Part shown: piece after piece, positions 1-64,000 of the stretch
How the letters are laid out: each line of letters opens with the position of its first letter
Numbering within the stretch: position 1 is the stretch's first letter
Assembly (NCBI GenBank): GCA_016182555.1
Contig: JACPGJ010000004.1
Coordinates: 14,751 to 78,750 of the forward strand
DNA: 64,000 nt
DNA from: Candidatus Kerfeldbacteria bacterium
Lineage (GTDB): Bacteria; Patescibacteriota; Patescibacteriia; UBA9570; XYC2-FULL-38-9
Direction: 5' to 3'
Translations under genes and position numbers: made by a program
Notes under the pieces: model-generated
What the model saw: the letters and a program-made list of their open reading frames with translations, nothing else
Told to the model about the DNA's origin: nothing
The model's database searches: none

Positions 1-1
1 A

Positions 2-274
2 GTACAACGCGGGAACAACTATGCCACGATCTCTTGGAAAAAACCGAATGGCGGTGGCGTGAAAAAATACCGCGTACAACTATGGGTGAAGCAAGAGGGT
101 AAATATAAATTATTATCCACACAGGTGATAACGAAAAAATTGAAACGCAAAATGGTGCGTTCACGACTGCGATACTTAACTCCACAAACCCATTATCGTG
201 TGAAGCTTCGTGCGTTGTTTACCAATAGTGATATCGGTCCTTGGTCTTCATACCGAAAATTTTCTACCCGTTAA
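2..274 (+). CDS. C-terminal fragment of a fibronectin type III (FN3) domain protein; the 5' end lies outside the window
   Basis: The frame stays open from position 2. The sequence ...YATISWKKPNGGGVKKYRVQLW...YRVKLRALFTNSDIGPWS fits the FN3 pattern (W..P, Y.V, G.S). Confidence 0.45.
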   Translation, partial: VQRGNNYATISWKKPNGGGVKKYRVQLWVKQEGKYKLLSTQVITKKLKRKMVRSRLRYLTPQTHYRVKLRALFTNSDIGPWSSYRKFSTR

Positions 275-291
275 TCCACTTCCCAATCAAT

Positions 292-1704
292 TCATACCAT
301 CAATATTTTATCTCCGCGAACCAACACGATTTGCTTATCACGTTTTGCGTTATCAATCAACTCGCGTGTAAAACCAGACGTAGAACAAAGAATAAATTTT
401 TGTGCATAGTTTTTTGCGGAAAGATAACCAACAAACTGCGATTGCTCTTGTAGATGGTGCAACACTGCGGAACCAACGAGCTTGCGGCTATGCTTGGCTT
501 CCACAAAACTGATTATCCCCCGTTCATCATCTACTCCAACCATATCAATCTCAACATCTTTACTCCAAAACCGACGCGCACCCATTAAACGAAAACCCAG
601 GGTATCTTCTTGAGATTGGAGTATCGTCTTTATCATCTGTTCATACACTCCTGATTGAAAGAGTGAAAAATCTTTCTGAATCAATTTCACCATTTCCGCT
701 ACTCGACCTTCGGCGAGTACATCACGGTGCGGGAAAATATAACGAAACCAAAATTGAATAAAGTGTTCTTCCAAAAAATATAAACCGGATTTTGATTTTT
801 CTGGGTGGTGTCCAAATGGTACTTCGCGACGAATAAAATGCAGTCGTTGCAGATTGCTTAAATATTGCGTTATTGTTCCTTTTTGTAAACCACTACGTGC
901 AATAATTTCCGATAATTTATGCGCCCCAAACGCAATGCTGGAAAGCAGAGAAAAATAGATGGCGGGTTCGCGCAGCTCTTCCTGAATAAGAAATTCTACT
1001 TCATCTTTGAGTAGCGCATTTTTTGTAAGCGTCATCGCCGCGACATTTTCCCAAAATGATTTTTTTCTATCGTACTGTTCCCAATAAAGCGGAATCCCCC
1101 CGCAGAGCGAATAGATATTCAAGAGATCATCAAATTTCTTTACACCAAAATATTCTTTCAGTGGCTGATAGCTCATGGGAAGAACATGTAATATACCAGT
1201 TTTCCGGCCATACAACGGCGACTGATATTCCAGCGCTAATCGTTGCATCATACTCATACTGGAACCCGCAACAATGAGTTTAATTTTTCCCTGCCCGGTT
1301 GTTGTTGCGCGTGAATGAAAAAGATGATCGAGAATATATTGAAATTCGATCGCAATATTTTTATCAGACTCCACAAGATAGGGAAATTCATCAAGCACAA
1401 CCGTAATCGTTTTACCCTCTTTCAATAATCGTTCAAAGGCTTGTTTCCATGAAGAAAATCCGCGTTCGGCAATAAATGTATCTTTCAAGTACGCACCGGC
1501 TTGCTGTGAAAATTGAGCTAATTGTTGGACGCGCGGCAAGCGTTGTGCCATATAATAAAACCCTTCTTGTTTTTTAAGGATTTCTAACAATAACGATGTT
1601 TTCCCCACTCGCCTTTTCCCATACACCAGAATACATTCATTTTTTTTGCTCTGAATGGCTTGCTGCACATACGTTAATTCTTCGATTCTATTAACAAATT
1701 TCAT
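292..1704 (-). CDS. AAA+ ATPase of the archaeal-type ATPase/DUF234 family
   Basis: 470 aa. It has a Walker A motif (GKRRVGKTSLL) and a Walker B-like motif (VVLDEF). The overall architecture is typical of Arch_ATPase+DUF234 proteins. Confidence 0.75.
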   Translation of the reverse strand: MKFVNRIEELTYVQQAIQSKKNECILVYGKRRVGKTSLLLEILKKQEGFYYMAQRLPRVQQLAQFSQQAGAYLKDTFIAERGFSSWKQAFERLLKEGKTITVVLDEFPYLVESDKNIAIEFQYILDHLFHSRATTTGQGKIKLIVAGSSMSMMQRLALEYQSPLYGRKTGILHVLPMSYQPLKEYFGVKKFDDLLNIYSLCGGIPLYWEQYDRKKSFWENVAAMTLTKNALLKDEVEFLIQEELREPAIYFSLLSSIAFGAHKLSEIIARSGLQKGTITQYLSNLQRLHFIRREVPFGHHPEKSKSGLYFLEEHFIQFWFRYIFPHRDVLAEGRVAEMVKLIQKDFSLFQSGVYEQMIKTILQSQEDTLGFRLMGARRFWSKDVEIDMVGVDDERGIISFVEAKHSRKLVGSAVLHHLQEQSQFVGYLSAKNYAQKFILCSTSGFTRELIDNAKRDKQIVLVRGDKILMV

Positions 1705-1710
1705 TATTTT

Positions 1711-1745
1711 AGTCTATATATGATTATAATAATCGTGTATAGACT
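1711..1745. promoter_or_regulatory. Perfect 8-bp inverted repeat (AGTCTATA-N19-TATAGACT) immediately upstream of the DUF234 ATPase start; possible operator
   Basis: The repeat was seen directly in the AT-rich intergenic region 1705-1916. Confidence 0.3.
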
Positions 1746-1916
1746 AATTATAACATGCGCTAGAAATTTGTCTACTCCGCTTTGCAATATTAGTGAGCAC
1801 TTATGCTAAGAAAGTTGACAAATGTTAGTTTATATGTTATTTTAAGAATAATGATCTTCAAGAATGCTCTTAATTATAGGTTCGAAGTGAAATAAAATAA
1901 AAGTGTAATTAATCGT

Positions 1917-3053
1917 ATGGCAGAAAGACGAGTAGCTAGGCAAGAGCATTTTATAACACGAAATAGCAGGGAGTTATTTGATCTCGTTCATAAAATATCG
2001 TTACCGGTTTCAGCACTGAGACATGAAAAATCTGATGTATTAAATCAAGCGGTTCATATTTTAGCTAAACTTGAGATAAGTACAGAAGTTTTTATGAAAG
2101 GTTTTGCCATAGAACGATTATTGATTTTGTTATCAGTAGCAGATGAATATTTAAGTACAAAAAACATTTCTGAACGTAAAGCATTGTTAGAACTCATTAA
2201 ACAATTTGCGATAAATAAAGCTGAGAGTGGGAAGATTATTTCCATAAGTCCTTTTATTCAACGTTTTTCAAGAATGCCGATTCCTGAAGGTGAATCAACA
2301 GAATTACGCGATGGATTATTACGGGAGAAAACTCGTATGGCGCAATTTGATCCTGAAAAAGAGTATATCCAACCAGTGAATTCTCTACCACCAGAAAGTT
2401 TACTTTCAAATAGCAGAGAGAATATACAAATACTGCCAAAACAGTCTGAAGAATTAACGAGAGCATTAAACAATAGTCCCTCACCGTTAATTGATATAGA
2501 GGTGCAAAGATTGAGTGAAATTATGGAAAAACCATTTGTTTTTGGTCCAATCAAAGTAGAGGTATTGGATATGTCAGTAGCTGAATTTAAAAAGTATTTT
2601 GGAGGAGTGGGTTTTTGGAATCAGCCAAATATTATTATTGTTCCAAAAGACTATGGTGAAGACACGATTCGGCATGAATTTATACATATTCAAAGTGCAT
2701 TTAATGGATTTGGTGTTATGACAATAAGTTCTATTAAAAAACCACATTTATTTTTTTATCTTAATGAAGGATTAACAGAAAATTTAACACGTAAGCCAAG
2801 GCATTATAAGGCTGAGCGAAGAGTAATACAAAAATTAATTCAGCAAAATCCTGCTATAGAGAATATGTTGTATAAAGCATATCTTGATTTTCGTTATAGA
2901 CGTCAATTATATGATATGCTTATTACTCAGGTTGGGTTAAAAGGTTTTTTAGCCCTTGCGCGTATGAATAGTAGCTTTGAAGAAAATTATTATATGGGCC
3001 CGTTAGAGAAAAAAATTATGATTTCATGTGAGCAAGCCTATAATTTACTTTGA
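1917..3053 (+). CDS. Hypothetical protein with an HExxH motif (HEFIH); possible metallopeptidase-like protein encoded in an AT-rich island
   Basis: 378-aa ORF. It contains an HEFIH motif. Its GC content is markedly lower than that of its neighbours. A candidate promoter TTGACA-N17-TATTTT lies at about 1816-1844. Confidence 0.5.
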   Translation: MAERRVARQEHFITRNSRELFDLVHKISLPVSALRHEKSDVLNQAVHILAKLEISTEVFMKGFAIERLLILLSVADEYLSTKNISERKALLELIKQFAINKAESGKIISISPFIQRFSRMPIPEGESTELRDGLLREKTRMAQFDPEKEYIQPVNSLPPESLLSNSRENIQILPKQSEELTRALNNSPSPLIDIEVQRLSEIMEKPFVFGPIKVEVLDMSVAEFKKYFGGVGFWNQPNIIIVPKDYGEDTIRHEFIHIQSAFNGFGVMTISSIKKPHLFFYLNEGLTENLTRKPRHYKAERRVIQKLIQQNPAIENMLYKAYLDFRYRRQLYDMLITQVGLKGFLALARMNSSFEENYYMGPLEKKIMISCEQAYNLL

Positions 3054-3175
3054 ATAACCACTGCGCGTTTGTGGCTAAACAATCAGAAAGGTATCATACG
3101 CAATATAGAGTTTTAAGTTCTTGCTGTATGCTCTCTTTTTCTATACACTAAAGGAAAATCACTAAACGCTTTTTT

Positions 3176-4261
3176 ATGAAACCCATTCGCGAAGCACTCA
3201 CCTACGACGACGTACTTCTGGTTCCAAAATATTCAGAAATTTTACCGGCAGATGCCGTATTGAAAACACGACTTGGTTGGTTGGAACTAGAACTCCCCTT
3301 TATCAGCGCGCCAATGGATACAGTCACAGAAAGTGGAATGGCCATAGCCATGGCAAAACTCGGTGGTCTGGGTATTATTCATAAAAATATGAGTGCCGCC
3401 GATCAAGCTGGGCAAGTGAAAAAAGTAGCAACAAAAGGGTTAGCTGTGGGTGCGGCCATTTCGGTGAGCGATGAACAGTTTGAACGTGCAGCGCAGTGTG
3501 TGGAAGCAGGCGCTGCGGTCATTATCGTTGATTCTGCACATGGTCATTCCAAAGGGGTGTTGGCCCAGGTGAAACGTTTAAAAAAAACATTTAAAAAACG
3601 TGTGGTCGTGATTGGTGGAAATGTTGCCAGCAGTGAAGGAACACAAGCGCTTATCGCTGCTGGAGCAGATGTAGTGAAAGTGGGTATTGGTCCAGGTTCT
3701 ATTTGTACCACACGCATTGTGGCAGGTATTGGTGTTCCTCAACTAACTGCAGTGATGGATTGTGTAGAGGCAACCCGCAAAACAAAACGCCCCGTACAGA
3801 TTATTGCCGATGGTGGCATTAAATATTCTGGTGATGTGGTGAAAGCCATGGCCGCAGGTGCAGCAGCGATTATGGCTGGCGGATTATTTTCTGGTACCAC
3901 AGAAGCACCCGGCGAACTGGTGATGATCGATGGCCAAGAAATGAAACAATACCGCGGCATGGGTTCAATGGAAGCGATGGAAAAAGGTTCGAAAGATCGA
4001 TACGGCCAAAAAGAAACACGCGAAAAGAAAAAACTCGTACCAGAAGGGATTGTTGGGTACACACCATACAAAGGTTCAGTGAATGATATTGTTTATCAAC
4101 TTGCTGGTGGTTTACGTGCAGGTATGGGCTATAATGGTACCCGCACCATCGCCGCATTACAAAAAAACCCCACATTCGTGCGTATCACAAACGCTGGGTT
4201 AAGTGAATCGCATCCACACACATTGAAAGCCATTGTGCATGCGCCGAATTACAAACGTTAA
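3176..4261 (+). CDS. guaB: IMP dehydrogenase (IMPDH/GMP reductase family) that naturally lacks the CBS/Bateman subdomain
   Basis: The N-terminus ([11 protein letters not shown]) and the catalytic loop ([11 protein letters not shown]) match IMPDH. The segment YRGMGS...KLVPEGIVG also matches IMPDH. At 361 aa, the two CBS repeats are absent between the QAGQVKKV and [14 protein letters not shown] segments. Confidence 0.85.
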
Positions 4262-5919
4262 TCGACGTTGAAAATTTTCCGCATCTCCCACAAACGGCTC
4301 GAAATATACGGGCGACGTGTTTCTCCAGTTGTCACCATGAGCAATTTGGTAATTTTCAAATACTCAGCGTCCGTATATAACAGAATCAACATTTCACGAA
4401 TATAGTTCGTATTGAGAGTCACGTAATTATCTGTTCCTACTCCTAATTGCAAACCTTTTTTTTCCCACCAAGAAAATGGGTGATCTTTAAAATCTGGTAC
4501 GAAATGCGTGAGGCGGAAATTCGATGATGGCAGGGAAACAAGGGACACCTGTTTATTGATCATGCGATTCAAAATATCGTGCTGGTAATGTTCCACTTCA
4601 CGAGCCGTATGGAACTTCGCCTTCGTGAAGGTAATCATTTCTGTATACGACAGTCGTTGCCCGGCAATCAATTTATCACGCACACCCAAATCATCGTCAT
4701 ACCAGCCCATCTCCATCACTTCATCATATTCGATAGTTCCTTCTTTCAAAGCGCGACCATCGATATTCCATTGCACGACGCGTTGGAATAAACTATGAAA
4801 ATAGTAATTCGGGTTCACTCCTAATGCAAGACCGTGTTCGAGTGAATCAATATGCCATATATTCATGGCGTTATCTACAGCTTGAATACCGCGGCGCAGA
4901 GTTTTCCAGGTTTCCCCATGGTGACTGCGAATACGAAAACCCGCGAATTGCAGTTTGCGAAACGCCTTCGTCATATCTAAATAATGCTGTTTACGGTAAA
5001 AATATTTCTCATCGCCCACCGTATCTATTTCACACAAATGATCACGTAATTGTGGATGACGCTCAATCATTTGTAACATGGCATTCACTTGATCTTCCAC
5101 ATCTTCTTTTTTGGTGGCGAAACGAGATTGATCAAAATAGTCTGGTTCTTTTCTGAAGACTGGTGAAAGGATAAAGTTAAAATCTGGATGCGCGCGTTGA
5201 AATTGGGCGAATCCATCATACAACCCCAGGACCACGTCTTCGGGTGTCAACCGTTCAATGCCAGGAATAATTTCGGATTCACGCGTACTATTTTTGCGTG
5301 AAAGCGTAAATTTCAAACGCACGTGTCCTACATTATATTTTGTATAGAGTTCATTTGCCAAAAAGTACGCTGCTTCTTTATGCGCTGTTCTGTTCGTCAG
5401 TACGAGCTTGGTTAAAAAAACAATTTGTAGATATCGATCAAAATATTCATTCTTTTGTAACCGAATCAGCTTGTCAACATCTGCTTTGGAGCGAATATGT
5501 GCGCTGCCCGGACCATACACATGCTCAATCTGTTCTTTGATTCGTTTTCCGTTTTTGCCGACCAGAAGTTTTTTCAAACGCGGGTAGACAAAATCCGCCG
5601 TGAGTGCACCGGTCAAATGGGTATGGTCTTCTCGATATTTCAATGGGAAATGCTGAAAAAATTGAAACAGCGCAGCAGAAACTGGATGGTCCAAAAGTGC
5701 ACGAATATCCGCTTTACTAATTTGATACGCAAGCAACCGTTCACGAAAATCTGCCACAGATTTGACTGCACGCGCACTCACCTGCTCAACATGATAACTC
5801 GTCATGAGTTCCAAGGTGTCTTCCAAGCTAATACCATTGGTTTCACTAATGATACTGGTAAAAAAATGCGTCAGCTCTTTTACCAGCTTTGGGTCATGAG
5901 CACGTGTTTGTGTATTCAT
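4258..5919 (-). CDS. Adenosine/AMP deaminase family metal-dependent hydrolase
   Basis: 553 aa. Its motifs follow the A_deaminase pattern: HTHLTG (HxH), SHHGE, EHGLALG and GVGTDN. Confidence 0.65.
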   Translation of the reverse strand: MNTQTRAHDPKLVKELTHFFTSIISETNGISLEDTLELMTSYHVEQVSARAVKSVADFRERLLAYQISKADIRALLDHPVSAALFQFFQHFPLKYREDHTHLTGALTADFVYPRLKKLLVGKNGKRIKEQIEHVYGPGSAHIRSKADVDKLIRLQKNEYFDRYLQIVFLTKLVLTNRTAHKEAAYFLANELYTKYNVGHVRLKFTLSRKNSTRESEIIPGIERLTPEDVVLGLYDGFAQFQRAHPDFNFILSPVFRKEPDYFDQSRFATKKEDVEDQVNAMLQMIERHPQLRDHLCEIDTVGDEKYFYRKQHYLDMTKAFRKLQFAGFRIRSHHGETWKTLRRGIQAVDNAMNIWHIDSLEHGLALGVNPNYYFHSLFQRVVQWNIDGRALKEGTIEYDEVMEMGWYDDDLGVRDKLIAGQRLSYTEMITFTKAKFHTAREVEHYQHDILNRMINKQVSLVSLPSSNFRLTHFVPDFKDHPFSWWEKKGLQLGVGTDNYVTLNTNYIREMLILLYTDAEYLKITKLLMVTTGETRRPYISSRLWEMRKIFNVD

Positions 5920-6000
5920 TAACTACAGTATATCAAAAAATTGAACGAAATGCAAGTGCAAGTGCAAGTGCGAAGGGCCATCAACACCTGTGACGTAATC

Positions 6001-6038
6001 ATACAAAAACACCCGCTCGTGGAGAGCAGGTGTTTTGT
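6001..6038 (-). terminator. Rho-independent terminator downstream of rpoC
   Basis: Read on the minus strand: stem AAAACACC, a 15-nt loop, stem GGTGTTTT, followed by a T-run (GTTTTTGTAT). Confidence 0.5.
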
Positions 6039-6060
6039 GAAGAACAGTACGTGAATAGAT

Positions 6061-9000
6061 CTAACCGCGGAAACCCGTGCCGACAGGAATGAGCTTACCA
6101 ATGATGACATTTTCTTTCAGGCCACGGAGATGATCAATCTTTCCAGAAACCGCCGCATCAATCAAGATACGTGCTGTTTCTTGGAACGATGCCGCTGACA
6201 AAAATGAATCGACCGATAACGATGCTTTGGTAATGCCCAGCAATACTGGCTCAACCACTGCAGATTTTCCACTACGTGCTTTTGCTGCTTCATTTGCTTC
6301 GGTGAGCGTCATCTTCGACACAATATCACCAACCACTAAATCGGTATCCTTCGAATCGAGCACTTTCATGCGGGCAAACATTTGCCGAATAATGACCTCA
6401 ATGTGTTTATCATTCAACTTCTGTCCTTGGGAAGAATAGATATACTGAATTTCTTTGATGATGTATTTCTGTACAGCCTCTACTCCTTGCAATGTATACA
6501 ATTCATACAAATCTAAACTCCCTTCGGTCAATTGTTGCCCCATGCTGATGAGCTCACCTTTCTTCACCCAGACACCGTATCCTGCTGGCACGGTGAATTC
6601 TCGTACTTTCGTTTCTGGACCAAACAAGGTCATTTTGGTTTTTTCCACCGCAACAACACCAGACAATCGCGCTTTCACTGGGCCTTCTTCAGATTCATAC
6701 AATACCTCACCCTTCTTCACTTTCGCACCATCTTTCACCTTCACCTTATCTTCCGCTTTCACCGTGTATTTTTCTTTAACGTCGGAAGTGTATTCAACGC
6801 GAATAACTTTCTGCCGATCTTCTTCCACAATTTCTGTCACCGTACCATCGACATCGGCGATAATTGCCGCTTTCTTCAATGGGCGGGCTTCAAACAATTC
6901 TTCAACACGAGGAAGACCTTGGGTAATATCGGCTCCAGCAACACCTCCAGTGTGGAACGTACGCATAGTCAGCTGCGTGCCCGGTTCACCAATCGATTGA
7001 GCGGCGATAATACCAGCAGCAGTGCCCATAGCCACTAATCGGTTATGGCCTAAATCGTAACCATAACACTTTTGACATACCCCACGGTCAATCAAGCAGG
7101 TGAGCACGGAACGTACTACGGCTTGCTTAATCTTTTTATTCTTGAATTTTTCTAAATGCTCTGTTTCCACTAACTCACCCTTACCCACTAATACCTTACC
7201 TTTTTCATCAACTAAGTCTTCGACCAATGTGCGGCCCCAAACGCGTTCAATAATTGGCGTACCAAAATCTTCCGATTCTTCGGCAGATAAATGAACACCT
7301 TCCTTCGCTCCACAATCTTCGGACACAATCACCACATCTTGCGCAACATCGACTAAACGACGAGTGAGGTAGCCAGCATTCGCTGTACGTAGAGCGGTGT
7401 CAGACAACCCTTTACGCGCACCATGAGTAGAAATGAAATATTCCAACACATCAAAACCTTCTTTAAAGTTCGCTTTCACCGGCAACTCAATCGTTTCACC
7501 AGATGGGTTAATCACCAACCCTTTCATACCCATCATTTGGGTGGTCTGCCCCCACGAACCACGAGCACCCGAGTTGATCATGGAATAGGCCGGGCTATTA
7601 CGATCCAACGAATTCTGACAAATAATCGTTACATCATTTTTTGCTTTTGTCCAAATTTCAATCACTTTTGCACGACGTTCTTCGTCGGTCAGCAAACCCA
7701 TATTGAAATGCGTATACACTTCGTCAACAAGCAACTCCGCTTGCTTAATCACATCGTATTTTGCTTCCGGCACAATCAAATCATCCATGCCCCAACTCAT
7801 ACCAGATTGGGTGACATATTCAATCGCCAAATCTTTCACATCATCCAACAATTGCACGGTGCGTTCTTGACCAAGATGATTCAAACAATCGGCAATCAAT
7901 TCTTTCAACCCTTTCTTATCAATGACTTCATTCACATACTGCTGCTCCTTTGGCAAAATTTCGTTGAAAATAATGCGGCCCGGAGAAGTTTCCACCATCT
8001 CTTTGCCCATTTTCAATTTCACTAATTGTTGTAAACCAATACGTTCGGATTGATACGCGAATAATACTTCTTCTTTTGTAGCAAATGGCAACAATTCTTT
8101 ATCGTCAGTCTTCTGCGCGGTAAAGGTGAGGTAATAGGTTCCCAACACAATATCCTGAGATGGAGTAACAATCGGTTCACCGGTTGCTGGTTTCAGCAAA
8201 TTCTGGGTGGAGAGCATCAGTTCTTTGGCTTCCTTGCGTGCTTCTTTGGACAGCGGAACGTGCACAGCCATCTGGTCTCCATCGAAGTCGGCGTTGAACG
8301 CCGGACAGACCAATGGATGAACTTGAATCGCTTTTCCTTCAATCAGTAATGGTTGAAAGGCCTGAATACCCAAACGATGAAGAGTCGGAGCGCGGTTCAA
8401 GAGTACATGCGCATCTTTCGTTACCTCTTCCAAAATGTCCCATACTTCCGAACGATTCGATTCAATGAATCGATTCGCGGAACGTACATTATAGACATAT
8501 TCTCGTTCAATCAATTTTGCAATGACAAATGATTTAAACAATTCCAGAGCCATTTTCTTTGGAAGACCACATTGGTTCAATTTCAAGTGTGGACCAACAA
8601 CAATCACCGAACGGCCAGAGTAGTCAACGCGTTTACCCAACAAGTTTTGGCGGAAGCGACCTTGCTTCCCTTTCAACATATCAGCAAGTGATTTCAGTTG
8701 CCGTTTTTGACCAGTCGACGCTGTGACGGTTTTGCCATGACGGGCGCTGTTATCAATTAACGCATCAACGGCTTCTTGTAACATGCGTTTTTCGTTACGC
8801 TGAATCACCTCTGGTGCATTCAATTCCTGCAACCGCTTCAACCGATTGTTACGGTTAATCACACGGCGATACAAATCATTCAAATCCGAAGAGGCAAAAC
8901 GACCACCATCTAATTGCACCATGGGGCGCAAGTCCGGAGGAATAATGGGCACCACGCGCATAATCATCCACTCTGGTTTGATGCCATTCGTTTGCAGATT

Positions 9001-9921
9001 TTTCACCAATTTCAAACGACGACGCAACCGATGTTGCTGATTTTTGCTTGCTTCTGCCAATTCCAATTCCAACGCTTTTCCTAATTCAGTGAGGTCAATA
9101 CGTGCCAGTAGGCGGTGAATCGCTTCGGCACCAATGGCTGCTTCAAATACGTGCCCGTATTTCAAAGACAAATCATAGTATTGGCTTTCAGAAACAATTT
9201 GTAATGGCGCAAGTGATTGTAATTCTTTTCGTGCAATGCTAGCGGCTTCTTCAATATCTTTCACTTTTTCATCGCGCATAATAGCCGCGTTGATCAATTC
9301 CTGCTCAAATGCTTTTTCTTGTTTCGCGGCTTCAGCGGCTTTCATCGTCGCTCGTTCTTTCTCACTTTCTGCACGACGTTTCTTAATTTCGGCCACCACT
9401 TCGCTGCTTTCCTGACGAATCAATTTCTTCTTCTGTTCTAATTCCGATTCAATTTGTGCGAGTGTTTGTTCACGTAACTGATCGTTCACGTCACTAATAA
9501 TATAGTTCGCAAAATATACAACCTTCTCTAAACTTTGCGTAGACAAATTCAGCAACAATCCGATCTTCGATGGTACCCCACGGAGAAACCAAATATGCGT
9601 TACTGGGGCCGCAAGGTCGATGTGTCCCATGCGATCACGGCGAACAATCGAACGGGTAACTTCGACACCGCATTTGTCACAGACGATGCCCTTGTAGCGA
9701 ATGCGTTTATACTTTCCGCAGTAACACTCCCAATCTTTTGACGGACCGAAAATCTTTTCGCAGAACAATCCATCTTTTTCTGGTTTTTGTGTACGATAGT
9801 TAATCGTTTCTGGTCGCAGCACTTCGCCATAAGACCATTTGTGAATATCGTCCGGTGAAGCAAGCTTCAAACGAATGGCCGAGAAATCTGCAACTTGTGT
9901 GGTGTTATCATGAAATGACAT
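6061..9921 (-). CDS. rpoC: DNA-directed RNA polymerase subunit beta'
   Basis: 1286 aa. It carries conserved zinc-finger Cys residues, the NADFDGD catalytic motif and the conserved trigger-loop/bridge-helix regions. Confidence 0.97.
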
Positions 9922-9944
9922 AGGTATATATATTCGTTTAATGA

Positions 9945-12900
9945 TTAGTCGGCTTTCCGCTGCGTACTCGATTTGCTCACTTTGATCACGCCTTCCTCTT
10001 CCGAATATTCATTTGCCGTTTCTCGTGAATCATCTTGATCTCTGTCACGTGCCGCCGCCGCTCTTCCTCGTTCAGAGGTATCCACCGCTACACCCTGATC
10101 ATTCAACAACTCCACATCAAGACCTAATCCTTTCAACTCGCGCACCAACACATTAAATGATTCCGGCACATTCAATTTTTCAATTTCGTGTCCTTTAATG
10201 ACCGCTTCATACGCTTTTGAACGGCCAGGGACGTCGTCCGATTTAATCGTTAACATTTCTTGTAAAATATGAGCCGCGCCGTACGCTTCCAATGCCCACA
10301 CTTCCATTTCTCCAAAACGCTGGCCACCAAACTGCGCTTTACCACCTAATGGCTGCTGGGTCACCAGCGAGTATGGGCCAATCGAACGTTGGTGAATTTT
10401 ATCTTCCACCATGTGATTCAGTTTTAACATATAGGAATATCCACACATCACCGGCGACATGAATTTTTCACCCGTGCGGCCATCATGCAATTCAATTTTT
10501 CCAGCGCGCGGGAAACCAGCGCGCTCCAATTCTTCACGAATGGTTTCTGCCGGCACGCCATCAAACACCGGCGTTGCAACTTTGTAACCGAGCGCGTGCG
10601 CCGCCATACCCAAGTGGGCTTCAAGCACCTGGCCCAAGTTCATACGAGAAACGATACCGAGCGGGTTCAGCAACAAATCCACCGGCGTTCCATCAGCAAG
10701 AAATGGCATATCAGCAATAGGTACCACGCGAGAAATGACACCTTTATTTCCGTGACGACCAGCCATTTTGTCACCCACTTGAATTTTGCGTAATTGCGCA
10801 ATAGATACTTGAATGGTTTTAGTGACACCAGCCGGCAACTTGTCACCACTTTCTTTACTAAAAATTTTCACATCCACTACTTTGCCGTGTTCACCATGCG
10901 ACAAATACAGGGAAGAATCTTTCACATCTTTCGCTTTTTCGCCGAAGATCGCACGTAACAATTTTTCTTCCGCAGACAATTCGGTTTCTCCTTTTGGCGT
11001 AATTTTTCCAACAAGAATATCACCAGAAGATACTTGCGCACCAATGCGGATAATGCCGTCTTCGTCTAAATTCTTCAACTTCTCTTCCGAAACATTTGGA
11101 ATATCTCGTGTCACGACTTCTGGGCCCAGCTTTGTATCGCGTATATCCACAGAATAGTCTTCAATATGCACAGAGGTATAACGGTCATCTTGGACAATGC
11201 GTTCAGAAACTAAAATGGCGTCTTCGTAGTTACCACCTTCCCAGGGCATGTAGGCCACCAACACATTCTGTCCAAGCGCGAGTTCACCTTGGTCGGTGGA
11301 TGCACCGTCAGCAAGGACATCTCCTTTTTGAATTTTTTCTCCTTTTTCAACAATGGGGCGTTGGTTAATAGACGTGGAGGCGTTTGAACGCACAAATCGT
11401 TTCAAACGATATTCTTTCACGGTACCGCCATCTTCTTTGATGGTAATTTTATCTGCAGAAACAGCAGCAACACTTCCTCCTTCAGCGGCAACCACCACTT
11501 GCCCAGAATCTTTTGCGGCACGGTGTTCTACGCCAGTTCCAACAATCGGCGACTGTGGCACAATACACGGCACTGCCTGACGTTGCATGTTCGTTCCCAT
11601 CAATGCGCGCACCGCATCATCATGTTCCAAAAATGGAATCAACGCTGTTGAAATAGACACAATCTGCTTTGGCGACACATCCATATAATCAATCGTTTCG
11701 ACCGGCGCAATAATCGGTTTCATGTGTTGCCGTACTTCAGCGCGCTCTTTCACAAAATATCCCTGTTCATCAATCGGTGTTGTAGCGGCAGTCGTTGTCG
11801 TTTTTTCTTCCGTAAATGCGTCTAAATACACCACTTCTTTTGTGACACGCGGTTTCACTGGCACGGTAGCCAAATCGCTCATTTTCTTCACATGCTCTTT
11901 GCTCATTTTCTCTCCTGCTTTGACCACAACGTTCCCATTCACTTCAATATCTTTACGAGCAATCTCGCCTTCTGCGTCTTGTGGTTTTGGATCGTGGACG
12001 ACTTTACGGAAAGGGGTTTCAATAAATCCGAAATCATTAATGCGTGCAAATGAAGACAGGTGCCCTACTAAACCGATATTTGGTCCTTCTGGAGTCGCAA
12101 TCGGACAAATTCTGCCATAGTGAGTACGGTGCACATCGCGAACTTCAAAGCCAGCGCGTTCTCGTGTTAAACCACCGGGGCCCATCGCGCTTAAACGGCG
12201 TTTGTGTTCCAATTCTGCTAGTGGGTTTGTTTGGTCCATGAACTGCGACAACTGCGAAGACATGAAAAATTCTTTCACTGAACCAATCACCGGACGGGCA
12301 TTAATCAATTGGCCGGGAGTGAGCGTTTCAATATCTTTTGTCGACATACGATCTTTCACAATACGCTCCATGCGAGACAACCCAATACGGAATTTATTTT
12401 GCACCAATTCACCCACCGCACGAACACGACGGTTACCAAGATGGTCAATATCATCTGGTTCTTCTTGTGCGTTGTTCAAGCGAATCACTTCGCGAATAAT
12501 CGCCACTAAATCTTCACGACGTAATACACGTGTTTCCGGTGTATTCTCGATATCAAAACTAAACCGTTTGTTAATTTTGTAGCGACCAACGCGGCCAAAA
12601 TCATACCGATCAAAATTGAAGAACATCGCGTGAATCAAACTGCGTGCGTTATCGATCGTCGCCAAGTCCCCTGGGCGAATACGTTTATATACTTCTTTCA
12701 AGCCCTCTCCTTCAGATTTTGAAATATCTTTATCAATCGTTGCCTGAATGTATTGGTTATTTGGGTCAATATCAATATCTGTAAAGAGTGCGAGAATTTC
12801 CTCATCAGAGCCATACCCAAAGGCACGCAACAGCGCCGTTACCGCCACTTTACGTTTACGGTCAACTTTCACATAAATCACGTTATCGTGGTTTGTTTCA

Positions 12901-13430
12901 ATTTCTAGCCAGGCACCGCGGTTTGGAATAATTTTTGCACCATAGTACATGTTGCCTTTCAAAAATTCAGAAGTAAAAAAGACACCAGCAGAACGAATAA
13001 GCTGAGAAACAACCACGCGTTCGACACCGTTAATCACAAATGTTCCGCGGTCGGTCATGAGCGGGAAATCACCCAAAAATACCTCTTGTTCTTTTATTTC
13101 ATTCGTACGCTTGTTGACGAGTTTAGTATTCACACGCAACGCGGCTTCAAATGTGAGGTTCTTTTCACGCGCCGTTACTTCATCAAAACGGGGTTCGTCA
13201 AGATAATAATCTTGAAAAGAAAGCTCAAGGTCGCGACCAGTAAAATCTTGAATCGGCGAAATCTCTTCAAATAATTCTTTTAAGCCCTCTTTCAGGAACC
13301 AATCATAAGACGTTTTTTCAACCTCAATCAGGTCCGGCAACTGAGCTGCTTCATGGTTAGTGGTAAAGTACTTGCGCTGTCGCTTTGCTGTCGAGTTCGT
13401 GGATGGGGGTGTAGAAGATGTTTTCGGCAT
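9945..13430 (-). CDS. rpoB: DNA-directed RNA polymerase subunit beta
   Basis: The ORF is open from 13520. The likely start is the MPKTSS Met at 13430, by N-terminal alignment to RpoB (LPDLIEV...). Conserved regions are present throughout. Confidence 0.96.
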
Positions 13431-13640
13431 AAGGCGTCGTAAATAATTACTCGTAAGATTGGCCCATTTTTCCTTTTTTCTGATAATTTCTAGAGAACAA
13501 AAAAGCCGCATGCTGCCCATCTCTTAGATCGAGGGAGGGAAACAAACGTCAGAAAAAAGCTACTCAATTATCGGCGGTGTTGTATATGGATGATAGACAC
13601 GGCGTTTTCGTTGAGGTGGGATTGTTTATGTATCAAGAGT

Positions 13641-13670
13641 AAATGTACGGATTTTTGCAGCAGCTGTCAA
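13641..13670 (-). promoter_or_regulatory. Candidate sigma70-type promoter for rpoBC (TTGACA-N17-TACATT on the minus strand); it would give a leader of about 200 nt
   Basis: Read from the reverse complement of the 13521-13820 intergenic region. A plus-strand TTGTCA-N17-TATAAA also lies at about 13686-13715. Confidence 0.3.
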
Positions 13671-13820
13671 GGGGATATGGGTTTTTTTGTCAATAGGTTT
13701 TTCCACATGTATAAATTTGGCTAATGACAGCCAAGAACGAAACAAAAAAAGTTTGCAACTATTTTTTCCACCGCGAGCATGCATGAGGGTTACCCACATT
13801 CTCCACAGTGTTATGCACAG

Positions 13821-14861
13821 CTACTCATCAAAGTGTTTTTCTATCAAATATATAGGAGTTTCATTCCTCCCTATATCTTCGAATGTTAGGAGGCCCTGTT
13901 CACCGCTGCGCATTTTCACATGTGTTCCAGAAAATGTTGGTACATTTACCGTGTTTTCATACGGATCTCCTATTGTAAGTTGAGTATAAAGATACCGGGC
14001 AAACTCTCGATTCAATCCTAATCGTCCGAAATGATCTTTTGCCTCAAAGAATGCCTCTGCGGTGACGGGTAACAACTGACGTGGTAATATCCTCGTCTCC
14101 GCGTGTTGCCTCTGGGCAGTGTATGTTGCTTCTGCTATTTCAATAAACGCCCCGCCAAAACGTGTTTGTGGAATACTTACTTCTTTATTTTTAACGGTTG
14201 AACGCAGCACAATCTCTGGAGCAAGTGAAAACTGCGACTCTTGCTCTGCGCTGCAAGTCAAACGAAGAACCACTGTGCCTTCCGGAGGACGATGAACCAA
14301 AAAACGACGCTCTTGAAGAAAATTCAATGCGCCAGGAATTGATTGTAATTTAGACGGTGTTGCTTCTATTACGTTCCACTCTTTAGCTGATGCAATAACC
14401 CCATCCAGTGAAGGAACAGATTGAATATCTTCTAAAAATTTATTCTGCATTGCTCCTAACCGATCCATCCAATAGTCATCTCTTTTTAAGCTATCCAATC
14501 GTTCTATCGCACGCTCAACTGTTTTCAGACCATCTCGAGCCTCCTGCGCAAGCACTGGAGGAAGTGTTTGCAGTTTTGTTCTCAATTCTTGCACCAAATG
14601 ATAAACGTTTTGCTGTGTTTCCTTATTTTGTGCAATAACATGCTGTATTTGTCCACTATCAATACCATAACGCTGATGTATCTTCGTACTTAAACTTGGG
14701 TACTGATCGAGATATTTAGCATATTGAGGCAGTTGCATTCTCAATGCTGCAACAAGATCTGGCAACGGTGTTTGTTCCAATAGCGGCCGCGCCTCTGTTT
14801 GTGGTTCGAATTCTCTCCTTATCATAAATAATGTATGAATATTTACCAATATATTATACAC
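13821..14861 (-). CDS. Hypothetical protein (coiled-coil rich)
   Basis: 346-aa ORF with host-like composition and no recognisable motif. Confidence 0.45.
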   Translation of the reverse strand: MYNILVNIHTLFMIRREFEPQTEARPLLEQTPLPDLVAALRMQLPQYAKYLDQYPSLSTKIHQRYGIDSGQIQHVIAQNKETQQNVYHLVQELRTKLQTLPPVLAQEARDGLKTVERAIERLDSLKRDDYWMDRLGAMQNKFLEDIQSVPSLDGVIASAKEWNVIEATPSKLQSIPGALNFLQERRFLVHRPPEGTVVLRLTCSAEQESQFSLAPEIVLRSTVKNKEVSIPQTRFGGAFIEIAEATYTAQRQHAETRILPRQLLPVTAEAFFEAKDHFGRLGLNREFARYLYTQLTIGDPYENTVNVPTFSGTHVKMRSGEQGLLTFEDIGRNETPIYLIEKHFDE

Positions 14862-14874
14862 ATAAACCGCCTAT

Positions 14875-16122
14875 TTACAAGGAATGTATAATTTCACGCA
14901 AAACCTGACGGTCATCCCAATCAATTTTGCGGCCACCGGATACACACATTTTTTGTTCTGCCCCTTTGCACGGAATAATCACGACGTCACCAGGCCCCGC
15001 CAATGCACAGGCTTTCTGTATTGCTTCACGCCGATCTACAATTTCCCACATATTTTCACCCAACATTTTTCCGCCAGCACGGGTTCCTTCTGCCACCGCA
15101 TTCATAATGGTCCGTGGGTCTTCATCATACGGGTCTTCATCCGTCACAATCACCACATCACAATACTTCGCGGCCACCGCACCATTTTTTTGGCGCCGCG
15201 CCACATCGCGACCGCCACCCGTAGAACTAATGAGCGTAATCAATTTTTTGCCGCCAGATGCCGCGGACAAACGTTTACGCCAAAACGCATACAATAATTC
15301 TAAACTGCGCGGTTCGTGCGCGTAGTCTACAATCACGGTAAATGGTTGGCCTGCATCAATAAATTCCATACGCCCCGGCACTTGTGGAATAGAAGGAAGT
15401 GACGAAATGATTTGTTCCAATGGCACACCAACAGCCAACGCCGCACCGGCCGCAACAATCGCATTACTCACATTCCACCGGCCAAGCAGCGGAATAGTGA
15501 CCGTGTGCCCATTCAGGTCAAACACCGTATGGTTCAATTCTTCTTGAATATGTCCAATAACTAAATCATTTCCGGCCGCATCTCCAATACGGATTTTTCG
15601 GTAGTCGCCGATAGCTGCAAATTCCTGCGCATATTCTGAATCCATATTGAAGATGCCCGCTTTCTCCACGGGTTTGCCAGCAATGTTTTTCACTGGCAAT
15701 TGCGCCAACCGACGAAATAATTCTAACTTTGCTGCTTTATATTCGCTAAACCCACCGTGCGCTTCCAAATGTTCAGGGGTTAAATTGGTAAACACCGCAA
15801 TGTCATAGGCAATACCAATGTGGCGCCATTGTTTAATTCCTTCCGACGTGGTTTCCACAATCGCAATATCACAACCCGCATCTGCCATGCGCTTGAGCCA
15901 AGCCTGCAGTTTAAAGCGCCCGAGCATGGTCATTTTGTATGTGGACAATTCTTCGTAGGAACCCACGCGATAATTTAATGTGCCGGTAAGACCCACGGTA
16001 TGTCCGGCATCGGTAAGCAATTTCCATAAAATATTACTGGTCGTCGATTTTCCTTTGGTGCCAGTCACACCAATAACTACCATACGTCGAGATGGGTGCC
16101 CATAGCGAACATCTGCGCACAT
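14875..16122 (-). CDS. Mur ligase family protein (MurE-like C-terminal motifs) with a short N-terminal domain; the start is uncertain
   Basis: P-loop GVTGTKGKSTT. LPLLGRWNVSNA, PGRMEFI, IVDYAHEP and an EDPR motif (compare MurE DNPR) are present. The ORF is open to 16365, but it overlaps MgtC (16206-16670) in another frame, so a start at or below about 16200 is likely. Possible starts are the Met at 16122, the Met at 16083, or an upstream GTG/TTG. Confidence 0.7.
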   Translation of the reverse strand: MCADVRYGHPSRRMVVIGVTGTKGKSTTSNILWKLLTDAGHTVGLTGTLNYRVGSYEELSTYKMTMLGRFKLQAWLKRMADAGCDIAIVETTSEGIKQWRHIGIAYDIAVFTNLTPEHLEAHGGFSEYKAAKLELFRRLAQLPVKNIAGKPVEKAGIFNMDSEYAQEFAAIGDYRKIRIGDAAGNDLVIGHIQEELNHTVFDLNGHTVTIPLLGRWNVSNAIVAAGAALAVGVPLEQIISSLPSIPQVPGRMEFIDAGQPFTVIVDYAHEPRSLELLYAFWRKRLSAASGGKKLITLISSTGGGRDVARRQKNGAVAAKYCDVVIVTDEDPYDEDPRTIMNAVAEGTRAGGKMLGENMWEIVDRREAIQKACALAGPGDVVIIPCKGAEQKMCVSGGRKIDWDDRQVLREIIHSL

Positions 16123-16205
16123 GGCAAGCAACCGATGGTAGGTGGACAACCACGAAGCCGGAATAATTTTTTTGAGTACCGCTTTCACAATAAATATGTT
16201 ACCGA

Positions 16206-16670
16206 CTATTTTGTGCTCTTTGTTTTCCTGGCAACGGCATCGGATTCTGATGCAGTAAATAATGGCCCAATGACATGTAAAAGAAGTGCGATGAAGGCCG
16301 TGCCAAAAATAGCGACCATATACCATTGCGTCGCCACCGCCATACCAATCGCGGCACATACCCATAACCCCGCTGCCGTCGTAAGACCACGTACGCGTTC
16401 ATTACGAAAAATAATGACCCCCGCGCCGATAAACCCAATACCGGTGACAACTTCGGACATAATACGAGACGGATCGATAATCATCGTGGGTGACGTGAAC
16501 TGAACCAGCGCATGTAAGGCGATGAGCGTGAACAATGCTGAACCAAATGCAACCAGTGCATGCGTGCGCACTCCCGCTTCTTTATGGTGCGTTTCTCGTT
16601 CAAATCCAATCACCCCACCCAATGCCGCTGCCAAGATTAACTGTCCTAATACAATGAATTGAATATTCAT
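16206..16670 (-). CDS. MgtC/SapB family membrane protein
   Basis: 154 aa. The N-terminal region GGVIGFERE...AGVRTHALVAFGSALF is the MgtC signature. Confidence 0.85.
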   Translation of the reverse strand: MNIQFIVLGQLILAAALGGVIGFERETHHKEAGVRTHALVAFGSALFTLIALHALVQFTSPTMIIDPSRIMSEVVTGIGFIGAGVIIFRNERVRGLTTAAGLWVCAAIGMAVATQWYMVAIFGTAFIALLLHVIGPLFTASESDAVARKTKSTK

Positions 16671-16756
16671 AATGCTATTGTATCATCTGGATCAATGAAA
16701 TTCCAGCAATTGAGAGAATACAAAATATAAAACAGGCGAATATGTAATATTTTTAT

Positions 16757-16803
16757 ATCATGAATACCAATATTTTGACAAATTTTTGTATTCATGATAC
16801 TAT
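16757..16803. promoter_or_regulatory. 11-bp perfect inverted repeat (ATCATGAATAC-N20-GTATTCATGAT) spanning a TTGACA-N17-TACTAT promoter; the downstream ATPase gene looks leaderless
   Basis: Seen in the divergent intergenic region between mgtC and the AAA_14 ATPase. The -10 element ends 6 nt before the ATG at 16810. Confidence 0.35.
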
Positions 16804-16809
16804 TTTTTT

Positions 16810-17934
16810 ATGTTAAAACGATTTTTTCAGCTAGAATCATTGGTAGAACCTGGGCAGGTGTTGGTTATTTATGGGCCGCGTCGCGTTGGGAAAACAACCC
16901 TCCTGCAAGAGTTTCTCTCTTTTACTTCGTTACGATATAAGAGAGATTCAGGGGATAATATTCGTGTGCAGCATATATTGAGTTCTCAAGATTTTCCCAC
17001 TATTTTAGAGTATGTTGAAGGATATCAATTATTAGCTATTGATGAAGCACAAACAATTCCCCATGTTGGAAAAGGATTGAAAATTATTGTAGACGAAAGA
17101 CCCGATATGATGGTTATTGCCACTGGTTCATCGTCATTTGATTTAGCCAATACTATTGGCGAGCCTCTCACTGGACGCAAACGAACAATTACCCTCTATC
17201 CGTTTGCACAGATGGAATTATTGAATATCTATAACCGTCATGAATTACGAGAGCGTCTACCTGAATTTTTAGTCTACGGTTCCTATCCTCAGGTGGTGAC
17301 CGCGCAAACGCATGAGAAAAAAATAATTATTCTGCAAGAGTTGGTTGATTCTTATATTTTGAAAGATATTTTGCAGATGGAAAAAGTGAAAGGATCAAAA
17401 ATATTATTAAATCTGTTAAAATTGTTGGCTTTTCAGGTTGGTCAGGAAGTGTCATATCATGAATTAGCAACGCAGCTGGGGATAAATGTAAAAACCGTAC
17501 AGCGATACATCGATTTATTTGAAAAAACATTTCTTATTACGCACCTGAGTGGATTTAGTCGAAATTTGCGAAAGGAAATAACCAAGAAAAATAAATATTA
17601 TTTTCTCGATAACGGTATACGCAACGCGATCATTGCGCAATTCAATTCTCTAGAAAATCGAAATGATGTAGGTGCTCTGTGGGAAAATTTTGTGGTCATG
17701 GAACGCATGAAAAAACGGAGCTATCACACACTCATTGCGAATGCGTATTTTTGGCGAACATATTCTGGGCAAGAGATTGATCTTATTGAGGAGCGCGGAG
17801 GACAGTTGTATGCGTATGAATGTAAGTGGGCACACAATAAAAATATTCGCCCACCAAAAGAATGGAGCCAAACGTATAAGCATACATCTTTTGAAGTGAT
17901 CACCCCGCAAAATTATCTGGATTTTATAACGTAA
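16810..17934 (+). CDS. ATP-binding protein of the AAA_14/DUF4143 family
   Basis: 374 aa. It has a Walker A motif (GPRRVGKTTLL) and Walker B (LLAIDEAQ). The C-terminus resembles DUF4143. Confidence 0.8.
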   Translation: MLKRFFQLESLVEPGQVLVIYGPRRVGKTTLLQEFLSFTSLRYKRDSGDNIRVQHILSSQDFPTILEYVEGYQLLAIDEAQTIPHVGKGLKIIVDERPDMMVIATGSSSFDLANTIGEPLTGRKRTITLYPFAQMELLNIYNRHELRERLPEFLVYGSYPQVVTAQTHEKKIIILQELVDSYILKDILQMEKVKGSKILLNLLKLLAFQVGQEVSYHELATQLGINVKTVQRYIDLFEKTFLITHLSGFSRNLRKEITKKNKYYFLDNGIRNAIIAQFNSLENRNDVGALWENFVVMERMKKRSYHTLIANAYFWRTYSGQEIDLIEERGGQLYAYECKWAHNKNIRPPKEWSQTYKHTSFEVITPQNYLDFIT

Positions 17935-17950
17935 AAATCCTATAGTAAAA

Positions 17951-18721
17951 TCAAGTGTAATGGGAATAGTGATTATCAGGGCAAAAATCCCACATGTATT
18001 TGAACCAGATACGGAAAGAGTCAGCAATCTGTTGATTCACAATCACGGTAAACGAAAAATCTTCATCATCAAATCCACCGATTTGGATATTTGAAATAAT
18101 ATTCACCTGATCACCAAATATATCAATCGCTCCACCTGGAGCAGAATATCCGTTGGGAAGAAATTTATAGTTTTTTGTGATATCTTTCAAAATCTCAGGT
18201 AGTTGATCTTGTACTTCCCAATCAAACAGGTGATAAAATTCAATGTTCTTTCGCTTTGCTTCTTTCAAAAATTGCGGGTAGAAATGTTTCACGCGTTCAT
18301 CGAGCCAGCCACCTTTTGCGGCAATAAAATACGCAGGCTCTCCAATACGCAACATATCACGCATATAGTTTTTCCATCCTTCTGGGCCTTTATAGATATA
18401 CACCTCATTTTCCTTTGGTGTTGCCCGATAGAGCTTCTGTAAATCAGGGAGTGATTTTTGCAATTCTGTTTCCTTTTCTTTGAGTAATTCCAATAGTTTA
18501 TCAGGATCAACCGGTTTGTAGTTGCTTTCTCCTTTTTGGAGAATAGGGAAGACTAAGCCTTTATCCATCATGCGATTGAGCACATCATAGATATTGCGAC
18601 GGTTAATATTGGTCTCTATCGCTATTTTACTCACAGTCGCTTCACCGAATTCCAACAGAGTCTCATAGATTTGAGCCTCGTTTTTTGATAAGCCTAAGTT
18701 TTGTAAAAGCTCTAAATACAT
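17951..18721 (-). CDS. TrmB family transcriptional regulator
   Basis: The N-terminal HTH (LGLSKNEAQIYETLLEFGEATVSKIAIETNINRRNIYDVLNRMMDKGLV) is typical of TrmB. A C-terminal effector domain follows. Confidence 0.7.
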   Translation of the reverse strand: MYLELLQNLGLSKNEAQIYETLLEFGEATVSKIAIETNINRRNIYDVLNRMMDKGLVFPILQKGESNYKPVDPDKLLELLKEKETELQKSLPDLQKLYRATPKENEVYIYKGPEGWKNYMRDMLRIGEPAYFIAAKGGWLDERVKHFYPQFLKEAKRKNIEFYHLFDWEVQDQLPEILKDITKNYKFLPNGYSAPGGAIDIFGDQVNIISNIQIGGFDDEDFSFTVIVNQQIADSFRIWFKYMWDFCPDNHYSHYT

Positions 18722-18827
18722 AGATTATTTTTATAGTGGTGGTATATACAACATCGCGGTGGTCTTTGCCACTCATAAATAAGCGTATACAATCTGAGCA
18801 GTTTAAGCAAATAAGTTATTCACAGAT

Positions 18828-20381
18828 ATGAATCAGCTTCTCACTCTGACTACCAAGCAAGGATACCTACTCTTGGTTGCCTACGGACTATTCATGATTG
18901 TCATTACGTATTTTTTTGCTCGCTGGAAGCGATATCGAAGTATTCAAGGTTTTTTGGTTGCTGAGCGTAATATAAGTTGGTGGCTTGGTGCAACCAGTAT
19001 TGCTGCATCATGGATTTGGGCACCTGCATTATTTATCTCTGTACAAATGGCCTATCAAAAAGGGTTGGCTGGAATTTTTTGGTTTACGTTTCCGAATATC
19101 ATTGCTTTGCTGCTCTATATTTTTCTTGCCCCAAAAATTCGTGAAAAATTGCCGTACGGATATACACTCCCACAGTGGATTCGCTATCGATTACAAAGTG
19201 AACGAGTTCATAAAATATATCTATTTCCCTATTTCTTTTATCAATTGATGGCTGTAACAGTACAGTTATATGCAGGCGGGAGCCTTGTTGCATTGCTTAC
19301 AGGGATTCCATTGATCCATGCCATGCTGATTATGGCTATCACCGTGTTGATCTATGCATTAATCTCTGGTTTGGAGTCATCCTTTGTAACAGATTTTATA
19401 CAATTCATTCTCATTGTTATTGGTGTAGGAGTTGTGGTTCCATGGGCGATTCATAGTGCTGGTGGATGGGCGCAAGTAACTCAAGGGTTTGGGGGGATAA
19501 CTGGTGAATTTGGAAATATTTTTGATTCCTCAGTAGCGTTTTCATTTGGAATTGTCACAGCTATTGGGTTAATTTCAGGAGCTATTTCAGATCAACAATA
19601 TTGGCAAAGAGCTTTTGCCATCAAAAAAGAAAATCTTGTCCCTTCATTTGTCTTTGGAGCAATAATGTTTGGCATTGTACCAATAGCGCTATCAAGTTTA
19701 GGGTTTTTAGCCGCAAATCAACAACTTGGAATTCAACTTCCTGCAGGAGTAGATATTTCAATGATTGGAGTTGCAACAGTCAGTCACTTATTGCCTGTTG
19801 GTGCGATTGGATTATTTGTTATTATGCTCTTGAGTGCATTGTATTCGACACTCGATTCAGGAGTCGTTGCCACAAGTTCACTATATGTGACAGATGTAGT
19901 GAAATATACAGAGAAGGAACAAGAAATATTGAAAAAAATTGATCGAGACGAAAAACTTCCCCCAGAAGAAGCTGAGATCGGCAAGATGCTTGATGATCGA
20001 GGAGTGTGGCATTCACGAAAGGCCATGCTCATGATTACTATCCTTGGGTTTTTTGTTGCATTAACCACACAATATATTCCTGGGTTTGGATTGAAGCATT
20101 TGTGGTGGATATTTAATACCGTGGCAGCGTGTGTAGTAGTACCAACAGTACTCAGTTTATATTGGGAACGTTTAGATGCGCGTGGGGTATTTTGGGGAGT
20201 ACTGGTTGCTTTTATTATTGGAGTACCTCTTTTTGTGTATGGAAACATTATTGACAAGCCTTCGTGGATTGTTGGTGCATCAGTATTCATTATTGCTGTG
20301 AGTACAGGATTTTGTTTGGTGTTTTCTGCGGGGTGGTCGTTTTTTAATAAAACTAATACACCCAACCCGAAGCGACGGTGA
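18828..20381 (+). CDS. Sodium:solute symporter family (SSF) transporter
   Basis: 517 aa with 13-14 predicted TM helices. The sequence resembles SSF proteins (PutP/PanF-like). Confidence 0.75.
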   Translation: MNQLLTLTTKQGYLLLVAYGLFMIVITYFFARWKRYRSIQGFLVAERNISWWLGATSIAASWIWAPALFISVQMAYQKGLAGIFWFTFPNIIALLLYIFLAPKIREKLPYGYTLPQWIRYRLQSERVHKIYLFPYFFYQLMAVTVQLYAGGSLVALLTGIPLIHAMLIMAITVLIYALISGLESSFVTDFIQFILIVIGVGVVVPWAIHSAGGWAQVTQGFGGITGEFGNIFDSSVAFSFGIVTAIGLISGAISDQQYWQRAFAIKKENLVPSFVFGAIMFGIVPIALSSLGFLAANQQLGIQLPAGVDISMIGVATVSHLLPVGAIGLFVIMLLSALYSTLDSGVVATSSLYVTDVVKYTEKEQEILKKIDRDEKLPPEEAEIGKMLDDRGVWHSRKAMLMITILGFFVALTTQYIPGFGLKHLWWIFNTVAACVVVPTVLSLYWERLDARGVFWGVLVAFIIGVPLFVYGNIIDKPSWIVGASVFIIAVSTGFCLVFSAGWSFFNKTNTPNPKRR

Positions 20382-23313
20382 TGGGACCGGTGAAACCACC
20401 GAACGGGAAAAGTGTTTTTTCTAAAATACCGCCTGTCGCATTAAATACTTGAATCGTCGCTTGGCGGTCACCATTACTACCAACCACAATACGGTCGCTC
20501 CCAATTTGCGAAATATTTCCGGCCGCAATCGTACCGCCTCCGGTATAGGTTTGCACAAAACCGAAGAACCCTGGTTGCACCAACCGTGCATGACCATTGG
20601 CATTCATTCGGAATCGTTGCACAAGCACCTTTCCATTTACTGGTGTCGTCACCATATCTTCTTGCGCACTCCCACTACGCGCGACAGATGCCAAACGAAT
20701 ACCATCTTGCCCGAGATTATTTTCATACGGAGTAAATCGATCGAGTAATTTGCCAGTACTTGAAAAAATAAACACTTGCCCATGCCCACCCGCATCTTGT
20801 GCTACGGCAATTTCATCAGAACCAATGCCATCCCAATTGACCGCGGTAATAAATGCGCCAGTCAATAGTGAACGATCAAAGGCAAAAAAAGAATCTTGTT
20901 TTTTCCCATCTGCGTCAAACAGTCGCACTTCCGCTGGCCGTCCCGGCCCAGGTACGGTCGCGATTTCATCAATACCATCCGCATCAAAATCACCCACGGC
21001 AACACGCACTCCACCAGTGAATAATTTTTCATACGCGTTAAAATGAGCCACTTCACGGCCACTAGCTTCAAATATTTTCACGGTCGGGACACCACTCCCA
21101 GCCGCAGTCATCACTTCATCATGCAAATCACCATCTGTGTCACCTACGGCTGTTTCCATACGCGTCATACTTCCCGGTGCAAATGGTTGAAATGTTTTTT
21201 CGTACGTATTCGATTTTATGTTATACACGCGCACCGTCGGCACATCGTTATAGACGCTAGAAATCACCAAGCGTTCACGGGGTGTAAAGCGAATCGTTTT
21301 CTTTTTTGACACAGCAGTGTTGTCTAAATCATCCACCGCTTGAACTTGGTAGAGATATCGAGCGCCTGGTTTTACTTTTTTATCAATAAACGCTTTCTTC
21401 GGTTGCTTGACCGTGGCAATACGACGTAATGGTTCAACGGCACTCAGATGTGAATCATTATCGCGTTTCACAACACGAGTACGCAATACACGATACTGCG
21501 TAACATGTTCATTCCGTACCTTTGCCCATGAAACTTTCACACCATTACTGGTTTTCTGCAATGTCACCTGCTGTGGTTTTGCCACGCTCGTATCGATAAT
21601 ATAGGTCAATGCTGCAGCTGAATTTGAACGATTGCCCACACCATCTTCTGCCACAACACGCAGATAATATTGTACTTGATCACCGGAAATTTCTTCCGGT
21701 GAAAACGTCGTGCCCGTTTGAAATGTCCCTTTATTCACTGGCTTCGCATGTTGATCTTTTCCAAAATACACATAATACCCTGCAATACCATCATCATCCG
21801 AAACAGCAGACCAGGTAAAATACGGCGTGGTCTCGCTGCTACGTGTGTTTTGTTTGATTGCAGTCTTCTTCTTGCTGTCTATATACGCTTTCATATTGCT
21901 TGGCGCATCTGGGTTGTCGGCAAGAGCAATCCCCTCTACCGCAGCGGCCGCATCTACACGACCAGTGCCGTACGCACTACCCATATCTATATCATCAGCA
22001 GTGAGAGTAATAACGTCATGCAATTCGCTGATGCTCAGTGTCGGATCTTGCGATAATAATAACGTAGCCACGCCACTCACCACGGGTGTTGCCATAGATG
22101 TCCCTGATAGTTCTCCATACAAATTATCAAATCCATATCCATTATCATCGCTATAAAAAGTGGAATAAATATATTCACCGGGCGCCGCAACATCAACACA
22201 TGCATCGCCATAATTTGAAAAAGTAGATGCTTCTCCTGCTTCAGATGTCGATGCCACACCAATGACTTGCGGATAACAGATCGGGTAAAATTCGTTCTGG
22301 TTAATATTCACTCCATCGTTGCCAGCAGCGGCAATCACCGCTACACCGTGATCAATGGCGTAATTCACTCCTTCTTCTAAAACATCTGTTGAACCATATC
22401 CTCCCAAACTCATGTGTACAATGTTTGCCCCATTATCAACAGCATATTGAATACCGGCCGCAATCGCACTATCGGTTCCAGCACCTTCATCATCGAGTAC
22501 TTGCACAGCCATAAGAGAAGCATGCCACGCGACACCACTCAGACCAACACCGTTATCACCAACAGCGGCCACAATTCCTGCCACGTGTGTACCATGAGTG
22601 ACGCCCGTATCAGCACCCGCATAACCGTCGTTATCACGACCATCTGGTGACGGACTAGGATTACCATTATCATCCACAAAATCGTATCCATTCACATCAT
22701 CGACATAGCCATTCCCATCATCATCAATATCATTATCAGGAATTTCTCCATCATTCACCCACAAATTGTCGGCAATATCCGGGTGATCGGTATCGACGCC
22801 GGTATCGATAATCGCCACAACCACATTACGTGAACCTGTTTGCGTATCCCAAGCCTCAGCGGCGTTAATTCCTCCAGCCGCCGCTTCTTGCAAATGCCAC
22901 TGATCGGAAAAATTGGGGTCATCGGGGAGTACCGTGATATGACGAAGCTGATCTTGTTGAACATTCGCAATACCTGGAGTGTGTTGTAATTCTTTCATCA
23001 GCTGTGCACGGGCATCTACATTTTCGGCCGTCACTGTAATAAATGTCTTCCCATTGAGTTGGGTAATCTGGTCTGCATGCTGAACAATGGTGCGGTACAG
23101 TGCCAGGTTATGTGCGGCAAGCGCTGCCACACCAAAGGCAGATGGCCGATATTCAATAACCAACGTATTGGTGATATCTGTGGCAGGCAGGGTAGACCCT
23201 TCGGTTTTGGCATAGCTGGTAGCTGGTAAAAATAAAAAAACAAGCAGCAGTAGGCATGCTCGAAAAATCAAAATATGCTTTATTTGTGTTAAAAAAGAAG
23301 ATAACCTCCTCAT
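20353..23313 (-). CDS. Secreted subtilisin-like S8 serine peptidase with FN3 and C-terminal FG-GAP/VCBS-like repeats
   Basis: 986 aa. It has a signal peptide and the S8 catalytic triad motifs (AIIDTGVD, HGTHVAG, GTSMATP). The C-terminus carries repeated DFDADG/NWDGIGSDE beta-propeller motifs. Confidence 0.85.
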   Translation of the reverse strand: MRRLSSFLTQIKHILIFRACLLLLVFLFLPATSYAKTEGSTLPATDITNTLVIEYRPSAFGVAALAAHNLALYRTIVQHADQITQLNGKTFITVTAENVDARAQLMKELQHTPGIANVQQDQLRHITVLPDDPNFSDQWHLQEAAAGGINAAEAWDTQTGSRNVVVAIIDTGVDTDHPDIADNLWVNDGEIPDNDIDDDGNGYVDDVNGYDFVDDNGNPSPSPDGRDNDGYAGADTGVTHGTHVAGIVAAVGDNGVGLSGVAWHASLMAVQVLDDEGAGTDSAIAAGIQYAVDNGANIVHMSLGGYGSTDVLEEGVNYAIDHGVAVIAAAGNDGVNINQNEFYPICYPQVIGVASTSEAGEASTFSNYGDACVDVAAPGEYIYSTFYSDDNGYGFDNLYGELSGTSMATPVVSGVATLLLSQDPTLSISELHDVITLTADDIDMGSAYGTGRVDAAAAVEGIALADNPDAPSNMKAYIDSKKKTAIKQNTRSSETTPYFTWSAVSDDDGIAGYYVYFGKDQHAKPVNKGTFQTGTTFSPEEISGDQVQYYLRVVAEDGVGNRSNSAAALTYIIDTSVAKPQQVTLQKTSNGVKVSWAKVRNEHVTQYRVLRTRVVKRDNDSHLSAVEPLRRIATVKQPKKAFIDKKVKPGARYLYQVQAVDDLDNTAVSKKKTIRFTPRERLVISSVYNDVPTVRVYNIKSNTYEKTFQPFAPGSMTRMETAVGDTDGDLHDEVMTAAGSGVPTVKIFEASGREVAHFNAYEKLFTGGVRVAVGDFDADGIDEIATVPGPGRPAEVRLFDADGKKQDSFFAFDRSLLTGAFITAVNWDGIGSDEIAVAQDAGGHGQVFIFSSTGKLLDRFTPYENNLGQDGIRLASVARSGSAQEDMVTTPVNGKVLVQRFRMNANGHARLVQPGFFGFVQTYTGGGTIAAGNISQIGSDRIVVGSNGDRQATIQVFNATGGILEKTLFPFGGFTGPITVASGWVY

Positions 23314-23376
23314 ACATAATACATTCTACCATTTTTTTGAATCTTTTGCAAATTTTTATATGAAAAAAAGCTTATT

Positions 23377-23464
23377 TTCGGTTTTTATTCGGTTATCCAC
23401 AGGTAATATTTGACGTTCGGTTTTTATTCGGATATAGTGGTTTTACCGAATAATAACCGAATAT
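23377..23464. promoter_or_regulatory. Candidate LexA operators: three copies of TTCGGTT(T/A)TTATTCGG (two direct, one inverted) overlapping a TTGACG-N17-TATAGT promoter of lexA
   Basis: Copy A lies at 23377-23396 and copy B at 23416-23435. Copy B fills the spacer and overlaps the -10 element. Inverted copy C lies at 23445-23464. All sit immediately upstream of lexA. Confidence 0.4.
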
Positions 23465-23468
23465 CTCT

Positions 23469-24095
23469 ATGAGCAAAATTCTGCCAAAAAAGAAACAACA
23501 AGTTCTAAAATATCTCGCTGAGTTTATGAAAGAACATGGCTATGCTCCCCCACTCACAACTATTGCCGCACACTTTGGTCTTTCATCTACCGCCACCGTA
23601 CATGAACACATCGAATATCTCGAACAACACGGCTTTCTCACACGCGTGAATGGTGAAATGGAAATTGTAAAAAAAACAAATACGCAATTGAAGGAAGAAA
23701 CATATATGCCGGGGAGTGCATTTCAACTCCCTGTTGTCGGGCTTATTACCGCAGGCAGTCCCATTGAAGCGATTGAAGATCGCAGTGAAATATTAAGCGT
23801 GCCACGCGAACTCGCTCGCAATCCCAATTCGTATATTTTGAAGGTAAAAGGTGATTCAATGATTGAGAGCTTTATTGATGACGGAGATTTCGTGGTTGTT
23901 CAGAAACAAGATTATGCACGTGATGGAGATATTGTGGTCGCACTACTTGATGATGGGTCCGCAACGTTGAAAGAATATCATAAAGAAAAACGCTATGTTC
24001 GTTTGCAACCGCGCAATGCCAACTACGATCCTATTCGCGTAAAGAGCGTCGTCATTCAAGGAAAAGTCGTCGGCATCATTCGTCGCTTTCAATAA
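23469..24095 (+). CDS. lexA: LexA repressor (S24 peptidase)
   Basis: 208 aa. It has an N-terminal wHTH and a C-terminal S24 domain with GDSM (Ser nucleophile) and a Lys in VKGDSMIE...RVKS. Confidence 0.85.
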   Translation: MSKILPKKKQQVLKYLAEFMKEHGYAPPLTTIAAHFGLSSTATVHEHIEYLEQHGFLTRVNGEMEIVKKTNTQLKEETYMPGSAFQLPVVGLITAGSPIEAIEDRSEILSVPRELARNPNSYILKVKGDSMIESFIDDGDFVVVQKQDYARDGDIVVALLDDGSATLKEYHKEKRYVRLQPRNANYDPIRVKSVVIQGKVVGIIRRFQ

Positions 24096-24107
24096 ATATC
24101 ATCACTT

Positions 24108-24416
24108 ATGTCATTCGCACAAAATACCCCTATACAATTTCTGCCTGGTATTGGCGTACGAACCGCCCACGTGTTGCATGAATTAGATATTCATACGGCT
24201 GGGCAGTTAGCGCGCATTCCAGAAAAAATGTTAATTGAATTATTTGGCCCAAGTATTCGTTCTGTGCTCATGCTTGTGCATGGAACAACAAAAACGTTAC
24301 CCATCATGCAAAAAAAATTTAGCCCACGTGTCACAGTTGAAACGACACATATGCGACCAAAAAAAACATTCTTTCGGCGTTTACAACTCGCAACACAATT
24401 TATTGGCATGCTCTAA
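24108..24416 (+). pseudogene. Truncated Y-family DNA polymerase (DinB/Pol IV-like) remnant containing only the thumb/HhH region
   Basis: 102 aa. FLPGIGVRTAHVLHELDIHTAGQLARIPEKMLIELFGPS aligns to DinB residues ~180-260 (LAKIPGVGKVSAAKLEAMGLRTCGDVQKCDLVMLLKRFG). The palm/fingers and most of the little finger are absent. Confidence 0.5.
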
Positions 24417-24425
24417 ATATCTCTG

Positions 24426-24944
24426 TTGGAGGAATACGAAGATGCGTTTCTGGCCGCATGCTATGAACAAATTTTAATATCAAATCCAATGACACAAAAC
24501 ACTCATGAAACACGGCCTACACTCCGTGCTGCTGCCCATGTATTTCTTCGCAAAGGCAATGAAGTATTATTGTTGCGCCGATATCAAACCGGATATGAAG
24601 ATGGGAATTACAGCACGATTGCGGGGCATGTAGAAAACGGAGAAAGCTGTACCGAAACCGCCATACGTGAAGCTAAAGAAGAAGCGGGTGTGCAATTGCG
24701 AAAAGAAGATTTACAGCTGGTGCATATTATGCATCGCAACGGCCTGAATTTTGATAGCATTGATACATTTTTTGTCGCCAAACGTTGGGATGGTGAGCCA
24801 AAAAATGTTGAACCAGAAAAAAGCGACGACGTGCGCTGGTATCCAGTCGATGCACTACCTGAAAACACCATTCCCTATATTCGCGCTGCACTCCAACAAA
24901 TTGACTCCCCTCTCACCTACAGCGAATTTGGTTGGCACAATTAA
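24426..24944 (+). CDS. NUDIX hydrolase
   Basis: Nudix box GHVENGESCTETAIREAKEEAGV. An alternative start is the Met at 24489. Confidence 0.8.
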   Translation: MEEYEDAFLAACYEQILISNPMTQNTHETRPTLRAAAHVFLRKGNEVLLLRRYQTGYEDGNYSTIAGHVENGESCTETAIREAKEEAGVQLRKEDLQLVHIMHRNGLNFDSIDTFFVAKRWDGEPKNVEPEKSDDVRWYPVDALPENTIPYIRAALQQIDSPLTYSEFGWHN

Positions 24945-24952
24945 AAAATTTA

Positions 24953-25804
24953 TCATTGAAACGAAGAATGATGAAAGGCTTTTTTAAACATACGCTGTAA
25001 TCGTGCGGCTTTTTTTGAATTGTGTGAAATGATTAACTTGCTTCTCCCTGCCGATTCAACAATATGACGCAAATCAATTGCACACTGCGTATTCAATTGT
25101 TTTGTTGTCCGATAAAATGCATCGACACGTTGAGCAATATATTTATCAATTCGTACTTCAATAATAAAATTGCCAATCATGTTCATATAATACTGTTGCG
25201 GGAATACTGGTGTTGGTCGCATATAATATTGCACATGAGTTCCATCAGCAAACTTTGCCATAGCGCGATCTAGTGGGGTGTGTGCACCAACAGTCATAAA
25301 GAATGGATGATGTGTACGACGTGCATGGTCAATCAATGCTTGCTCACTATTATAGCGTGCAATCATAAACCACCAATGCGGATTATATAAATATAATGGA
25401 TCTGTTGCCGGAAATGTTTCGAGCAATACGAACAGTACATGGGTCCAAAACACATCCGTGCTTGCGGGACTTTGAAAATAGTATTGAATTTTTTCTCCAT
25501 CTTGAAGATCAAGAAAATGACCCGTGCCTTGCTCGGAATGGGTATATTGATGTTCCGCAATAGAAAAAAAACGATTCATCTCTTTTAACCAGCGTATATT
25601 CAGTGATGCAGCACCATTGTGAATAACAACCATTTCCGATTTTTTCAAATTCCGTAATGCAGCATAGACGGCTTGTTTAGTGGTCTGTGGACGTGTGGAT
25701 TGTACAACCTTTATCATATCTAAAATGAGTATCGGCCCTTGTTGAAGGTAGACGATAATCAAATCTTCAATACGTTGTTTGCTATGCAATTTCATGCATA
25801 ACAC
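24953..25804 (-). CDS. Hypothetical protein with a possible N-terminal winged-helix domain
   Basis: 283-aa ORF with host-like composition. Confidence 0.45.
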   Translation of the reverse strand: MLCMKLHSKQRIEDLIIVYLQQGPILILDMIKVVQSTRPQTTKQAVYAALRNLKKSEMVVIHNGAASLNIRWLKEMNRFFSIAEHQYTHSEQGTGHFLDLQDGEKIQYYFQSPASTDVFWTHVLFVLLETFPATDPLYLYNPHWWFMIARYNSEQALIDHARRTHHPFFMTVGAHTPLDRAMAKFADGTHVQYYMRPTPVFPQQYYMNMIGNFIIEVRIDKYIAQRVDAFYRTTKQLNTQCAIDLRHIVESAGRSKLIISHNSKKAARLQRMFKKAFHHSSFQ

Positions 25805-25924
25805 TATAACAGAAAAAAGTATTTGAGTAAAAACATTTTTTACTGCGCCCCTCTTTTATCATTATGTCTTGCCTAAAATGAATACCCCATTCAGGATGGA
25901 CGGGTACAATATATTTCTACCATT

Positions 25925-26290
25925 ATGAAACACTTATCAACCTGGAAAAATTTAGCTCCACAGCTTGTGCGTCAACGTATTCTTATTGAGGGAACAACAA
26001 AACACATTGTTGATCCGGAGCTCATTAAAAAATATTTACTCGCTCTGTCAACATGTGTACAAATGCGGCCACTACAACAGCCATTTTCCTACCCAGCAGA
26101 AAACATGGGGTATGGCGGATGGATCCATTGGATCACCTCTGGTGCGCATTTTTATTCGTATCCAACGAATCCTCCACTATTTACTGTAGATGCGTATACA
26201 TGCAAACCATTCGATGCTGAAGTGGCCGCTGAATTTACTCGTGACTATCTTCATGCTATCGAAATCGTTTGGAAAGAAATTGAGGTTTAA
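25925..26290 (+). CDS. S-adenosylmethionine decarboxylase-family (AdoMet_dc/SpeH-like) small protein
   Basis: 121 aa. HWITSGAHFYSYPTNPPLFTVDAYTCKPF matches the AdoMet_dc core ESHxxxHTWPExxxxxxDxFTC. Confidence 0.45.
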   Translation: MKHLSTWKNLAPQLVRQRILIEGTTKHIVDPELIKKYLLALSTCVQMRPLQQPFSYPAENMGYGGWIHWITSGAHFYSYPTNPPLFTVDAYTCKPFDAEVAAEFTRDYLHAIEIVWKEIEV

Positions 26291-26299
26291 ATAATCATG

Positions 26300-27100
26300 C
26301 TAAAACAAGCTGCCTTGGTGCGCAAACACAGCACCGGTGTCGGCAATATTCCACACATTGGCGAGCGTGAATTTACTTTTGTTATTGAGCAGATGACAGT
26401 ATGCCTCAAACCGTTCGCCATCAAATGAAAGTATTTCAATTTTGCGCTTCGTTATTTTAGCTTTTCCTGCTTCGTCTACTTCAAAATATTCAATGTCGAG
26501 CTGTTGATGTTTTTTAAAGGCCTCGGCTAATTGTTCACGAATAGATGGTGTGCGACCCCATGGAATTTCAATCGGTCGACGTTCGCCACCTGCGGGATAA
26601 TAAATGCGACCGTGTCGTAAACCGTATTCATACACATCTCGAGTTACCGCAACGTCGTCTAAACAATATTTTGCCAACGCATCCATATTCCCTTCGCGGT
26701 ACCACCGAATGGCATCCAAACCGCTCGCCGATTTTCCGGTATGAATCGTTGCTTGTGCCACATTATCCAGTTTCACCCGGTGACCCAATACTTTTTCAAT
26801 TTCTTTCAAAATATCGAGTTGCGGCAGACTGGCAAGTTTCAGTTGTTGAAAATAGGGCTGCAATACAGGCACGTCAAAATGAATGGAGTTAAAGCCAATG
26901 AGCAGTGGTTGTTCTTTAATGAGTATTTTTTCCAGTATCGGCAGGTCATCTTCAAAAAAACCAAATAGTTTCTGCTGCGAGTATGAATACACACCAACAT
27001 ACGACACGCCCAATTTTTCGCGATTTTGCACACCACCCACCTCGTCAAATGTTTTTTGGGTTTCGATATCGAAGACGATGATGTTTTGTGGGTTGATCAT
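26300..27100 (-). CDS. DEDD-family 3'-5' exonuclease related to the PolB exonuclease domain
   Basis: Exo I motif (IVFDIET), Exo II motif (IGFNSIHFDVPVL) and Exo III motif (YCLDDVAVT). The ORF is open from 27136; the start was taken at the MINPQN Met. Confidence 0.65.
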   Translation of the reverse strand: MINPQNIIVFDIETQKTFDEVGGVQNREKLGVSYVGVYSYSQQKLFGFFEDDLPILEKILIKEQPLLIGFNSIHFDVPVLQPYFQQLKLASLPQLDILKEIEKVLGHRVKLDNVAQATIHTGKSASGLDAIRWYREGNMDALAKYCLDDVAVTRDVYEYGLRHGRIYYPAGGERRPIEIPWGRTPSIREQLAEAFKKHQQLDIEYFEVDEAGKAKITKRKIEILSFDGERFEAYCHLLNNKSKFTLANVWNIADTGAVFAHQGSLF

Positions 27101-27116
27101 AAACCAGATAGTACCA

Positions 27117-27899
27117 TTACCACTCAACGTTTTCAAGAAAAGACGGGAACCCCTCTACGCGGTCTGTATCCGCTGGTGAAAATAAGAATGGTTGAACATC
27201 TTGCGCTAAATCACCAAAATCTAATGTGCGGCAGTGTGCAAGTAATCGCTCTTTCACCTGTTGTGGCTCACCAGTACCAATCTTTTCTTCCAGATAGGCA
27301 TAGCTTGGTTTTGTGCGCGCACTTAAAAATACGATATCAAAAAAATCTCTTCCTTTTGCACGCTTTCGTTCAAGCGCAGCAAGAATTTTTTGTGCTAATA
27401 GTAAATCGAGCGGTGTCACAAAAATTTGTGCAAATATATCAAATTTATTGATCTCTTTTTGATCTGGTGTATATACAAAATGGTGTGGTGCGGAATCAAT
27501 TTGAATGAGAATTTTTTCTTCTGTCTTTTCTGAGAGTTGATTATCGAATAATACTCGTGGGAATTTCATATAACAACGGTAAGCACCTTTTGCGATATGG
27601 CGCATTTCAACAATATACCCTTCCAATTCCAAATCGCGTTTTACTAACTGCGCAATCTCTTGAAAATCGTGTTCACTTAATCCAAAATGATCAAAGTCCA
27701 AATCTTCGGAGAAGCGAGTATTGTTGTACACAATGCGAAGAGCCGTACCGCCAAGAAATGACAACTGACGAGCGTATGGTGAGCGAAAAATACTGCGCAA
27801 TATTTTGTATTGCATGTATTCGCGCAATATGTGGCGCTTGAATTGACGCAAGTGCGGTGGATATTGTTGCTCAATTTCGGTGATGTTCAGCATAATCAA
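27117..27899 (-). CDS. AbiEii/AbiGii-family nucleotidyltransferase toxin (type IV toxin-antitoxin)
   Basis: FLGGTALRIVYNNTRFSEDLDFD is the AbiEii signature. 260 aa. Confidence 0.8.
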   Translation of the reverse strand: MIMLNITEIEQQYPPHLRQFKRHILREYMQYKILRSIFRSPYARQLSFLGGTALRIVYNNTRFSEDLDFDHFGLSEHDFQEIAQLVKRDLELEGYIVEMRHIAKGAYRCYMKFPRVLFDNQLSEKTEEKILIQIDSAPHHFVYTPDQKEINKFDIFAQIFVTPLDLLLAQKILAALERKRAKGRDFFDIVFLSARTKPSYAYLEEKIGTGEPQQVKERLLAHCRTLDFGDLAQDVQPFLFSPADTDRVEGFPSFLENVEW

Positions 27900-28506
27900 T
27901 AGATGTTAAAAAATGATGTATACGTTTTTCAAGCGCTGGACTATGAAATTCTTCAAGATAGCGAAATAATTTTTGACTATCTATGCTCTCTGTGCATTCT
28001 TGTTCATTAAAACGCATGCCTTCCATGTCTTCGAGCGTATTCAGATGCGAATGAATGTAGAAATAATCAAGGATTGTTTTTTCTGGTTCAGCCATGCGTA
28101 TGGTTCGTCCGTGATATTGCGCTAAATGATAGCCAAAAAATAACGCTGGTTTGATTGTGTGATAAAAAAAAGTTGTATGTAATGCATTCCGTAGTGTCGC
28201 TGTTTTTTTTGTTGTCGCAGACGTAATGCTATAGACTCCTTCCGGAATAAAACCATAATACGACAAGGCGCTTTCAAAAGAAACATAGGAGGGTGAATAG
28301 ACGGTATTGGCAATAAAAAAGAGGGTTTGTTCGTTCAATGGCAAGTCAGAAAAAATATAATACCCTCGAGCCACCCGCTGAATATAGCCTTTTTTGAACC
28401 ATTGCGTTAACTGCTTCTTGTCAAAATTTGGCTCAAGTAAGCGAATATCTGCAATAGAAAACACACCATATTTCTGAAATTTTTCCTTAAATTGAATATA
28501 ATTCAT
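27871..28506 (-). CDS. AbiEi-family antitoxin/transcriptional regulator
   Basis: 211 aa. It has an N-terminal wHTH-like region (LTQWFKKGYIQRVARGYY). It overlaps the downstream toxin gene by 29 nt, which is the classic AbiEi-AbiEii arrangement. Confidence 0.7.
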   Translation of the reverse strand: MNYIQFKEKFQKYGVFSIADIRLLEPNFDKKQLTQWFKKGYIQRVARGYYIFSDLPLNEQTLFFIANTVYSPSYVSFESALSYYGFIPEGVYSITSATTKKTATLRNALHTTFFYHTIKPALFFGYHLAQYHGRTIRMAEPEKTILDYFYIHSHLNTLEDMEGMRFNEQECTESIDSQKLFRYLEEFHSPALEKRIHHFLTSIDYAEHHRN

Positions 28507-28516
28507 TTCTATTGGA

Positions 28517-28557
28517 TACTAAAAATAGTAACTAATGGAATTATATAGTATTCTACT
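28517..28557. promoter_or_regulatory. Two palindromes sharing the TAGTA half-site (TACTA-aaaa-TAGTA at 28517-28530; AGTA-ttc-TACT at 28547-28557) upstream of abiEi; candidate autoregulatory operators
   Basis: Seen in the 66-bp intergenic region upstream of the antitoxin. AbiEi proteins are known to bind paired inverted repeats in their own promoter. Confidence 0.4.
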
Positions 28558-28572
28558 GAGTATGTCAATAAC

Positions 28573-29331
28573 CTACAACTCCCCGGCCTCGATCATCACT
28601 TCCACTTGCGCGCGGGCAGGGCAAATAGGTAAATAGTCACAGCTTTTGCAATAGGTATTTGGGGTTGGAGTAAATTCTTTTTCTTGGCGAATTTGTTCCA
28701 CTTGTTCTTTTACCAAATCGACAGCGGCTTCAGCCTCTTCTTGGCTAATATCCACGGAGTGCCATTCCCAGGTAGGCAAAAAGAGATAACTCGCTTTCGT
28801 GACTGGTCGTTTCTGATTGGCAGAAACGATGAGCGCATACAAAATCAATTGCAAATTCGACACATCGTCGGGGGTATACTTTCCGGTTTTGTAATCAATC
28901 ACGTGCAACGTACCATCTTCTAACTGGTCAGCGCGGTCAATGCGGCCAAGAATTTTGAGTGTTGGGTCAACTTCAATATCATAATAATCTTCTAACATTA
29001 CCGGCGTCACTTGCATATCCATGCGGTGCACAAATAAGCGCAACATATTCAGCGCTTTCACACCCCATTTTGCTTCGTCTTCGCGCGTGGCAAATCCTTT
29101 GCGGTTTTCCAACCAGCGTTTGCGTAACATTTTTTCGAGCCGTTCATACGTGCGGTCTTCGGGTTCGAGTTGTTCATAAAAATCTTTCAACGCATTGTGA
29201 ACATGCGCTCCCATGGTGAGGTATGGTTTCGGTTTTTTGTATTCTTTGTCCAAGTGGTCAATATACGAAAACTTGTACTGCTGCGGGCAAGTTTCGTACA
29301 TGCGCAATTTAAATGGCGAGGCTTTGAACAT
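28573..29331 (-). CDS. PD-(D/E)XK nuclease superfamily protein, Cas4/RecB-like with a Cys cluster
   Basis: 252 aa. It has an N-terminal Cys (YETCPQQY), the D-EXK core (IDRADQ...VIDYKTGK) and a C-terminal CKSCDYLPIC cysteine triad, as in Cas4/AddB Fe-S nucleases. Confidence 0.65.
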   Translation of the reverse strand: MFKASPFKLRMYETCPQQYKFSYIDHLDKEYKKPKPYLTMGAHVHNALKDFYEQLEPEDRTYERLEKMLRKRWLENRKGFATREDEAKWGVKALNMLRLFVHRMDMQVTPVMLEDYYDIEVDPTLKILGRIDRADQLEDGTLHVIDYKTGKYTPDDVSNLQLILYALIVSANQKRPVTKASYLFLPTWEWHSVDISQEEAEAAVDLVKEQVEQIRQEKEFTPTPNTYCKSCDYLPICPARAQVEVMIEAGEL

Positions 29332-29344
29332 AGGGGAAATATCA

Positions 29345-30310
29345 CTATTGTTTCTCTTCTACTAATGAACGAAAATATTCTGCATAGCTGTGTAAAATAG
29401 CCGTACGCTGTGTAGCAAATTCATCAGGCCAGTAAATATCAATGCCATTACTTAATTCTATAAGCTTTGGCTTTCCTTTTTCATTAAAAAAGAAATCGAC
29501 CATAAATAGTTTATGCGGAAATAACGCAAAATGATTTTGTATTTTTTTAATAATCACCAGAATAGATTTTGGTATTTTTGCTATTGGCACAAGAATCATT
29601 TTACCATTCTGTTGTAGGTTACACAGCAGTTTTCCTGGCGCAGGAATACGCATATAGGAAATGATTATCGTATCATCAATGAGCACTACTCGAAAATCAT
29701 GCGTACCAATGTACAGATTCGGCACTCCGGCACGCGTATCGATGAATTCTTGCACAATCGAAGGAACACTCACCTGCACTGTAGCGGTTTGTGAACGTAA
29801 AACAATTTGGATACCCTTCCCACCAGAACCAAAACGCGGTTTTACGACTATGCGTGTTGTACGAATTTTTTTTGCTGCTGCCTGTAACTCTTGTGCATTA
29901 TTCACTGGAATAGTTTGTGGGACATCATCCGGAAATAACAGCGGAACAAAAATTTTATCTGAAGTGATGAGTTGTAATTCCACGGGGTTAATAACTGTCG
30001 TATACGCTTCAAGTCGTTGAATATCTGCTAAAAATTCGTAAGATATTCGTGTTTTATCGTGTACAATATCAGGTTGAATAGAACGATGTATTTTATTCCA
30101 TTGACCTTTTTTGAATTCCCAATATTTTGTAAACTGCTTTCCATCAAACCAACTCAAACACACCCGTACCATACGCACATGGTAATCTTTATCCGCGATA
30201 TTATACAATTCTTCATAACATTTACGTTGTAATGTATTGCTAAATGGATGTTCTTTATGCCAATCACTTCCTAAAAATAGCATGGCGACAACTGGCTTCT
30301 TTTTGCGCAT
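29345..30310 (-). CDS. ATP-grasp ligase, paralog 1 of 3
   Basis: VVKPRFGSGGKGIQIV, HDFRVVLI and DFFF...LIELSNG are ATP-grasp motifs. Its N-terminal domain is shared with paralogs 2 and 3. Confidence 0.7.
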   Translation of the reverse strand: MRKKKPVVAMLFLGSDWHKEHPFSNTLQRKCYEELYNIADKDYHVRMVRVCLSWFDGKQFTKYWEFKKGQWNKIHRSIQPDIVHDKTRISYEFLADIQRLEAYTTVINPVELQLITSDKIFVPLLFPDDVPQTIPVNNAQELQAAAKKIRTTRIVVKPRFGSGGKGIQIVLRSQTATVQVSVPSIVQEFIDTRAGVPNLYIGTHDFRVVLIDDTIIISYMRIPAPGKLLCNLQQNGKMILVPIAKIPKSILVIIKKIQNHFALFPHKLFMVDFFFNEKGKPKLIELSNGIDIYWPDEFATQRTAILHSYAEYFRSLVEEKQ

Positions 30311-30389
30311 AGACGTATAAAGTAAAATCTTAAAATGTGGCTAATGTTACTATAGCACACTCTCGAGATCTATATGACAAAAAATAGCT

Positions 30390-31364
30390 CTACTTCACTT
30401 TGAATGTTTTTTGCTCTATCAACTCTGTAAAATACTGTAAATACGTATGTGCAAGATAATAAAATTCTTTATCAAATTCCTTTGGCCAATAAATATTAAT
30501 ACCGGTATTCATTTCAATAAGCAATGGTTTATTTTTAAAAAAGAAAAAATCAATCATGAAAATGGCATGAGGGAATATAGAAAAACGGTTTTGAATTATT
30601 TGAACCGATGATCGCACAGATGATGGCAATTGATTCAAACGTAACCGCACTAATTCTGCACCCTGTGAAACATTGCACAATAGCTGATTTGTTTTTGCCG
30701 CACGAATATACGTGAGTACCACCCTTCCTCCAACCACAATACATCGTAAATCATGGATACCTTTGTACACACCAGGGATACCGGCTCGCGAATTAATAAA
30801 AGACTGAACAATCATGTGTGGACCAATTCGAAGCGTAGCAATATCGTGGCGATCTACAATTTGAATACCCAGCCCACTGTGACCAAAACGAGGTTTCACA
30901 ATAATTTTTTTTGTGGGTATTTTTTTCACTGCCAGCACTAAATCGTGCTCGGTATTAACGGCATAGGTTGGTGGCACCAGGTCGGGAAAAGCAATCGCAG
31001 GAAATAATTTATCTGAAATTTGCATTTCTAATTCCCACGGATTCACCACAAGAAATCGTTCACACATACTTTGCAACAGCGGTAGTGCTTCATATCGAAA
31101 TGAAGCTTTATTGTGAATCAAGTCAGGCACAATAGCTTTATTCATTTTTTTCCATTTTCCATGAGTGAATGTCCAATATTTTTTAAATGCTTTACCATCA
31201 AACCATTCTATAGCCACACGAATGCATTGAATATCATATTCATTATTAGCCAATGTATAAAAATCTTCATAACGCTTGCGTTGAAGTTCGTTAGAAAATG
31301 GTTGAGACTTCTCCCAATCACTCCCTGCATATAGTAGTGCAACAATATAACGATTCTTTTTCAT
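30390..31364 (-). CDS. ATP-grasp ligase, paralog 2 of 3
   Basis: IVKPRFGHSGLGIQIV, HDLRCIVV and DFFFF...LIEMNTG. Its N-terminus (LLYAGSDWEKSQPFSNELQRKRYEDFY) aligns with paralogs 1 and 3. Confidence 0.7.
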   Translation of the reverse strand: MKKNRYIVALLYAGSDWEKSQPFSNELQRKRYEDFYTLANNEYDIQCIRVAIEWFDGKAFKKYWTFTHGKWKKMNKAIVPDLIHNKASFRYEALPLLQSMCERFLVVNPWELEMQISDKLFPAIAFPDLVPPTYAVNTEHDLVLAVKKIPTKKIIVKPRFGHSGLGIQIVDRHDIATLRIGPHMIVQSFINSRAGIPGVYKGIHDLRCIVVGGRVVLTYIRAAKTNQLLCNVSQGAELVRLRLNQLPSSVRSSVQIIQNRFSIFPHAIFMIDFFFFKNKPLLIEMNTGINIYWPKEFDKEFYYLAHTYLQYFTELIEQKTFKVK

Positions 31365-31367
31365 AAT

Positions 31368-32237
31368 TTATTTCGTCATATGCTCATTCACAAGCTTCGA
31401 GAGTGCTTCTGTATCTGGAATCCAATAATATAGCTCCTTGCCAAAAGCTGGTGTATATATCTTCCCGCTTGCACCCGGTACAGAAGCTTCAACAATATCA
31501 CCAGTGGAAAAATGGCCATTCCGTGCAATACCAGCGCCCACGGCAAAACGAATCGATTGCAGTTGCGAATACCGTAACCGTGCTTGATTTGAATCTTCAA
31601 AATATTGCAGTAGCATGCGCATCTTCGTTGGAGTGACTGCTTTCATCACTAAAGAGCGCAATACTTCACGTTCATCGGCTTGTCGATTAAAATCTGAACG
31701 ACCATTGGTAAAGCGATCGCGAATAATTGCCAAGGCTGCAGCACCGTTTGTTGTCGTGCCGTCGACTGTTGTTCCGCCCAAATTATTCACAATCTCTTCA
31801 AAACTTCTGAATGTCACTTCAACCGTGGTGTCTATATGCATACTAATCAGCGTTTCAACCTGCTGTTGAGTAAGTTCGATGTTGCCCAACTCTTTCCCGT
31901 CATCTGGTCGTTCACCAAATGCATAAAAATGAGTGATTTTTTGCAATCCCCACTCCTGGTCATCAATTTTCGTATCACGAGGAATGCTCAATAAAAATAT
32001 TGGCTGTTTTGGATTTTTTGGAATAGACAACAAAAACAAAACATCTGATCGTGCACGCTCCGTACCACGTTGATCTGAACCAACAAACAAGATCGTATAA
32101 CGCTCCGGCGCAGTAATATAAACAAAAAAGAGAGTAGAAATAATAAGAATACACATCGTGAACAGAAATCCAAACAGAAATGCATTCACCCTCTTCATAC
32201 TAGGCAACAAGTGTTGAAAAATAACGTAAATATGCAT
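31368..32237 (-). CDS. LytR-CpsA-Psr (LCP) family cell-envelope phosphotransferase
   Basis: It has an N-terminal TM helix. FVGSDQRG...RSDVLFLLSIP...SIPRDT is the LCP core. Confidence 0.8.
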   Translation of the reverse strand: MHIYVIFQHLLPSMKRVNAFLFGFLFTMCILIISTLFFVYITAPERYTILFVGSDQRGTERARSDVLFLLSIPKNPKQPIFLLSIPRDTKIDDQEWGLQKITHFYAFGERPDDGKELGNIELTQQQVETLISMHIDTTVEVTFRSFEEIVNNLGGTTVDGTTTNGAAALAIIRDRFTNGRSDFNRQADEREVLRSLVMKAVTPTKMRMLLQYFEDSNQARLRYSQLQSIRFAVGAGIARNGHFSTGDIVEASVPGASGKIYTPAFGKELYYWIPDTEALSKLVNEHMTK

Positions 32238-33153
32238 GATATAATTTCGTTCGATTTTTCAGAAATTCTGGTGGGAAGAAAAAATCTGCCTTGGCGTTCA
32301 ATTCAACAATGAGTGGTCGACCGTTAGTAAAGAAAAAATCTGCTGTATACACTTTATAAGGAAACAAAGAAAGAGATTTTTGAATTGAGCGAATGATTGG
32401 AAAAACTGTTTTGGGAATTTCGGATATGGAAATAAACCGTGCCCCACCCTGTTGGGACATATTACATAATAATGTTCCAGGAGCAGGGGTACGAATATAG
32501 GCACCAATGATTTTTTCTCCTGTAAAAAGCATCCGCAAATCATGGATAGATGGATAGACATTGGGAATACCTTTCTGCGTATCAATGAATTCTTGCACAA
32601 TAATTGGAAATCGAATCTGTTTCTCACGAATTGCTGACTTTGCAGCGATAATAATTCCCGCACCACCTAAACCAATGCGCGGTTTAATCACTACTTTTTT
32701 TCCAGGAACACGCCGCAGTGCAGCACGTAACTCTTCTGAAGTGTTAGCATGTGTTGTATACGGAATATATTGTGGAAAAAGAATAGGTAAAAATAATTTA
32801 TCACTGACTAACAATTCTAATTCCCAGGGATTCACCAGCACATACTGTGTGGCGATTTCTTTTTTCACTGGAATCGTTTCATATGCAAATGCGGATTTAT
32901 CTAAAATAATATCTGGAATAATAGAACGTGTTATTTTTTGCCAACGTTTATTTTTATATGCCCAAAATTGTCGAAAAGACTTACCCTGAAACCAATCAAT
33001 GCATACACGCACAATGGTCATCTGATATTCTTTTTCAGCCAATGCGTACAACTGTTCATAACATTCGCGCTGAATGCTATTTGTAAAAGGTATTTTTTTT
33101 CGCGCGTCATCGCCTGAATACAGGATAGCGAGAATTTTATTTTTCATAGGCAT
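32200..33153 (-). CDS. ATP-grasp ligase, paralog 3 of 3
   Basis: VVIKPRIGLGGAGIIIA, HDLRMLF and DFFF...LIVELNA. Its N-terminus (ILYSGDDARKKIPFTNSIQRECYEQLY) aligns with paralogs 1 and 2. Confidence 0.7.
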   Translation of the reverse strand: MPMKNKILAILYSGDDARKKIPFTNSIQRECYEQLYALAEKEYQMTIVRVCIDWFQGKSFRQFWAYKNKRWQKITRSIIPDIILDKSAFAYETIPVKKEIATQYVLVNPWELELLVSDKLFLPILFPQYIPYTTHANTSEELRAALRRVPGKKVVIKPRIGLGGAGIIIAAKSAIREKQIRFPIIVQEFIDTQKGIPNVYPSIHDLRMLFTGEKIIGAYIRTPAPGTLLCNMSQQGGARFISISEIPKTVFPIIRSIQKSLSLFPYKVYTADFFFTNGRPLIVELNAKADFFFPPEFLKNRTKLYHAYLRYFSTLVA

Positions 33154-34164
33154 TTATTTATTCATCCACGCTTGAATGAGTAATCGTTTGACATTGACCC
33201 CCTGCCCTTCCACTATCGGTTTTTCATGAATAGCGTAATCTGGATTATTATTCATTTCAATAACAGCGTAGCATTGTTTTGGATTATTCGATGTAATATC
33301 TTCAGTCACTAAATCGATACCAACAAAATCTACCCCTAACGTACGAGCACTATCAATCGCTACTTTTTTAAATCGAGCACTGATACGATCCGTATAATCT
33401 ATTGCTCGCCCACCCTGACTAATGTTTGCCACAGCACGTACTTGCACCTGTTGACCTTTCGGTAATATGGATGAGAGCTTGAGAGAACACCGCTTGAGTG
33501 TCGCTCGCACTTCTGCATCGACGATCAATTGAAAAGCATCTGGGCGATCCTGATTCAATGCAAAAATCAATTCATGAATGGAAGACGTGCCGTCTCCAAT
33601 CAATGTTGCTGGAATTCGCATGACACAAGCAATCACTTTGCCCCGCAATACCAACACACGATGATCATTGCCAGGAACCATCTCCTCAATTAAACAATGT
33701 CGCGGATGTTCTGGGTTCAAGCTTTGCTTTTTTGTATAGAGGCTCAAAACAGCATTCATCGCGGCTTGTAATTCGGAATTATTTTTTATATTGAGATGTA
33801 CCCCCATTCCCTTCCATAAATCAATCGGCTTCACGACGACAGGAAATTTGAGATGTGCTTTTTTTCTTTGCTGAACCGCTTCTTGGGGCGTCGTTGCTGT
33901 GGTCCCTTTTGGCGTAGAAATACCCTGTCGAGAGAGCAACATTTTTGTTAACTCTTTGTTGATCGTAAAATAACTATTGGGTTGAGTATTAAAAAATAAT
34001 TCTTCATTATATAAATACGCTTTTTTTCCTTTGTAACTCAGCTCAATTAAACGAAATTGCTCTGCAATAAAACGCATCTTTACTCCCATCTGCTGCATTT
34101 CCATGCACAGGTTTTTTTTATACGGATGTTCCAGTGAGTTAATATATCTGTTTATTGCGTTCAT
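33154..34164 (-). CDS. ATP-grasp ligase (RimK/GshB-like, a subfamily distinct from paralogs 1-3)
   Basis: 336 aa. VVVKPIDLWKGMGVHL, GNDHRVLVL and DFVGIDLV...VIEMNNNP. The start codon directly abuts the stop of the upstream ORF. Confidence 0.7.
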   Translation of the reverse strand: MNAINRYINSLEHPYKKNLCMEMQQMGVKMRFIAEQFRLIELSYKGKKAYLYNEELFFNTQPNSYFTINKELTKMLLSRQGISTPKGTTATTPQEAVQQRKKAHLKFPVVVKPIDLWKGMGVHLNIKNNSELQAAMNAVLSLYTKKQSLNPEHPRHCLIEEMVPGNDHRVLVLRGKVIACVMRIPATLIGDGTSSIHELIFALNQDRPDAFQLIVDAEVRATLKRCSLKLSSILPKGQQVQVRAVANISQGGRAIDYTDRISARFKKVAIDSARTLGVDFVGIDLVTEDITSNNPKQCYAVIEMNNNPDYAIHEKPIVEGQGVNVKRLLIQAWMNK

Positions 34165-34175
34165 AATACTATAGA

Positions 34176-35147
34176 CTATTCAGTTATAGACGCTCGAGAT
34201 AAATCTGGACCGGAGAAGAATGTAGCTCCTGTAAAAAATAGAAGAATCAGCAACGCATACGTATGGCTTTCAATAGCTCTATACTCTGCGTCTGTTTCTA
34301 GTGTTTCAAAAGATATGTAGTCATCAACAACACTCTGTAGCATTGCCCACGCTTCTGCATACTGAACCTCAAAATGACATAATTTCATACATAATGCAAC
34401 TTCAATAAGTGTATCGATATCGGTGCGCTGGCGGATTTCTTCAATATGATTCGCGAAATACATGATGATCCATTCGTATTGCCCAGGTAAATCGTGCTCA
34501 TAATACTGAGTATCCGCCAAAATAATATGGGTCATGCTATATATCACGGAATGATATTCGTCATCCGTGAGGTCCGCGACTAATTCATCACTGGCGTTAA
34601 AATAGATCTTTCGAAATAGCTGCTGTGCTTCTTCGAATAATGCTGAAGAAACGTGAATGTGTTTGAGAAAGGCTAACGTGTTGAATGTAAAAGAACTATT
34701 ATACCGAATCGCCTCTTCATTGATATACAGCGTTCTCAGCTCATCGAGAGACAATTGGGAAAGGAGTTGCGGATATTGCTGCGCATACATTGTCATATGC
34801 AATCCATATTTCTGTATAAAAAAAAGATGGTGGATAAAACGATCAAAAAATTGTAACTTGGGTTGCTGTTGATACAGGTCTTCTCTTTTTTTTCTGCGTT
34901 CACTGAATTTTTTATAATAATAATGACGCGTATAGGAAAACTGACCAGTTTTCAATAGCGCCAAATCAGCAACAATTCGCGGTTGCTTCACCAAAAAAAA
35001 ATAAAACGCGATAATTTTTTTATACTGCTCTTCACCGGTCACCTTATATGCTCGATAGGCAAAATGCGCCAGGTTATCTAGAGGAAGTGATGCACAGTTT
35101 CTATTGTAGATATCCAGAATGCGTTTTGAAGAGATTGCGCTATGCAT
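34176..35147 (-). CDS. Hypothetical protein (alpha-helical) co-operonic with the ATP-grasp genes
   Basis: 323-aa ORF, 11-nt gap to the downstream ATP-grasp gene, 14-nt gap from xseB. Confidence 0.45.
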   Translation of the reverse strand: MHSAISSKRILDIYNRNCASLPLDNLAHFAYRAYKVTGEEQYKKIIAFYFFLVKQPRIVADLALLKTGQFSYTRHYYYKKFSERRKKREDLYQQQPKLQFFDRFIHHLFFIQKYGLHMTMYAQQYPQLLSQLSLDELRTLYINEEAIRYNSSFTFNTLAFLKHIHVSSALFEEAQQLFRKIYFNASDELVADLTDDEYHSVIYSMTHIILADTQYYEHDLPGQYEWIIMYFANHIEEIRQRTDIDTLIEVALCMKLCHFEVQYAEAWAMLQSVVDDYISFETLETDAEYRAIESHTYALLILLFFTGATFFSGPDLSRASITE

Positions 35148-35161
35148 AGATTGCGGGAATA

Positions 35162-35374
35162 CTATTGATATTTATTTTTGAGCGTTTGAATCGTATTCTC
35201 AGTTTCCTGTAACACTTTCTTTAATTGCTGAGCGATTTTGAGGCCACGTTCAAATTCTTTCAAACCTTCGGTGAGATCCAGTTCATCGGTTTCAAATTTC
35301 TGCACAAGCTGCTCTAATTCTTCAAATTGTTGAGCAAAGGTGGCGGTTGGTGTAACCTGTTTCTTTTTTGGCAT
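35162..35374 (-). CDS. xseB: Exodeoxyribonuclease VII small subunit
   Basis: 70 aa. The sequence FEELEQLVQKFE...LTEGLKEFERGLKIAQQ matches the XseB pattern. Confidence 0.8.
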   Translation of the reverse strand: MPKKKQVTPTATFAQQFEELEQLVQKFETDELDLTEGLKEFERGLKIAQQLKKVLQETENTIQTLKNKYQ

Positions 35375-35385
35375 ATAAACGAAAA

Positions 35386-36546
35386 TTATTTTTTGACAAT
35401 TGAACGCACTCTACCATCCAGCAACACCGTCGTCAATTCGTCACCAGTATGAGTAGCGGCTGCTGTTTTGAGTACGCGACCTTGAGCGTCAAGCGTAAGA
35501 CTGAAACCACGCTTGAGAATATGGCGTGGATTCAACGATTCAAGCAAACGGACAACATGATCAATCCGCTGCTGCTGTGATTGAATGCGGTTCGTGAACT
35601 GGTTGAACGCCTGGTCGAGACGACGTTCCATGGTTTGAAAAGTGGTAAGCTGTGTTCGTGTATAGACTTCGAGCGTATTCACCGCGTCATGTAAACGCTG
35701 TTGGTGGTTATAGACAGCTGATTCGAAAGAGCGTTCACAACGATTCAGCAGATGACCAATCTCTGCTGTGACGTCATCACGATGCGGCACAACAAGCTCA
35801 GCCGCGTTGGATGGCGTGGATGCACGAACATCAGCCGCCAAGTCAGCCAGAGTAATATCGCGTTCGTGGCCAACAGCGGAAACCACGGGAATAGTAGAAG
35901 CAAAAATCGCGCGCACCACCTCTTCGGTATTAAACGCTTGCAAATCTTCAAGCGAACCACCACCACGAGTAAGAATAAGCGCGTCCAGTTCGGGCATTTC
36001 TTCATTGAATGCCGCAAGCGCGGCCACAATACTATTTGCGGCGGCTGCGCCTTGCACCTGAGCGTTCACATGATAAATCTGCAATCCACTCCAACGATTA
36101 TTCAAAATGCGCAGCACGTCGGTATACGCCGCGGCGTCACGACTAGTCACCAGCCCAATGTGACGAGGGAAACGTGGGAGCGAGCGTTTACGGCTGTCAT
36201 CAAACAACCCTTCTTTGCTGAGTTTTGTTTTGAGTAACTCATACGCTTTTTGTAATGAGCCTTCACCAACAAGTTCAACGCTGCGTGGCTGAAAAACAAA
36301 TTGTCCCTTTTTGAACAATGTTGGCGAGCCGACAATGCGAACTTCCATCCCTTCTTCCAGCGGCACCTGCAGTTTGAACGCGAGCATAAAACATTTAAGC
36401 ACCGTTGAATCATCCACAATCGAAAACCAGACAAAGCGATTTTGGGAAATATGAAAATCGGAAATCTCTCCTTGGATCGCTACCGTTACTTGGCCAAGGA
36501 GTTCATTTATTTCGGTGCGGAATTCTGAAACAGTGTAGATGCGCAT
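35386..36546 (-). CDS. xseA: Exodeoxyribonuclease VII large subunit
   Basis: 386 aa. It has an N-terminal OB fold (VSEF...VWFSIVDD...KCF) and a conserved catalytic C-domain. Confidence 0.85.
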   Translation of the reverse strand: MRIYTVSEFRTEINELLGQVTVAIQGEISDFHISQNRFVWFSIVDDSTVLKCFMLAFKLQVPLEEGMEVRIVGSPTLFKKGQFVFQPRSVELVGEGSLQKAYELLKTKLSKEGLFDDSRKRSLPRFPRHIGLVTSRDAAAYTDVLRILNNRWSGLQIYHVNAQVQGAAAANSIVAALAAFNEEMPELDALILTRGGGSLEDLQAFNTEEVVRAIFASTIPVVSAVGHERDITLADLAADVRASTPSNAAELVVPHRDDVTAEIGHLLNRCERSFESAVYNHQQRLHDAVNTLEVYTRTQLTTFQTMERRLDQAFNQFTNRIQSQQQRIDHVVRLLESLNPRHILKRGFSLTLDAQGRVLKTAAATHTGDELTTVLLDGRVRSIVKK

Positions 36547-36785
36547 TAATATCCTGCCCCTACTTCAAACTGATAATTATCCAAACGTGAAATATAGTGT
36601 GCTTTTCCTGTATATGTTGAACGAATATACTGCTGTTTTCCACCTAATAACTCATTCCACTGCTGCACATTATTTGGATCGGCAAAAAATGCAGCGAACC
36701 CATCAACTGTTCCCTGGTCAACCGTATCAGCCCCAATAAATATGCGTTCTGCTCGATCAATATAACTTTTAGCGGAATACGCCAT
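36546..36785 (-). CDS. Small hypothetical protein translationally coupled to xseA
   Basis: 79-aa ORF. Its stop overlaps the xseA start in a TAATG arrangement. Its start overlaps the upstream HAD gene by 17 nt. Confidence 0.35.
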   Translation of the reverse strand: MAYSAKSYIDRAERIFIGADTVDQGTVDGFAAFFADPNNVQQWNELLGGKQQYIRSTYTGKAHYISRLDNYQFEVGAGY

Positions 36786-37362
36786 AATAAAATTCGGTTA
36801 ATGATTGAATGGTGATGTCGGCGCGATGACACGGTTCATGCTCATAGGGGTTCCCCGATCTGCGAATCCAGATGGTTTGTATGCTCGGAAGCACCTGTTT
36901 CATGCGGTCAATCTCGCTACCGCGATCACTAATATAAAGTGTATCACTGCCAGAGGCAATATTCAACTGCTCTATATGCAGCTCTTTTGCGGTGTCAACC
37001 AGGACAATATCATCAAAGAAATGGACCAATCCAGATCCATCAATTTTTCTTCGTTGCCATTGTGGATTGCCGAAAGAAAACAACATTATTCTTTTCCCTT
37101 TTTCAACTGTGATCTGTTCTAAAAATGCTATCGCGTCAGGGTAGACACAATCTTGAGCATCATCAACAATGTGATACGCTTTTTGTAGCGGGTAGCCAGC
37201 CAACAATTGCATATGTGCTTCCAGTGTATACAACTGAGTTTTTTTTAATTCAGCCTCTGCCTTGCGGTATTCATCCTCTGAAACATGAAGGGCGGCCACC
37301 AGCTTTCGCCGCAAACATTCTGTATCAAACAATGTGTAATCAAAATCGATTATGAGTTGCAT
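36769..37362 (-). CDS. HAD-superfamily hydrolase
   Basis: IDFDYTLFDT is the DxDxT motif I. 197 aa. Confidence 0.7.
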   Translation of the reverse strand: MQLIIDFDYTLFDTECLRRKLVAALHVSEDEYRKAEAELKKTQLYTLEAHMQLLAGYPLQKAYHIVDDAQDCVYPDAIAFLEQITVEKGKRIMLFSFGNPQWQRRKIDGSGLVHFFDDIVLVDTAKELHIEQLNIASGSDTLYISDRGSEIDRMKQVLPSIQTIWIRRSGNPYEHEPCHRADITIQSLTEFYYGVFR

Positions 37363-38186
37363 AATTTCATAATGACGGCGGCGGCTTTTGGTCCAGAAAC
37401 CAACGCGGGATTATTGTCATTTGCGATATCATCAACGATCATCTCATCTAATTTCGCTGGAGCGAGATACCGCTCTACCGTGGCATAAAAATCCTGCGGC
37501 GTAAAATGATCTGTTTCGCCCGGTTTTGTAGAACGGTTACAGATATAGACCACTCGTGCCTTGCTTTGCGCAATCGCTTGTGTTACTCCAGCGACTAATA
37601 AATTCGGAATCAAGCTGGTAAACAGATCGCCCATCGAAAGAACAACCATATCTGCGTCTGCAATCGCTTGGCGTACTTGTGGAGTGGTGGTTGCAGCCGG
37701 ATCTAGCCACACAGATTCGATCCGCAACGAAGGATCGTGCTTGGGAATGTCGATATTCGTTTCGCCGCGGACAATTGAACCATCTTCCAAGCGCGCAATG
37801 AGATTGGTTTGTTCAAGTGTCACTGGTAATACGTTTCCACGAATCTGATATCGCTCTTGAATATGCTGCAATGCTTCATGAACATCGCCATATTTCTGAA
37901 AAGCTTCTAACAATACTAAATTTCCAACCGTATGCCCAGCATTCGGACCATCCGAAAAACGATGCTCCCATTCGGAAACGAGTTCAGGCCGCGCAGAAAG
38001 CGCAGCGAGACATCGACGAATATCCCCTGGCGGTAAAATGCCATACTTTTCACGTAAGCGTCCACTTGAACCACCATTATCAATAGTTGTCACAATCGCC
38101 GTGAGATCAACATCATACTCACGCAACCCACGCAACAACTCTGGCTGACCGGTGCCTCCACCAATGGTGACAATTCGCTTACGCAT
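37350..38186 (-). CDS. YvcK/CofD-family protein (gluconeogenesis factor / 2-phospho-L-lactate transferase family)
   Basis: IVTIGGGTG N-terminal motif and IDNGGSSGRLR, with family-wide similarity. Confidence 0.75.
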   Translation of the reverse strand: MRKRIVTIGGGTGQPELLRGLREYDVDLTAIVTTIDNGGSSGRLREKYGILPPGDIRRCLAALSARPELVSEWEHRFSDGPNAGHTVGNLVLLEAFQKYGDVHEALQHIQERYQIRGNVLPVTLEQTNLIARLEDGSIVRGETNIDIPKHDPSLRIESVWLDPAATTTPQVRQAIADADMVVLSMGDLFTSLIPNLLVAGVTQAIAQSKARVVYICNRSTKPGETDHFTPQDFYATVERYLAPAKLDEMIVDDIANDNNPALVSGPKAAAVIMKLCNS

Positions 38187-38191
38187 AGAGT

Positions 38192-38908
38192 TTAAGAAAA
38201 ATGTTCTTGAATAAATTGCTCAACCAACGGCAGATCTTCTGGTTTGCCCAATTCAATTCCAGCGCCAGCTGGCAAAGAAACCACTTTCACCAGATGCTGC
38301 GCCGCCAATGCATTAATGGCATCTGGAATTTCATATTCACCACGAGGAGACGGAACAACAGCATCAATGGCTGGAAAAATAGCTGGAGTAAAAGAATATA
38401 ATGCATTATTAATTTCGTATGTACCTGGTTCTGAAGATTGTTCGACGATGCGTTTCAACCATCCGTTTTTTTGCTCCACGATACCAAATTGATGGGGCAC
38501 CTGGTATGGCATACTACTGGCACGGCAAAAACCATCTTCAACGCGAAGCGGTGCATACACCTCTGGCGTATAGACCCAATCGCCCATTTGATACACAAAT
38601 GATTGTTCACCAATACTATGGCGAGCGGCTTCAACAACAGAAGCCGTACCATATTTTTCTCCAACGACTTCTGCTTGATCTACCACTTCCACTGGGTAGG
38701 GCAATGATGACAGAAACTCACGCATGCGTGCTGCATGGTGCCCAACGACGACAATAATTCGTTGAAAACCAGCAGCACGAATACTGGACAATGTGTAATA
38801 AAAAAATGGTCGCCCGGCAATTTCGACTAAGTGTTTAGAATGATTCTGCGCCAGGTGCTTCATGCGCGTACCCCGCCCAGCAGCAGCCAGAACAATCGTG
38901 CGAATCAT
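38192..38908 (-). CDS. Sugar-phosphate nucleotidyltransferase (NTP_transferase family)
   Basis: IVLAAAGRGTRM is the G-x-G-T-R motif. The ORF is open to 39004; the start was taken at the MIRTIV Met. Confidence 0.7.
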   Translation of the reverse strand: MIRTIVLAAAGRGTRMKHLAQNHSKHLVEIAGRPFFYYTLSSIRAAGFQRIIVVVGHHAARMREFLSSLPYPVEVVDQAEVVGEKYGTASVVEAARHSIGEQSFVYQMGDWVYTPEVYAPLRVEDGFCRASSMPYQVPHQFGIVEQKNGWLKRIVEQSSEPGTYEINNALYSFTPAIFPAIDAVVPSPRGEYEIPDAINALAAQHLVKVVSLPAGAGIELGKPEDLPLVEQFIQEHFS

Positions 38909-38909
38909 A

Positions 38910-39944
38910 TTATGACCGTAAACGTTTAGCCAGTACGTACAGCCTATACCAGAAACGAGAAAAAGGAAATTCAAAGGTGCCAGGGTAATCCACGCTTGTT
39001 CCACAGAAACCGATTTTGAAATCTGTCACTGTTGCCAAGCGATGCGTGCTATCACCTTCTGGACCGATGCCATAAAAATCGTACCATCGAAAACCAGCTA
39101 CCTTTGCACGACGAATGGTCTCCCATTGCAAGCCATACGCGGCTTTTAAATTTGTTTTGTGACGCGTGGACCCGGCATGCAGATAGGTCACGGTGTCTCC
39201 ATAGCGAACCATCATATTCATAATCAATAAATCTCCTTCATGCCAGGCTTGTCCAAATTCGATCATTCCCTGTGAAACGAGTGCTTCACAAATGGCGATG
39301 TAGTGCTCTTTCGGATGCTGACGAATACCGTGCCGGGCGCTTGTTTCACCAAGCAGTTGCCAAAACTGCTCAACGAGTGGCGCGATCTCCGCGGAATTTT
39401 TTGGCGCATGAAAACGCATCTCGACGCCTTTCTTTACGGCGAGGCGAACATTGTACCGCGTGCGCATTTTCATCGCCGCCAACAATTCTTCTTCTGTATG
39501 TGTGAGATCTAAAAGATGAGTGCGTGACGGTTCCACATCTGAAACTCGGTGACAACGCTGTGAAAAATTCGTAGCAGAAAACGGTGCATCTGCTGCGGGT
39601 TCAAAGCGCCAAAATACCACGCGTTCATTTCGAATAATATCTTGCACAACAGCACTCGTACTCAGCGCAGTATATACTTCACCTGAATCCACGCCAGGCG
39701 CACAAATTGGACCACGTGGAGAAAACAAAAACGCTCTTCCATAAGGCAACGGCAACAACACACATAACGCGGCGCCCACTGCTACACTTGCTTCATTCTG
39801 CACCAAGAAACGATACACTTGTCGCCCTTCTTTCTCATACATTTCTCCCCACTGCCAGGATTGTAAAAACGAAATATGTTCACCCGATTGGTGAAGTAAA
39901 AAATCTTCCCATTTTTCTTTATTCTGACACTGAACGATTTGCAT
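38910..39944 (-). CDS. FemAB-family peptidyltransferase (peptidoglycan branch/bridge formation, aminoacyl-tRNA dependent)
   Basis: 344 aa. TRYNVRLAVKKGVE, HAGSTRHKTNLKAAYGLQWETIRRAK and FKIGFCG match FemABX/MurM family motifs. Confidence 0.7.
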   Translation of the reverse strand: MQIVQCQNKEKWEDFLLHQSGEHISFLQSWQWGEMYEKEGRQVYRFLVQNEASVAVGAALCVLLPLPYGRAFLFSPRGPICAPGVDSGEVYTALSTSAVVQDIIRNERVVFWRFEPAADAPFSATNFSQRCHRVSDVEPSRTHLLDLTHTEEELLAAMKMRTRYNVRLAVKKGVEMRFHAPKNSAEIAPLVEQFWQLLGETSARHGIRQHPKEHYIAICEALVSQGMIEFGQAWHEGDLLIMNMMVRYGDTVTYLHAGSTRHKTNLKAAYGLQWETIRRAKVAGFRWYDFYGIGPEGDSTHRLATVTDFKIGFCGTSVDYPGTFEFPFSRFWYRLYVLAKRLRS

Positions 39945-40042
39945 AATATGCTACGGCCGGTAGCGGCAATTCCGGAGAGAGCACGTATTTGCGAAGCAAA
40001 ACGAAGCTCTCGAGGAATTGGCGCGAGAGGCCAAAAAACGGA

Positions 40043-40630
40043 TTAGGTTGCATGAAATGTACGTAACGCTTGGCGAACCTGTTCTTCCACCGGCAATGTC
40101 GAGTCAATACCCTGTAATGCGGCCACGGCTTCAGACTGACTATACCCAAGTGCGAGTAACGCATCAATGGCATTCACTGTTGCACGTTCTGTACCCGCCA
40201 CCGAGGCGACACCGTCACTCGCCGCACCAGAAAACGCGACCTGTTCTTTTAAATCCAAAATCATTCGCTGTGCCGTCTTCTTCCCAATCCCGGAAATGCT
40301 CGTCAAAAATGTGGTATCACTATGAATAATAGCCCGCTTCACTTCGTCTGCTGAAAATTGCGACAAGACGGCTAACGCAATTTTTGGCCCCACGCCAGAA
40401 ACACTAATCAACTGCTCAAAAAACTGGCGGTCTTCTGCCACAGTAAATCCATACAAATCCAACGCGTCTTCACGAATATGTTGATACGTATATAATTCAA
40501 CCGCTGCACCAACAATTAACGATTCAGCAACACGCGAAGGAACACGAACACCATACCCAATACCCGCAACGAGCACAATCAGCTCATCTATATCCTTGGA
40601 ATGAAGCGTTCCAGTAATAAATCGAATCAT
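40043..40630 (-). CDS. ruvA: Holliday junction DNA helicase RuvA
   Basis: It has an N-terminal OB domain and an HhH domain (SGVGPKIALAVL...ISGIGKKTAQRMIL). Confidence 0.9.
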   Translation of the reverse strand: MIRFITGTLHSKDIDELIVLVAGIGYGVRVPSRVAESLIVGAAVELYTYQHIREDALDLYGFTVAEDRQFFEQLISVSGVGPKIALAVLSQFSADEVKRAIIHSDTTFLTSISGIGKKTAQRMILDLKEQVAFSGAASDGVASVAGTERATVNAIDALLALGYSQSEAVAALQGIDSTLPVEEQVRQALRTFHAT

Positions 40631-42105
40631 AGGGTTGTCATGGTTGGCGTCGCTGGTTTTGGAGTGCCATTCTTTTTTGCTGCGACTTTTTTGATAGAAC
40701 GCTTTGTGGGGTCAATCAAGAAACGAGTTAAATTCCTATTGCCAATGAGCAAAGGGTATTCTAACCGTGATCGATCGAAGACATTCGGTTCAATACTCAT
40801 TTTATGCCCCGCTAGGAAAATAGACAATGGAATATGAAAACGAATCGAGGCACCATGAGAAGAGTGCACTTTCGATATGCGGGCAATTTGTGGGTGGGCT
40901 TTGGGCAAACGTTGTTGCAAATCTTCTAATAACCGCTTGGCCTCTTCTTCACTTAATTCTTCCGGAATATGTTCTGCCGCGAATGCATCAATCGCGTCTC
41001 CGAAACCGAGTTCGCGAGCGAGCGCCATATCAATCGAACTATCGTCAGCTCCGGTATCAATTTTTGCTTTCACCTGTTTTTGCTTGTCTTCCACACCATA
41101 AACGGTCACCGACTCTACCAATCCCACCACCTGCCGACCCGTCACGCTTGTCACTTCAGCTTGAAAATGACCACCGAATAAATCTTTCGCAATTGTAATC
41201 CCATGTTCTGGGCTTTCAACACGCAATCCTTTAATACGATCCAAACGCTCACGCAAAGGAATCATGTTCGCCACTTGAATACCTAAACCTGGCCGCGCAT
41301 TTAATTCCAATACTACTGGCCCTTTTTTCTTATCGATCGAAATGTCCACCCGCGTGTACTTCAACTTTACCGATTGCGATGCGAGCACCGCTGTTTTCAA
41401 AATTTCTTCCCAATACGGAATACGCATACCGCGCAACAGTACATCATTATCTGGGTGACGTTCAATTTCTCTCTCTCCCCACCACGCCTTCATCACAACA
41501 TGTGTTGTTAAGCCGGTCGAGATATCAATACCGATTGCTAAGCCGCCTTGCATCAAATTTGCTTTTCCACCTGATTTTTTCGTGGGCACGCGAATAAAGG
41601 CCATCACCGGTACCAAATTATAGACAACCACACCAATATCTGGAATGCCGTATTCACCAAAACGTTTGAACAAGGGGTCAATGGATAAGCGTGATTCCAA
41701 AAAAGCAATATCGGGAGTGTTCAATAATGAATAATCACCGTCTAAAATGTCCGCTACATGCACCACAAAATCTTCTACCGTCAATTGCCGTTTATTGGTC
41801 GTTAGCCAATTTCCATTTTTCAATCGGTTGTAGACCACCACAATTCCTTCACCACCTAACCCACGGTTGGGTTTAATCACAAAACTGGAAGGTAGTGATT
41901 CCCAATCAAATTCACGCAATTCATGACGATTCCGAATGACGGCAATTAAATCAGCGGTAGGAATGCCGATGTTTTTCATACACGCTTTCGTCGCTAATTT
42001 ATCATCAGCGCGTTTGCGGGCAGATGGTTTATTCTCGCGCAGGTATATACTGCTGCGCGCATTGATACCAAGGACCGCTTTATGATTTTTCCACATGGCG
42101 CGCAT
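40627..42105 (-). CDS. Fusion protein: a RimK-like ATP-grasp ligase (ATPgrasp_ST type) joined to a retropepsin-like aspartic protease domain (so-called ATP-dependent zinc protease / RimB-like)
   Basis: 492 aa. The N-terminal domain has FVIKPNRGLGGEGIVVV...VLELNARPG. The C-terminal domain has IDTGADDSS (a DTG aspartyl protease motif). Confidence 0.7.
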   Translation of the reverse strand: MRAMWKNHKAVLGINARSSIYLRENKPSARKRADDKLATKACMKNIGIPTADLIAVIRNRHELREFDWESLPSSFVIKPNRGLGGEGIVVVYNRLKNGNWLTTNKRQLTVEDFVVHVADILDGDYSLLNTPDIAFLESRLSIDPLFKRFGEYGIPDIGVVVYNLVPVMAFIRVPTKKSGGKANLMQGGLAIGIDISTGLTTHVVMKAWWGEREIERHPDNDVLLRGMRIPYWEEILKTAVLASQSVKLKYTRVDISIDKKKGPVVLELNARPGLGIQVANMIPLRERLDRIKGLRVESPEHGITIAKDLFGGHFQAEVTSVTGRQVVGLVESVTVYGVEDKQKQVKAKIDTGADDSSIDMALARELGFGDAIDAFAAEHIPEELSEEEAKRLLEDLQQRLPKAHPQIARISKVHSSHGASIRFHIPLSIFLAGHKMSIEPNVFDRSRLEYPLLIGNRNLTRFLIDPTKRSIKKVAAKKNGTPKPATPTMTTL

Positions 42106-43780
42106 GTTTAAAAACGTTTCTAAAACGAATATATTCGACCAACCGCAAACCAGAAAATTTTCCGATAATGTAATTGAAGATCAACGTTAACAAAATGAGT
42201 TCCGGATAGGCAAGCAGCAAGGATTTAAATAATGTCCAATCTCCAATGAAATAACCCAACAACGATAACACCACTGTTTCAATCATCAGCTTGATCGCCG
42301 CTTTGTAGCCTTGTTCAATTTGCACCGAAACGAAATGTTCGGTCAGGACGGTCATAATGAGAATCGGGAAAATAGATATCGCGATGAAACCGGTTTTATG
42401 GAAATAGGCACCAACAAAAAAGAGCGCGAAAATAGCGAGGGCAATAATCGAGAGCACAATCGCCATACGTGGTAAATACAGCAAGCGAAATTTGCGTGCG
42501 AAAATACGCGATAATGTTCCCACCGCGACAACCACAAAAAATACGGTCAAGCCATATTTCAAACCAGTGGACAAAAATGACAATGCAATAACCGTTGGCG
42601 CAAAAATACCGAATGCTTTAATCCCGACTAGCTGGCGTGCGGTCGCAATAATCGTCGCCATCACCGGCAACATGAGAATCAAGAAGAGTGAGTTGATTGG
42701 CACACCGCGGTGGATCATAAAATTCATCGCGTAGGACATGAAATTCAGTGGAGTGAGGCGATCAAATCCACGAGCCGTATACGCACTAATAATTTGGTAC
42801 TCCGCCCGGACCTGCGATAATCGATCTTCCAACCGGCTCGATGTGCCCGCAGCGACCACGTCATCTAAAATATCGTTCGTCGACACCACAATAAATTTCG
42901 GTTGGACCACTTGAAATGCGCGCTGGGCACTTTTGATACTCGACACACGCGGTTGATTATTCACCGCCACAATCGCTTTGGAATCAAAATCGAAACGGTC
43001 AACAGCGGTGTTGCTCAGCGTAGAAATTTGCGATAAGGCGATAAGAGAGTTCAACCCAACATCACCAGAGGTCCAGGTGATAATAATATCTGATGCAATA
43101 AGATCTTCTTCACTTTTCAATAATTGCTGGGCAATATTTTGGACCGTCAAATATTCTTGATCTACGCCAGAATCACGAATGGGAATGACCAATGTTCCGC
43201 GGGTGAGTCCATAATCTTGTAACCGCTGAATCTCTTTTTCTGGCACACTCTGGTCAGAAATCAAAATCACTAGGTGTTCTTGAACAGACACGGTAATACT
43301 ATCTTCACTCGTCTGCGCATCTGCGCCTTCTCCAGTGGTCACCTGCAGTACCACTTTATACGTACCCGCTGATTTATACGCATGGGTTGCATCAATGCCT
43401 TTTGCGCTGGTGTTATCTCCAAAATCCCAGTGATAAAACAATGCGGCTCCTTCTGGCCCCGTCGATGCCGATGCATCAAACAACACCGTGCGACCAATGG
43501 CCACATTTCGATCTTTTCCCGCTTTTGCTTTCAGCAGCGTTTCCTCCACAATGACTTCTGGTATTGACTCTGAAGGGGGCGTTATTTCTTCACCAGTTTG
43601 CTGGTCTGTCGGCGTTGCTGATTCCTGAGCATGAACGTTTACTGGAATGAAGAGAAAGAACAAGGTGAATATGCTCAAGGATAGTATCGCTCGCGAAGCC
43701 CCCGAGAGCAAAAAAGCCCGATGCCTATGAGGGCTTTTTGCGTATGGGGTAGCGAGCACGCAGTTTCTATACATAATCAT
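42080..43780 (-). CDS. Membrane protein with signal peptide, extracellular PKD domain and a C-terminal polytopic (about 7 TM) domain of the type associated with ATP-grasp/retropepsin systems
   Basis: 566 aa. The PKD-like segment is FDASASTGPEGAALFYHWDFGDNTSAKG...YKVVLQVTT. Six or seven hydrophobic helices lie between residues 360 and 560. It overlaps the downstream fusion gene by 26 nt. Confidence 0.65.
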   Translation of the reverse strand: MIMYRNCVLATPYAKSPHRHRAFLLSGASRAILSLSIFTLFFLFIPVNVHAQESATPTDQQTGEEITPPSESIPEVIVEETLLKAKAGKDRNVAIGRTVLFDASASTGPEGAALFYHWDFGDNTSAKGIDATHAYKSAGTYKVVLQVTTGEGADAQTSEDSITVSVQEHLVILISDQSVPEKEIQRLQDYGLTRGTLVIPIRDSGVDQEYLTVQNIAQQLLKSEEDLIASDIIITWTSGDVGLNSLIALSQISTLSNTAVDRFDFDSKAIVAVNNQPRVSSIKSAQRAFQVVQPKFIVVSTNDILDDVVAAGTSSRLEDRLSQVRAEYQIISAYTARGFDRLTPLNFMSYAMNFMIHRGVPINSLFLILMLPVMATIIATARQLVGIKAFGIFAPTVIALSFLSTGLKYGLTVFFVVVAVGTLSRIFARKFRLLYLPRMAIVLSIIALAIFALFFVGAYFHKTGFIAISIFPILIMTVLTEHFVSVQIEQGYKAAIKLMIETVVLSLLGYFIGDWTLFKSLLLAYPELILLTLIFNYIIGKFSGLRLVEYIRFRNVFKHARHVEKS

Positions 43781-43795
43781 AGTGAATAATTGATT

Positions 43796-44278
43796 TTATT
43801 TTTTCATGTGATATCGCGCTGCGGCCGTGAGAGCAATGGCAATGGCATCAGCAGCGTCGTCTGGTTGTGGCGGCGCAGTTAACTGAAACCGCAATTGAAT
43901 CATCCGTTGTACCGCTTTTTTGTCCGCATGACCAGATCCAACAATGGCCGATTTCACTTCCACGGGTTTCACTTCCTCTATTGTGCAGCCAGATTGCTGC
44001 AATGTAAAGAGAATCACCCCGCGCGCCTGGCCAACGACGAACGCTGTTTTCGCATTCTTCGCAAAAAATAACTCTTCTACCCCCACACACACAATGTCTT
44101 GATGCCGCGAAAGTAACTCGCTTAAATCTGTATGCAACATCTCCAAACGTTCCGGCAACGTGAGTGTCCGTGGTGTGCGCAACACGCCATATTCGAGTAA
44201 ACGATGATGCGCTCGGTCAATATCAACGATGCCAAAGCCTGTAATTTCTATTCCCGGGTCTATACCCAAAAATTTCAT
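43796..44278 (-). CDS. ruvC: Crossover junction endodeoxyribonuclease RuvC
   Basis: 160 aa. LGIDPGIEITGFGIV N-terminus, with catalytic acidic residues present. Confidence 0.9.
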   Translation of the reverse strand: MKFLGIDPGIEITGFGIVDIDRAHHRLLEYGVLRTPRTLTLPERLEMLHTDLSELLSRHQDIVCVGVEELFFAKNAKTAFVVGQARGVILFTLQQSGCTIEEVKPVEVKSAIVGSGHADKKAVQRMIQLRFQLTAPPQPDDAADAIAIALTAAARYHMKK

Positions 44279-44283
44279 AGTGT

Positions 44284-45009
44284 TTACAATTGCGCGTTGG
44301 AGTACACATTCATCACATCCTCATTCTCCTCAATTGCTTCAATCAATTGCGCTACTTTTTCTTTCTGGCTTGAGTCTGGTTCAATCATATTCTGTGTGAT
44401 CCACTCCACTTCGCTTGAAGCAAGCGTGCACCCATGTTGCTCCAGTGCCGTTTTTACCTCCACTAATTTTTCACGCGCCGTAAAAATAGTACACCCCTCT
44501 TCTTCAATCTGAATATCATCTGCACCTGCATCAATTGCTACCAATGCAATCGCTTCAGTATCTTGCGCTTGACCTTCTGGCTTGGCAATACGAATGACTC
44601 CTTTTTGCTCGAACATGTAGAGCACGCTGCCACTGTTTCCCAGTGAACCACCAAACTTCGTGAGTAACGCGCGAAGATCAGATACCGTCCGGTTGGTATT
44701 ATCTGTCACACAATCGATAATCAACGCCACGCCTGCCGAACCATAGGCTTCGTAGCGCACTTCTTCATATGTCACACCCGGCAATTCGCCCGCTCCTTTC
44801 AGAATCGCTTTTTCAACATTCTCTTTCGGCATATTCGCTGCTTTTGCCGCATCTATCGCCGTGCGGAGTGCAGGGTTCATATCGGGGTCTTTTCCGTTTT
44901 TTGCCGCAAGCGCAATATTTTTCACCAAACGCGTAAAAATCGCGCCTTTTTTCGCGTCAGTGACTGCTTTTTTTCTTTTAATCGTTGCCCATTTGGAATG
45001 TCCAGACAT
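44284..45009 (-). CDS. YebC/PmpR family DNA-binding transcriptional regulator
   Basis: MSGHSKWATIKRKK N-terminus. The ORF is open to 45060. Confidence 0.9.
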   Translation of the reverse strand: MSGHSKWATIKRKKAVTDAKKGAIFTRLVKNIALAAKNGKDPDMNPALRTAIDAAKAANMPKENVEKAILKGAGELPGVTYEEVRYEAYGSAGVALIIDCVTDNTNRTVSDLRALLTKFGGSLGNSGSVLYMFEQKGVIRIAKPEGQAQDTEAIALVAIDAGADDIQIEEEGCTIFTAREKLVEVKTALEQHGCTLASSEVEWITQNMIEPDSSQKEKVAQLIEAIEENEDVMNVYSNAQL

Positions 45010-45207
45010 AAAATAGTATTGTGTTATGCGTATACATACTATACACTTATTCGAAACCAATCAAGCGGCATCGCATGAGTACAAATTTCTGCTTGACGCT
45101 GTCATAACACCATGATAGTTTCAACGCAGTGTTCCCGGAAATGGAGGAAAAAGAGCGGGAACTGCTCCCGCTACACCCATGCTGAGTAGCGGGAGATTTC
45201 ATATTAT

Positions 45208-46884
45208 ATGCCAGAGCACCCATTCAACACACTCAAACACTATTGGCGTCAATATCCGTTACTTGGAACCGCGACCGTATGCTGTTTGTCCGCACTTGCT
45301 TATGCATGGTGGATTGCCGCACCCACCTTTACGGATCCCGATTCGTTCTACCATATACAGATGACACAGCTCATCATGAAGCATCACCGTGCGGTTACCA
45401 ATTTTGTTTGGCTTCCGTATACCACCCTCGCCCATTCTTACGTTGACCATCATTTTCTCTACCACATTTTTCTCATTCCCTTTTTTCTCGTATTCAATGC
45501 CGTGCTCGGCATGAAAATCGCCACCGTGGTGCTTGCCGCGTCTACCAGCGTGTTATTTTACCTTGTTCTGCGTTCACTCAATGTTCGCTACAGCTTCCTA
45601 TTCACCTTATTGTTAATCACCACAGAAGGATTTTCCTTTCGCATAGGCCTCTCCAAAGCGCCCAGTTTCAGTTTTCTGTTTATGATGGCGGGCGCATACG
45701 CCATTATTCACTACAAACCAAAACTCATCGCGATTCTTTCTTTCTTTTTTGTGTGGTCATACGGCGGTTTTTTACTCATGCTCATTTTAACCGGCGTTCA
45801 TGCAAGCGTTGGTTTCTTACGTGCGTATCTTCGTGGAGTACCACTCACGCGACAGGAAAAAAAAGAACGCCTAGTCATGGTTACCGGAGCATTCTCGGGC
45901 ACGCTCATGGGTCTGCTGATTCACCCCTCATTTCCGCAACACCTGCGCTTTTATTGGGAACAAATTATTCAAATTGGTTTAGTCAATTACCGGGGTGTAA
46001 TTGGTGTTGGCGGTGAATGGTATCCCGCGAATGTTCCCAATCTCATTGGCGAACACACCATCTTTTTTTTAGTGCTCATTATCAGTATGATCGCTTTTGG
46101 TTTCACCGCCGGAAAACAACGCGCCTATAGCTGGACCATCGGTGGCATGTTTTTTTTCTTCTTCGTGTTCACGCTCAAATCTCAACGCTATATTGAATAT
46201 GCCATGCCCTGGGGCTATCTCTTCTCTGCGTGTGCCTTACAAGAAAGTGGCTGGCTGAACCATGTACACCACGTTGTGCAACGAGCGCTCTATCGTTCCA
46301 CCGCTCATGTGTTCACGCTCAGCGCCGCGCTACTCCTTATTGCGTATGGGTTGTTTATTATTCCTGGCATGATGATTGATACCAGCCTGAACCTTGAGCA
46401 CGACCTCCACCGTGGCAGATCGGTTGATGAATTTGCGGCAGTAGGAAAATGGCTCCGCGACCACAGCACCACCGGTGACATTGTTTTTCACAGCGATTGG
46501 GATGAATTTCCAGCGTTATTTTACCAAGTACCAAAAGACCGGTTTATTGCCGGCCTAGATCCCACATTTTTTTACCGAGAGCACCCAGCAGATAACGACC
46601 TCTATTGGGAATGGGTGAATATCACCACCGGAAAACAAAGCGACCAGCTTCTAGAAACGCTGCAACAACATTTTCATGCGCGCTTTGTCTTCATCGCCGA
46701 CGGACACAACAGTATGCGTGCTAACTTCATTCGTGATGGTCGTTTCCGAAAAGTGTATGAAGATGATGAAGCGACTATTTTCCGGGTTCCGCGCCGTGCA
46801 CAAGACGTGGAGCAGAGCCAAACGGCCGATGATACACCAATAACTCCGGTGTCGCCTGTTCCAGAATCAAATCCTGCGCTGTAA
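45208..46884 (+). CDS. Polytopic membrane protein, glycosyltransferase-like (PMT/ArnT-type fold suspected)
   Basis: 558 aa with about 12 TM helices and a DPDSFYH motif near the N-terminus. Its 3' end overlaps the convergent downstream gene by 110 nt. Confidence 0.55.
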   Translation: MPEHPFNTLKHYWRQYPLLGTATVCCLSALAYAWWIAAPTFTDPDSFYHIQMTQLIMKHHRAVTNFVWLPYTTLAHSYVDHHFLYHIFLIPFFLVFNAVLGMKIATVVLAASTSVLFYLVLRSLNVRYSFLFTLLLITTEGFSFRIGLSKAPSFSFLFMMAGAYAIIHYKPKLIAILSFFFVWSYGGFLLMLILTGVHASVGFLRAYLRGVPLTRQEKKERLVMVTGAFSGTLMGLLIHPSFPQHLRFYWEQIIQIGLVNYRGVIGVGGEWYPANVPNLIGEHTIFFLVLIISMIAFGFTAGKQRAYSWTIGGMFFFFFVFTLKSQRYIEYAMPWGYLFSACALQESGWLNHVHHVVQRALYRSTAHVFTLSAALLLIAYGLFIIPGMMIDTSLNLEHDLHRGRSVDEFAAVGKWLRDHSTTGDIVFHSDWDEFPALFYQVPKDRFIAGLDPTFFYREHPADNDLYWEWVNITTGKQSDQLLETLQQHFHARFVFIADGHNSMRANFIRDGRFRKVYEDDEATIFRVPRRAQDVEQSQTADDTPITPVSPVPESNPAL

Positions 46885-48295
46885 TCAATTGCGCTAATCG
46901 TTGTTGTGCGCCAGGGAAACGCGATAACTCTTGCTGATCAACAACCAACCAATCGATATATGCTGGAGGAATGTAGGGTTCATTCGAATAATGTTGAGTG
47001 CCGTGCAATAAGTGTATTGTTGGATATATCCGCTCTCTGTTCGATAGTTGAGGATACAGCACCGGAGAAACCATCACCGCATCATCTGGAGCAATGTCTT
47101 GAAGCACACTCACCATCGTTGCTCGGTCTCGATCGTGACGATGCATGAATAATACGCCGAAGCGATACCATGGGCCGAAAAGAGTTACCTGCACCAGAAT
47201 AATTGCTAGGAGACCCATACGGCACATCGAATATAGGTAAATGTAGTCTGCTTTCGTGTCCAACCAAGTGAATAGTTTCGTCACACCGTAGAGTGAAGCA
47301 ATCATCAGCCACGGAAAAATAATCGCGGAATAATGCGCATGAAAAAATGCATCAAATAACGATCGATCGATCAACAAATATTCTACAGCTGGCCCAGCCA
47401 ATGGCAAAAGATAACGCGGACGAAGCAATGGTAAAAAGGCACATGAGGAAAAAAGCAATACAAGAACAAGGACATGATCTTCGCCAAATGCCCCATGAAG
47501 TGTTTGGATTGGATGAGAGAACATAAATCGACCATATTCCCAAGGTCCATTCCCCATCCAAGAATAAAATGCACCAAATTTTAGGGCCTGTTTTGGAGCA
47601 AGAGCTGCACCGAAACGTGCCATGATAATGAACCACAGCACACTCACCGCCATGATACCAAAACCGATCCAACGCCATCGCTTGTTGTTTTGCATACCCT
47701 GACCAAATACCAATAACAGCAATCCCACACCAGATGTCATGACTGCCACATCATCACGCACCAACAACAATAGAATAAATATCACTATGGTACGAAGACG
47801 CTGGCCGCTTATCATACACAACCACCACCACAACGTAAGCGGCAACACAAAAGAGAGCGCATGAAATTCAAATAACACTACCGCATGAGTCAACGGATGC
47901 AAAAGATATACCACCACACTGACAAGCGCCAACCGATCACGCCCACGCACAGACAAACCTTGGGCAATTTGCCGCGCCAAGAGATAGGTGGGAATAGCGC
48001 CGGTCGCGATAACCGCGGTTTGCAATACCAACAACGTCATCGGGTGTTGCACCAACGCATACACCGGGAGTAATAACAGCACGCCCCATTCACGATGATC
48101 AACCAGATATGAATACGGATTAAAAGAATATTGAAACCACCGCCCATGCACGCTATTCCAAAATACTTGATTATAAATGCCTAAATCATATTGGTTGTAA
48201 AAAAAGAAATGATACTGAAACCAGCAAGCTACTATAGAAAAAACAAAAAAAACTATTACCAGCCTCCATACACGTTTTGGAACATTCAACAACAT
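46775..48295 (-). CDS. DUF2079-family polytopic membrane protein (predicted membrane glycosyltransferase-like)
   Basis: 506 aa. YNQYDLGIYNQ motif. Multiple TM helices. Confidence 0.6.
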   Translation of the reverse strand: MLLNVPKRVWRLVIVFFVFSIVACWFQYHFFFYNQYDLGIYNQVFWNSVHGRWFQYSFNPYSYLVDHREWGVLLLLPVYALVQHPMTLLVLQTAVIATGAIPTYLLARQIAQGLSVRGRDRLALVSVVVYLLHPLTHAVVLFEFHALSFVLPLTLWWWLCMISGQRLRTIVIFILLLLVRDDVAVMTSGVGLLLLVFGQGMQNNKRWRWIGFGIMAVSVLWFIIMARFGAALAPKQALKFGAFYSWMGNGPWEYGRFMFSHPIQTLHGAFGEDHVLVLVLLFSSCAFLPLLRPRYLLPLAGPAVEYLLIDRSLFDAFFHAHYSAIIFPWLMIASLYGVTKLFTWLDTKADYIYLYSMCRMGLLAIILVQVTLFGPWYRFGVLFMHRHDRDRATMVSVLQDIAPDDAVMVSPVLYPQLSNRERIYPTIHLLHGTQHYSNEPYIPPAYIDWLVVDQQELSRFPGAQQRLAQLITAQDLILEQATPELLVYHRPFGSAPRLVHGAEPGK

Positions 48296-48327
48296 ATTCT
48301 TCTAGTATAAAGAAAATACACAGAAAT

Positions 48328-48362
48328 AAAAAACCCGCTTCTTAAGAAACCGCGGGTTTTTT
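48328..48362. terminator. Bidirectional intrinsic terminator (stem AACCCGC/GCGGGTT flanked by an A-run and a T-run)
   Basis: The sequence AAAAACCCGCttcttaagaaacCGCGGGTTTTTT lies between convergent genes. Confidence 0.5.
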
Positions 48363-48378
48363 ATATTGCTGTTGTGTA

Positions 48379-48780
48379 CTAGACAAAATAGACCATACCT
48401 TGAATATTAGCGTTGGTAGACTCAGCCAACTTACCAATAACGTATGTTGCGAGCGCCCAAGAGATCATCACGAATGCCAAACCGATAACAGCGGCAACCA
48501 ATAATTTCTTGGCTTTATCTACTTTACCAGGGTCTCCTGCTGCAGTCATCCATTTGAAACCACCAATAATAATGATGATGACGGCGACCAGCGCGAGTAA
48601 CGAAAGTGCGAGATTTACGATATCAGTCACAATATTCACTGGGTCATTTGTCCCAAGATTATCAGAGATTTCATCATAACCATCACCGCTCGTCGTAATC
48701 TGAGCGAATGCTGTTGTTGCTGTTGCCACCCATCCTAATGTGATAGCGGCACCAGAAGCGAATTTTTTTGAAATTTTCAT
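48379..48780 (-). CDS. TrbC/VirB2-like (T4SS-type) pilin family protein, paralog 1
   Basis: Signal peptide, then a hydrophobic helix, then GGFKWMTAAGDPGKVDKAKKLLVAAVIGLAFV. A strong SD (GGAGGTGA, 6-nt spacer) precedes the ATG at 48780. The ORF is open to 48873. Confidence 0.65.
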   Translation of the reverse strand: MKISKKFASGAAITLGWVATATTAFAQITTSGDGYDEISDNLGTNDPVNIVTDIVNLALSLLALVAVIIIIIGGFKWMTAAGDPGKVDKAKKLLVAAVIGLAFVMISWALATYVIGKLAESTNANIQGMVYFV

Positions 48781-48862
48781 TGTTTCACCTCCTTTCTGAA
48801 AGTTAATGAATAAAAACAGAGGTTTCTGTATTCCTGTATTGTGACAGATCATGAAATAACGG

Positions 48863-49219
48863 TCAATATCCAAGATATTTCACCACAGACTTTGTGACCG
48901 CCCATGCAATCATCACCAGCACGATCCCAAACATCGCACCCATTAACAAGCCACGGGCCTTATCTGCCACCGGGTGATTCCCTGAAGATGTTAACAATTT
49001 AAACGTGCCGACCATTAAACAGATAATCGATATCAAAGCAATCAACGATAATATCAAATTCACGGTTGTAATAATCAGATCACCGGTTCCTGAATCATCT
49101 GGCGTATCAACCGCTGTATTATCCGGCACATATCCACCGTTGATATTCGTTTGCGCAGAAGCGATTGCTGGCGCAACAAAAAAAATACCAACAAAAAAAA
49201 TACTACTCACTATACTCAT
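48863..49219 (-). CDS. TrbC/VirB2-like pilin family protein, paralog 2
   Basis: Signal peptide (MSIVSSIFFVGIFFVAPAIASA) and conserved core (MVGTFKLLTSSGNHPVADKARGLLMGAMFGIVLV). The ORF is open to 49522. Confidence 0.6.
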   Translation of the reverse strand: MSIVSSIFFVGIFFVAPAIASAQTNINGGYVPDNTAVDTPDDSGTGDLIITTVNLILSLIALISIICLMVGTFKLLTSSGNHPVADKARGLLMGAMFGIVLVMIAWAVTKSVVKYLGY

Positions 49220-49328
49220 CTTGGTGATACGTGAAACACCTATATACATACAATAAAAAAATGCACTCTTATTGTGACAAAGAATATCATTGCGGTCAAT
49301 GTAGCGGAACGTTGCTAAACAGATAAAG

Positions 49329-50102
49329 ATGTGGTATAGTGTATTCAATATGATGCAACGAATATTTTTTATTCTGGTCGGAATCTGCGCTCCTATTGCT
49401 GCCTCTGCCGCAACTTCCAAATTATTGAGTGGGGATACTGGGAAAGCATTGGATAGTACCGGTCTTGGCAAAACCGACCCGGTCAAAGCTACCGCATTTA
49501 TTATCAATACCGTTTTGGGCATTATCGCGTTGTTGGCGGTTGCATTACTTATTTATGGTGGGTTTCGGTATATGTCATCTCGCGGAAATCCTCAGGAAGT
49601 AGATAAAGCAAAAAATGTACTCAAGGCAACCATTGCTGGTTTGGTATTAGTCATGGTGGCGTGGTCCATTACTACCTACGTCATCGGAAAAATTCAAAAA
49701 GCAACCAACGGAGAATCTACTTCTTCGACACCAACGTCAGAAGAAGACCCAGATGTGCAGCAAGATACTGAAGATAATACCTACGAAATAGGATATAATG
49801 ATGGGTGGAATATCGGATATGGTGATGAAGGTGAGGGCGGATATGCAGACGGGTATGGCAATGGGTATGAGACCGGTTATAATACAGGATATACAGAAAC
49901 GGGTATATATCAAACAAGCTACGATGATAGTGATAAAGGAACAGATGTGGAATATGACGAATCTATTGGTTTAGGTGATTATGCTGATGGGTATGCTGAT
50001 GGAAAAAATGACGGCGAGCAATCGGGATATTATTATGGTTATGAAGATGGATATGCAGACGGGTACGACACAGGATGGGCTAAGAAAGTGAATGGTTTAT
50101 GA
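49329..50102 (+). CDS. TrbC/VirB2-like pilin family protein, paralog 3, with a C-terminal Gly/Tyr/Asp-rich repetitive tail
   Basis: Core GGFRYMSSRGNPQEVDKAKNVLKATIAGLVLV. The tail of about 120 aa is built from GY(A/N/E)DG-type repeats. Confidence 0.65.
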   Translation: MWYSVFNMMQRIFFILVGICAPIAASAATSKLLSGDTGKALDSTGLGKTDPVKATAFIINTVLGIIALLAVALLIYGGFRYMSSRGNPQEVDKAKNVLKATIAGLVLVMVAWSITTYVIGKIQKATNGESTSSTPTSEEDPDVQQDTEDNTYEIGYNDGWNIGYGDEGEGGYADGYGNGYETGYNTGYTETGIYQTSYDDSDKGTDVEYDESIGLGDYADGYADGKNDGEQSGYYYGYEDGYADGYDTGWAKKVNGL

Positions 50103-50494
50103 TAAACACTCTCGTAAAAAAACAATGGCACATCATCTTCTCTCGTCTATTGTTTATTGTTGTTGGTAGCTGTTATCTATCCTTACCAGCCCATGCTACT
50201 GAATTGATTGATGAAGATGCTGCCAGTAGCGCTACTACACTTGGCACACAATCACCCGTAGAAGTCGCGGCGTTAATTATTAGCGCATTTCTTGGTTTGC
50301 TGGGCATTATCGCGGTCACCTATATTATTTATGCCGGTTTTTTGTGGATGACTGCCGGTGGTAACCCACAAAAAGCAGACAAAGCGAAGGGTATTTTGAA
50401 ATCGGCGGTGATTGGGTTAGTGTTGATCATGGCTTCATACAGTCTCGCGACCTACGTTTTTGGCGCATTAGAACAAGCAACCGGTTATCAATAA
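50099..50494 (+). CDS. TrbC/VirB2-like pilin family protein, paralog 4
   Basis: Core AGFLWMTAGGNPQKADKAKGILKSAVIGLVLI. ATGA overlap with the upstream gene. Confidence 0.65.
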   Translation: MINTLVKKQWHIIFSRLLFIVVGSCYLSLPAHATELIDEDAASSATTLGTQSPVEVAALIISAFLGLLGIIAVTYIIYAGFLWMTAGGNPQKADKAKGILKSAVIGLVLIMASYSLATYVFGALEQATGYQ

Positions 50495-50495
50495 T

Positions 50496-50876
50496 ATGTA
50501 CAAAACACGCACCATGAAAAAATGGATTCCTCTCGTTTTTGAGAGTGTTCTATTGTTCACGGTCGGGTTCATTCTCTTGCACCCGTACATCGCATTTGGT
50601 GTTGAATTTGATCCAGGCGGAACCCTCAAAAGCTCCACCGAACTTTCGAATACCGATGCGAATACCTATGTATTCACGATTATTAAAGGTTTTTTAACCC
50701 TTGTTGGAGTCGTGGCGTTGGTGCTCATTATCTATGGTGGTTTTATTATTCTTATTGCGCGTGGTGACAACAATAAAATTCAAAAAGGAAAAGATACACT
50801 CTTTTGGGCGATTATTGGTACACTCATTATTCTCGCTTCCCTCGGTATTGTAAATTTCCTCGAAGGAATTTTGTAA
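50496..50876 (+). CDS. TrbC/VirB2-like pilin family protein, paralog 5 (more divergent)
   Basis: Core GGFIILIARGDNNKIQKGKDTLFWAIIGTLIIL. Confidence 0.55.
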   Translation: MYKTRTMKKWIPLVFESVLLFTVGFILLHPYIAFGVEFDPGGTLKSSTELSNTDANTYVFTIIKGFLTLVGVVALVLIIYGGFIILIARGDNNKIQKGKDTLFWAIIGTLIILASLGIVNFLEGIL

Positions 50877-50882
50877 GACGTA

Positions 50883-51224
50883 TTACCCTAACGCCTTGAA
50901 GAGCGTGCTGGCAAGAGCGTAAGAACCAAAAATGATAATCAGGCCGACGAGTGCCCAGGTAAGGGTATCGCGGCCTTTTTTAACGTAGTTGGAATCGCCA
51001 TGAGAAATCAGCATCATCACCCCCCCATAAATAAAAATAAGCAACGTAATGCCGCCCACTACACCAAGAAGTGTTTTGATTACATTCCCAATTAAGGCAT
51101 TTGGGTCTTTTGCGCCATTCTCACCCAATGGATTTGCTAGCTCACTCGCAAAGACGGGTAAGGCTGTACAAAAATACCAAACAACGAAAGCGGTGAATAA
51201 GCGATGAAAAAATGTTTTGCTCAT
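50883..51224 (-). CDS. TrbC/VirB2-like pilin family protein, paralog 6
   Basis: Core GGVMMLISHGDSNYVKKGRDTLTWALVGLIII. Confidence 0.6.
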   Translation of the reverse strand: MSKTFFHRLFTAFVVWYFCTALPVFASELANPLGENGAKDPNALIGNVIKTLLGVVGGITLLIFIYGGVMMLISHGDSNYVKKGRDTLTWALVGLIIIFGSYALASTLFKALG

Positions 51225-51243
51225 ACAGACAAATAATTATTGA

Positions 51244-51993
51244 TTAAGGTGTGCAGCACACTTGACCCGTGGGACACAACGATTCATCTGTACTTTCTGT
51301 GCCGATACAATAGTTATTATCACCATCCACATCTTTAACACAATAGGCGCCTGTATTCTGTGTATTTCCGAGGTACTGACAATCGGGCATACAAGAGCGG
51401 CCGAGACACACACAATTCTCTGCACAACTCTCTGTCGTGCATGTTTGCCCATCTGGCGTACCAGAGCATACTTCCGTATCATCAGATTCGTCTGCAACAG
51501 TGCTGGTTGAAGAAGCTCCGGTATCTTTTGGCGCACGTTCTTTGCAATATTCCGACCAATGGTTTTTCCCAAATAGTTTCACATCTGTCCCAATTTTCGA
51601 CGCATCTAACCCCAAAAATGCAGCGATAATAAAATTGATTAACACATACGACACAAACACCAGCGTAATACCAATAATCGACCCCGTCATCACGGCTTTG
51701 CCTTTATTTACACGGTCAGGCTTACCGGCAGAAATCACAAAATAGAACCCTCCAAGGACAAACGTAAATAATGCGACGCCGCTTGCCCATTGTTGAATCA
51801 CCGAAGCCGCGTTGCCAACAAAGTCGAGTATATCACACGTATCACAACTTCCATCTCCTACGGCACAATCGGGTAAAAATGTTTGGTCTGCAGCATGCAC
51901 ATCTGGAGTAATGCTCAAGGAGAACCCAAAGAGAATGAGGGCGATGAAGAAAGAAAAAATGAAACGACGATTCTTCATATTATTGCTTTTCAA
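51244..51993 (-). CDS. TrbC/VirB2-like pilin family protein, paralog 7, with a Cys-rich C-terminal tail
   Basis: Core GGFYFVISAGKPDRVNKGKAVMTGSIIGITLV. The C-terminal 110 aa carry about 14 Cys. An alternative start is the Met at 51978. Confidence 0.6.
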   Translation of the reverse strand: MKSNNMKNRRFIFSFFIALILFGFSLSITPDVHAADQTFLPDCAVGDGSCDTCDILDFVGNAASVIQQWASGVALFTFVLGGFYFVISAGKPDRVNKGKAVMTGSIIGITLVFVSYVLINFIIAAFLGLDASKIGTDVKLFGKNHWSEYCKERAPKDTGASSTSTVADESDDTEVCSGTPDGQTCTTESCAENCVCLGRSCMPDCQYLGNTQNTGAYCVKDVDGDNNYCIGTESTDESLCPTGQVCCTP

Positions 51994-53377
51994 TCGTCAA
52001 CTGTACTTTCTGCGCACCAATATTCACAATGTCTTCCATGGGCATCGTTCGTTGATTTGCTGTGTCAACCATTTCAGCAAAGGCTTCAATCGCCGCATCT
52101 GGATCAAAACCATGGTACCAGGTTTTTGCTGTCAACGCTTGTTGCACATAAGAACCCAAAATAGGATCTCGCTGTAACTCAGAAATCAATGCGCGGCGTG
52201 CAGAAATACGGCCTGTCGTTTCGGTAAACTTTCTATTTTGTTCTTCTGAAGCCGCAAAATGAATAAAATTCCATGCGTGTTCTTTTTGTGGACTATTGAT
52301 AAACACGGTCTCCACCGGATAACTGGCAATAGTGACAGGATTATCCGGGTTGGTTTGCGGGAATGTGGTAAATGAAAAATTCAAATTCGGAGCCCGCTGT
52401 TCAATGACTGGTAAATCGTGATAATAGCCAATGTAAAAACCTAAATTTCCAGCAGTAAATGATTCCAATGCATCCGGTTTTGTATCGTCCCACGTATATG
52501 GTTTCACTGCCGGGTTGCTAAAGGCCGTATAGAAATTCAACGCTAATGCACCCGGTAATTGTTTGTTTGCGTCTTCCAGAGAAAATGTCACTTGCCCACG
52601 ATCTGTTGCCATTGTTGCACCGGTTTGCATCATAATGGTTCCGAGAATATCAAAAAAGTAGGGGACATTATTCGCAGTCCCCAACGCCGCCGCTGGTTGC
52701 ACTACTTTACGATCTTTATCTAAAACTACCATCGCCTCCACGGCATTCACAAACTCTTGCATGGTTTTCGGTGGAACAGCAATATTCGCTCGAGCGAGCA
52801 AATCATAATTATAAAATAATGTCAGTGTATCAAAACTCAATGGCAACCCATACACCTGATCATCAAATACCACATCCTTTGGTACGGCATCAACATAGCT
52901 ATCTTTGAGACGGCTTGCTCCAATGAATGTCACTGTTCGTTCATCTATGACGGTTTTACTGCCAAACAATGTTTTTTTCGTTTGCGGTCTAGTAATCTTC
53001 ACACTTTGCGGCATCGGTGCAATAAATTCCTTAAACTTCCCCAAACGCATGTTGGGAACAGAAAAAATATCCGGCCCCTCTCCTTTCGCCCACGCCGAAA
53101 CTAATGCATCTTCATATTCATCTTTCTTCAATGTCTTGTAGGTAATGCTCACATTAGGATATTGTGCTATATATGCCGCAATCGTATCTGCAAAATCATC
53201 TTCACTATCTTCGCTGCGCCAAATCAACAGTTTCACACCAGCAGGAGGCGTGACATCTTTGGAACACCCCGCACCAACAGTGCTCAGTACCACAAAAAAA
53301 AGTGACAGTACAAAGAATGCTTTCCGAACAGCGGGAAAGCGAAGATGGCGGCGTATTGAGTGAAGAGAAGATATCAT
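51980..53377 (-). CDS. Extracellular solute-binding lipoprotein (ABC transporter SBP family 1-like)
   Basis: 465 aa. Signal peptide with a lipobox-like VGAGC. The overall similarity is to sugar-type SBPs. Confidence 0.65.
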   Translation of the reverse strand: MISSLHSIRRHLRFPAVRKAFFVLSLFFVVLSTVGAGCSKDVTPPAGVKLLIWRSEDSEDDFADTIAAYIAQYPNVSITYKTLKKDEYEDALVSAWAKGEGPDIFSVPNMRLGKFKEFIAPMPQSVKITRPQTKKTLFGSKTVIDERTVTFIGASRLKDSYVDAVPKDVVFDDQVYGLPLSFDTLTLFYNYDLLARANIAVPPKTMQEFVNAVEAMVVLDKDRKVVQPAAALGTANNVPYFFDILGTIMMQTGATMATDRGQVTFSLEDANKQLPGALALNFYTAFSNPAVKPYTWDDTKPDALESFTAGNLGFYIGYYHDLPVIEQRAPNLNFSFTTFPQTNPDNPVTIASYPVETVFINSPQKEHAWNFIHFAASEEQNRKFTETTGRISARRALISELQRDPILGSYVQQALTAKTWYHGFDPDAAIEAFAEMVDTANQRTMPMEDIVNIGAQKVQLTIEKQ

Positions 53378-53394
53378 GCGTATATGTATTTTTA

Positions 53395-54261
53395 TTAAAG
53401 AGAATCGATATAGTTACGCACATCTGGACCAATATCCTTGTGTTTCAGTGCAAATGAAATCACCGCTTTTACATATTCTAACTTATTGCCACAATCACGA
53501 TACACGCCTTCATATTGCTTTGCGTATCCTGTACGTGTGTGAATAAGTGCACGAACTGCATCGGTTAATTGAATCTCTCCACCATTACCCGGCTTCACTT
53601 GCTCTAAATGTTCAAAAATATCTGGCGTCAGTAACCAACGTGCGGTGGCGGCGTAGGTAGATGGCGCTTCCTCCACAGATGGTTTTTCAATAATATCTTT
53701 TAAACGAAAAATTCCCTCTTCAATCGTTTCTACCGGGTCAATTACTCCGTACCGGTTCACTGTTTCTCGTTCCACTTGAATGACTCCCATCACCGGCCCA
53801 TCAAAACGCATATACACATCGATAAGCTGTTGGCTGGCTGGAATATCTGATTCAATAATGTCATCACCACCGTAAACAATAAACGGTTCATCGCCTACCA
53901 CCTCTTTTGCCAGCAACACCGCATGACCAAACCCGAGCGGCTCTGCCTGGCGAACATAAATAAAATTTGCCATGCTTGATAGGGCTTTGATTTTGGAAAT
54001 CTCTTCCTGCTTCTGCCGCTGTTCTAAAATACACTCCAACGCAGAATCACGATCAAAATATTGTTCAATCGCTATTTTATCTTCGCTCGTAATAAAAATA
54101 ATATCTTCAATACCGGATTGAACCGCTTCTTCAACGATATATTGAATCACTGGCGTATCAACCAATGGCAATAATTCCTTTGGCACCGCTTTAGTGGCAG
54201 GAAGAAAACGAGTTCCTAAGCCCGCAACCGGAATAACGGCTTTACGAATTTTTTTTGGCAT
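53395..54261 (-). CDS. galU: UTP--glucose-1-phosphate uridylyltransferase
   Basis: AVIPVAGLGTRFLPATKAVPKELLP N-terminus and VEKP motif. Confidence 0.9.
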   Translation of the reverse strand: MPKKIRKAVIPVAGLGTRFLPATKAVPKELLPLVDTPVIQYIVEEAVQSGIEDIIFITSEDKIAIEQYFDRDSALECILEQRQKQEEISKIKALSSMANFIYVRQAEPLGFGHAVLLAKEVVGDEPFIVYGGDDIIESDIPASQQLIDVYMRFDGPVMGVIQVERETVNRYGVIDPVETIEEGIFRLKDIIEKPSVEEAPSTYAATARWLLTPDIFEHLEQVKPGNGGEIQLTDAVRALIHTRTGYAKQYEGVYRDCGNKLEYVKAVISFALKHKDIGPDVRNYIDSL

Positions 54262-54335
54262 AATAATCTCTAGTATTCCTCCATGATTAACCTATTCTTC
54301 AAACATATTATAAAATAGACGAGCACAAAATGCAA

Positions 54336-54758
54336 TTATTTATGATATGGGTGGCCAACCAGCAGTGTTTGGGCACGATAGAGTTGTTCCAATATAAGCA
54401 CGCGCGCTAATTCATGGGGGAAAGTCAGTGGGGAAAGCGACACTGCCTGCACGTATGTAGCACGTATATCCGCAGGAATACCCGCCGCGTCACCAATCAC
54501 AAACACCGCACTCTTTGCGCTGCGGGTCAACCGATCCATATAGCGCGCAAACGTTGGAGTATCCATCTGCTTTCCACGCTCTTCAAGTAAAATGACTGTC
54601 GCTGAGGTCTCTTGCAAGTATTTCCGCAACTCTTTTTCATTCTTCACATAGTGTCGGCGGCAACTAAAACGCCCACGAATACGGCGTTCGTAGGTATCTT
54701 CCAAGCTGCGGCATTGCGAAGATGTTGTTTTTCCAATAGAGAGGAGAATGATCTGCAT
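54336..54758 (-). CDS. rlmH: 23S rRNA (pseudouridine1915-N3)-methyltransferase RlmH (SPOUT)
   Basis: MQIILLSIGK N-terminus and C-terminal LLVGHPYHK. The ORF is open to 54791. Confidence 0.85.
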   Translation of the reverse strand: MQIILLSIGKTTSSQCRSLEDTYERRIRGRFSCRRHYVKNEKELRKYLQETSATVILLEERGKQMDTPTFARYMDRLTRSAKSAVFVIGDAAGIPADIRATYVQAVSLSPLTFPHELARVLILEQLYRAQTLLVGHPYHK

Positions 54759-54809
54759 AGTCGGTTTGGCTTGCTTGTATACTCCGTACACGATATCATA
54801 TATCTATCT

Positions 54810-55121
54810 ATGCATATAGTTTTACAACCAAATGAAACCATTGTGAAACAAGGATTTGGTACGCATTTTGTTCGCATGATGGCGATGACCGGAAAACTAT
54901 TTTTGACTAATCAGCGTGTGTATTTTGTTACACATCCTTTGAATTTTCAGCGATATGATTTGTCGTTTTCTTTTGATACGATTGACCGAGTATACGCGAA
55001 GAATAATTTGCGTATTTTCCCACAGGGCTTAGTAATTCGGCTGCGAGATGGGCAAGAGCACCGGTTTGTAGTGTGGGGCCGCAAACAGTGGAAAACCGCT
55101 ATTGAGGAGTATTTGCAGTAA
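54810..55121 (+). CDS. Bacterial PH (bPH/GRAM-like) domain protein
   Basis: GKLFLTNQRVYFV motif. 103 aa counted from the Met at 54810. The upstream part of the ORF (from 54612) overlaps rlmH and was rejected. Confidence 0.45.
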   Translation: MHIVLQPNETIVKQGFGTHFVRMMAMTGKLFLTNQRVYFVTHPLNFQRYDLSFSFDTIDRVYAKNNLRIFPQGLVIRLRDGQEHRFVVWGRKQWKTAIEEYLQ

Positions 55122-55189
55122 ATTTGGCATTCCTTAGCGGAATATTTTTACCGTTTTTTCCCTAACTTTACAAAAATTTTTAGATATGT

Positions 55190-55490
55190 TAGAACTTCTG
55201 CATCTTGAAGCGAGCGGAGAGATTTTTAGGTGCATGGCGCACCGCAAAGGTCTCTCCGACGAGGAGGTGATATGCAAAGATTTGTGAGAGTACCGGCCTC
55301 GCCTGTCGTGGCGACCGAACCGGCGAGTGTTCGATGCCCGCCGGTGATTCCCGTGTCTTCTCGGAAAGAAATTCCCGAGAAGGCAGTTGAGCTCTCGCGC
55401 GATCTGCGCGCCCGCCGAGAGGCGCGCAGTGACTGAGAGAGCCGAGGGGTCGGAAACCACACCGTTGTGGCATCCGACCCTTCTTTTTTT
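55190..55490 (+). ncRNA. GC-rich (about 60%), heavily base-paired element of unknown class. It may be a structured ncRNA, a 3' UTR, or a horizontally acquired sORF (54 codons, 55272-55436, with consensus SD GGAGGTGA)
   Basis: It contains multiple perfect GC hairpins: GGAGAGA...TCTCTCC, GGTGCatggGCACC, ACCGGCG...CGCCGGT, CTTCTCGG...CCGAGAAG and CTGCGCGCC...GCGCGCAG. It ends in a strong terminator. No Rfam-like conserved motifs (RNase P, SRP, tmRNA) were recognised by eye. Confidence 0.3.
55447..55490 (+). terminator. Strong rho-independent terminator (GGGTCGGAaaCCACAccgtTGTGGcaTCCGACCC + TTCTTTTTTT)
   Basis: Seen directly in the sequence. Confidence 0.65.
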
Positions 55491-55520
55491 CCAAGCGTAG
55501 TGAGCCCTGGCTGCACAGGC

Positions 55521-55847
55521 TTAAAACAAAGGCATCTGCTGTTCAATACTTTTTGCCTTTTCTTGAACGCGTTGTGCGGCAGAAATAAAATCTTTCAATG
55601 GTAAATACTCTGTGGTTAAACCAAAATATTTTACTTTATTTTTCACCTCTTGTTCTTCAATAATTCCAGCGTCTTTTAACGGTTTAATATAATACGTGGA
55701 TATATTTGATTGAAATGTACCGAATTTTTTTGCAATGTCTTTTTGAGTGACTGTTCGTTCGTGGTCTATGATATAACGTAAAAATTCTTTTCGTTTATCC
55801 GTGAATGCAATGGTCTGTTCAATGCGTTCCCATAATTCTTTTCCCAA
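55521..55847 (-). CDS. Winged-helix DNA-binding protein (putative transcriptional regulator)
   Basis: 108 aa. TQKDIAKKFGTFQSNISTYYIKPLKDAGII is a wHTH-like segment. Confidence 0.5.
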   Translation of the reverse strand: MGKELWERIEQTIAFTDKRKEFLRYIIDHERTVTQKDIAKKFGTFQSNISTYYIKPLKDAGIIEEQEVKNKVKYFGLTTEYLPLKDFISAAQRVQEKAKSIEQQMPLF

Positions 55848-55850
55848 TAG

Positions 55851-56114
55851 TCATAATGCTTCATCGATAGAGAGGGCGGTTCCTCCTGGTGTGGAGTATT
55901 GTAATAGAATACTATTCAAAGCAGACATAATAGAACGAATATCTCCGTGATATAAATCATAGAGCCGAAAAATCACCTCATCTTCAAATGGCTTAATGTA
56001 TCCTTGCACTTCATCGGATTGTAATAAACTCATACGTTCATTGAATGCCTGAATAATTTCTGTTTTCGACAATGGTTGTAATAGGATGGGCGATTGGAGA
56101 AATACACTTTTCAC
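55851..56114 (-). CDS. Hypothetical protein; possibly the N-terminal half of a split gene together with 55521-55847
   Basis: 87-aa ORF. Its stop lies 3 nt from the start of the downstream ORF. Confidence 0.35.
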   Translation of the reverse strand: MKSVFLQSPILLQPLSKTEIIQAFNERMSLLQSDEVQGYIKPFEDEVIFRLYDLYHGDIRSIMSALNSILLQYSTPGGTALSIDEAL

Positions 56115-56210
56115 CCGTTAGTGTGGCGCAATGATATGCTGAAAAGAGAGAGATCATTTCCTTCTACAAGTGGGCGATAGTATATATATGTTATACGTTT
56201 ATATATATAT

Positions 56211-57431
56211 TTATTCTCCCCAAATCGCATCAATAATATGCATGCGCAATGTTTTGTGAATCGGAATATAGGCCCCTAAAAATGACACAATCAATAATGC
56301 CAACGCTCGCATATACATCACGCCCGTATCAATAATCAGCGACACATTGCCCACCGGCAAATGGAGCGGCCGGCGAATAAACATCGGAATAATCACAACA
56401 TTAAATAATATCATTCCCAGAATAATACCAACCACCGCATACAACAGAGCACGCAACAAATAAGAAATGGCAATGGAATTTTCCGCAATACCAATCGCTC
56501 GCAAAATACCAATTTGTTTGCGGCGGTTTACCACATCCACATACATCACAATAAAAATGGTAATGCCAGCGACGATAATTCCCACAATACTCACAATAAA
56601 ATTCACAATGGTGAAGCTTGCGGTAAAACTTTCGACTACGCCGGCCGTGTCTTTCCAAGTGCGAATGTTTGCATCAATCGAACGTGATTCAATATCACTC
56701 ACCACCGCATCTACATCATACACATCGCTATGATCCATGCGAACGGCCATTTCCGATGCCTGATTTTTTAACTCCGGGAATAAAGAAAAATATTCATCGG
56801 CATTCACAAAAAACCGGTTATCCGCTTGCACAAAATCATTATCAAAAATACCCACCACGGTATAAGTTTTCTCTAATCCGTTCGCAAATGTCATCTTCAC
56901 CGCATCACCCACCTGCACATTTTTCAACGAATATTCATGCAGTTCCACGTCTTCACCGCCCGTAATTTGGTTTCCTAAAATAACCGCATTTGTATCATCG
57001 GGTTCCAAAAATCGACCAGCAACAACATGATTTTTTACCGTCGTTACTGCCGCCTCTTTTTCTGTATCAATGGCAACACCGCGGTACGACCCTTTCTCAC
57101 CGTTGTATTCTAACTCCGCAGAAAAATTCGTGCGCGGACTCACGTGTGATATTCCGTTTACGTGCATCAATTCTTTCTCAACAGCCGTCGCATCCGCAAG
57201 AGACCCTTTCCCTGCGGCTGGTTCCACTAAAATATGACCAGTCAATGTTTCAATAATTTGGTTATAGGCAGTATGCACCAGGCCGTTAATAATGGAGGTT
57301 AAAAAAATGAGATTCACAAAAATCATCGCCATCATGAAAATAGTCATCAACGTAGTGCTCACATTACCCCGTGTCAATGAACGCACGGTGAGAAAAAACC
57401 CCACTTTCCATGTACGCAATGTCTGTTTCAT
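56211..57431 (-). CDS. ABC transporter permease, FtsX/MacB-like
   Basis: 406 aa. N-terminal TM helix, a large extracytoplasmic domain, then three C-terminal TM helices with the FtsX signature. Confidence 0.85.
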   Translation of the reverse strand: MKQTLRTWKVGFFLTVRSLTRGNVSTTLMTIFMMAMIFVNLIFLTSIINGLVHTAYNQIIETLTGHILVEPAAGKGSLADATAVEKELMHVNGISHVSPRTNFSAELEYNGEKGSYRGVAIDTEKEAAVTTVKNHVVAGRFLEPDDTNAVILGNQITGGEDVELHEYSLKNVQVGDAVKMTFANGLEKTYTVVGIFDNDFVQADNRFFVNADEYFSLFPELKNQASEMAVRMDHSDVYDVDAVVSDIESRSIDANIRTWKDTAGVVESFTASFTIVNFIVSIVGIIVAGITIFIVMYVDVVNRRKQIGILRAIGIAENSIAISYLLRALLYAVVGIILGMILFNVVIIPMFIRRPLHLPVGNVSLIIDTGVMYMRALALLIVSFLGAYIPIHKTLRMHIIDAIWGE

Positions 57432-58108
57432 ATCGCGGTTTTATGGTGAATCAATTTACCATCTTTCATCCAAAGCGTTTTGTGCAAATACCGTTCATCA
57501 TCTGGTTCATGCGTCACTAATATAATGGTTTGTTTCAATTCTTTGTTTAATTTTTGAAATGTTTCCATCACAATTTTGCTCGATGTTGAATCTAAGCTGG
57601 CCGTGGGTTCATCTGCAAATAATACCTTTGGGGTGTTAATCAAGGAACGCGCAATGGCCACGCGTTGCTGCTGACCGCCAGACAATTGCTTTGGTCGGTG
57701 ATGGATGCGATCACCTAAATCGACAATTTCCAATAATTCTGTAGCGCGACGTTCGTAATCTTCCCGTTTTTCTCCTTTCATCATTCCTGGCAACATGACA
57801 TTTTCCAGCGCGGTCAATTCCGGAATGAGTGCAAACTCTTGAAAAATATACCCAAGGTAGGTTAACCGAAAATGTGAACGCTCTCGTAATGACAACTCAT
57901 GGGTGGGTTTATCGTCATAAAAAATTTCCCCTTTTGTTGGTTCATCAATCAGACCTAACTGGCGAAGCAAGGTCGATTTTCCTGAACCACTTTTTCCCAT
58001 AATCCCAACAAATTCACCGTCTGCAATTTCAAAACTCACACCGCGCAAGGCATGAACCTGCACTTCGCCCATCACAAATGTTTTATAAAGATTTTCAACG
58101 CGGATCAT
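57428..58108 (-). CDS. ABC transporter ATP-binding protein (MacB/LolD-like)
   Basis: Walker A (GKSGSGKST), signature motif (LSGGQQQRVAIARS) and Walker B (LFADEPT). Confidence 0.9.
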   Translation of the reverse strand: MIRVENLYKTFVMGEVQVHALRGVSFEIADGEFVGIMGKSGSGKSTLLRQLGLIDEPTKGEIFYDDKPTHELSLRERSHFRLTYLGYIFQEFALIPELTALENVMLPGMMKGEKREDYERRATELLEIVDLGDRIHHRPKQLSGGQQQRVAIARSLINTPKVLFADEPTASLDSTSSKIVMETFQKLNKELKQTIILVTHEPDDERYLHKTLWMKDGKLIHHKTAI

Positions 58109-58119
58109 AGACCAGTAAT

Positions 58120-58794
58120 TTACTCAGCAACGATCACATCACCTTCTTTTAGACCATCCGTAATTTCGGTATAGTCATCGCCTTCAAACCCAATCTGTAC
58201 CTCGACCGATTCTATTGTTTGGTCTGTTTTATCAATCCCAAGACGTTTCAAATGCACTCGGCGTTCTTCCACCACGCGGTTCACATAATACTGTTCATCT
58301 TGTGTATATAAGCTGGCATTCGGTACGGCTAGAACGTCATCAGCGGTGGAATCGAGCACAATATGCACATCCGCATGCATTCCGTTACGCACATGTTCAG
58401 GAATTTCATCAACATCTACAATCACTTCATATTCCGTGACATCACCAGAAATGGTGGGGTCATCAGCAATAGTATAAATAGTTCCCTGCTCTTCTGCATC
58501 AATCGCATCAATACTTAAGTCTACTTCTTGATCGGTGGATAGGCTATCAACATCATCTTCATCAACAAAAAATTGAACCACTTGCTGATCTGCATCATCA
58601 ATAGTTCGTTTGGTAATAACGCCTGTGTCGTCGAGTGTTCGTTCAATAGAGCGCTGGGTCACGGTTGCGGTGGTATAGGCAGTAGCTTGCGATTTGGGTT
58701 TCCAGGTAATGAGGACAATGAGTACCGCAATGACGAGTATGAAAAATATTGCATAGAGTATTTTTCGAAGCCAAGAAGAGACATGTTTACGCAT
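58120..58794 (-). CDS. Efflux transporter periplasmic adaptor subunit (HlyD/MacA-like)
   Basis: N-terminal TM helix, then beta-barrel/lipoyl-like segments. The ORF is open to 59046, but that would overlap the divergent sigma factor gene. The start was taken at the MRKHVSS Met. Confidence 0.6.
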   Translation of the reverse strand: MRKHVSSWLRKILYAIFFILVIAVLIVLITWKPKSQATAYTTATVTQRSIERTLDDTGVITKRTIDDADQQVVQFFVDEDDVDSLSTDQEVDLSIDAIDAEEQGTIYTIADDPTISGDVTEYEVIVDVDEIPEHVRNGMHADVHIVLDSTADDVLAVPNASLYTQDEQYYVNRVVEERRVHLKRLGIDKTDQTIESVEVQIGFEGDDYTEITDGLKEGDVIVAE

Positions 58795-58899
58795 AGAAAA
58801 AAATTCATTGCTTAAATTCTTATTTATACAGTATAATATTTGTACTAATTCGTCTAGTACAGCAGGTACTGTAACCTGTCTACAACTATTGATTAATGT

Positions 58900-59481
58900 A
58901 TGGACAAAAGTGCTAAAGTGCTTGCTCAGGCCCGCAAAGGGGTACCAGCAGCTCTGACGGAACTCTATGAAACCAACATACGGGAGGTCTATCGTTTTAT
59001 TTACTATAAAGTTGGGAATAAAGAAGACGCCGAAGACCTTGCCCAAGATGTGTTTATTGCGGCTTTTGCGGGGTTAAAAAAATTCCGTGGCGAAGCAAGC
59101 TTTCGCAACTGGTGCTACGAAATTGCTAAACGCAAAATTGCCGATTTGTGGAGAGAAAAATATGGCATGCCAACCGTAGATATTGAAGCGGTGCTCGGCA
59201 TTCATACCACAATCGAAACGGCAGAAATGCAAGCAGAAGCAGCGGAGCAGGACACCGTAAAAATGACCGCCGTGGAACAGGTGCTTGGACAGCTCAAAGA
59301 CAATTATCGCGAGATATTAGAATATCGTTTTCTGAAAAATTATTCTATCAAAGAAACAGCTGACGCGATGGGTATTAGTGTCAGTAATGCGAAGGTATTA
59401 CAACATCGCGCGCTGAAAAAAGCGGCAACTCTGGAATCCTCCCCCCTGCTCATCACTCCAACTACTTCATCACCATTATGA
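58900..59481 (+). CDS. ECF-type sigma-70 family RNA polymerase sigma factor
   Basis: Region 2 (EDLAQDVFIAAF...FRNWCYEIAKRK) and region 4 (YSIKETADAMGISVSNAKVLQHRALKK). Confidence 0.85.
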   Translation: MDKSAKVLAQARKGVPAALTELYETNIREVYRFIYYKVGNKEDAEDLAQDVFIAAFAGLKKFRGEASFRNWCYEIAKRKIADLWREKYGMPTVDIEAVLGIHTTIETAEMQAEAAEQDTVKMTAVEQVLGQLKDNYREILEYRFLKNYSIKETADAMGISVSNAKVLQHRALKKAATLESSPLLITPTTSSPL

Positions 59482-60215
59482 AATCAGAAAAAATATCATT
59501 GGCACAAGACACCGCACACGCAGAACAGTTGAACAATGCACTCGACGATCTTCGTGCTGGCCGTTCACCAGAATATTTTTCTGCCGAGCCAGCATTTCAA
59601 ACCGCGTTGCGTTTACATATTTCTAGTTCACCAACATCTGCAGAAATCGATGATGCGTATGAGGAACAATTACAGCACCGATTATTGCGTCAATTCACCG
59701 AGGAAGAACCCTCTCGCGGCTTGCGGTGGTGGATGCCACGTATCGCCCCCGTAATTGGATTGGCTCTCGTATTGGTTATTGCATTAAATGTGAATACTGC
59801 TGTTGATGACCAACCAAACCAATTGGCAATACAAACAAACAATACCAATACATCCACATCCAACAACAATGCTGAAGGCGAAACCGTACAAGGGCTACAG
59901 CCAAATATGGCCAACAACAATGTTGAAACAACGTCCGATAACACAAATATAGATGATGGTGTGACCACAAACAATGACGATGGTGGAAATGAAAACGTGA
60001 ATATCAATACCACAAACGACAATGCTCATGTGTTAGACGCCGACATTGCGAGCGCAGACCTGACTGCGGATGATATAACTGCCGCTTCCACTACGCTCAC
60101 CACAACACTCACCGGTGCGGAAACTGACGTGGATGACAGTGTGGCTTATTCAGATATTTCAACTATCGGGACTACAGATATCGATTTGATGATGACTTCT
60201 CTTTCATCGTTATGA
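59478..60215 (+). CDS. Putative anti-sigma factor: a single-pass membrane protein with an Asn/Thr/Asp-rich extracytoplasmic low-complexity region
   Basis: ATGA overlap with the sigma factor gene. One TM helix (IAPVIGLALVLVIAL). Confidence 0.45.
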   Translation: MKSEKISLAQDTAHAEQLNNALDDLRAGRSPEYFSAEPAFQTALRLHISSSPTSAEIDDAYEEQLQHRLLRQFTEEEPSRGLRWWMPRIAPVIGLALVLVIALNVNTAVDDQPNQLAIQTNNTNTSTSNNNAEGETVQGLQPNMANNNVETTSDNTNIDDGVTTNNDDGGNENVNINTTNDNAHVLDADIASADLTADDITAASTTLTTTLTGAETDVDDSVAYSDISTIGTTDIDLMMTSLSSL

Positions 60216-60916
60216 AACGCCTATTCACCGTTATCATCAGCATGAATATTCTACTGGTAATGACATTCCCACACGTACTTTTTGCTGCACCGCAAACCCC
60301 GGGACAGATACCACCAGTACAGATCACTAATGATACCACTGCCCCAGATAATGAAGTGATGGTGCAACAACTTCGATCACGCGTGGACCAAGCTATCGTT
60401 ATGATGCTTGCTAAACTCACCCAACGCGAGAATACGATTCACCAACATGCGAAATTACGACCAACATTACAACAGGAACTATTGTCCGACACTGCTGAGA
60501 CACGGTCATTCCTTGTTGCTCAACAACAAGCATTACATAACACCTCAACGCTAGAAGGTGTTCGCGGCATTGCGCAAAAAATCCGTGAATTCATGCAACA
60601 ACAAAAAGATCAATTAGTGCAACGCCAAACAGAACTCAATGAAAAAAATATTGCCATTATTAACCGTGTTCAGGAGGCGGCCACGGCTCTGTTTCGGATA
60701 CTCAACCGCGCTGTCGCCCAATTAGAACGGAGTGGTCAAGATACCACTGAACTGAAAACGCTCATGACTCAACTGCAAACAGATATTGATGCGCTATCAA
60801 AAGAAGATGTTCATAATGACCCAGTAAAATTACAATCGACACTACGAACTATTCATAGCGAACTTTCTACAGTCATTCAAAAAATAAATACGGCGCTGAC
60901 AGCTGAAGATGAATAG
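60212..60916 (+). CDS. Secreted coiled-coil protein co-transcribed with the ECF sigma/anti-sigma pair
   Basis: Signal peptide. The remainder is Q/L-rich coiled coil. 4-nt overlap with the upstream gene. Confidence 0.45.
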   Translation: MKRLFTVIISMNILLVMTFPHVLFAAPQTPGQIPPVQITNDTTAPDNEVMVQQLRSRVDQAIVMMLAKLTQRENTIHQHAKLRPTLQQELLSDTAETRSFLVAQQQALHNTSTLEGVRGIAQKIREFMQQQKDQLVQRQTELNEKNIAIINRVQEAATALFRILNRAVAQLERSGQDTTELKTLMTQLQTDIDALSKEDVHNDPVKLQSTLRTIHSELSTVIQKINTALTAEDE

Positions 60917-60970
60917 GTGATACGATAACACGGGTTGTCGCTCTGCTCGAACCTCTTGTATAATAGCCGT

Positions 60971-61930
60971 ATGATAAAAAAACTCCTGTGTGGTATCGTT
61001 GCATTCTTGTTATTAATGCCGACCACTGCCTCTGCGCATGTCAAATGGTTTGTGGATGAAGATACCGTTATACCCAATCCGATAGAACATTTTTCTCTGA
61101 CCAATTCTGCCGTTATTATTTGGATTGTTATTCTATTTTGCATCATATTAGTGGCGTGGTGGTTAGACGGACGCCTTGCCGGGTTACCAGATGCGTGGGT
61201 AAAAAAAAGCACACAACGCCGAAAACAATTGTTATGGATAGTTCAATTATGCGTTGGCGTATGGTTACTCAATACTACCTGGCATGGAGCAGTGATTGCT
61301 CCACCATTACACGGCCATAGTGGTGATCTATTCAGCCAAATCTTATTGGGCACACAATTGGCGGCTGGCATACTGCTGATTATCAATCTCCTGGTTCCGC
61401 TGAGCGGCGCATTGTTGCTCTTATTATTTACTGGGGCCTGTATAACATTCGGTTTTTTGGAAATGTTGGAGCATGTGTTTGTGGTGGGTCTGGGGTTGTT
61501 TCTCATCATACAAAAAAGTAAACGCCGAACCGCCATAGGAAAAAAATTAATGTGGGCTACACCGTTATTGCGTGTGACGACCGGAATTTCACTCATAACC
61601 CTTGCCTTGGATGAAAAATTACTTCATCCAGAATTGGGGTTGACCTTTCTCCAAACGCATCAATGGAATTTCATGCAAATACTTGGTATGGCTGGTTTTA
61701 GCAACCAACTATTTATTCTGTCCGCCGGGTTCATGGAATTAACATTTGGCCTCCTCTTCGTTCTCGGATTAGTCACTCGTTTGAATACATTCGCAATGAG
61801 CATATTCTTTATCGGTTCGGCAATCATGTTGGGGCCCCGGGAAGTGATTGGCCACCTACCGATATTTGCCATAGCGATGGTCTTGCTTATCTATGGGTCC
61901 GGTACACGGTTGAAACTCAAACGCCAATAA
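60971..61930 (+). CDS. Polytopic membrane protein of unknown function
   Basis: About 8 TM helices. A TATAAT at 60959-60964 lies 6 nt before the ATG at 60971, suggesting a leaderless start. The ORF is open from 60935. Confidence 0.5.
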   Translation: MIKKLLCGIVAFLLLMPTTASAHVKWFVDEDTVIPNPIEHFSLTNSAVIIWIVILFCIILVAWWLDGRLAGLPDAWVKKSTQRRKQLLWIVQLCVGVWLLNTTWHGAVIAPPLHGHSGDLFSQILLGTQLAAGILLIINLLVPLSGALLLLLFTGACITFGFLEMLEHVFVVGLGLFLIIQKSKRRTAIGKKLMWATPLLRVTTGISLITLALDEKLLHPELGLTFLQTHQWNFMQILGMAGFSNQLFILSAGFMELTFGLLFVLGLVTRLNTFAMSIFFIGSAIMLGPREVIGHLPIFAIAMVLLIYGSGTRLKLKRQ

Positions 61931-62076
61931 ATTGATATGTTTGGGCAAACCATTTATGCGATTGACAAGTATCAGCACTCACCCTGACTACCCGTAACCC
62001 AGCGGCGACTACATTTTTTTATAGTCATACGGGTCATGCTATACTGATTATATACTTACCGTATCACACTTACGCT

Positions 62077-62343
62077 ATGAAAAAAAACACATTTGCCGAG
62101 AAAGTCTATGCTGTGGTCAAAGCCATTCCAAAAGGAAAATATATGACCTACCAAGAAGTTGCACGACGCGCGGGAAGTCCGCGTGCCTACCGCGCTGTTG
62201 GAAATATTTTGAGTAAAAATTGGGATCCGGCGATTCCCTGTCACCGGGTTGTACGATCAGATGGGACGCCTGGGGGATATAACCGCGGCGCATCTCGCAA
62301 AGTGACATTATTACAATCTGAACAAGCTATTCGCTCTCGTTAA
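62077..62343 (+). CDS. ogt: Methylated-DNA-[protein]-cysteine S-methyltransferase, DNA-binding/active-site domain only
   Basis: 88 aa. The PCHRVV active-site motif retains its Cys. Confidence 0.75.
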   Translation: MKKNTFAEKVYAVVKAIPKGKYMTYQEVARRAGSPRAYRAVGNILSKNWDPAIPCHRVVRSDGTPGGYNRGASRKVTLLQSEQAIRSR

Positions 62344-62347
62344 CGCT

Positions 62348-62842
62348 ATGGCCACACCATCAACGCACCCATTTAATTGTAGTCGCTGTGCAAACCACAA
62401 TGTTTCAGAATTTGCTATTTATGAACCCACAGATAATTGGCTCATTGTCTATCCAAAAATTCGTCTCATTCATGCGCACTTGGGTATTGCCACCTGGGAC
62501 GATCGTTCCAGTACAGAAGAAGCTGCATGGATACAAGCAACATTAGAAAAAATATATACACAACATTCACCGACGACATTTCTTATTTTTGTTGATTTAA
62601 CGCGTAGTGATGACAGTGAGTTTCCTTCTCGCAAAGCGTTAAAAATCTACGCTGAAATTTTTAAACATACGCAAACTGCCTCGATGGTGCTCTATGGCGT
62701 ATCGACTGCTATGCAAGGCATTATCCAAATCGTTTTACATCTCTCTGGGGCACATAAAAAAGTACAAGTCGTAAAAAATATTCACCAAGCTGATACCTGT
62801 TTTCGTGAATGGAGTAAAAAAAATAAAACACGAGCTGTATAG
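62348..62842 (+). CDS. Hypothetical protein
   Basis: 164-aa ORF. It ends within the terminator stem. Confidence 0.45.
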   Translation: MATPSTHPFNCSRCANHNVSEFAIYEPTDNWLIVYPKIRLIHAHLGIATWDDRSSTEEAAWIQATLEKIYTQHSPTTFLIFVDLTRSDDSEFPSRKALKIYAEIFKHTQTASMVLYGVSTAMQGIIQIVLHLSGAHKKVQVVKNIHQADTCFREWSKKNKTRAV

Positions 62843-62856
62843 GCTCGTGTTTTTTA
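62828..62856 (+). terminator. Rho-independent terminator (ACACGAGC-tgtatag-GCTCGTGT + TTTTTT)
   Basis: Seen directly. It overlaps the stop codon of the upstream gene. Confidence 0.65.
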
Positions 62857-62880
62857 TTGTAGAACAGAAAACGGAAAAAT

Positions 62881-63375
62881 TTATTCTTCAACAACCAAGC
62901 TGCCGGTCATTTCTGTGTGCCCCGCGCCACAAACAACATTACAAGCAAAGGAGAACGTTCCTGCTTTGTCAGCAACAAACTCAACAGTCACTGTTTTTCC
63001 TGGCGTAAGTGTTTCGCTGATATTAAAATCGGGGAGAGAAAATCCATGGGTAGTATCGTTGCTCTTCAAATTCAACGTCACGGTATCACCTTTTTTCACG
63101 GTGATGGTGGAAGGGCTGAATGTAAATTGGCTGGCTTCAATCGTAAATGTTTTCTGTGTACTAGCCGTATCGCCGGTGGTGACATTCGCATTTTCAGCCA
63201 ACCGTGAATCATCACTGCTGTTTGCATTACTGGTATTGGTGCTATTTACATTTGTTGTGTTTGTACTGTTCGTGCTGTTGGTATTGCTTGCCGTATTCCC
63301 ACAACCAGCGCCAACGAATAAGATCGTGGCAACAAACAAGGTAGCGAGGGAGAGTCTTTGTGATGTGCTCTTCAT
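62881..63375 (-). CDS. Cupredoxin-fold lipoprotein with a CuA-type (COX2-like) copper-binding motif
   Basis: Signal peptide with lipobox (GAGC). Asn/Ser/Thr-rich linker. HGF...CNVVCGAGHTEM matches H...C-x3-C-x3-H-x2-M of CuA centres. Confidence 0.6.
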   Translation of the reverse strand: MKSTSQRLSLATLFVATILFVGAGCGNTASNTNSTNSTNTTNVNSTNTSNANSSDDSRLAENANVTTGDTASTQKTFTIEASQFTFSPSTITVKKGDTVTLNLKSNDTTHGFSLPDFNISETLTPGKTVTVEFVADKAGTFSFACNVVCGAGHTEMTGSLVVEE

Positions 63376-63427
63376 AATGCGTATCTACTAATAATTATTA
63401 TAGCTCGTAGTATATCACAGCGTTGAA

Positions 63428-64000
63428 CTACTGAAAACCTGCGTATTCTGAACAACCTTTCGCGACTACATTGGCTGCCACATCATATCCAAATTCTTGC
63501 GTCCATTCGTTGATACGTGCTTGTAAAATCTGATTGCCAATTTCGGGGTTCGTTGCACCAGCAATTTCGGCTGCAAACTTCGCATTCCGTTTTTGTTCAT
63601 CTTCTGATGCACCACCAAAATCATAGCCATAAAAATCAACAGTGGTCACCAATGATTTGTTTACCAGTTCCGCGGCGGTGTTCGGCAAATCTTTATTTTT
63701 GTTAAATGCCACATTCGCAAATGCCACCAACTTGTCTTCTCGGTTGATATCACCAAACACAGTAATCTTATCCGGCGTTATTTTTGCTTGCGTCAACAAT
63801 TCTTGGCTATTATCAATATTCTGCCAAGAAACAATCGCGCACTCTTCTTTGTAAATACGCACACCGCGGTCGAGCAGTTGTTTCGTGTCCACAATGCTGT
63901 TGAAGTAGGCATTCATTGATTCTGCTTCTGAAGTATCTTTCAAGCTGGAATAGCTACCGGTAAACACCACTGCATCTACGCCATTCTGTTCATCGGTGAC
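63428..64000 (-). CDS. Hypothetical protein, 5'-truncated by the window edge
   Basis: The frame remains open through 64000. The apparent start at 63970 is a GTG. Confidence 0.4.
   Translation of the reverse strand, partial: VTDEQNGVDAVVFTGSYSSLKDTSEAESMNAYFNSIVDTKQLLDRGVRIYKEECAIVSWQNIDNSQELLTQAKITPDKITVFGDINREDKLVAFANVAFNKNKDLPNTAAELVNKSLVTTVDFYGYDFGGASEDEQKRNAKFAAEIAGATNPEIGNQILQARINEWTQEFGYDVAANVVAKGCSEYAGFQ

What the first reader, a model, noticed from the sequence alone, without database searches (positions are those of the whole stretch)
49690..50102. Pilin paralogs carry contrasting C-terminal decorations: a Gly/Tyr/Asp-rich repeat tail and, at 51244-51650, a Cys-rich knob
Paralog 3 ends in about 120 aa of GYxDG-type repeats (...GYNDGWNIGYGDEGEGGYADGYGNGYETGYNTGYTETG...GYADGKNDGEQSGYYYGYEDGYADGYDTG). 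These are encoded by imperfect DNA repeats that could undergo slippage. Paralog 7 ends in a 110-aa region with about 14 Cys (CSGTPDGQTCTTESCAENCVCLGRSCMPDCQ...CVKDVDGDNNYCIGTESTDESLCPTGQVCC). Such add-ons on a pilin scaffold look like tip adhesins or receptor-binding modules and are candidates for host or partner recognition.
Basis: seen in the sequence. Interest (0 to 1): 0.55.

Follow-up and report, generated by a model that had tools for sequence, protein, structure and literature searches.

The report
Decorated secretion-system pilins in Kerfeldbacteria
In an uncultured ultra-small bacterium, two of seven neighbouring genes for small pilus-type membrane proteins carry real outward-facing tails, one a conserved disulfide-rich knob and one a strain-specific glycine/tyrosine repeat, and such add-ons prove common in these bacteria though I found no description of them in the papers I searched.

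Summary
Window 48379-51993 holds seven paralogs of the VirB2/TrbC-like type IV SECRETION pilin family (Pfam PF18895), not type IV pilus pilins, in a Candidatus Kerfeldbacteria MAG. Paralog 3 has a 137-aa acidic tail with two blocks of period-4 (Y/W)xxG repeats. Paralog 7 has 16 Cys, 12 of them in a 77-aa C-terminal module. Both ORFs are uninterrupted, and two independent assemblies from other sequencing runs reproduce them base for base.

The DNA repeats are too degenerate for slippage: the longest exact repeat is 17 nt. The variation seen is presence or absence. The G/Y tail is missing from the orthologs in four syntenic arrays, including one 76% identical.

The Cys knob is conserved at the end of the array in four lineages, in one or two copies. 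It comes with a conserved "3+1" Cys pattern flanking the membrane hairpin.

In 81 Patescibacteria loci plus this window, 92 of 320 pilin-domain ORFs carry tails of at least 30 aa. Most are Cys-rich, and some are 900-2000 aa with Ig-like domains.

My best reading is modular pilins that display contact modules outside the cell. Display on a pilus and any binding function are inferred, not shown. Structure prediction of both tails was uninformative.

The parts
48379..48780 (-). Pilin paralog 1 (133 aa), undecorated
   Evidence: PF18895 48.1 bits (cut-off 26.6). NF045849 40.8 bits (cut-off 40).
48863..49219 (-). Pilin paralog 2 (118 aa), undecorated
   Evidence: PF18895 22.6 bits, below the cut-off. 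My own core HMM gives E 1.3e-15. The ortholog in L001 is syntenic.
49329..50102 (+). Pilin paralog 3 (257 aa; NCBI HYV32_01350 starts 7 aa later): signal peptide, helical hairpin core, then a 137-aa tail
   Evidence: PF18895 48.8 bits. NF045849 41.1 bits. AF2 gives the hairpin pLDDT of about 85. Named.
49689..49781 (+). S/T/E/D-rich linker of paralog 3 (residues 121-151)
   Evidence: The start of this linker is shared with the tail-less ortholog P0002.
49782..49904 (+). Repeat block 1 of paralog 3 (residues 152-192), period-4 (Y/W)xxG units
   Evidence: Weak FliH glycine-repeat hits fall on residues 125-191.
49905..49979 (+). Acidic spacer between the two repeat blocks (residues 193-217)
49980..50075 (+). 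Repeat block 2 of paralog 3 (residues 218-249), eight Gly in unbroken period-4 register
   Evidence: Pfam Yae1_N 23.9 bits on residues 218-249, below the cut-off of 27.5. Regex scan. TRF 12-nt x 2 arrays.
50099..50494 (+). Pilin paralog 4 (131 aa), undecorated; its start overlaps the stop of paralog 3
   Evidence: PF18895 48.9 bits
50496..50876 (+). Pilin paralog 5 (126 aa), undecorated
   Evidence: PF18895 38.0 bits. NF045849 40.4 bits.
50883..51224 (-). Pilin paralog 6 (113 aa), undecorated
   Evidence: PF18895 35.3 bits and PF04956 TrbC/VirB2 34.4 bits (cut-off 27.9)
51244..51978 (-). Pilin paralog 7 (244 aa from the ATG at 51978; NCBI HYV32_01370), Cys-rich. Residue numbers for paralog 7 in these parts count from the upstream TTG at 51993 (249 aa).
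   Evidence: PF18895 23.6 bits, below the cut-off. My core HMM gives E 1.8e-15. The ortholog in L005 scores 32.5 bits. Full-length homolog P0005, E 1e-37.
51835..51867 (-). N-terminal Cys motif C-x6-C-x2-C-D (residues 43-53) just before the first membrane helix
   Evidence: Conserved in four orthologs and in four further pilins
51544..51546 (-). Codon of Cys150 in the conserved post-hairpin linker (LFG..W..YC); it is the '+1' of the 3+1 Cys pattern
   Evidence: Invariant in the alignment of four orthologs. Same pattern in the 4-Cys pilins of L064, L054 and L075.
51247..51477 (-). 77-aa module with 12 Cys (the 'knob', residues 173-249)
   Evidence: Five aligned copies from four genomes share the Cys framework. 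An HMM built from them matches only those four pilins among 2,070 ORFs.

Best explanation
The locus is an array of seven VirB2/TrbC-like type IV secretion pilin paralogs in a Kerfeldbacteria (Patescibacteria) genome. Two of them are modular pilins.

Each protein has a cleavable AxA-type signal peptide, two hydrophobic helices, and a short basic loop (G-[ND]-P..V.K[AG]K) that stays on the cytoplasmic side. Anything added after helix 2 therefore ends up outside the cell. If the secretion system polymerises the hairpins as it does in F-type pili, the additions end up on the outer face of the filament.

Paralog 7 belongs to a conserved subfamily with three features:
- It sits at the end of the array.
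- It has a 3+1 Cys pattern, which requires at least one disulfide between the N-terminal segment and the post-hairpin segment if all four Cys are oxidised.
- It carries one or two copies of a 10-12-Cys module, most likely a compact disulfide-bonded surface knob used for contact with a partner cell or surface.

Paralog 3 has recently gained a strongly acidic Gly/Tyr/Asp-rich tail with a GX3 repeat pattern. This tail is probably flexible. It would change the surface chemistry or stickiness of whatever structure the pilin joins.

I expect the five undecorated paralogs to supply the bulk subunits and the decorated ones to be incorporated at low stoichiometry.

Shown: family membership, ORF integrity, the conservation pattern, the presence/absence and copy-number variation, and how widespread such fusions are.
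Inferred: membrane topology, disulfide bonding, incorporation into a pilus, and a binding function.
For: Family:
- PF18895 scores above its cut-off for five of the seven paralogs. PF04956 scores above its cut-off for paralog 6.
- NF045849 'pilin-like conjugal transfer protein' reaches its cut-off for paralogs 1, 3 and 5.
- All seven align over signal peptide, helix, basic loop and helix.
- AF2 gives a helical hairpin with pLDDT of about 85 for both decorated paralogs.

Real and translated:
- The ORFs are uninterrupted and the tail DNA is codon-structured.
- Two other assemblies are identical to the window.

Conservation of paralog 7:
- Orthologs at 33-37% identity in L081, L005 and L002 keep the N-terminal C..C..C motif, the linker Cys and the knob Cys framework.
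- The knob-bearing pilin occupies the same terminal position in four syntenic arrays.
- Cys counts in the mature proteins are even: 16, 16, 14 and 28.
- The module is present twice in P0005/P0008.

Lineage specificity of the paralog 3 tail:
- The 76%-identical ortholog stops at 146 aa, 12 nt before the next pilin gene.
- The positional orthologs in L081, L005 and L002 have tails of only 10-43 aa with no G/Y repeats.
- No similar tail occurs in about 0.9 Mb of related loci or in the metagenome scan.

Generality:
- 92 of 320 pilin-domain ORFs have tails of at least 30 aa and 65 have at least 100 aa. Of 84 tails of at least 50 aa, 63 are Cys-rich.
- Pfam confirms T4SS_pilin plus Big_5, TIG and fn3 in proteins of 887 and 1,903 aa.

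Literature:
- Both termini of F-type pilin lie on the pilus exterior (PMC7555446).
- Arrays of 2-11 VirB2-like pilins are known in Patescibacteria (PMC12102498).
- One such array is essential in S. epibionticum (PMC10633639, PMC12857230).
- CPR genomes commonly encode an MdbA-like oxidoreductase and VKOR for extracellular disulfides (bioRxiv 10.1101/335083).
Against: - No pilus built from these proteins has been seen in any Patescibacterium.
- No VirB4-, VirB6- or VirD4-like gene turned up in the window. I scanned 30 ORFs, including every ORF of at least 500 aa. The syntenic 29.7-kb contig has none either.
- AF2 gives no confident structure for either tail: pLDDT of about 40 for the G/Y tail and 40-60 for the knob.
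- Foldseek against the PDB gives nothing below E = 0.8.
- The G/Y tail is absent from a close ortholog, so it is dispensable for the core function.
- Add-ons of hundreds to thousands of residues in other family members are hard to fit on every subunit of a tightly packed filament.
- Paralogs 2 and 7 fall below the PF18895 curated cut-off when scored on their own.
Confidence: 0.5

Rival explanations
1. The hairpin is only a membrane anchor. The decorated proteins, and perhaps the whole family, stay in the cytoplasmic membrane and hold surface domains on the cell rather than on a filament.
For: - Family members with extensions of 500-1,900 aa containing Ig-like domains resemble anchored adhesins more than filament subunits.
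- No T4SS genes lie near this array.
- No pilus of this type has been observed in Patescibacteria; the reviews describe it only as a possibility (PMC12857230).
Against: - The hairpin is homologous to true pilus subunits.
- Arrays mix several undecorated 110-135-aa paralogs with decorated ones. That mix makes sense for a filament with major and minor subunits, and less sense for simple anchors.
- In other Patescibacteria the pilin genes lie near virB4 in 1,135 of 1,948 assemblies (PMC12102498).
Confidence: 0.25
2. The G/Y tail of paralog 3 is a GX3 (Yae1/Lto1/FliH-type) helix-helix association module. Its two blocks would pair with each other, or with tails of neighbouring subunits, bundling or stiffening the structure.
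For: - The Gly register at period 4 is unbroken over eight Gly in block 2.
- Yae1_N scores 23.9 bits, E 3.3e-5.
- FliH glycine-repeat models hit at E 1.4e-8.
- GX3 motifs mediate Yae1-Lto1 complex formation (PMC4523923).
Against: - All these scores are below the curated cut-offs (27.5 for Yae1_N; 180-293 for the FliH models).
- Only 18% of the repeat residues are good helix formers.
- AF2 predicts no helix there and gives pLDDT of about 40.
- The known GX3 proteins are cytoplasmic.
Confidence: 0.1
3. The G/Y tail is a recent, nearly neutral low-complexity extension. It would have arisen by loss of the stop codon plus expansion of a 12-nt unit, and it has no specific function.
For: - It is absent from the 76%-identical ortholog and from three other syntenic arrays.
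- It has no relatives in the word-index search of 5.8 billion protein clusters or in the metagenome scan.
- It is predicted to be disordered.
Against: - The units have diverged to 52% DNA identity while keeping the Y/G register.
- Gly is encoded by all four codons (GGA 9, GGT 7, GGG 5, GGC 3). This points to retention of the amino-acid pattern after the expansion.
- The gene keeps its overlap with the downstream pilin gene.
Confidence: 0.25
4. The tails are artefacts, caused either by a frameshift or by a misassembled repeat.
For: None found.
Against: - Two independent assemblies from other runs are identical to the window.
- The longest exact repeat is 17 nt, which I judge too short to confuse an assembler.
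- Orthologs of paralog 7 in three other genomes have the same architecture.
Confidence: 0.02

Closest known systems
VirB2-like pilin arrays of Patescibacteria (Pfam PF18895), including the essential six-pilin array of Southlakia epibionticum (PMC12102498, PMC10633639, PMC12857230)
   Same: Same protein family, same phylum, and the same habit of tandem, sequence-divergent paralogs. The published arrays have 2-11 genes with mean identity of about 25%. Here there are seven genes, 23-43% identical to paralog 3.
   Different: - The papers I read do not mention C-terminal add-ons.
- This array is not next to virB4 or other T4SS genes within the 64-kb window.
- Two members carry extracellular tails.
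TrbC/VirB2/TraA conjugative pilins of diderm bacteria (PF04956; F, T, P and H pili)
   Same: - The signal peptide, helix, basic loop, helix hairpin is shared.
- Paralog 6 passes the PF04956 cut-off.
- In F-type pili both termini lie on the outside of the filament (PMC7555446). That position is where the add-ons here would sit.
   Different: - The classical pilins are about 70 aa when mature and carry no added domains.
- Some are cyclised head to tail (TrhA; PMC12037004). Here a 3+1 Cys pattern might link the two ends through a disulfide instead; this is an inference.
- The host here is a monoderm.
Mbov_0395 family pilin-like conjugal transfer protein of Mycoplasma ICEs (NCBIfam NF045849)
   Same: Paralogs 1, 3 and 5 reach the curated cut-off of 40 bits. 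This is another monoderm T4SS context, and it fits the reported MPF-FATA ancestry of the Patescibacteria T4SS (PMC12102498).
   Different: The model covers 80 aa and describes only the hairpin. The scores are just at threshold (40.4-41.1 bits). The model has no tails.
Modular type IV pilins such as PilB of Streptococcus sanguinis (PMC8179133)
   Same: Same design logic: a pilin module with a functional, adhesive module grafted onto its C-terminus, used as a minor subunit.
   Different: The scaffold is unrelated: a type IV pilus pilin with a class III signal peptide and a different assembly machine. This is analogy only.
VirB2 paralog arrays of Bartonella and Anaplasma (as cited in PMC12102498)
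   Same: Tandem diversification of VirB2 genes, thought to serve surface variation or interaction with different host surfaces.
   Different: Those paralogs vary in sequence but do not gain added domains.
GX3 glycine-repeat segments of Yae1/Lto1 and FliH (PF09811; NF004270; PMC4523923)
   Same: Period-4 Gly repeats flanked by acidic residues. The hits are weak but not random.
   Different: - The scores are below every curated cut-off.
- The composition is rich in Tyr, Asn, Thr and Asp, which are poor helix formers.
- The tail is extracellular, not cytoplasmic.
- No helix is predicted.

Membership tests
PF18895 T4SS_pilin (VirB2-like pilins of Patescibacteria) | Score at or above the Pfam gathering cut-off (26.6 bits) | tested here: met
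   Paralogs 1, 3, 4, 5 and 6 score 35.3-48.9 bits. Paralogs 2 (22.6) and 7 (23.6) fall just below. Both match my core HMM at E of about 1e-15, and the L005 ortholog of paralog 7 scores 32.5 bits.
PF18895 / VirB2-type pilin | Signal peptide followed by two hydrophobic helices joined by a short basic loop | tested here: met
   The alignment of all seven shows AxA-type signal peptides..IYGGF, the G[ND]P..V.K[AG]K loop and a second hydrophobic helix. AF2 places helices at 51-83 and 88-127 in paralog 3 and at 47-82 and 87-121 in paralog 7, with pLDDT of about 85.
VirB2-type pilin | Encoded with, or near, T4SS machinery (VirB4, VirB6, VirB3/PrgI) | tested here: not met
   Pfam scans of 30 window ORFs, including all of at least 500 aa, found no T4SS component. 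Smaller ORFs were not all scanned. The syntenic contig L081 has none either. The rest of the genome is outside the window and could not be checked.
VirB2-type pilin | Polymerises into an extracellular filament | not testable with these tools
   This needs microscopy or biochemistry. It has not been shown for any Patescibacterium (PMC12857230).
PF04956 TrbC/VirB2 | Score at or above the gathering cut-off (27.9 bits) | tested here: inconclusive
   Met by paralog 6 only (34.4 bits). Paralogs 4 and 5 score 18.1 and 21.3, and the others give no hit.
NF045849 Mbov_0395 family pilin-like conjugal transfer protein | Score at or above the curated cut-off (40 bits) | tested here: inconclusive
   Paralogs 1 (40.8), 3 (41.1) and 5 (40.4) just reach it. 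Paralogs 2, 4 and 6 score 22.9-35.5. Paralog 7 gives no hit.
Type IV pilus (T4P) pilins | Class III signal peptide with a prepilin-peptidase site (G/FxxxE) and a single N-terminal hydrophobic helix | tested here: not met
   The sequences show AxA signal-peptidase-I-type sites and two membrane helices. No type IV pilin family appeared in the Pfam results.
PF09811 Yae1_N (deca-GX3 motif) | Score at or above the gathering cut-off (27.5 bits) and ten consecutive GX3 units | tested here: not met
   23.9 bits on residues 218-249. The longest unbroken run is eight Gly, that is seven units. Block 1 is interrupted.
FliH (NCBIfam NF004270 and relatives) | Score at or above the curated cut-off (180-293 bits) | tested here: not met
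   The best score is 34.6 bits, and it covers only the glycine-repeat part of the model.
Any described Cys-rich domain, adhesin or toxin family | Significant match of the 12-Cys module by sequence or by fold | tested here: not met
   - No Pfam family other than the pilin core at E <= 0.1, and no NCBIfam hit.
- No PDB sequence hit at E <= 10.
- Foldseek against the PDB gives a best E of 0.84, driven by the helices. The model of the knob is low confidence, so the fold test is weak.

The most novel reading that the evidence does not exclude
Patescibacteria may use the VirB2-like hairpin as a general display scaffold. This would be a T4SS counterpart of the modular type IV pilins. Extracellular modules ranging from 50-aa Cys knobs to 1,900-aa arrays of Ig-like domains would be grafted onto the C-terminus of pilin paralogs, building host recognition directly into the essential secretion-system pilus.

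Within this picture, the paralog 7 subfamily would replace the head-to-tail cyclisation of some conjugative pilins with a disulfide that ties the N-terminal segment to the post-hairpin segment (the 3+1 Cys pattern).
Probability: 0.3. Interest if true: 0.7.

Novelty: new variant of a known kind. Interest (0 to 1): 0.5.

Why it matters
The T4SS and its pilin array are essential in the one genetically tractable Patescibacterium. Their role is described as completely unknown (PMC11665869, PMC12857230).

If the decorated paralogs are incorporated into a filament, the add-ons are the obvious candidates for what the filament touches. They would be a handle on host specificity in a phylum that makes up much of uncultured bacterial diversity.

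The variation seen here is what one expects of host-interaction surfaces:
- A whole tail is present or absent between 76%-identical orthologs.
- The Cys module occurs in one or two copies.
- Tails in other lineages range from 50 to 1,900 aa.

The 12-Cys module and the 3+1 Cys pattern are concrete, testable structural predictions. The practical message for annotation is that many long 'hypothetical' Cys-rich surface proteins of Patescibacteria begin with a T4SS pilin hairpin.

Tried and rejected
- Word-index homolog searches. Paralog 3 returned only itself, one tail-less ortholog and one distant pilin. Paralog 7 returned only itself. A profile of the three Cys-module copies found nothing, so that search was wasted.
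- Full HMMER scan of 1.84 billion representatives with the Cys tail. It found one true relative (P0005) and one doubtful repeat protein (P0006, E 1.4e-4), which I discarded because it shares only a YC..TDP-like stretch.
- PDB sequence searches with both tails: no hits.
- AF2 of both decorated paralogs. The cores are confident but the tails are not.
- Foldseek against the PDB with both models returned only generic helical hairpins with E above 0.8. The AFDB library was unavailable.
- The metagenome scan for close relatives of paralog 3 found nine loci, all at most 48% identical. None matched the tail, so repeat copy number could not be compared beyond the two identical assemblies.
- The first genome scan, with the nine-sequence alignment, failed for lack of a conserved stretch. 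It worked with a five-sequence alignment.
- Slippage hypothesis: rejected on the DNA evidence.
- Artefact or frameshift hypothesis: rejected.
- I considered an EF-hand or RTX-like calcium-binding motif for the Asp-rich repeats. By eye the spacing does not fit either consensus, and I did not test it formally.
- I looked for a function for the conserved 558-aa membrane protein next to the array and found none in Pfam, NCBIfam or PDB sequences.
Full report
**1. Observation check**

Paralog 3 (49329-50102, +, 257 aa):
- It continues for 137 aa beyond its pilin core.
- The tail has an S/T/E/D linker (residues 121-151), a first block of period-4 (Y/W)xxG units (152-192), an acidic spacer (193-217), a second block (218-249) and a short basic end.
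- The 137-aa tail contains 26 Gly, 19 Tyr and 19 Asp and has a net charge of -26.
- The i,i+4 spacing of both Gly and Tyr exceeds every one of 20,000 shuffles.

Paralog 7 (51244-51993, -, probably starting at the ATG at 51978):
- It has 16 Cys, 12 of them in the last 77 aa.
- That is 15.6% Cys against 0.62% in other proteins of the window.

**2. Are the tails real and translated?**

- Both ORFs are uninterrupted.
- The stop codon of paralog 3 overlaps the start of paralog 4.
- The tail DNA has a clear codon structure, with GC by codon position of 0.54/0.42/0.27. One of the two alternative forward frames has 20 stops.
- The same protein sequences occur on Logan assemblies of two other sequencing runs (SRR12113419 and SRR12113422). 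The fetched DNA, 2.6 kb and 6.7 kb, matches the window without a single mismatch.
- The longest exact DNA repeat in the tail is 17 nt, which I judge too short to confuse an assembler.
- The artefact and frameshift readings can be set aside.

**3. What the genes are**

All seven neighbours belong to the VirB2/TrbC-like pilin family of type IV secretion systems, not to type IV pilus pilins.
- PF18895 scores above its cut-off for five of them. PF04956 scores above its cut-off for paralog 6.
- The NCBIfam model for a pilin-like conjugal transfer protein of Mycoplasma ICEs just reaches its cut-off for three.
- They align over a signal peptide, a hydrophobic helix ending in IYGGF, a short basic loop (G[ND]P..V.K[AG]K) and a second hydrophobic helix. 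They are 23-43% identical to paralog 3.
- AF2 models the hairpin with pLDDT of about 85 in both decorated paralogs.
- NCBI names the source as a Candidatus Kerfeldbacteria MAG (HYV32_01350 and HYV32_01370, contig 146,769 bp).

Arrays of 2-11 such pilins are already described in 383 Patescibacteria assemblies. One is essential in Southlakia epibionticum (PMC12102498, PMC10633639, PMC12857230). The array as such is therefore a known kind of feature.

**4. The G/Y tail of paralog 3**

- At the DNA level the repeats are degenerate. TRF reports only two 12-nt x 2 arrays. The 12-nt units are 52% identical on average. Gly is encoded by all four codons while the amino-acid register is kept. Slippage is therefore not a credible source of variation.
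- What varies is the whole tail.
  - A 76%-identical ortholog on a syntenic contig (L001) ends at 146 aa, 12 nt before the next pilin gene.
  - The positional orthologs in three further syntenic arrays (L081, L005, L002) have tails of 10-43 aa with no G/Y repeats.
- Nothing similar was found in about 0.9 Mb of related loci, in the metagenome scan or in the word-index search of 5.8 billion protein clusters.
- The tail resembles GX3 glycine-repeat segments. Yae1_N scores 23.9 bits and FliH models hit at E 1.4e-8. Every score is below its curated cut-off.
- Only 18% of the repeat residues favour helix, and AF2 predicts no secondary structure there, with pLDDT of about 40.
- I read it as a recent, lineage-specific, probably flexible acidic Tyr-rich extension. 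A GX3-type helix association is a minority alternative.

**5. The Cys knob of paralog 7**

- A full HMMER scan of 1.84 billion representatives with the tail found one true relative, P0005.
- P0005 is a full-length homolog (34% identity, E 1e-37) that carries the module twice. A 90%-cluster sibling, P0008, does the same.
- P0005 lies in a locus (L081) syntenic with the window. The shared order is rlmH-like methyltransferase, nucleotidyltransferase, solute-binding protein, Cys-pilin, five more pilins, a large membrane protein, YebC, RuvC, a PKD/7TM-transglutaminase protein and an ATP-grasp protein.
- The genome scan added two more orthologs, in L005 (another Kerfeldbacteria MAG) and L002. Both are again the last gene of a six-pilin array with the same strand pattern.
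- All four proteins share:
  - LPxC-x5-6-C-x2-C-[DE] just before helix 1;
  - LF..W..C after helix 2;
  - a module with a conserved framework of 10-12 Cys ending in LC-x4-7-CC.
- Mature Cys counts are even in all four: 16, 16, 14 and 28.
- An HMM built from the five module copies matches only these four proteins among 2,070 ORFs.
- The module matches no Pfam, NCBIfam or PDB sequence.

**6. The 3+1 Cys pattern**

- The N-terminal C..C..C motif recurs in eight pilins of the survey. In those whose tails I read it is paired with a Cys about 20-30 aa after helix 2; L062 has its first post-hairpin Cys at about 40 aa.
- Three of them (in L064, L054 and L075) have exactly these four Cys and no knob.
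- With three Cys on one extracellular segment and one on the other, full oxidation requires at least one disulfide between the N-terminal and C-terminal segments.
- This is an inference from counting, not a structural result.
- It would tie the two ends of the hairpin together. Some conjugative pilins achieve that by head-to-tail cyclisation (TrhA; PMC12037004).

**7. How common are decorated pilins?**

I built a core HMM from the window paralogs, iterated it once, and scanned all ORFs of at least 70 aa in 81 fetched loci plus the window.
- 320 ORFs carry the pilin core.
- 92 have at least 30 aa after it, 79 have at least 60 aa, and 65 have at least 100 aa.
- 60 of 80 loci have at least one pilin with a tail of 50 aa or more.
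- 63 of the 84 such tails are at least 3% Cys.
- Ten of 39 small tails end in C-x3-9-CC, against 1 of 484 control ORFs.
- The largest are 900-2,000 aa. Pfam confirms T4SS_pilin above its cut-off, followed by Big_5, TIG and fn3, in two adjacent proteins of a complete Falkowbacteria chromosome.
- Only the window protein has a G/Y/D-rich tail.

Caveats: the loci were chosen by similarity to the core of paralog 3, so this is a sample and not a census. ORF starts are mechanical, which does not affect C-terminal lengths.

**8. Mechanism**

Topology follows from the family. The signal peptide is cleaved, the basic loop stays inside, and both ends face out. In F-type pili both termini lie on the filament exterior and the loop lines the lumen (PMC7555446). 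A C-terminal add-on is therefore extracellular in the membrane form, and external in the filament form.

My best reading has four parts:
- The five bare paralogs are bulk subunits.
- The decorated ones are minor subunits that display contact modules.
- Paralog 7 is a conserved, disulfide-stabilised knob.
- Paralog 3 is a young, strain-specific surface modification.

CPR genomes commonly encode an MdbA-like oxidoreductase with VKOR, which could form the disulfides (bioRxiv 10.1101/335083).

What is not shown: that any of these proteins polymerise, that the Cys are oxidised, or that the tails bind anything. No T4SS machinery gene was found in the window or in L081. The main rival, a hairpin used simply as a membrane anchor, remains open.

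**9. Comparison with what is known, and novelty**

- The array belongs to a described class.
- The papers I read on that class do not mention C-terminal extensions. Targeted literature searches found no description of decorated VirB2-like pilins. The library is incomplete, so this absence is not proof.
- The nearest functional analogy is the modular type IV pilin (PilB of S. sanguinis; PMC8179133), on an unrelated scaffold.
- I therefore file the finding as a new variant of a known kind. It has a novel small Cys-rich domain family, with four members seen here, and an unusual G/Y repeat tail seen only in this strain.

**10. Structure and fold searches**

Both AF2 models are confident only in the hairpin. 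Foldseek against the PDB returned generic helical hairpins with E above 0.8. The AFDB library was unavailable. It needs a better alignment than the tool allowed me to submit.

Noticed in passing
window 55200-55550: A GC-rich island (58-62% GC in a genome of about 43%) with no credible ORF. It folds into a chain of near-perfect hairpins, with MFE z-scores of -5.8 (+ strand) and -5.5 (- strand). It has no Rfam match at gathering or relaxed thresholds. It may be an undescribed structured RNA or a hairpin-repeat element.
   Followed up: partly
L067 3166-5829 and 5863-11574 (Falkowbacteria chromosome CP066698); similar pairs in L028, L034, L041, L046, L047, L052, L077: Two adjacent giant genes (about 890 and about 1,900 aa) each begin with a T4SS_pilin hairpin above the Pfam cut-off. 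They continue with Cys-rich regions and Big_5, TIG and fn3 domains. This pair recurs in many lineages.
   Followed up: partly
L064 1113-1688, L054 3878-4303, L075 3802-4278 (and window 51835-51867 plus 51544-51546): A '3+1' Cys pattern: C-x5-6-C-x2-C-[DE] before helix 1 and one Cys about 20-30 aa after helix 2. Some pilins have exactly these four Cys. This implies a disulfide between the N- and C-terminal extracellular segments, possibly a counterpart of pilin cyclisation.
   Followed up: partly
L015, L016, L029, L054, L070 and others (tails listed): Ten of 39 short pilin tails end in C-x3-9-CC followed by at most 10 residues, against 1 of 484 non-pilin ORFs. There may be a wider family of small CC-terminated knobs on Patescibacteria pilins.
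   Followed up: no
window 45208-46884 (+) and L081 8394-9974 (-): A conserved multi-pass membrane protein of 526-558 aa sits next to the pilin array in both syntenic loci. It has no Pfam, NCBIfam or PDB sequence match. In the window a DUF2079 membrane protein (46775-48295) lies between it and the array. The decorated pilins have S/T-rich linkers, so a role in surface-protein glycosylation is a guess worth testing. I have no evidence for it.
   Followed up: partly
window about 27100-35150, 40627-43780: A run of about eight consecutive minus-strand genes of 210-335 aa. The two I scanned are RimK/ATP-grasp-like. There is also an ATPgrasp_ST + Zn-protease gene and a PKD + 7TM-transglutaminase gene. 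The last two are also syntenic with the pilin array in L081.
   Followed up: no
window 49329-50102, residues 57-158: A weak hit (E 3.3e-4, 19.6 bits, far below the cut-off of 150) to NF045890, the pLS20_p028 family conjugation-system transmembrane protein of 377 aa. This could be a precedent in Gram-positive conjugation for a pilin-like hairpin with a long C-terminal region.
   Followed up: no
window 20353-23313 (-): A 986-aa protein with subtilase (Peptidase_S8) and fn3 domains, possibly another surface protein of this genome.
   Followed up: no
window 50876-50883: Paralogs 5 (+) and 6 (-) converge with only 6 nt between their stop codons. No convincing terminator was found there in the simple scan.
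   Followed up: no

Follow-up and report, generated by a model that had tools for sequence, protein, structure and literature searches.

The stretch of DNA analysed here, referred to below as the window, covers 64,000 nucleotides of a Candidatus Kerfeldbacteria MAG, and the closest matches to the locus of interest in a genome scan belong to Patescibacteria/Kerfeldbacteria. At this locus, a GRAM/PH-type gene on the plus strand (54810-55121; Pfam GRAM, E 4e-9) ends 80 nt upstream of a compact, GC-rich element. The downstream neighbour is a winged-helix (wHTH) gene on the minus strand (55521-55847) and, because this gene is convergent, nothing follows the element on the plus strand, an arrangement already recognised in the first-pass annotation. 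The stop codons of the two genes are separated by a 400-nt spacer, within which the core of the element takes up approximately 55203-55490. The neighbouring proteins carry the consecutive NCBI accessions MBI2410537-40, meaning that NCBI annotates nothing between the GRAM and wHTH genes.

Beside the element lies an AT-rich pair of ORFs, encoding an 87-aa protein and the wHTH protein, that is split by an in-frame TGA. Neither ORF has relatives in the related loci fetched, and a paralogous relationship of the 87-aa and wHTH fragment to the two AAA ATPases encoded in the window was rejected, as no similarity was found. No Rep, relaxase or integrase was found near the element.

Composition, folding and parts of the element

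The element stands out from the rest of the window in both composition and structure. Its GC content is 0.575-0.62 in 200-nt windows across 55200-55499 and reaches 0.66 over 150 nt, compared with a mean of 0.427 (sd 0.056) for the window, which at about +4 sd makes it the highest GC peak in the 64 kb. When the plus strand of 55190-55495 is folded, the minimum free energy is -142.9 kcal/mol (z -6.43), and none of 100 shuffles folded as well. A sliding 300-nt scan of the 64 kb (319 overlapping windows) assigned the element a z of -6.37, against -3.6 for the next best position and a background mean of -0.17 (sd 1.24). In the window, the peak of GC content and the strongest folding over 300 nt coincide at 55203-55490 (+). 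The first-pass annotation had described a jump to about 60% GC against an AT-richer background, at least six perfect 7-9-bp hairpins and a terminator hairpin with a U-run at the end of the element. The composition and the terminator were both borne out, as was the dense packing of hairpins. The number and perfection of the hairpins had been overstated, with five strong ones present, several of which contain bulges or G-U pairs.

Directly after the TAA of the GRAM gene (55119-55121), a weak terminator-like hairpin (ATTCC-TTAGC-GGAAT, then ATTTTT) occupies 55129-55149 on the plus strand. This is followed by a promoter-like site on the same strand, read from the sequence, that consists of a -35 TTTACA (55167-55172), a 17-nt spacer and an extended -10 TGtTAGAAC (55187-55195), and that would place the start of transcription at about 55202-55205. 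The site was absent from the list of a generic promoter scan because the last base of its -10 hexamer is not T. The 44-nt 5' stem-loop H1 (55215-55258, +; 13 + 5 bp) has a 5' arm that resembles a Shine-Dalgarno (SD) sequence (GGAGAG) and a 3' arm that resembles an anti-SD (CUCUCC). Beyond it, a weak helix contains the SD of a 54-codon ORF (55261-55301, +). Three GC-rich plus-strand hairpins then follow: H3 (55319-55345), with a perfect 7-bp outer stem ACCGGCG/CGCCGGT; H4 (55354-55385), with an 11-bp stem CUUCUCGG.../...CCGAGAAG; and H5 (55391-55442; 6 + 2 + 10 bp, -30.1 kcal/mol), whose 3' arm contains the stop codon of the ORF. The element closes with an intrinsic terminator (55444-55490, +; GAGGGGUCGG...CCCUUCUUUUUUU), in which an 11 + 5 bp stem-loop at 55444-55483 (-28 kcal/mol, z -6.8) runs directly into T7 (55484-55490), that is, U7 in the RNA. 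A simple scanner had missed this terminator because of the internal loops in its stem.

Overall, both strands fold strongly (z -6.4 and -6.8), as would be expected of near-perfect palindromes. Individual parts of the element nevertheless point to a plus-strand orientation: H1 folds at -26.3 kcal/mol on the plus strand versus -22.6 on the minus strand, the SD-containing helix at -11.7 versus -5.2 kcal/mol, and a U-run follows the terminator on the plus strand alone. On the minus strand of the element, no convincing pair of promoter and terminator was seen and no antisense RNA gene is evident.

Known RNA families and repeats were also searched. At gathering scores, Rfam 15 gave no match anywhere in the window; relaxing the cut-off to E<=10 for 55000-55700 brought up chance matches only, to miRNA and AfaR models that score 60-80 bits below their thresholds. 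ARAGORN found no tRNA or tmRNA gene in the window. Together, the covariance-model scan and ARAGORN agree with the initial impression that the element does not resemble RNase P, SRP, tmRNA or 6S. In phage and plasmid collections, blastn found no match to the element, and scans of viral contigs, for which the two neighbouring ORF products (87 aa and wHTH) and a DNA pattern served as queries, were equally empty. A second copy longer than 11-14 nt is absent from the other 63.6 kb and from the related loci. REP/BIME-type palindromes or MITEs were rejected on the grounds that the element is single copy within the 64 kb and the related loci, as was a repeat family or DGR TR/VR pair, there being no second copy in the window. 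A role as a CsrA sponge was considered and rejected as well, since GGA motifs are not enriched (4 observed vs 6.3 expected in the window, and 11 vs 7.7 in the counterpart from L003 described below).

These results bear on whether the element might act as DNA, for example as a replication/transfer or single-strand origin, a recombination site, or REP/BIME-like palindromes between convergent genes. The nearly equal folding of the two strands and the position between convergent genes would be in keeping with such a role, as would the adjacent possible lid plus winged-helix (initiator-like) gene remnant, which was read from the sequence and not confirmed by the searches run. A DNA-level role is very unlikely, however, given the single copy, the lack of replication, transfer or integration genes nearby and of any plasmid, phage or viral match, and the conservation of RNA-type signals, namely the promoter, the SD-AUG, a U-tract on one strand and G-U pairs that favour the plus strand.

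Counterparts in related genomes

Counterparts were sought with the GRAM gene as an anchor, using a genome scan, a metagenome scan and a profile protein search, followed by context look-ups. Relatives share a conserved neighbourhood of SBP-GalU-RlmH (-), GRAM (+), FtsX/MacB-ABC-YknX (-) and ECF sigma (+). The element was found in 3 of 14 GRAM lineages: that of the window, which is identical in L001 and L002; L008, as a fragment; and L003/L005.

In L008, GRAM is 89% identical to that of the window and the contig ends 10 nt past the ATG. The fragment keeps the promoter-like site, the 5' hairpin and AGGAGGTG-ATG, and the terminator-like hairpin after GRAM is identical. Compared with 55140-55199 of the window, L008 shows a single change, although the adjacent coding DNA diverges. 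The fold of H1 is kept despite 5 changes (-25.2 kcal/mol), one of which leaves a G-U pair in place of G-C on the plus strand. The bases that follow the ATG differ (ATGAACGAA vs ATGCAAAGA), and the contig ends there.

L003/L005 has more distant neighbours, with GRAM 50%, GalU 64% and SBP 53% identical to those of the window. Here, an oppositely oriented tRNA-Arg(CCG) gene lies between GRAM and the element in L003. A promoter-like TAGACA-17-TGtTACATG occurs at the equivalent position, and the 5' hairpin, GGAGGG/CCCUCC versus GGAGAG/CUCUCC in the window, shows one compensatory change of an A-U to a G-C pair. The start region reads AGGAGGTG-N3-ATGCAAA (AGGAGGTGcgtATGCAAAAAATT...AGAGT) and opens a 58-codon ORF (4605-4781). 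Several GC-rich hairpins follow and then a terminator, GAGGGCGUCGG...CCCUUCUUUAUUU, that is similar to the GAGGGGUCGG...CCCUUCUUUUUUU of the window and lies 27 nt from the stop codon of the ORF. The L003 element has a GC content of 0.49-0.52, compared with 0.40 for its locus, and a folding z of -6.1. A second GC-rich stretch in L003 (4860-5035) was considered as a homologous half and rejected, as it is unstructured (z +0.67) and yields short matches only.

Pairwise comparison of the window and L003 gives short, individually non-significant matches only, with a best local E of 0.46. Because this similarity is weak, homology rests on where the elements lie, on how their parts are ordered, and on conservation at the SD/start and terminator ends. 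On this basis, the two elements are probably homologous, which falls short of proof. Their internal hairpins differ in number, position and sequence, arguing against a defined tertiary fold. That the GC excess and extreme folding persist in lineages whose neighbours are 50-64% identical points to selection. The first-pass annotation had listed an uncharacterised structured ncRNA among its options, and a structured RNA is supported by the rank of the element as the top folding outlier, by its folded L003 counterpart and by the lack of any Rfam fit.

The near-invariant promoter-like site in L008, its recurrence at the same position in L003 and the intervening tRNA-Arg gene in L003 suggest an independent transcription unit. 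This weighs against another earlier proposal, that the element is a long structured 3' UTR of the GRAM (bPH) gene, and against the related views that it forms a terminator cluster of GRAM or a leader-peptide attenuator. Such explanations would account for the location of the element 80 nt past GRAM on the same strand and for an ORF that ends 8 nt from the terminator stem. They are highly improbable, as a conserved promoter-like site of its own and the GRAM-proximal terminator-like hairpin stand between GRAM and the element, the opposite-strand tRNA gene intervenes in L003, and most GRAM orthologues lack such a tail. An attenuator would, in addition, have no plus-strand gene downstream to control, the next gene being on the minus strand both in the window (55521-55847) and in L003 (gatB), and the distance of 27 nt between stop codon and terminator in L003 speaks against it too.

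The content of the region after GRAM varies among relatives. For instance, the GRAM and FtsX/MacB genes of L011/L012 overlap directly, at the end of the latter, and the element is absent, while other unrelated genes sit after GRAM in L010, L009, L013, L014, L017 and L019. This variation suggests that the element occupies a variable insertion site. It also fits a reading in which the element is a non-functional or decaying remnant of a mobile or foreign segment inserted where the gene content varies, between GRAM and the gene for the MacB-type exporter. The adjacent AT-rich 87-aa and wHTH ORFs, with their in-frame TGA, could be seen in the same light, as could the tRNA gene that adjoins the L003 element, tRNA genes being common integration sites. 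A remnant is nonetheless improbable. It would not retain a GC excess, folding at z of about -6, a promoter, an SD and a terminator in two lineages with 50-64% identical neighbours, and the promoter and H1 are visibly constrained between the window and L008. Furthermore, the element is single copy and free of repeats, and L003 carries it without the wHTH genes. Horizontal acquisition, another option of the first-pass annotation, is likewise not supported as the source of the GC excess, since an unselected foreign GC signature should have decayed at a locus that is shared despite neighbours of 50-64% identity.

Shine-Dalgarno use, reading frame and peptide

The ATG at 55272 follows immediately after an SD-type sequence on the plus strand, AGGAGGTGAT (55262-55271), and two bases after the shorter AGGAGGTG (55262-55269). 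AGGAGGTGAT is a 10-nt complement of the canonical 16S rRNA 3' tail, which may not be the tail of this host. The ATG is separated by 4 nt from AGGAGG and by 1 nt from 'AGGAGGTGA'; a strong SD had been recognised from the outset, with a spacing of 5 nt that needs to be corrected accordingly. SD matches of at least 5 nt are rare in the window, being found at 2 of 59 ORF starts. AGGAGGTG itself occurs twice on both strands of the 64 kb (128 kb), each time ahead of an ATG, and its other occurrence lies 5 nt before the ATG of a T4SS pilin gene (Pfam T4SS_pilin, E 1e-12). This SD-poverty fits a published report that some of the Parcubacteria often lack the anti-SD motif (PMC9297842). As the genome almost never uses an SD, the SD-ATG of the element carries more significance than the first-pass annotation could have known. 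Across all three lineages (window, L008 and L003), the SD and ATG are the best-conserved part of the element.

The ORF spans 55272-55436 on the plus strand (MQRFVRVPASPVVATEPASVRCPPVIPVSSRKEIPEKAVELSRDLRARREARSD, then TGA at 55434-55436). Its length of 54 codons and a TGA shortly ahead of the terminator are as originally described, the distance to the terminator stem being 8 nt. With a GC content of 0.62, compared with 0.43 for the genome, the ORF has a codon usage far from that of the host. NCBI lists the L003 ORF as a hypothetical protein.

Searches with the products found no relatives. The 54-aa peptide matched only itself when compared by HMMER with 1.84 G representative proteins, and the longer product predicted by the gene caller (68 aa) likewise found only itself in 5.8 G protein clusters. 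Pfam gave no match to the plus-strand ORF at E<=0.01 (the best at E<=10 had E=0.067) and no significant match in three open minus-strand frames of the element. The L003 product forms a singleton cluster and has no match among PDB sequences. A KOW-like or bS21-like N-terminus was also considered for the peptide, and no profile supports either. AlphaFold2, run on the single sequence, predicts a C-terminal helix only (pTM 0.34). Counted from their sequences, the window and L003 peptides each have a net charge of +4, and both are hydrophilic (GRAVY -0.46 and -0.67) and lack a transmembrane segment, with maxima over a 19-aa Kyte-Doolittle window of 0.74 (window) and 0.23 (L003).

Similarity between the two peptides is confined to their N-termini. 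Over the first ~13 codons, both follow the pattern MQ[RK][FI](V)RV....VV; an indel of 3 nt leaves the frame intact and three Val codons differ synonymously, which together constitute a small protein-type signal. Beyond about residue 13, the alignment is at chance level, its score of 19 being reached by 1662 of 2000 shuffles. With self-matches only and an L003 product that cannot be aligned past ~13 residues, the peptides do not constitute a conserved small-protein family.

Several of these observations would be expected if the element were a purely noncoding structured sRNA. In that case, the ORF would be a by-product of GC-rich composition, and AGGAGGUG..AUG would serve in structure or binding instead of starting a functional peptide, with partners such as another part of the same RNA, the 3' tail of the 16S rRNA or the 30S subunit. 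Structural RNA genes reportedly tend to stand out by their GC content against an AT-richer genome, a classic hallmark that Klein, Misulovin and Eddy are said to have described in 2002, and both the GC peak and the extreme folding are present in the window and L003 lineages. The openness of the ORF is not significant for this base composition, an ORF of such length arising in 25-37% of dinucleotide shuffles (1238 of 5000 for the window). Moreover, past the N-terminus the peptides show no relationship, and the databases searched contain no homologues of them. Folding predicts that most of the SD is taken up in base pairs of the RNA (unpaired probability ~0.05), and PGAP left the ORF uncalled in the window's own MAG. 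A noncoding sRNA is nevertheless a less likely, if strong, rival. The most conserved segment comprises an SD, a correctly spaced AUG and the first codons, in which the changes are synonymous at Val and the indel is in frame. In addition, the only other AGGAGGTG in the window marks a true gene start, and the internal hairpins are not conserved between the window and L003.

Proposed function and comparison with known systems

The reading tentatively preferred here, at somewhat less than an even chance, is that the element is an autonomous, structured small RNA that engages ribosomes: a structured mRNA for an sORF, or else an sRNA of the coding or dual-function type. As a candidate gene it is new, single copy and found in one small sublineage only, while its type is known in general. 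We infer that the element is transcribed and translated, and that its active product would be the RNA body, the peptide or both. Under this model, a sigma-70-like promoter with an extended -10 would drive a transcript of ~290 nt (~55203-55490, +), capped by a stable 5' stem-loop and closed at its 3' end by the intrinsic terminator, with the terminal hairpins giving the RNA a long life. The strong SD would recruit 30S subunits in a genome that otherwise initiates without one. The ORF of ~55 codons would run through the three GC-rich hairpins and stop just ahead of the terminator, yielding a short, basic peptide that is largely disordered and carries the conserved motif MQ[RK][FI]-RV----VV at its N-terminus. 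Selection would have preserved the signals for transcription, the 5' hairpin, the terminator, the SD/AUG together with approximately 13 initial codons, and the overall density of GC-rich hairpins, but not the remainder of the peptide or any particular internal hairpin.

A more specific possibility is that, in a lineage that has largely given up SD-led initiation, this very stable, hairpin-rich RNA with its perfect 10-nt complement to the 16S 3' tail acts on the ribosome itself, as a decoy or sponge, as a 30S sensor (of exposed anti-SD) or as a translation-coupled switch. The ORF may then serve only to load and release ribosomes, which would account for the conservation of the SD, the AUG and the first codons alongside a peptide that has not been conserved. 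The chance that this is so appears slim.

Regulatory RNAs and small proteins of the Patescibacteria (CPR) are almost uncharted, as members of the group are uncultivated and loci of this kind are passed over by standard annotation. The element described here provides a clean, well-delimited candidate that combines the strongest structural outlier in 64 kb with one of its two strong RBSs. If expressed, it would offer a first handle on sRNA/sORF biology in this lineage and a route to studying the few SD-led genes in SD-poor CPR genomes. Its narrow distribution limits any wider importance for now.

Among known systems, dual-function sRNAs, such as SR1/SR1P of Bacillus subtilis, RNAIII/hld of Staphylococcus and SgrS/SgrT of E. 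coli, offer one comparison. Like them, the element would be a short unit (of the 200-500 nt type) with its own promoter-like site and terminator, stem-loops and a small ORF with an RBS. Unlike them, it has no sequence or Rfam relationship to known members, its ORF fills 57% of the RNA, and its peptide is conserved only N-terminally. Type I toxin mRNAs (hok, fst, txpA and tisB types) are structured, stable and often lineage-specific orphans, and they resemble the element in having a 5' stem, a terminator, an ORF in the 30-60 codon range and a strong SD open to sequestration. However, assignment to this group was rejected, as the peptides of the element are hydrophilic, in place of a membrane-spanning hydrophobic toxin; nor is an antisense RNA gene evident.

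Further parallels exist with GC-island structural RNAs and orphan ncRNAs such as raiA, ROOL and GOLLD, which likewise combine a GC peak, extreme folding energy and an intergenic location with a terminator of their own. The element departs from raiA, ROOL, GOLLD and similar RNAs in having no Rfam match at E<=10, unconserved internal helices and a conserved SD-AUG. Finally, rpsU (bS21) in Flavobacteriia is a rare strong-SD gene in SD-poor bacteria. The peptide of the element differs from bS21 and falls into no known family, but the two cases share a very small, basic ORF with a near-perfect, long SD in a genome that is almost wholly SD-free. By analogy, the presence of a near-perfect SD on so tiny an ORF suggests special translational control or very high expression.

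Genes beside the element

Immediately following the GC-rich, hairpin-dense element, an 87-aa ORF and a 108-aa winged-helix ORF lie in one frame on the minus strand (55521-56114), split by a lone TGA at 55851-55853. In the NCBI annotation this stretch holds a 60-aa protein and a winged-helix-turn-helix (wHTH) protein. The 87-aa ORF carries a GDIRS... motif and, from its sequence, is possibly an AAA+ lid. AT-rich, with a GC content of 0.30-0.37, the region is missing in relatives where the GRAM/PH-type gene (GRAM) adjoins FtsX. It may represent a split or truncated gene belonging to an inserted segment. Elsewhere in the window, two AAA-type ATPase genes (292-1704, minus strand; 16810-17934, plus strand) have weak matches to Orc1/Cdc6-like or Csa3-like HTH domains (NCBIfam E 5e-5 and 7e-4). 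No similarity was found between the 87-aa/wHTH fragment and either ATPase.

Related loci and other gene groups

In L003, a locus of a related MAG that carries a counterpart of the element, a tRNA-Arg(CCG) gene (4364-4436, minus strand) lies between GRAM and the element. Downstream, a second GC-rich stretch of ~175 nt (4860-5035, plus strand) has its own terminator-like hairpin; its folding is not exceptional (z +0.67), and it has no Rfam match. The contig of the closest relative, L008 (GRAM 89% identical), ends 10 nt past the element ATG, at 2950-2959, where its final bases, ATGAACGAAA, differ from ATGCAAAGAT in the window. This difference could reflect strain variation, rearrangement or an assembly artefact.

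In L011/L012, from a Kerfeldbacteria relative, three successive pairs of HEPN/HepT-like and nucleotidyltransferase (MNT) genes (446-2845) sit immediately upstream of GRAM, in the place of the SBP-GalU-RlmH group. Separately, the window holds three tandem paralogous genes of ~320 aa each (29345-33153, minus strand) with a common N-terminus, M.KK..V..L..GSDW.K..PFSN.LQR.CYE, and a 289-aa membrane-like ORF between two of them.

Shine-Dalgarno sequences

Shine-Dalgarno (SD) sequences are almost absent from the genome, as judged on the 64-kb window and its 59 ORF starts: a match of at least 5 nt occurs at two, and GGAGG is not enriched across the whole window. Outside the element, AGGAGGTG occurs once in the 64 kb (at 48780-48800, minus strand, start region included), 5 nt upstream of the ATG (48780, minus strand) of a T4SS-pilin-family gene. 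It takes the form GAAAGGAGGTGA there and is complementary over 12 nt to the canonical 16S tail.
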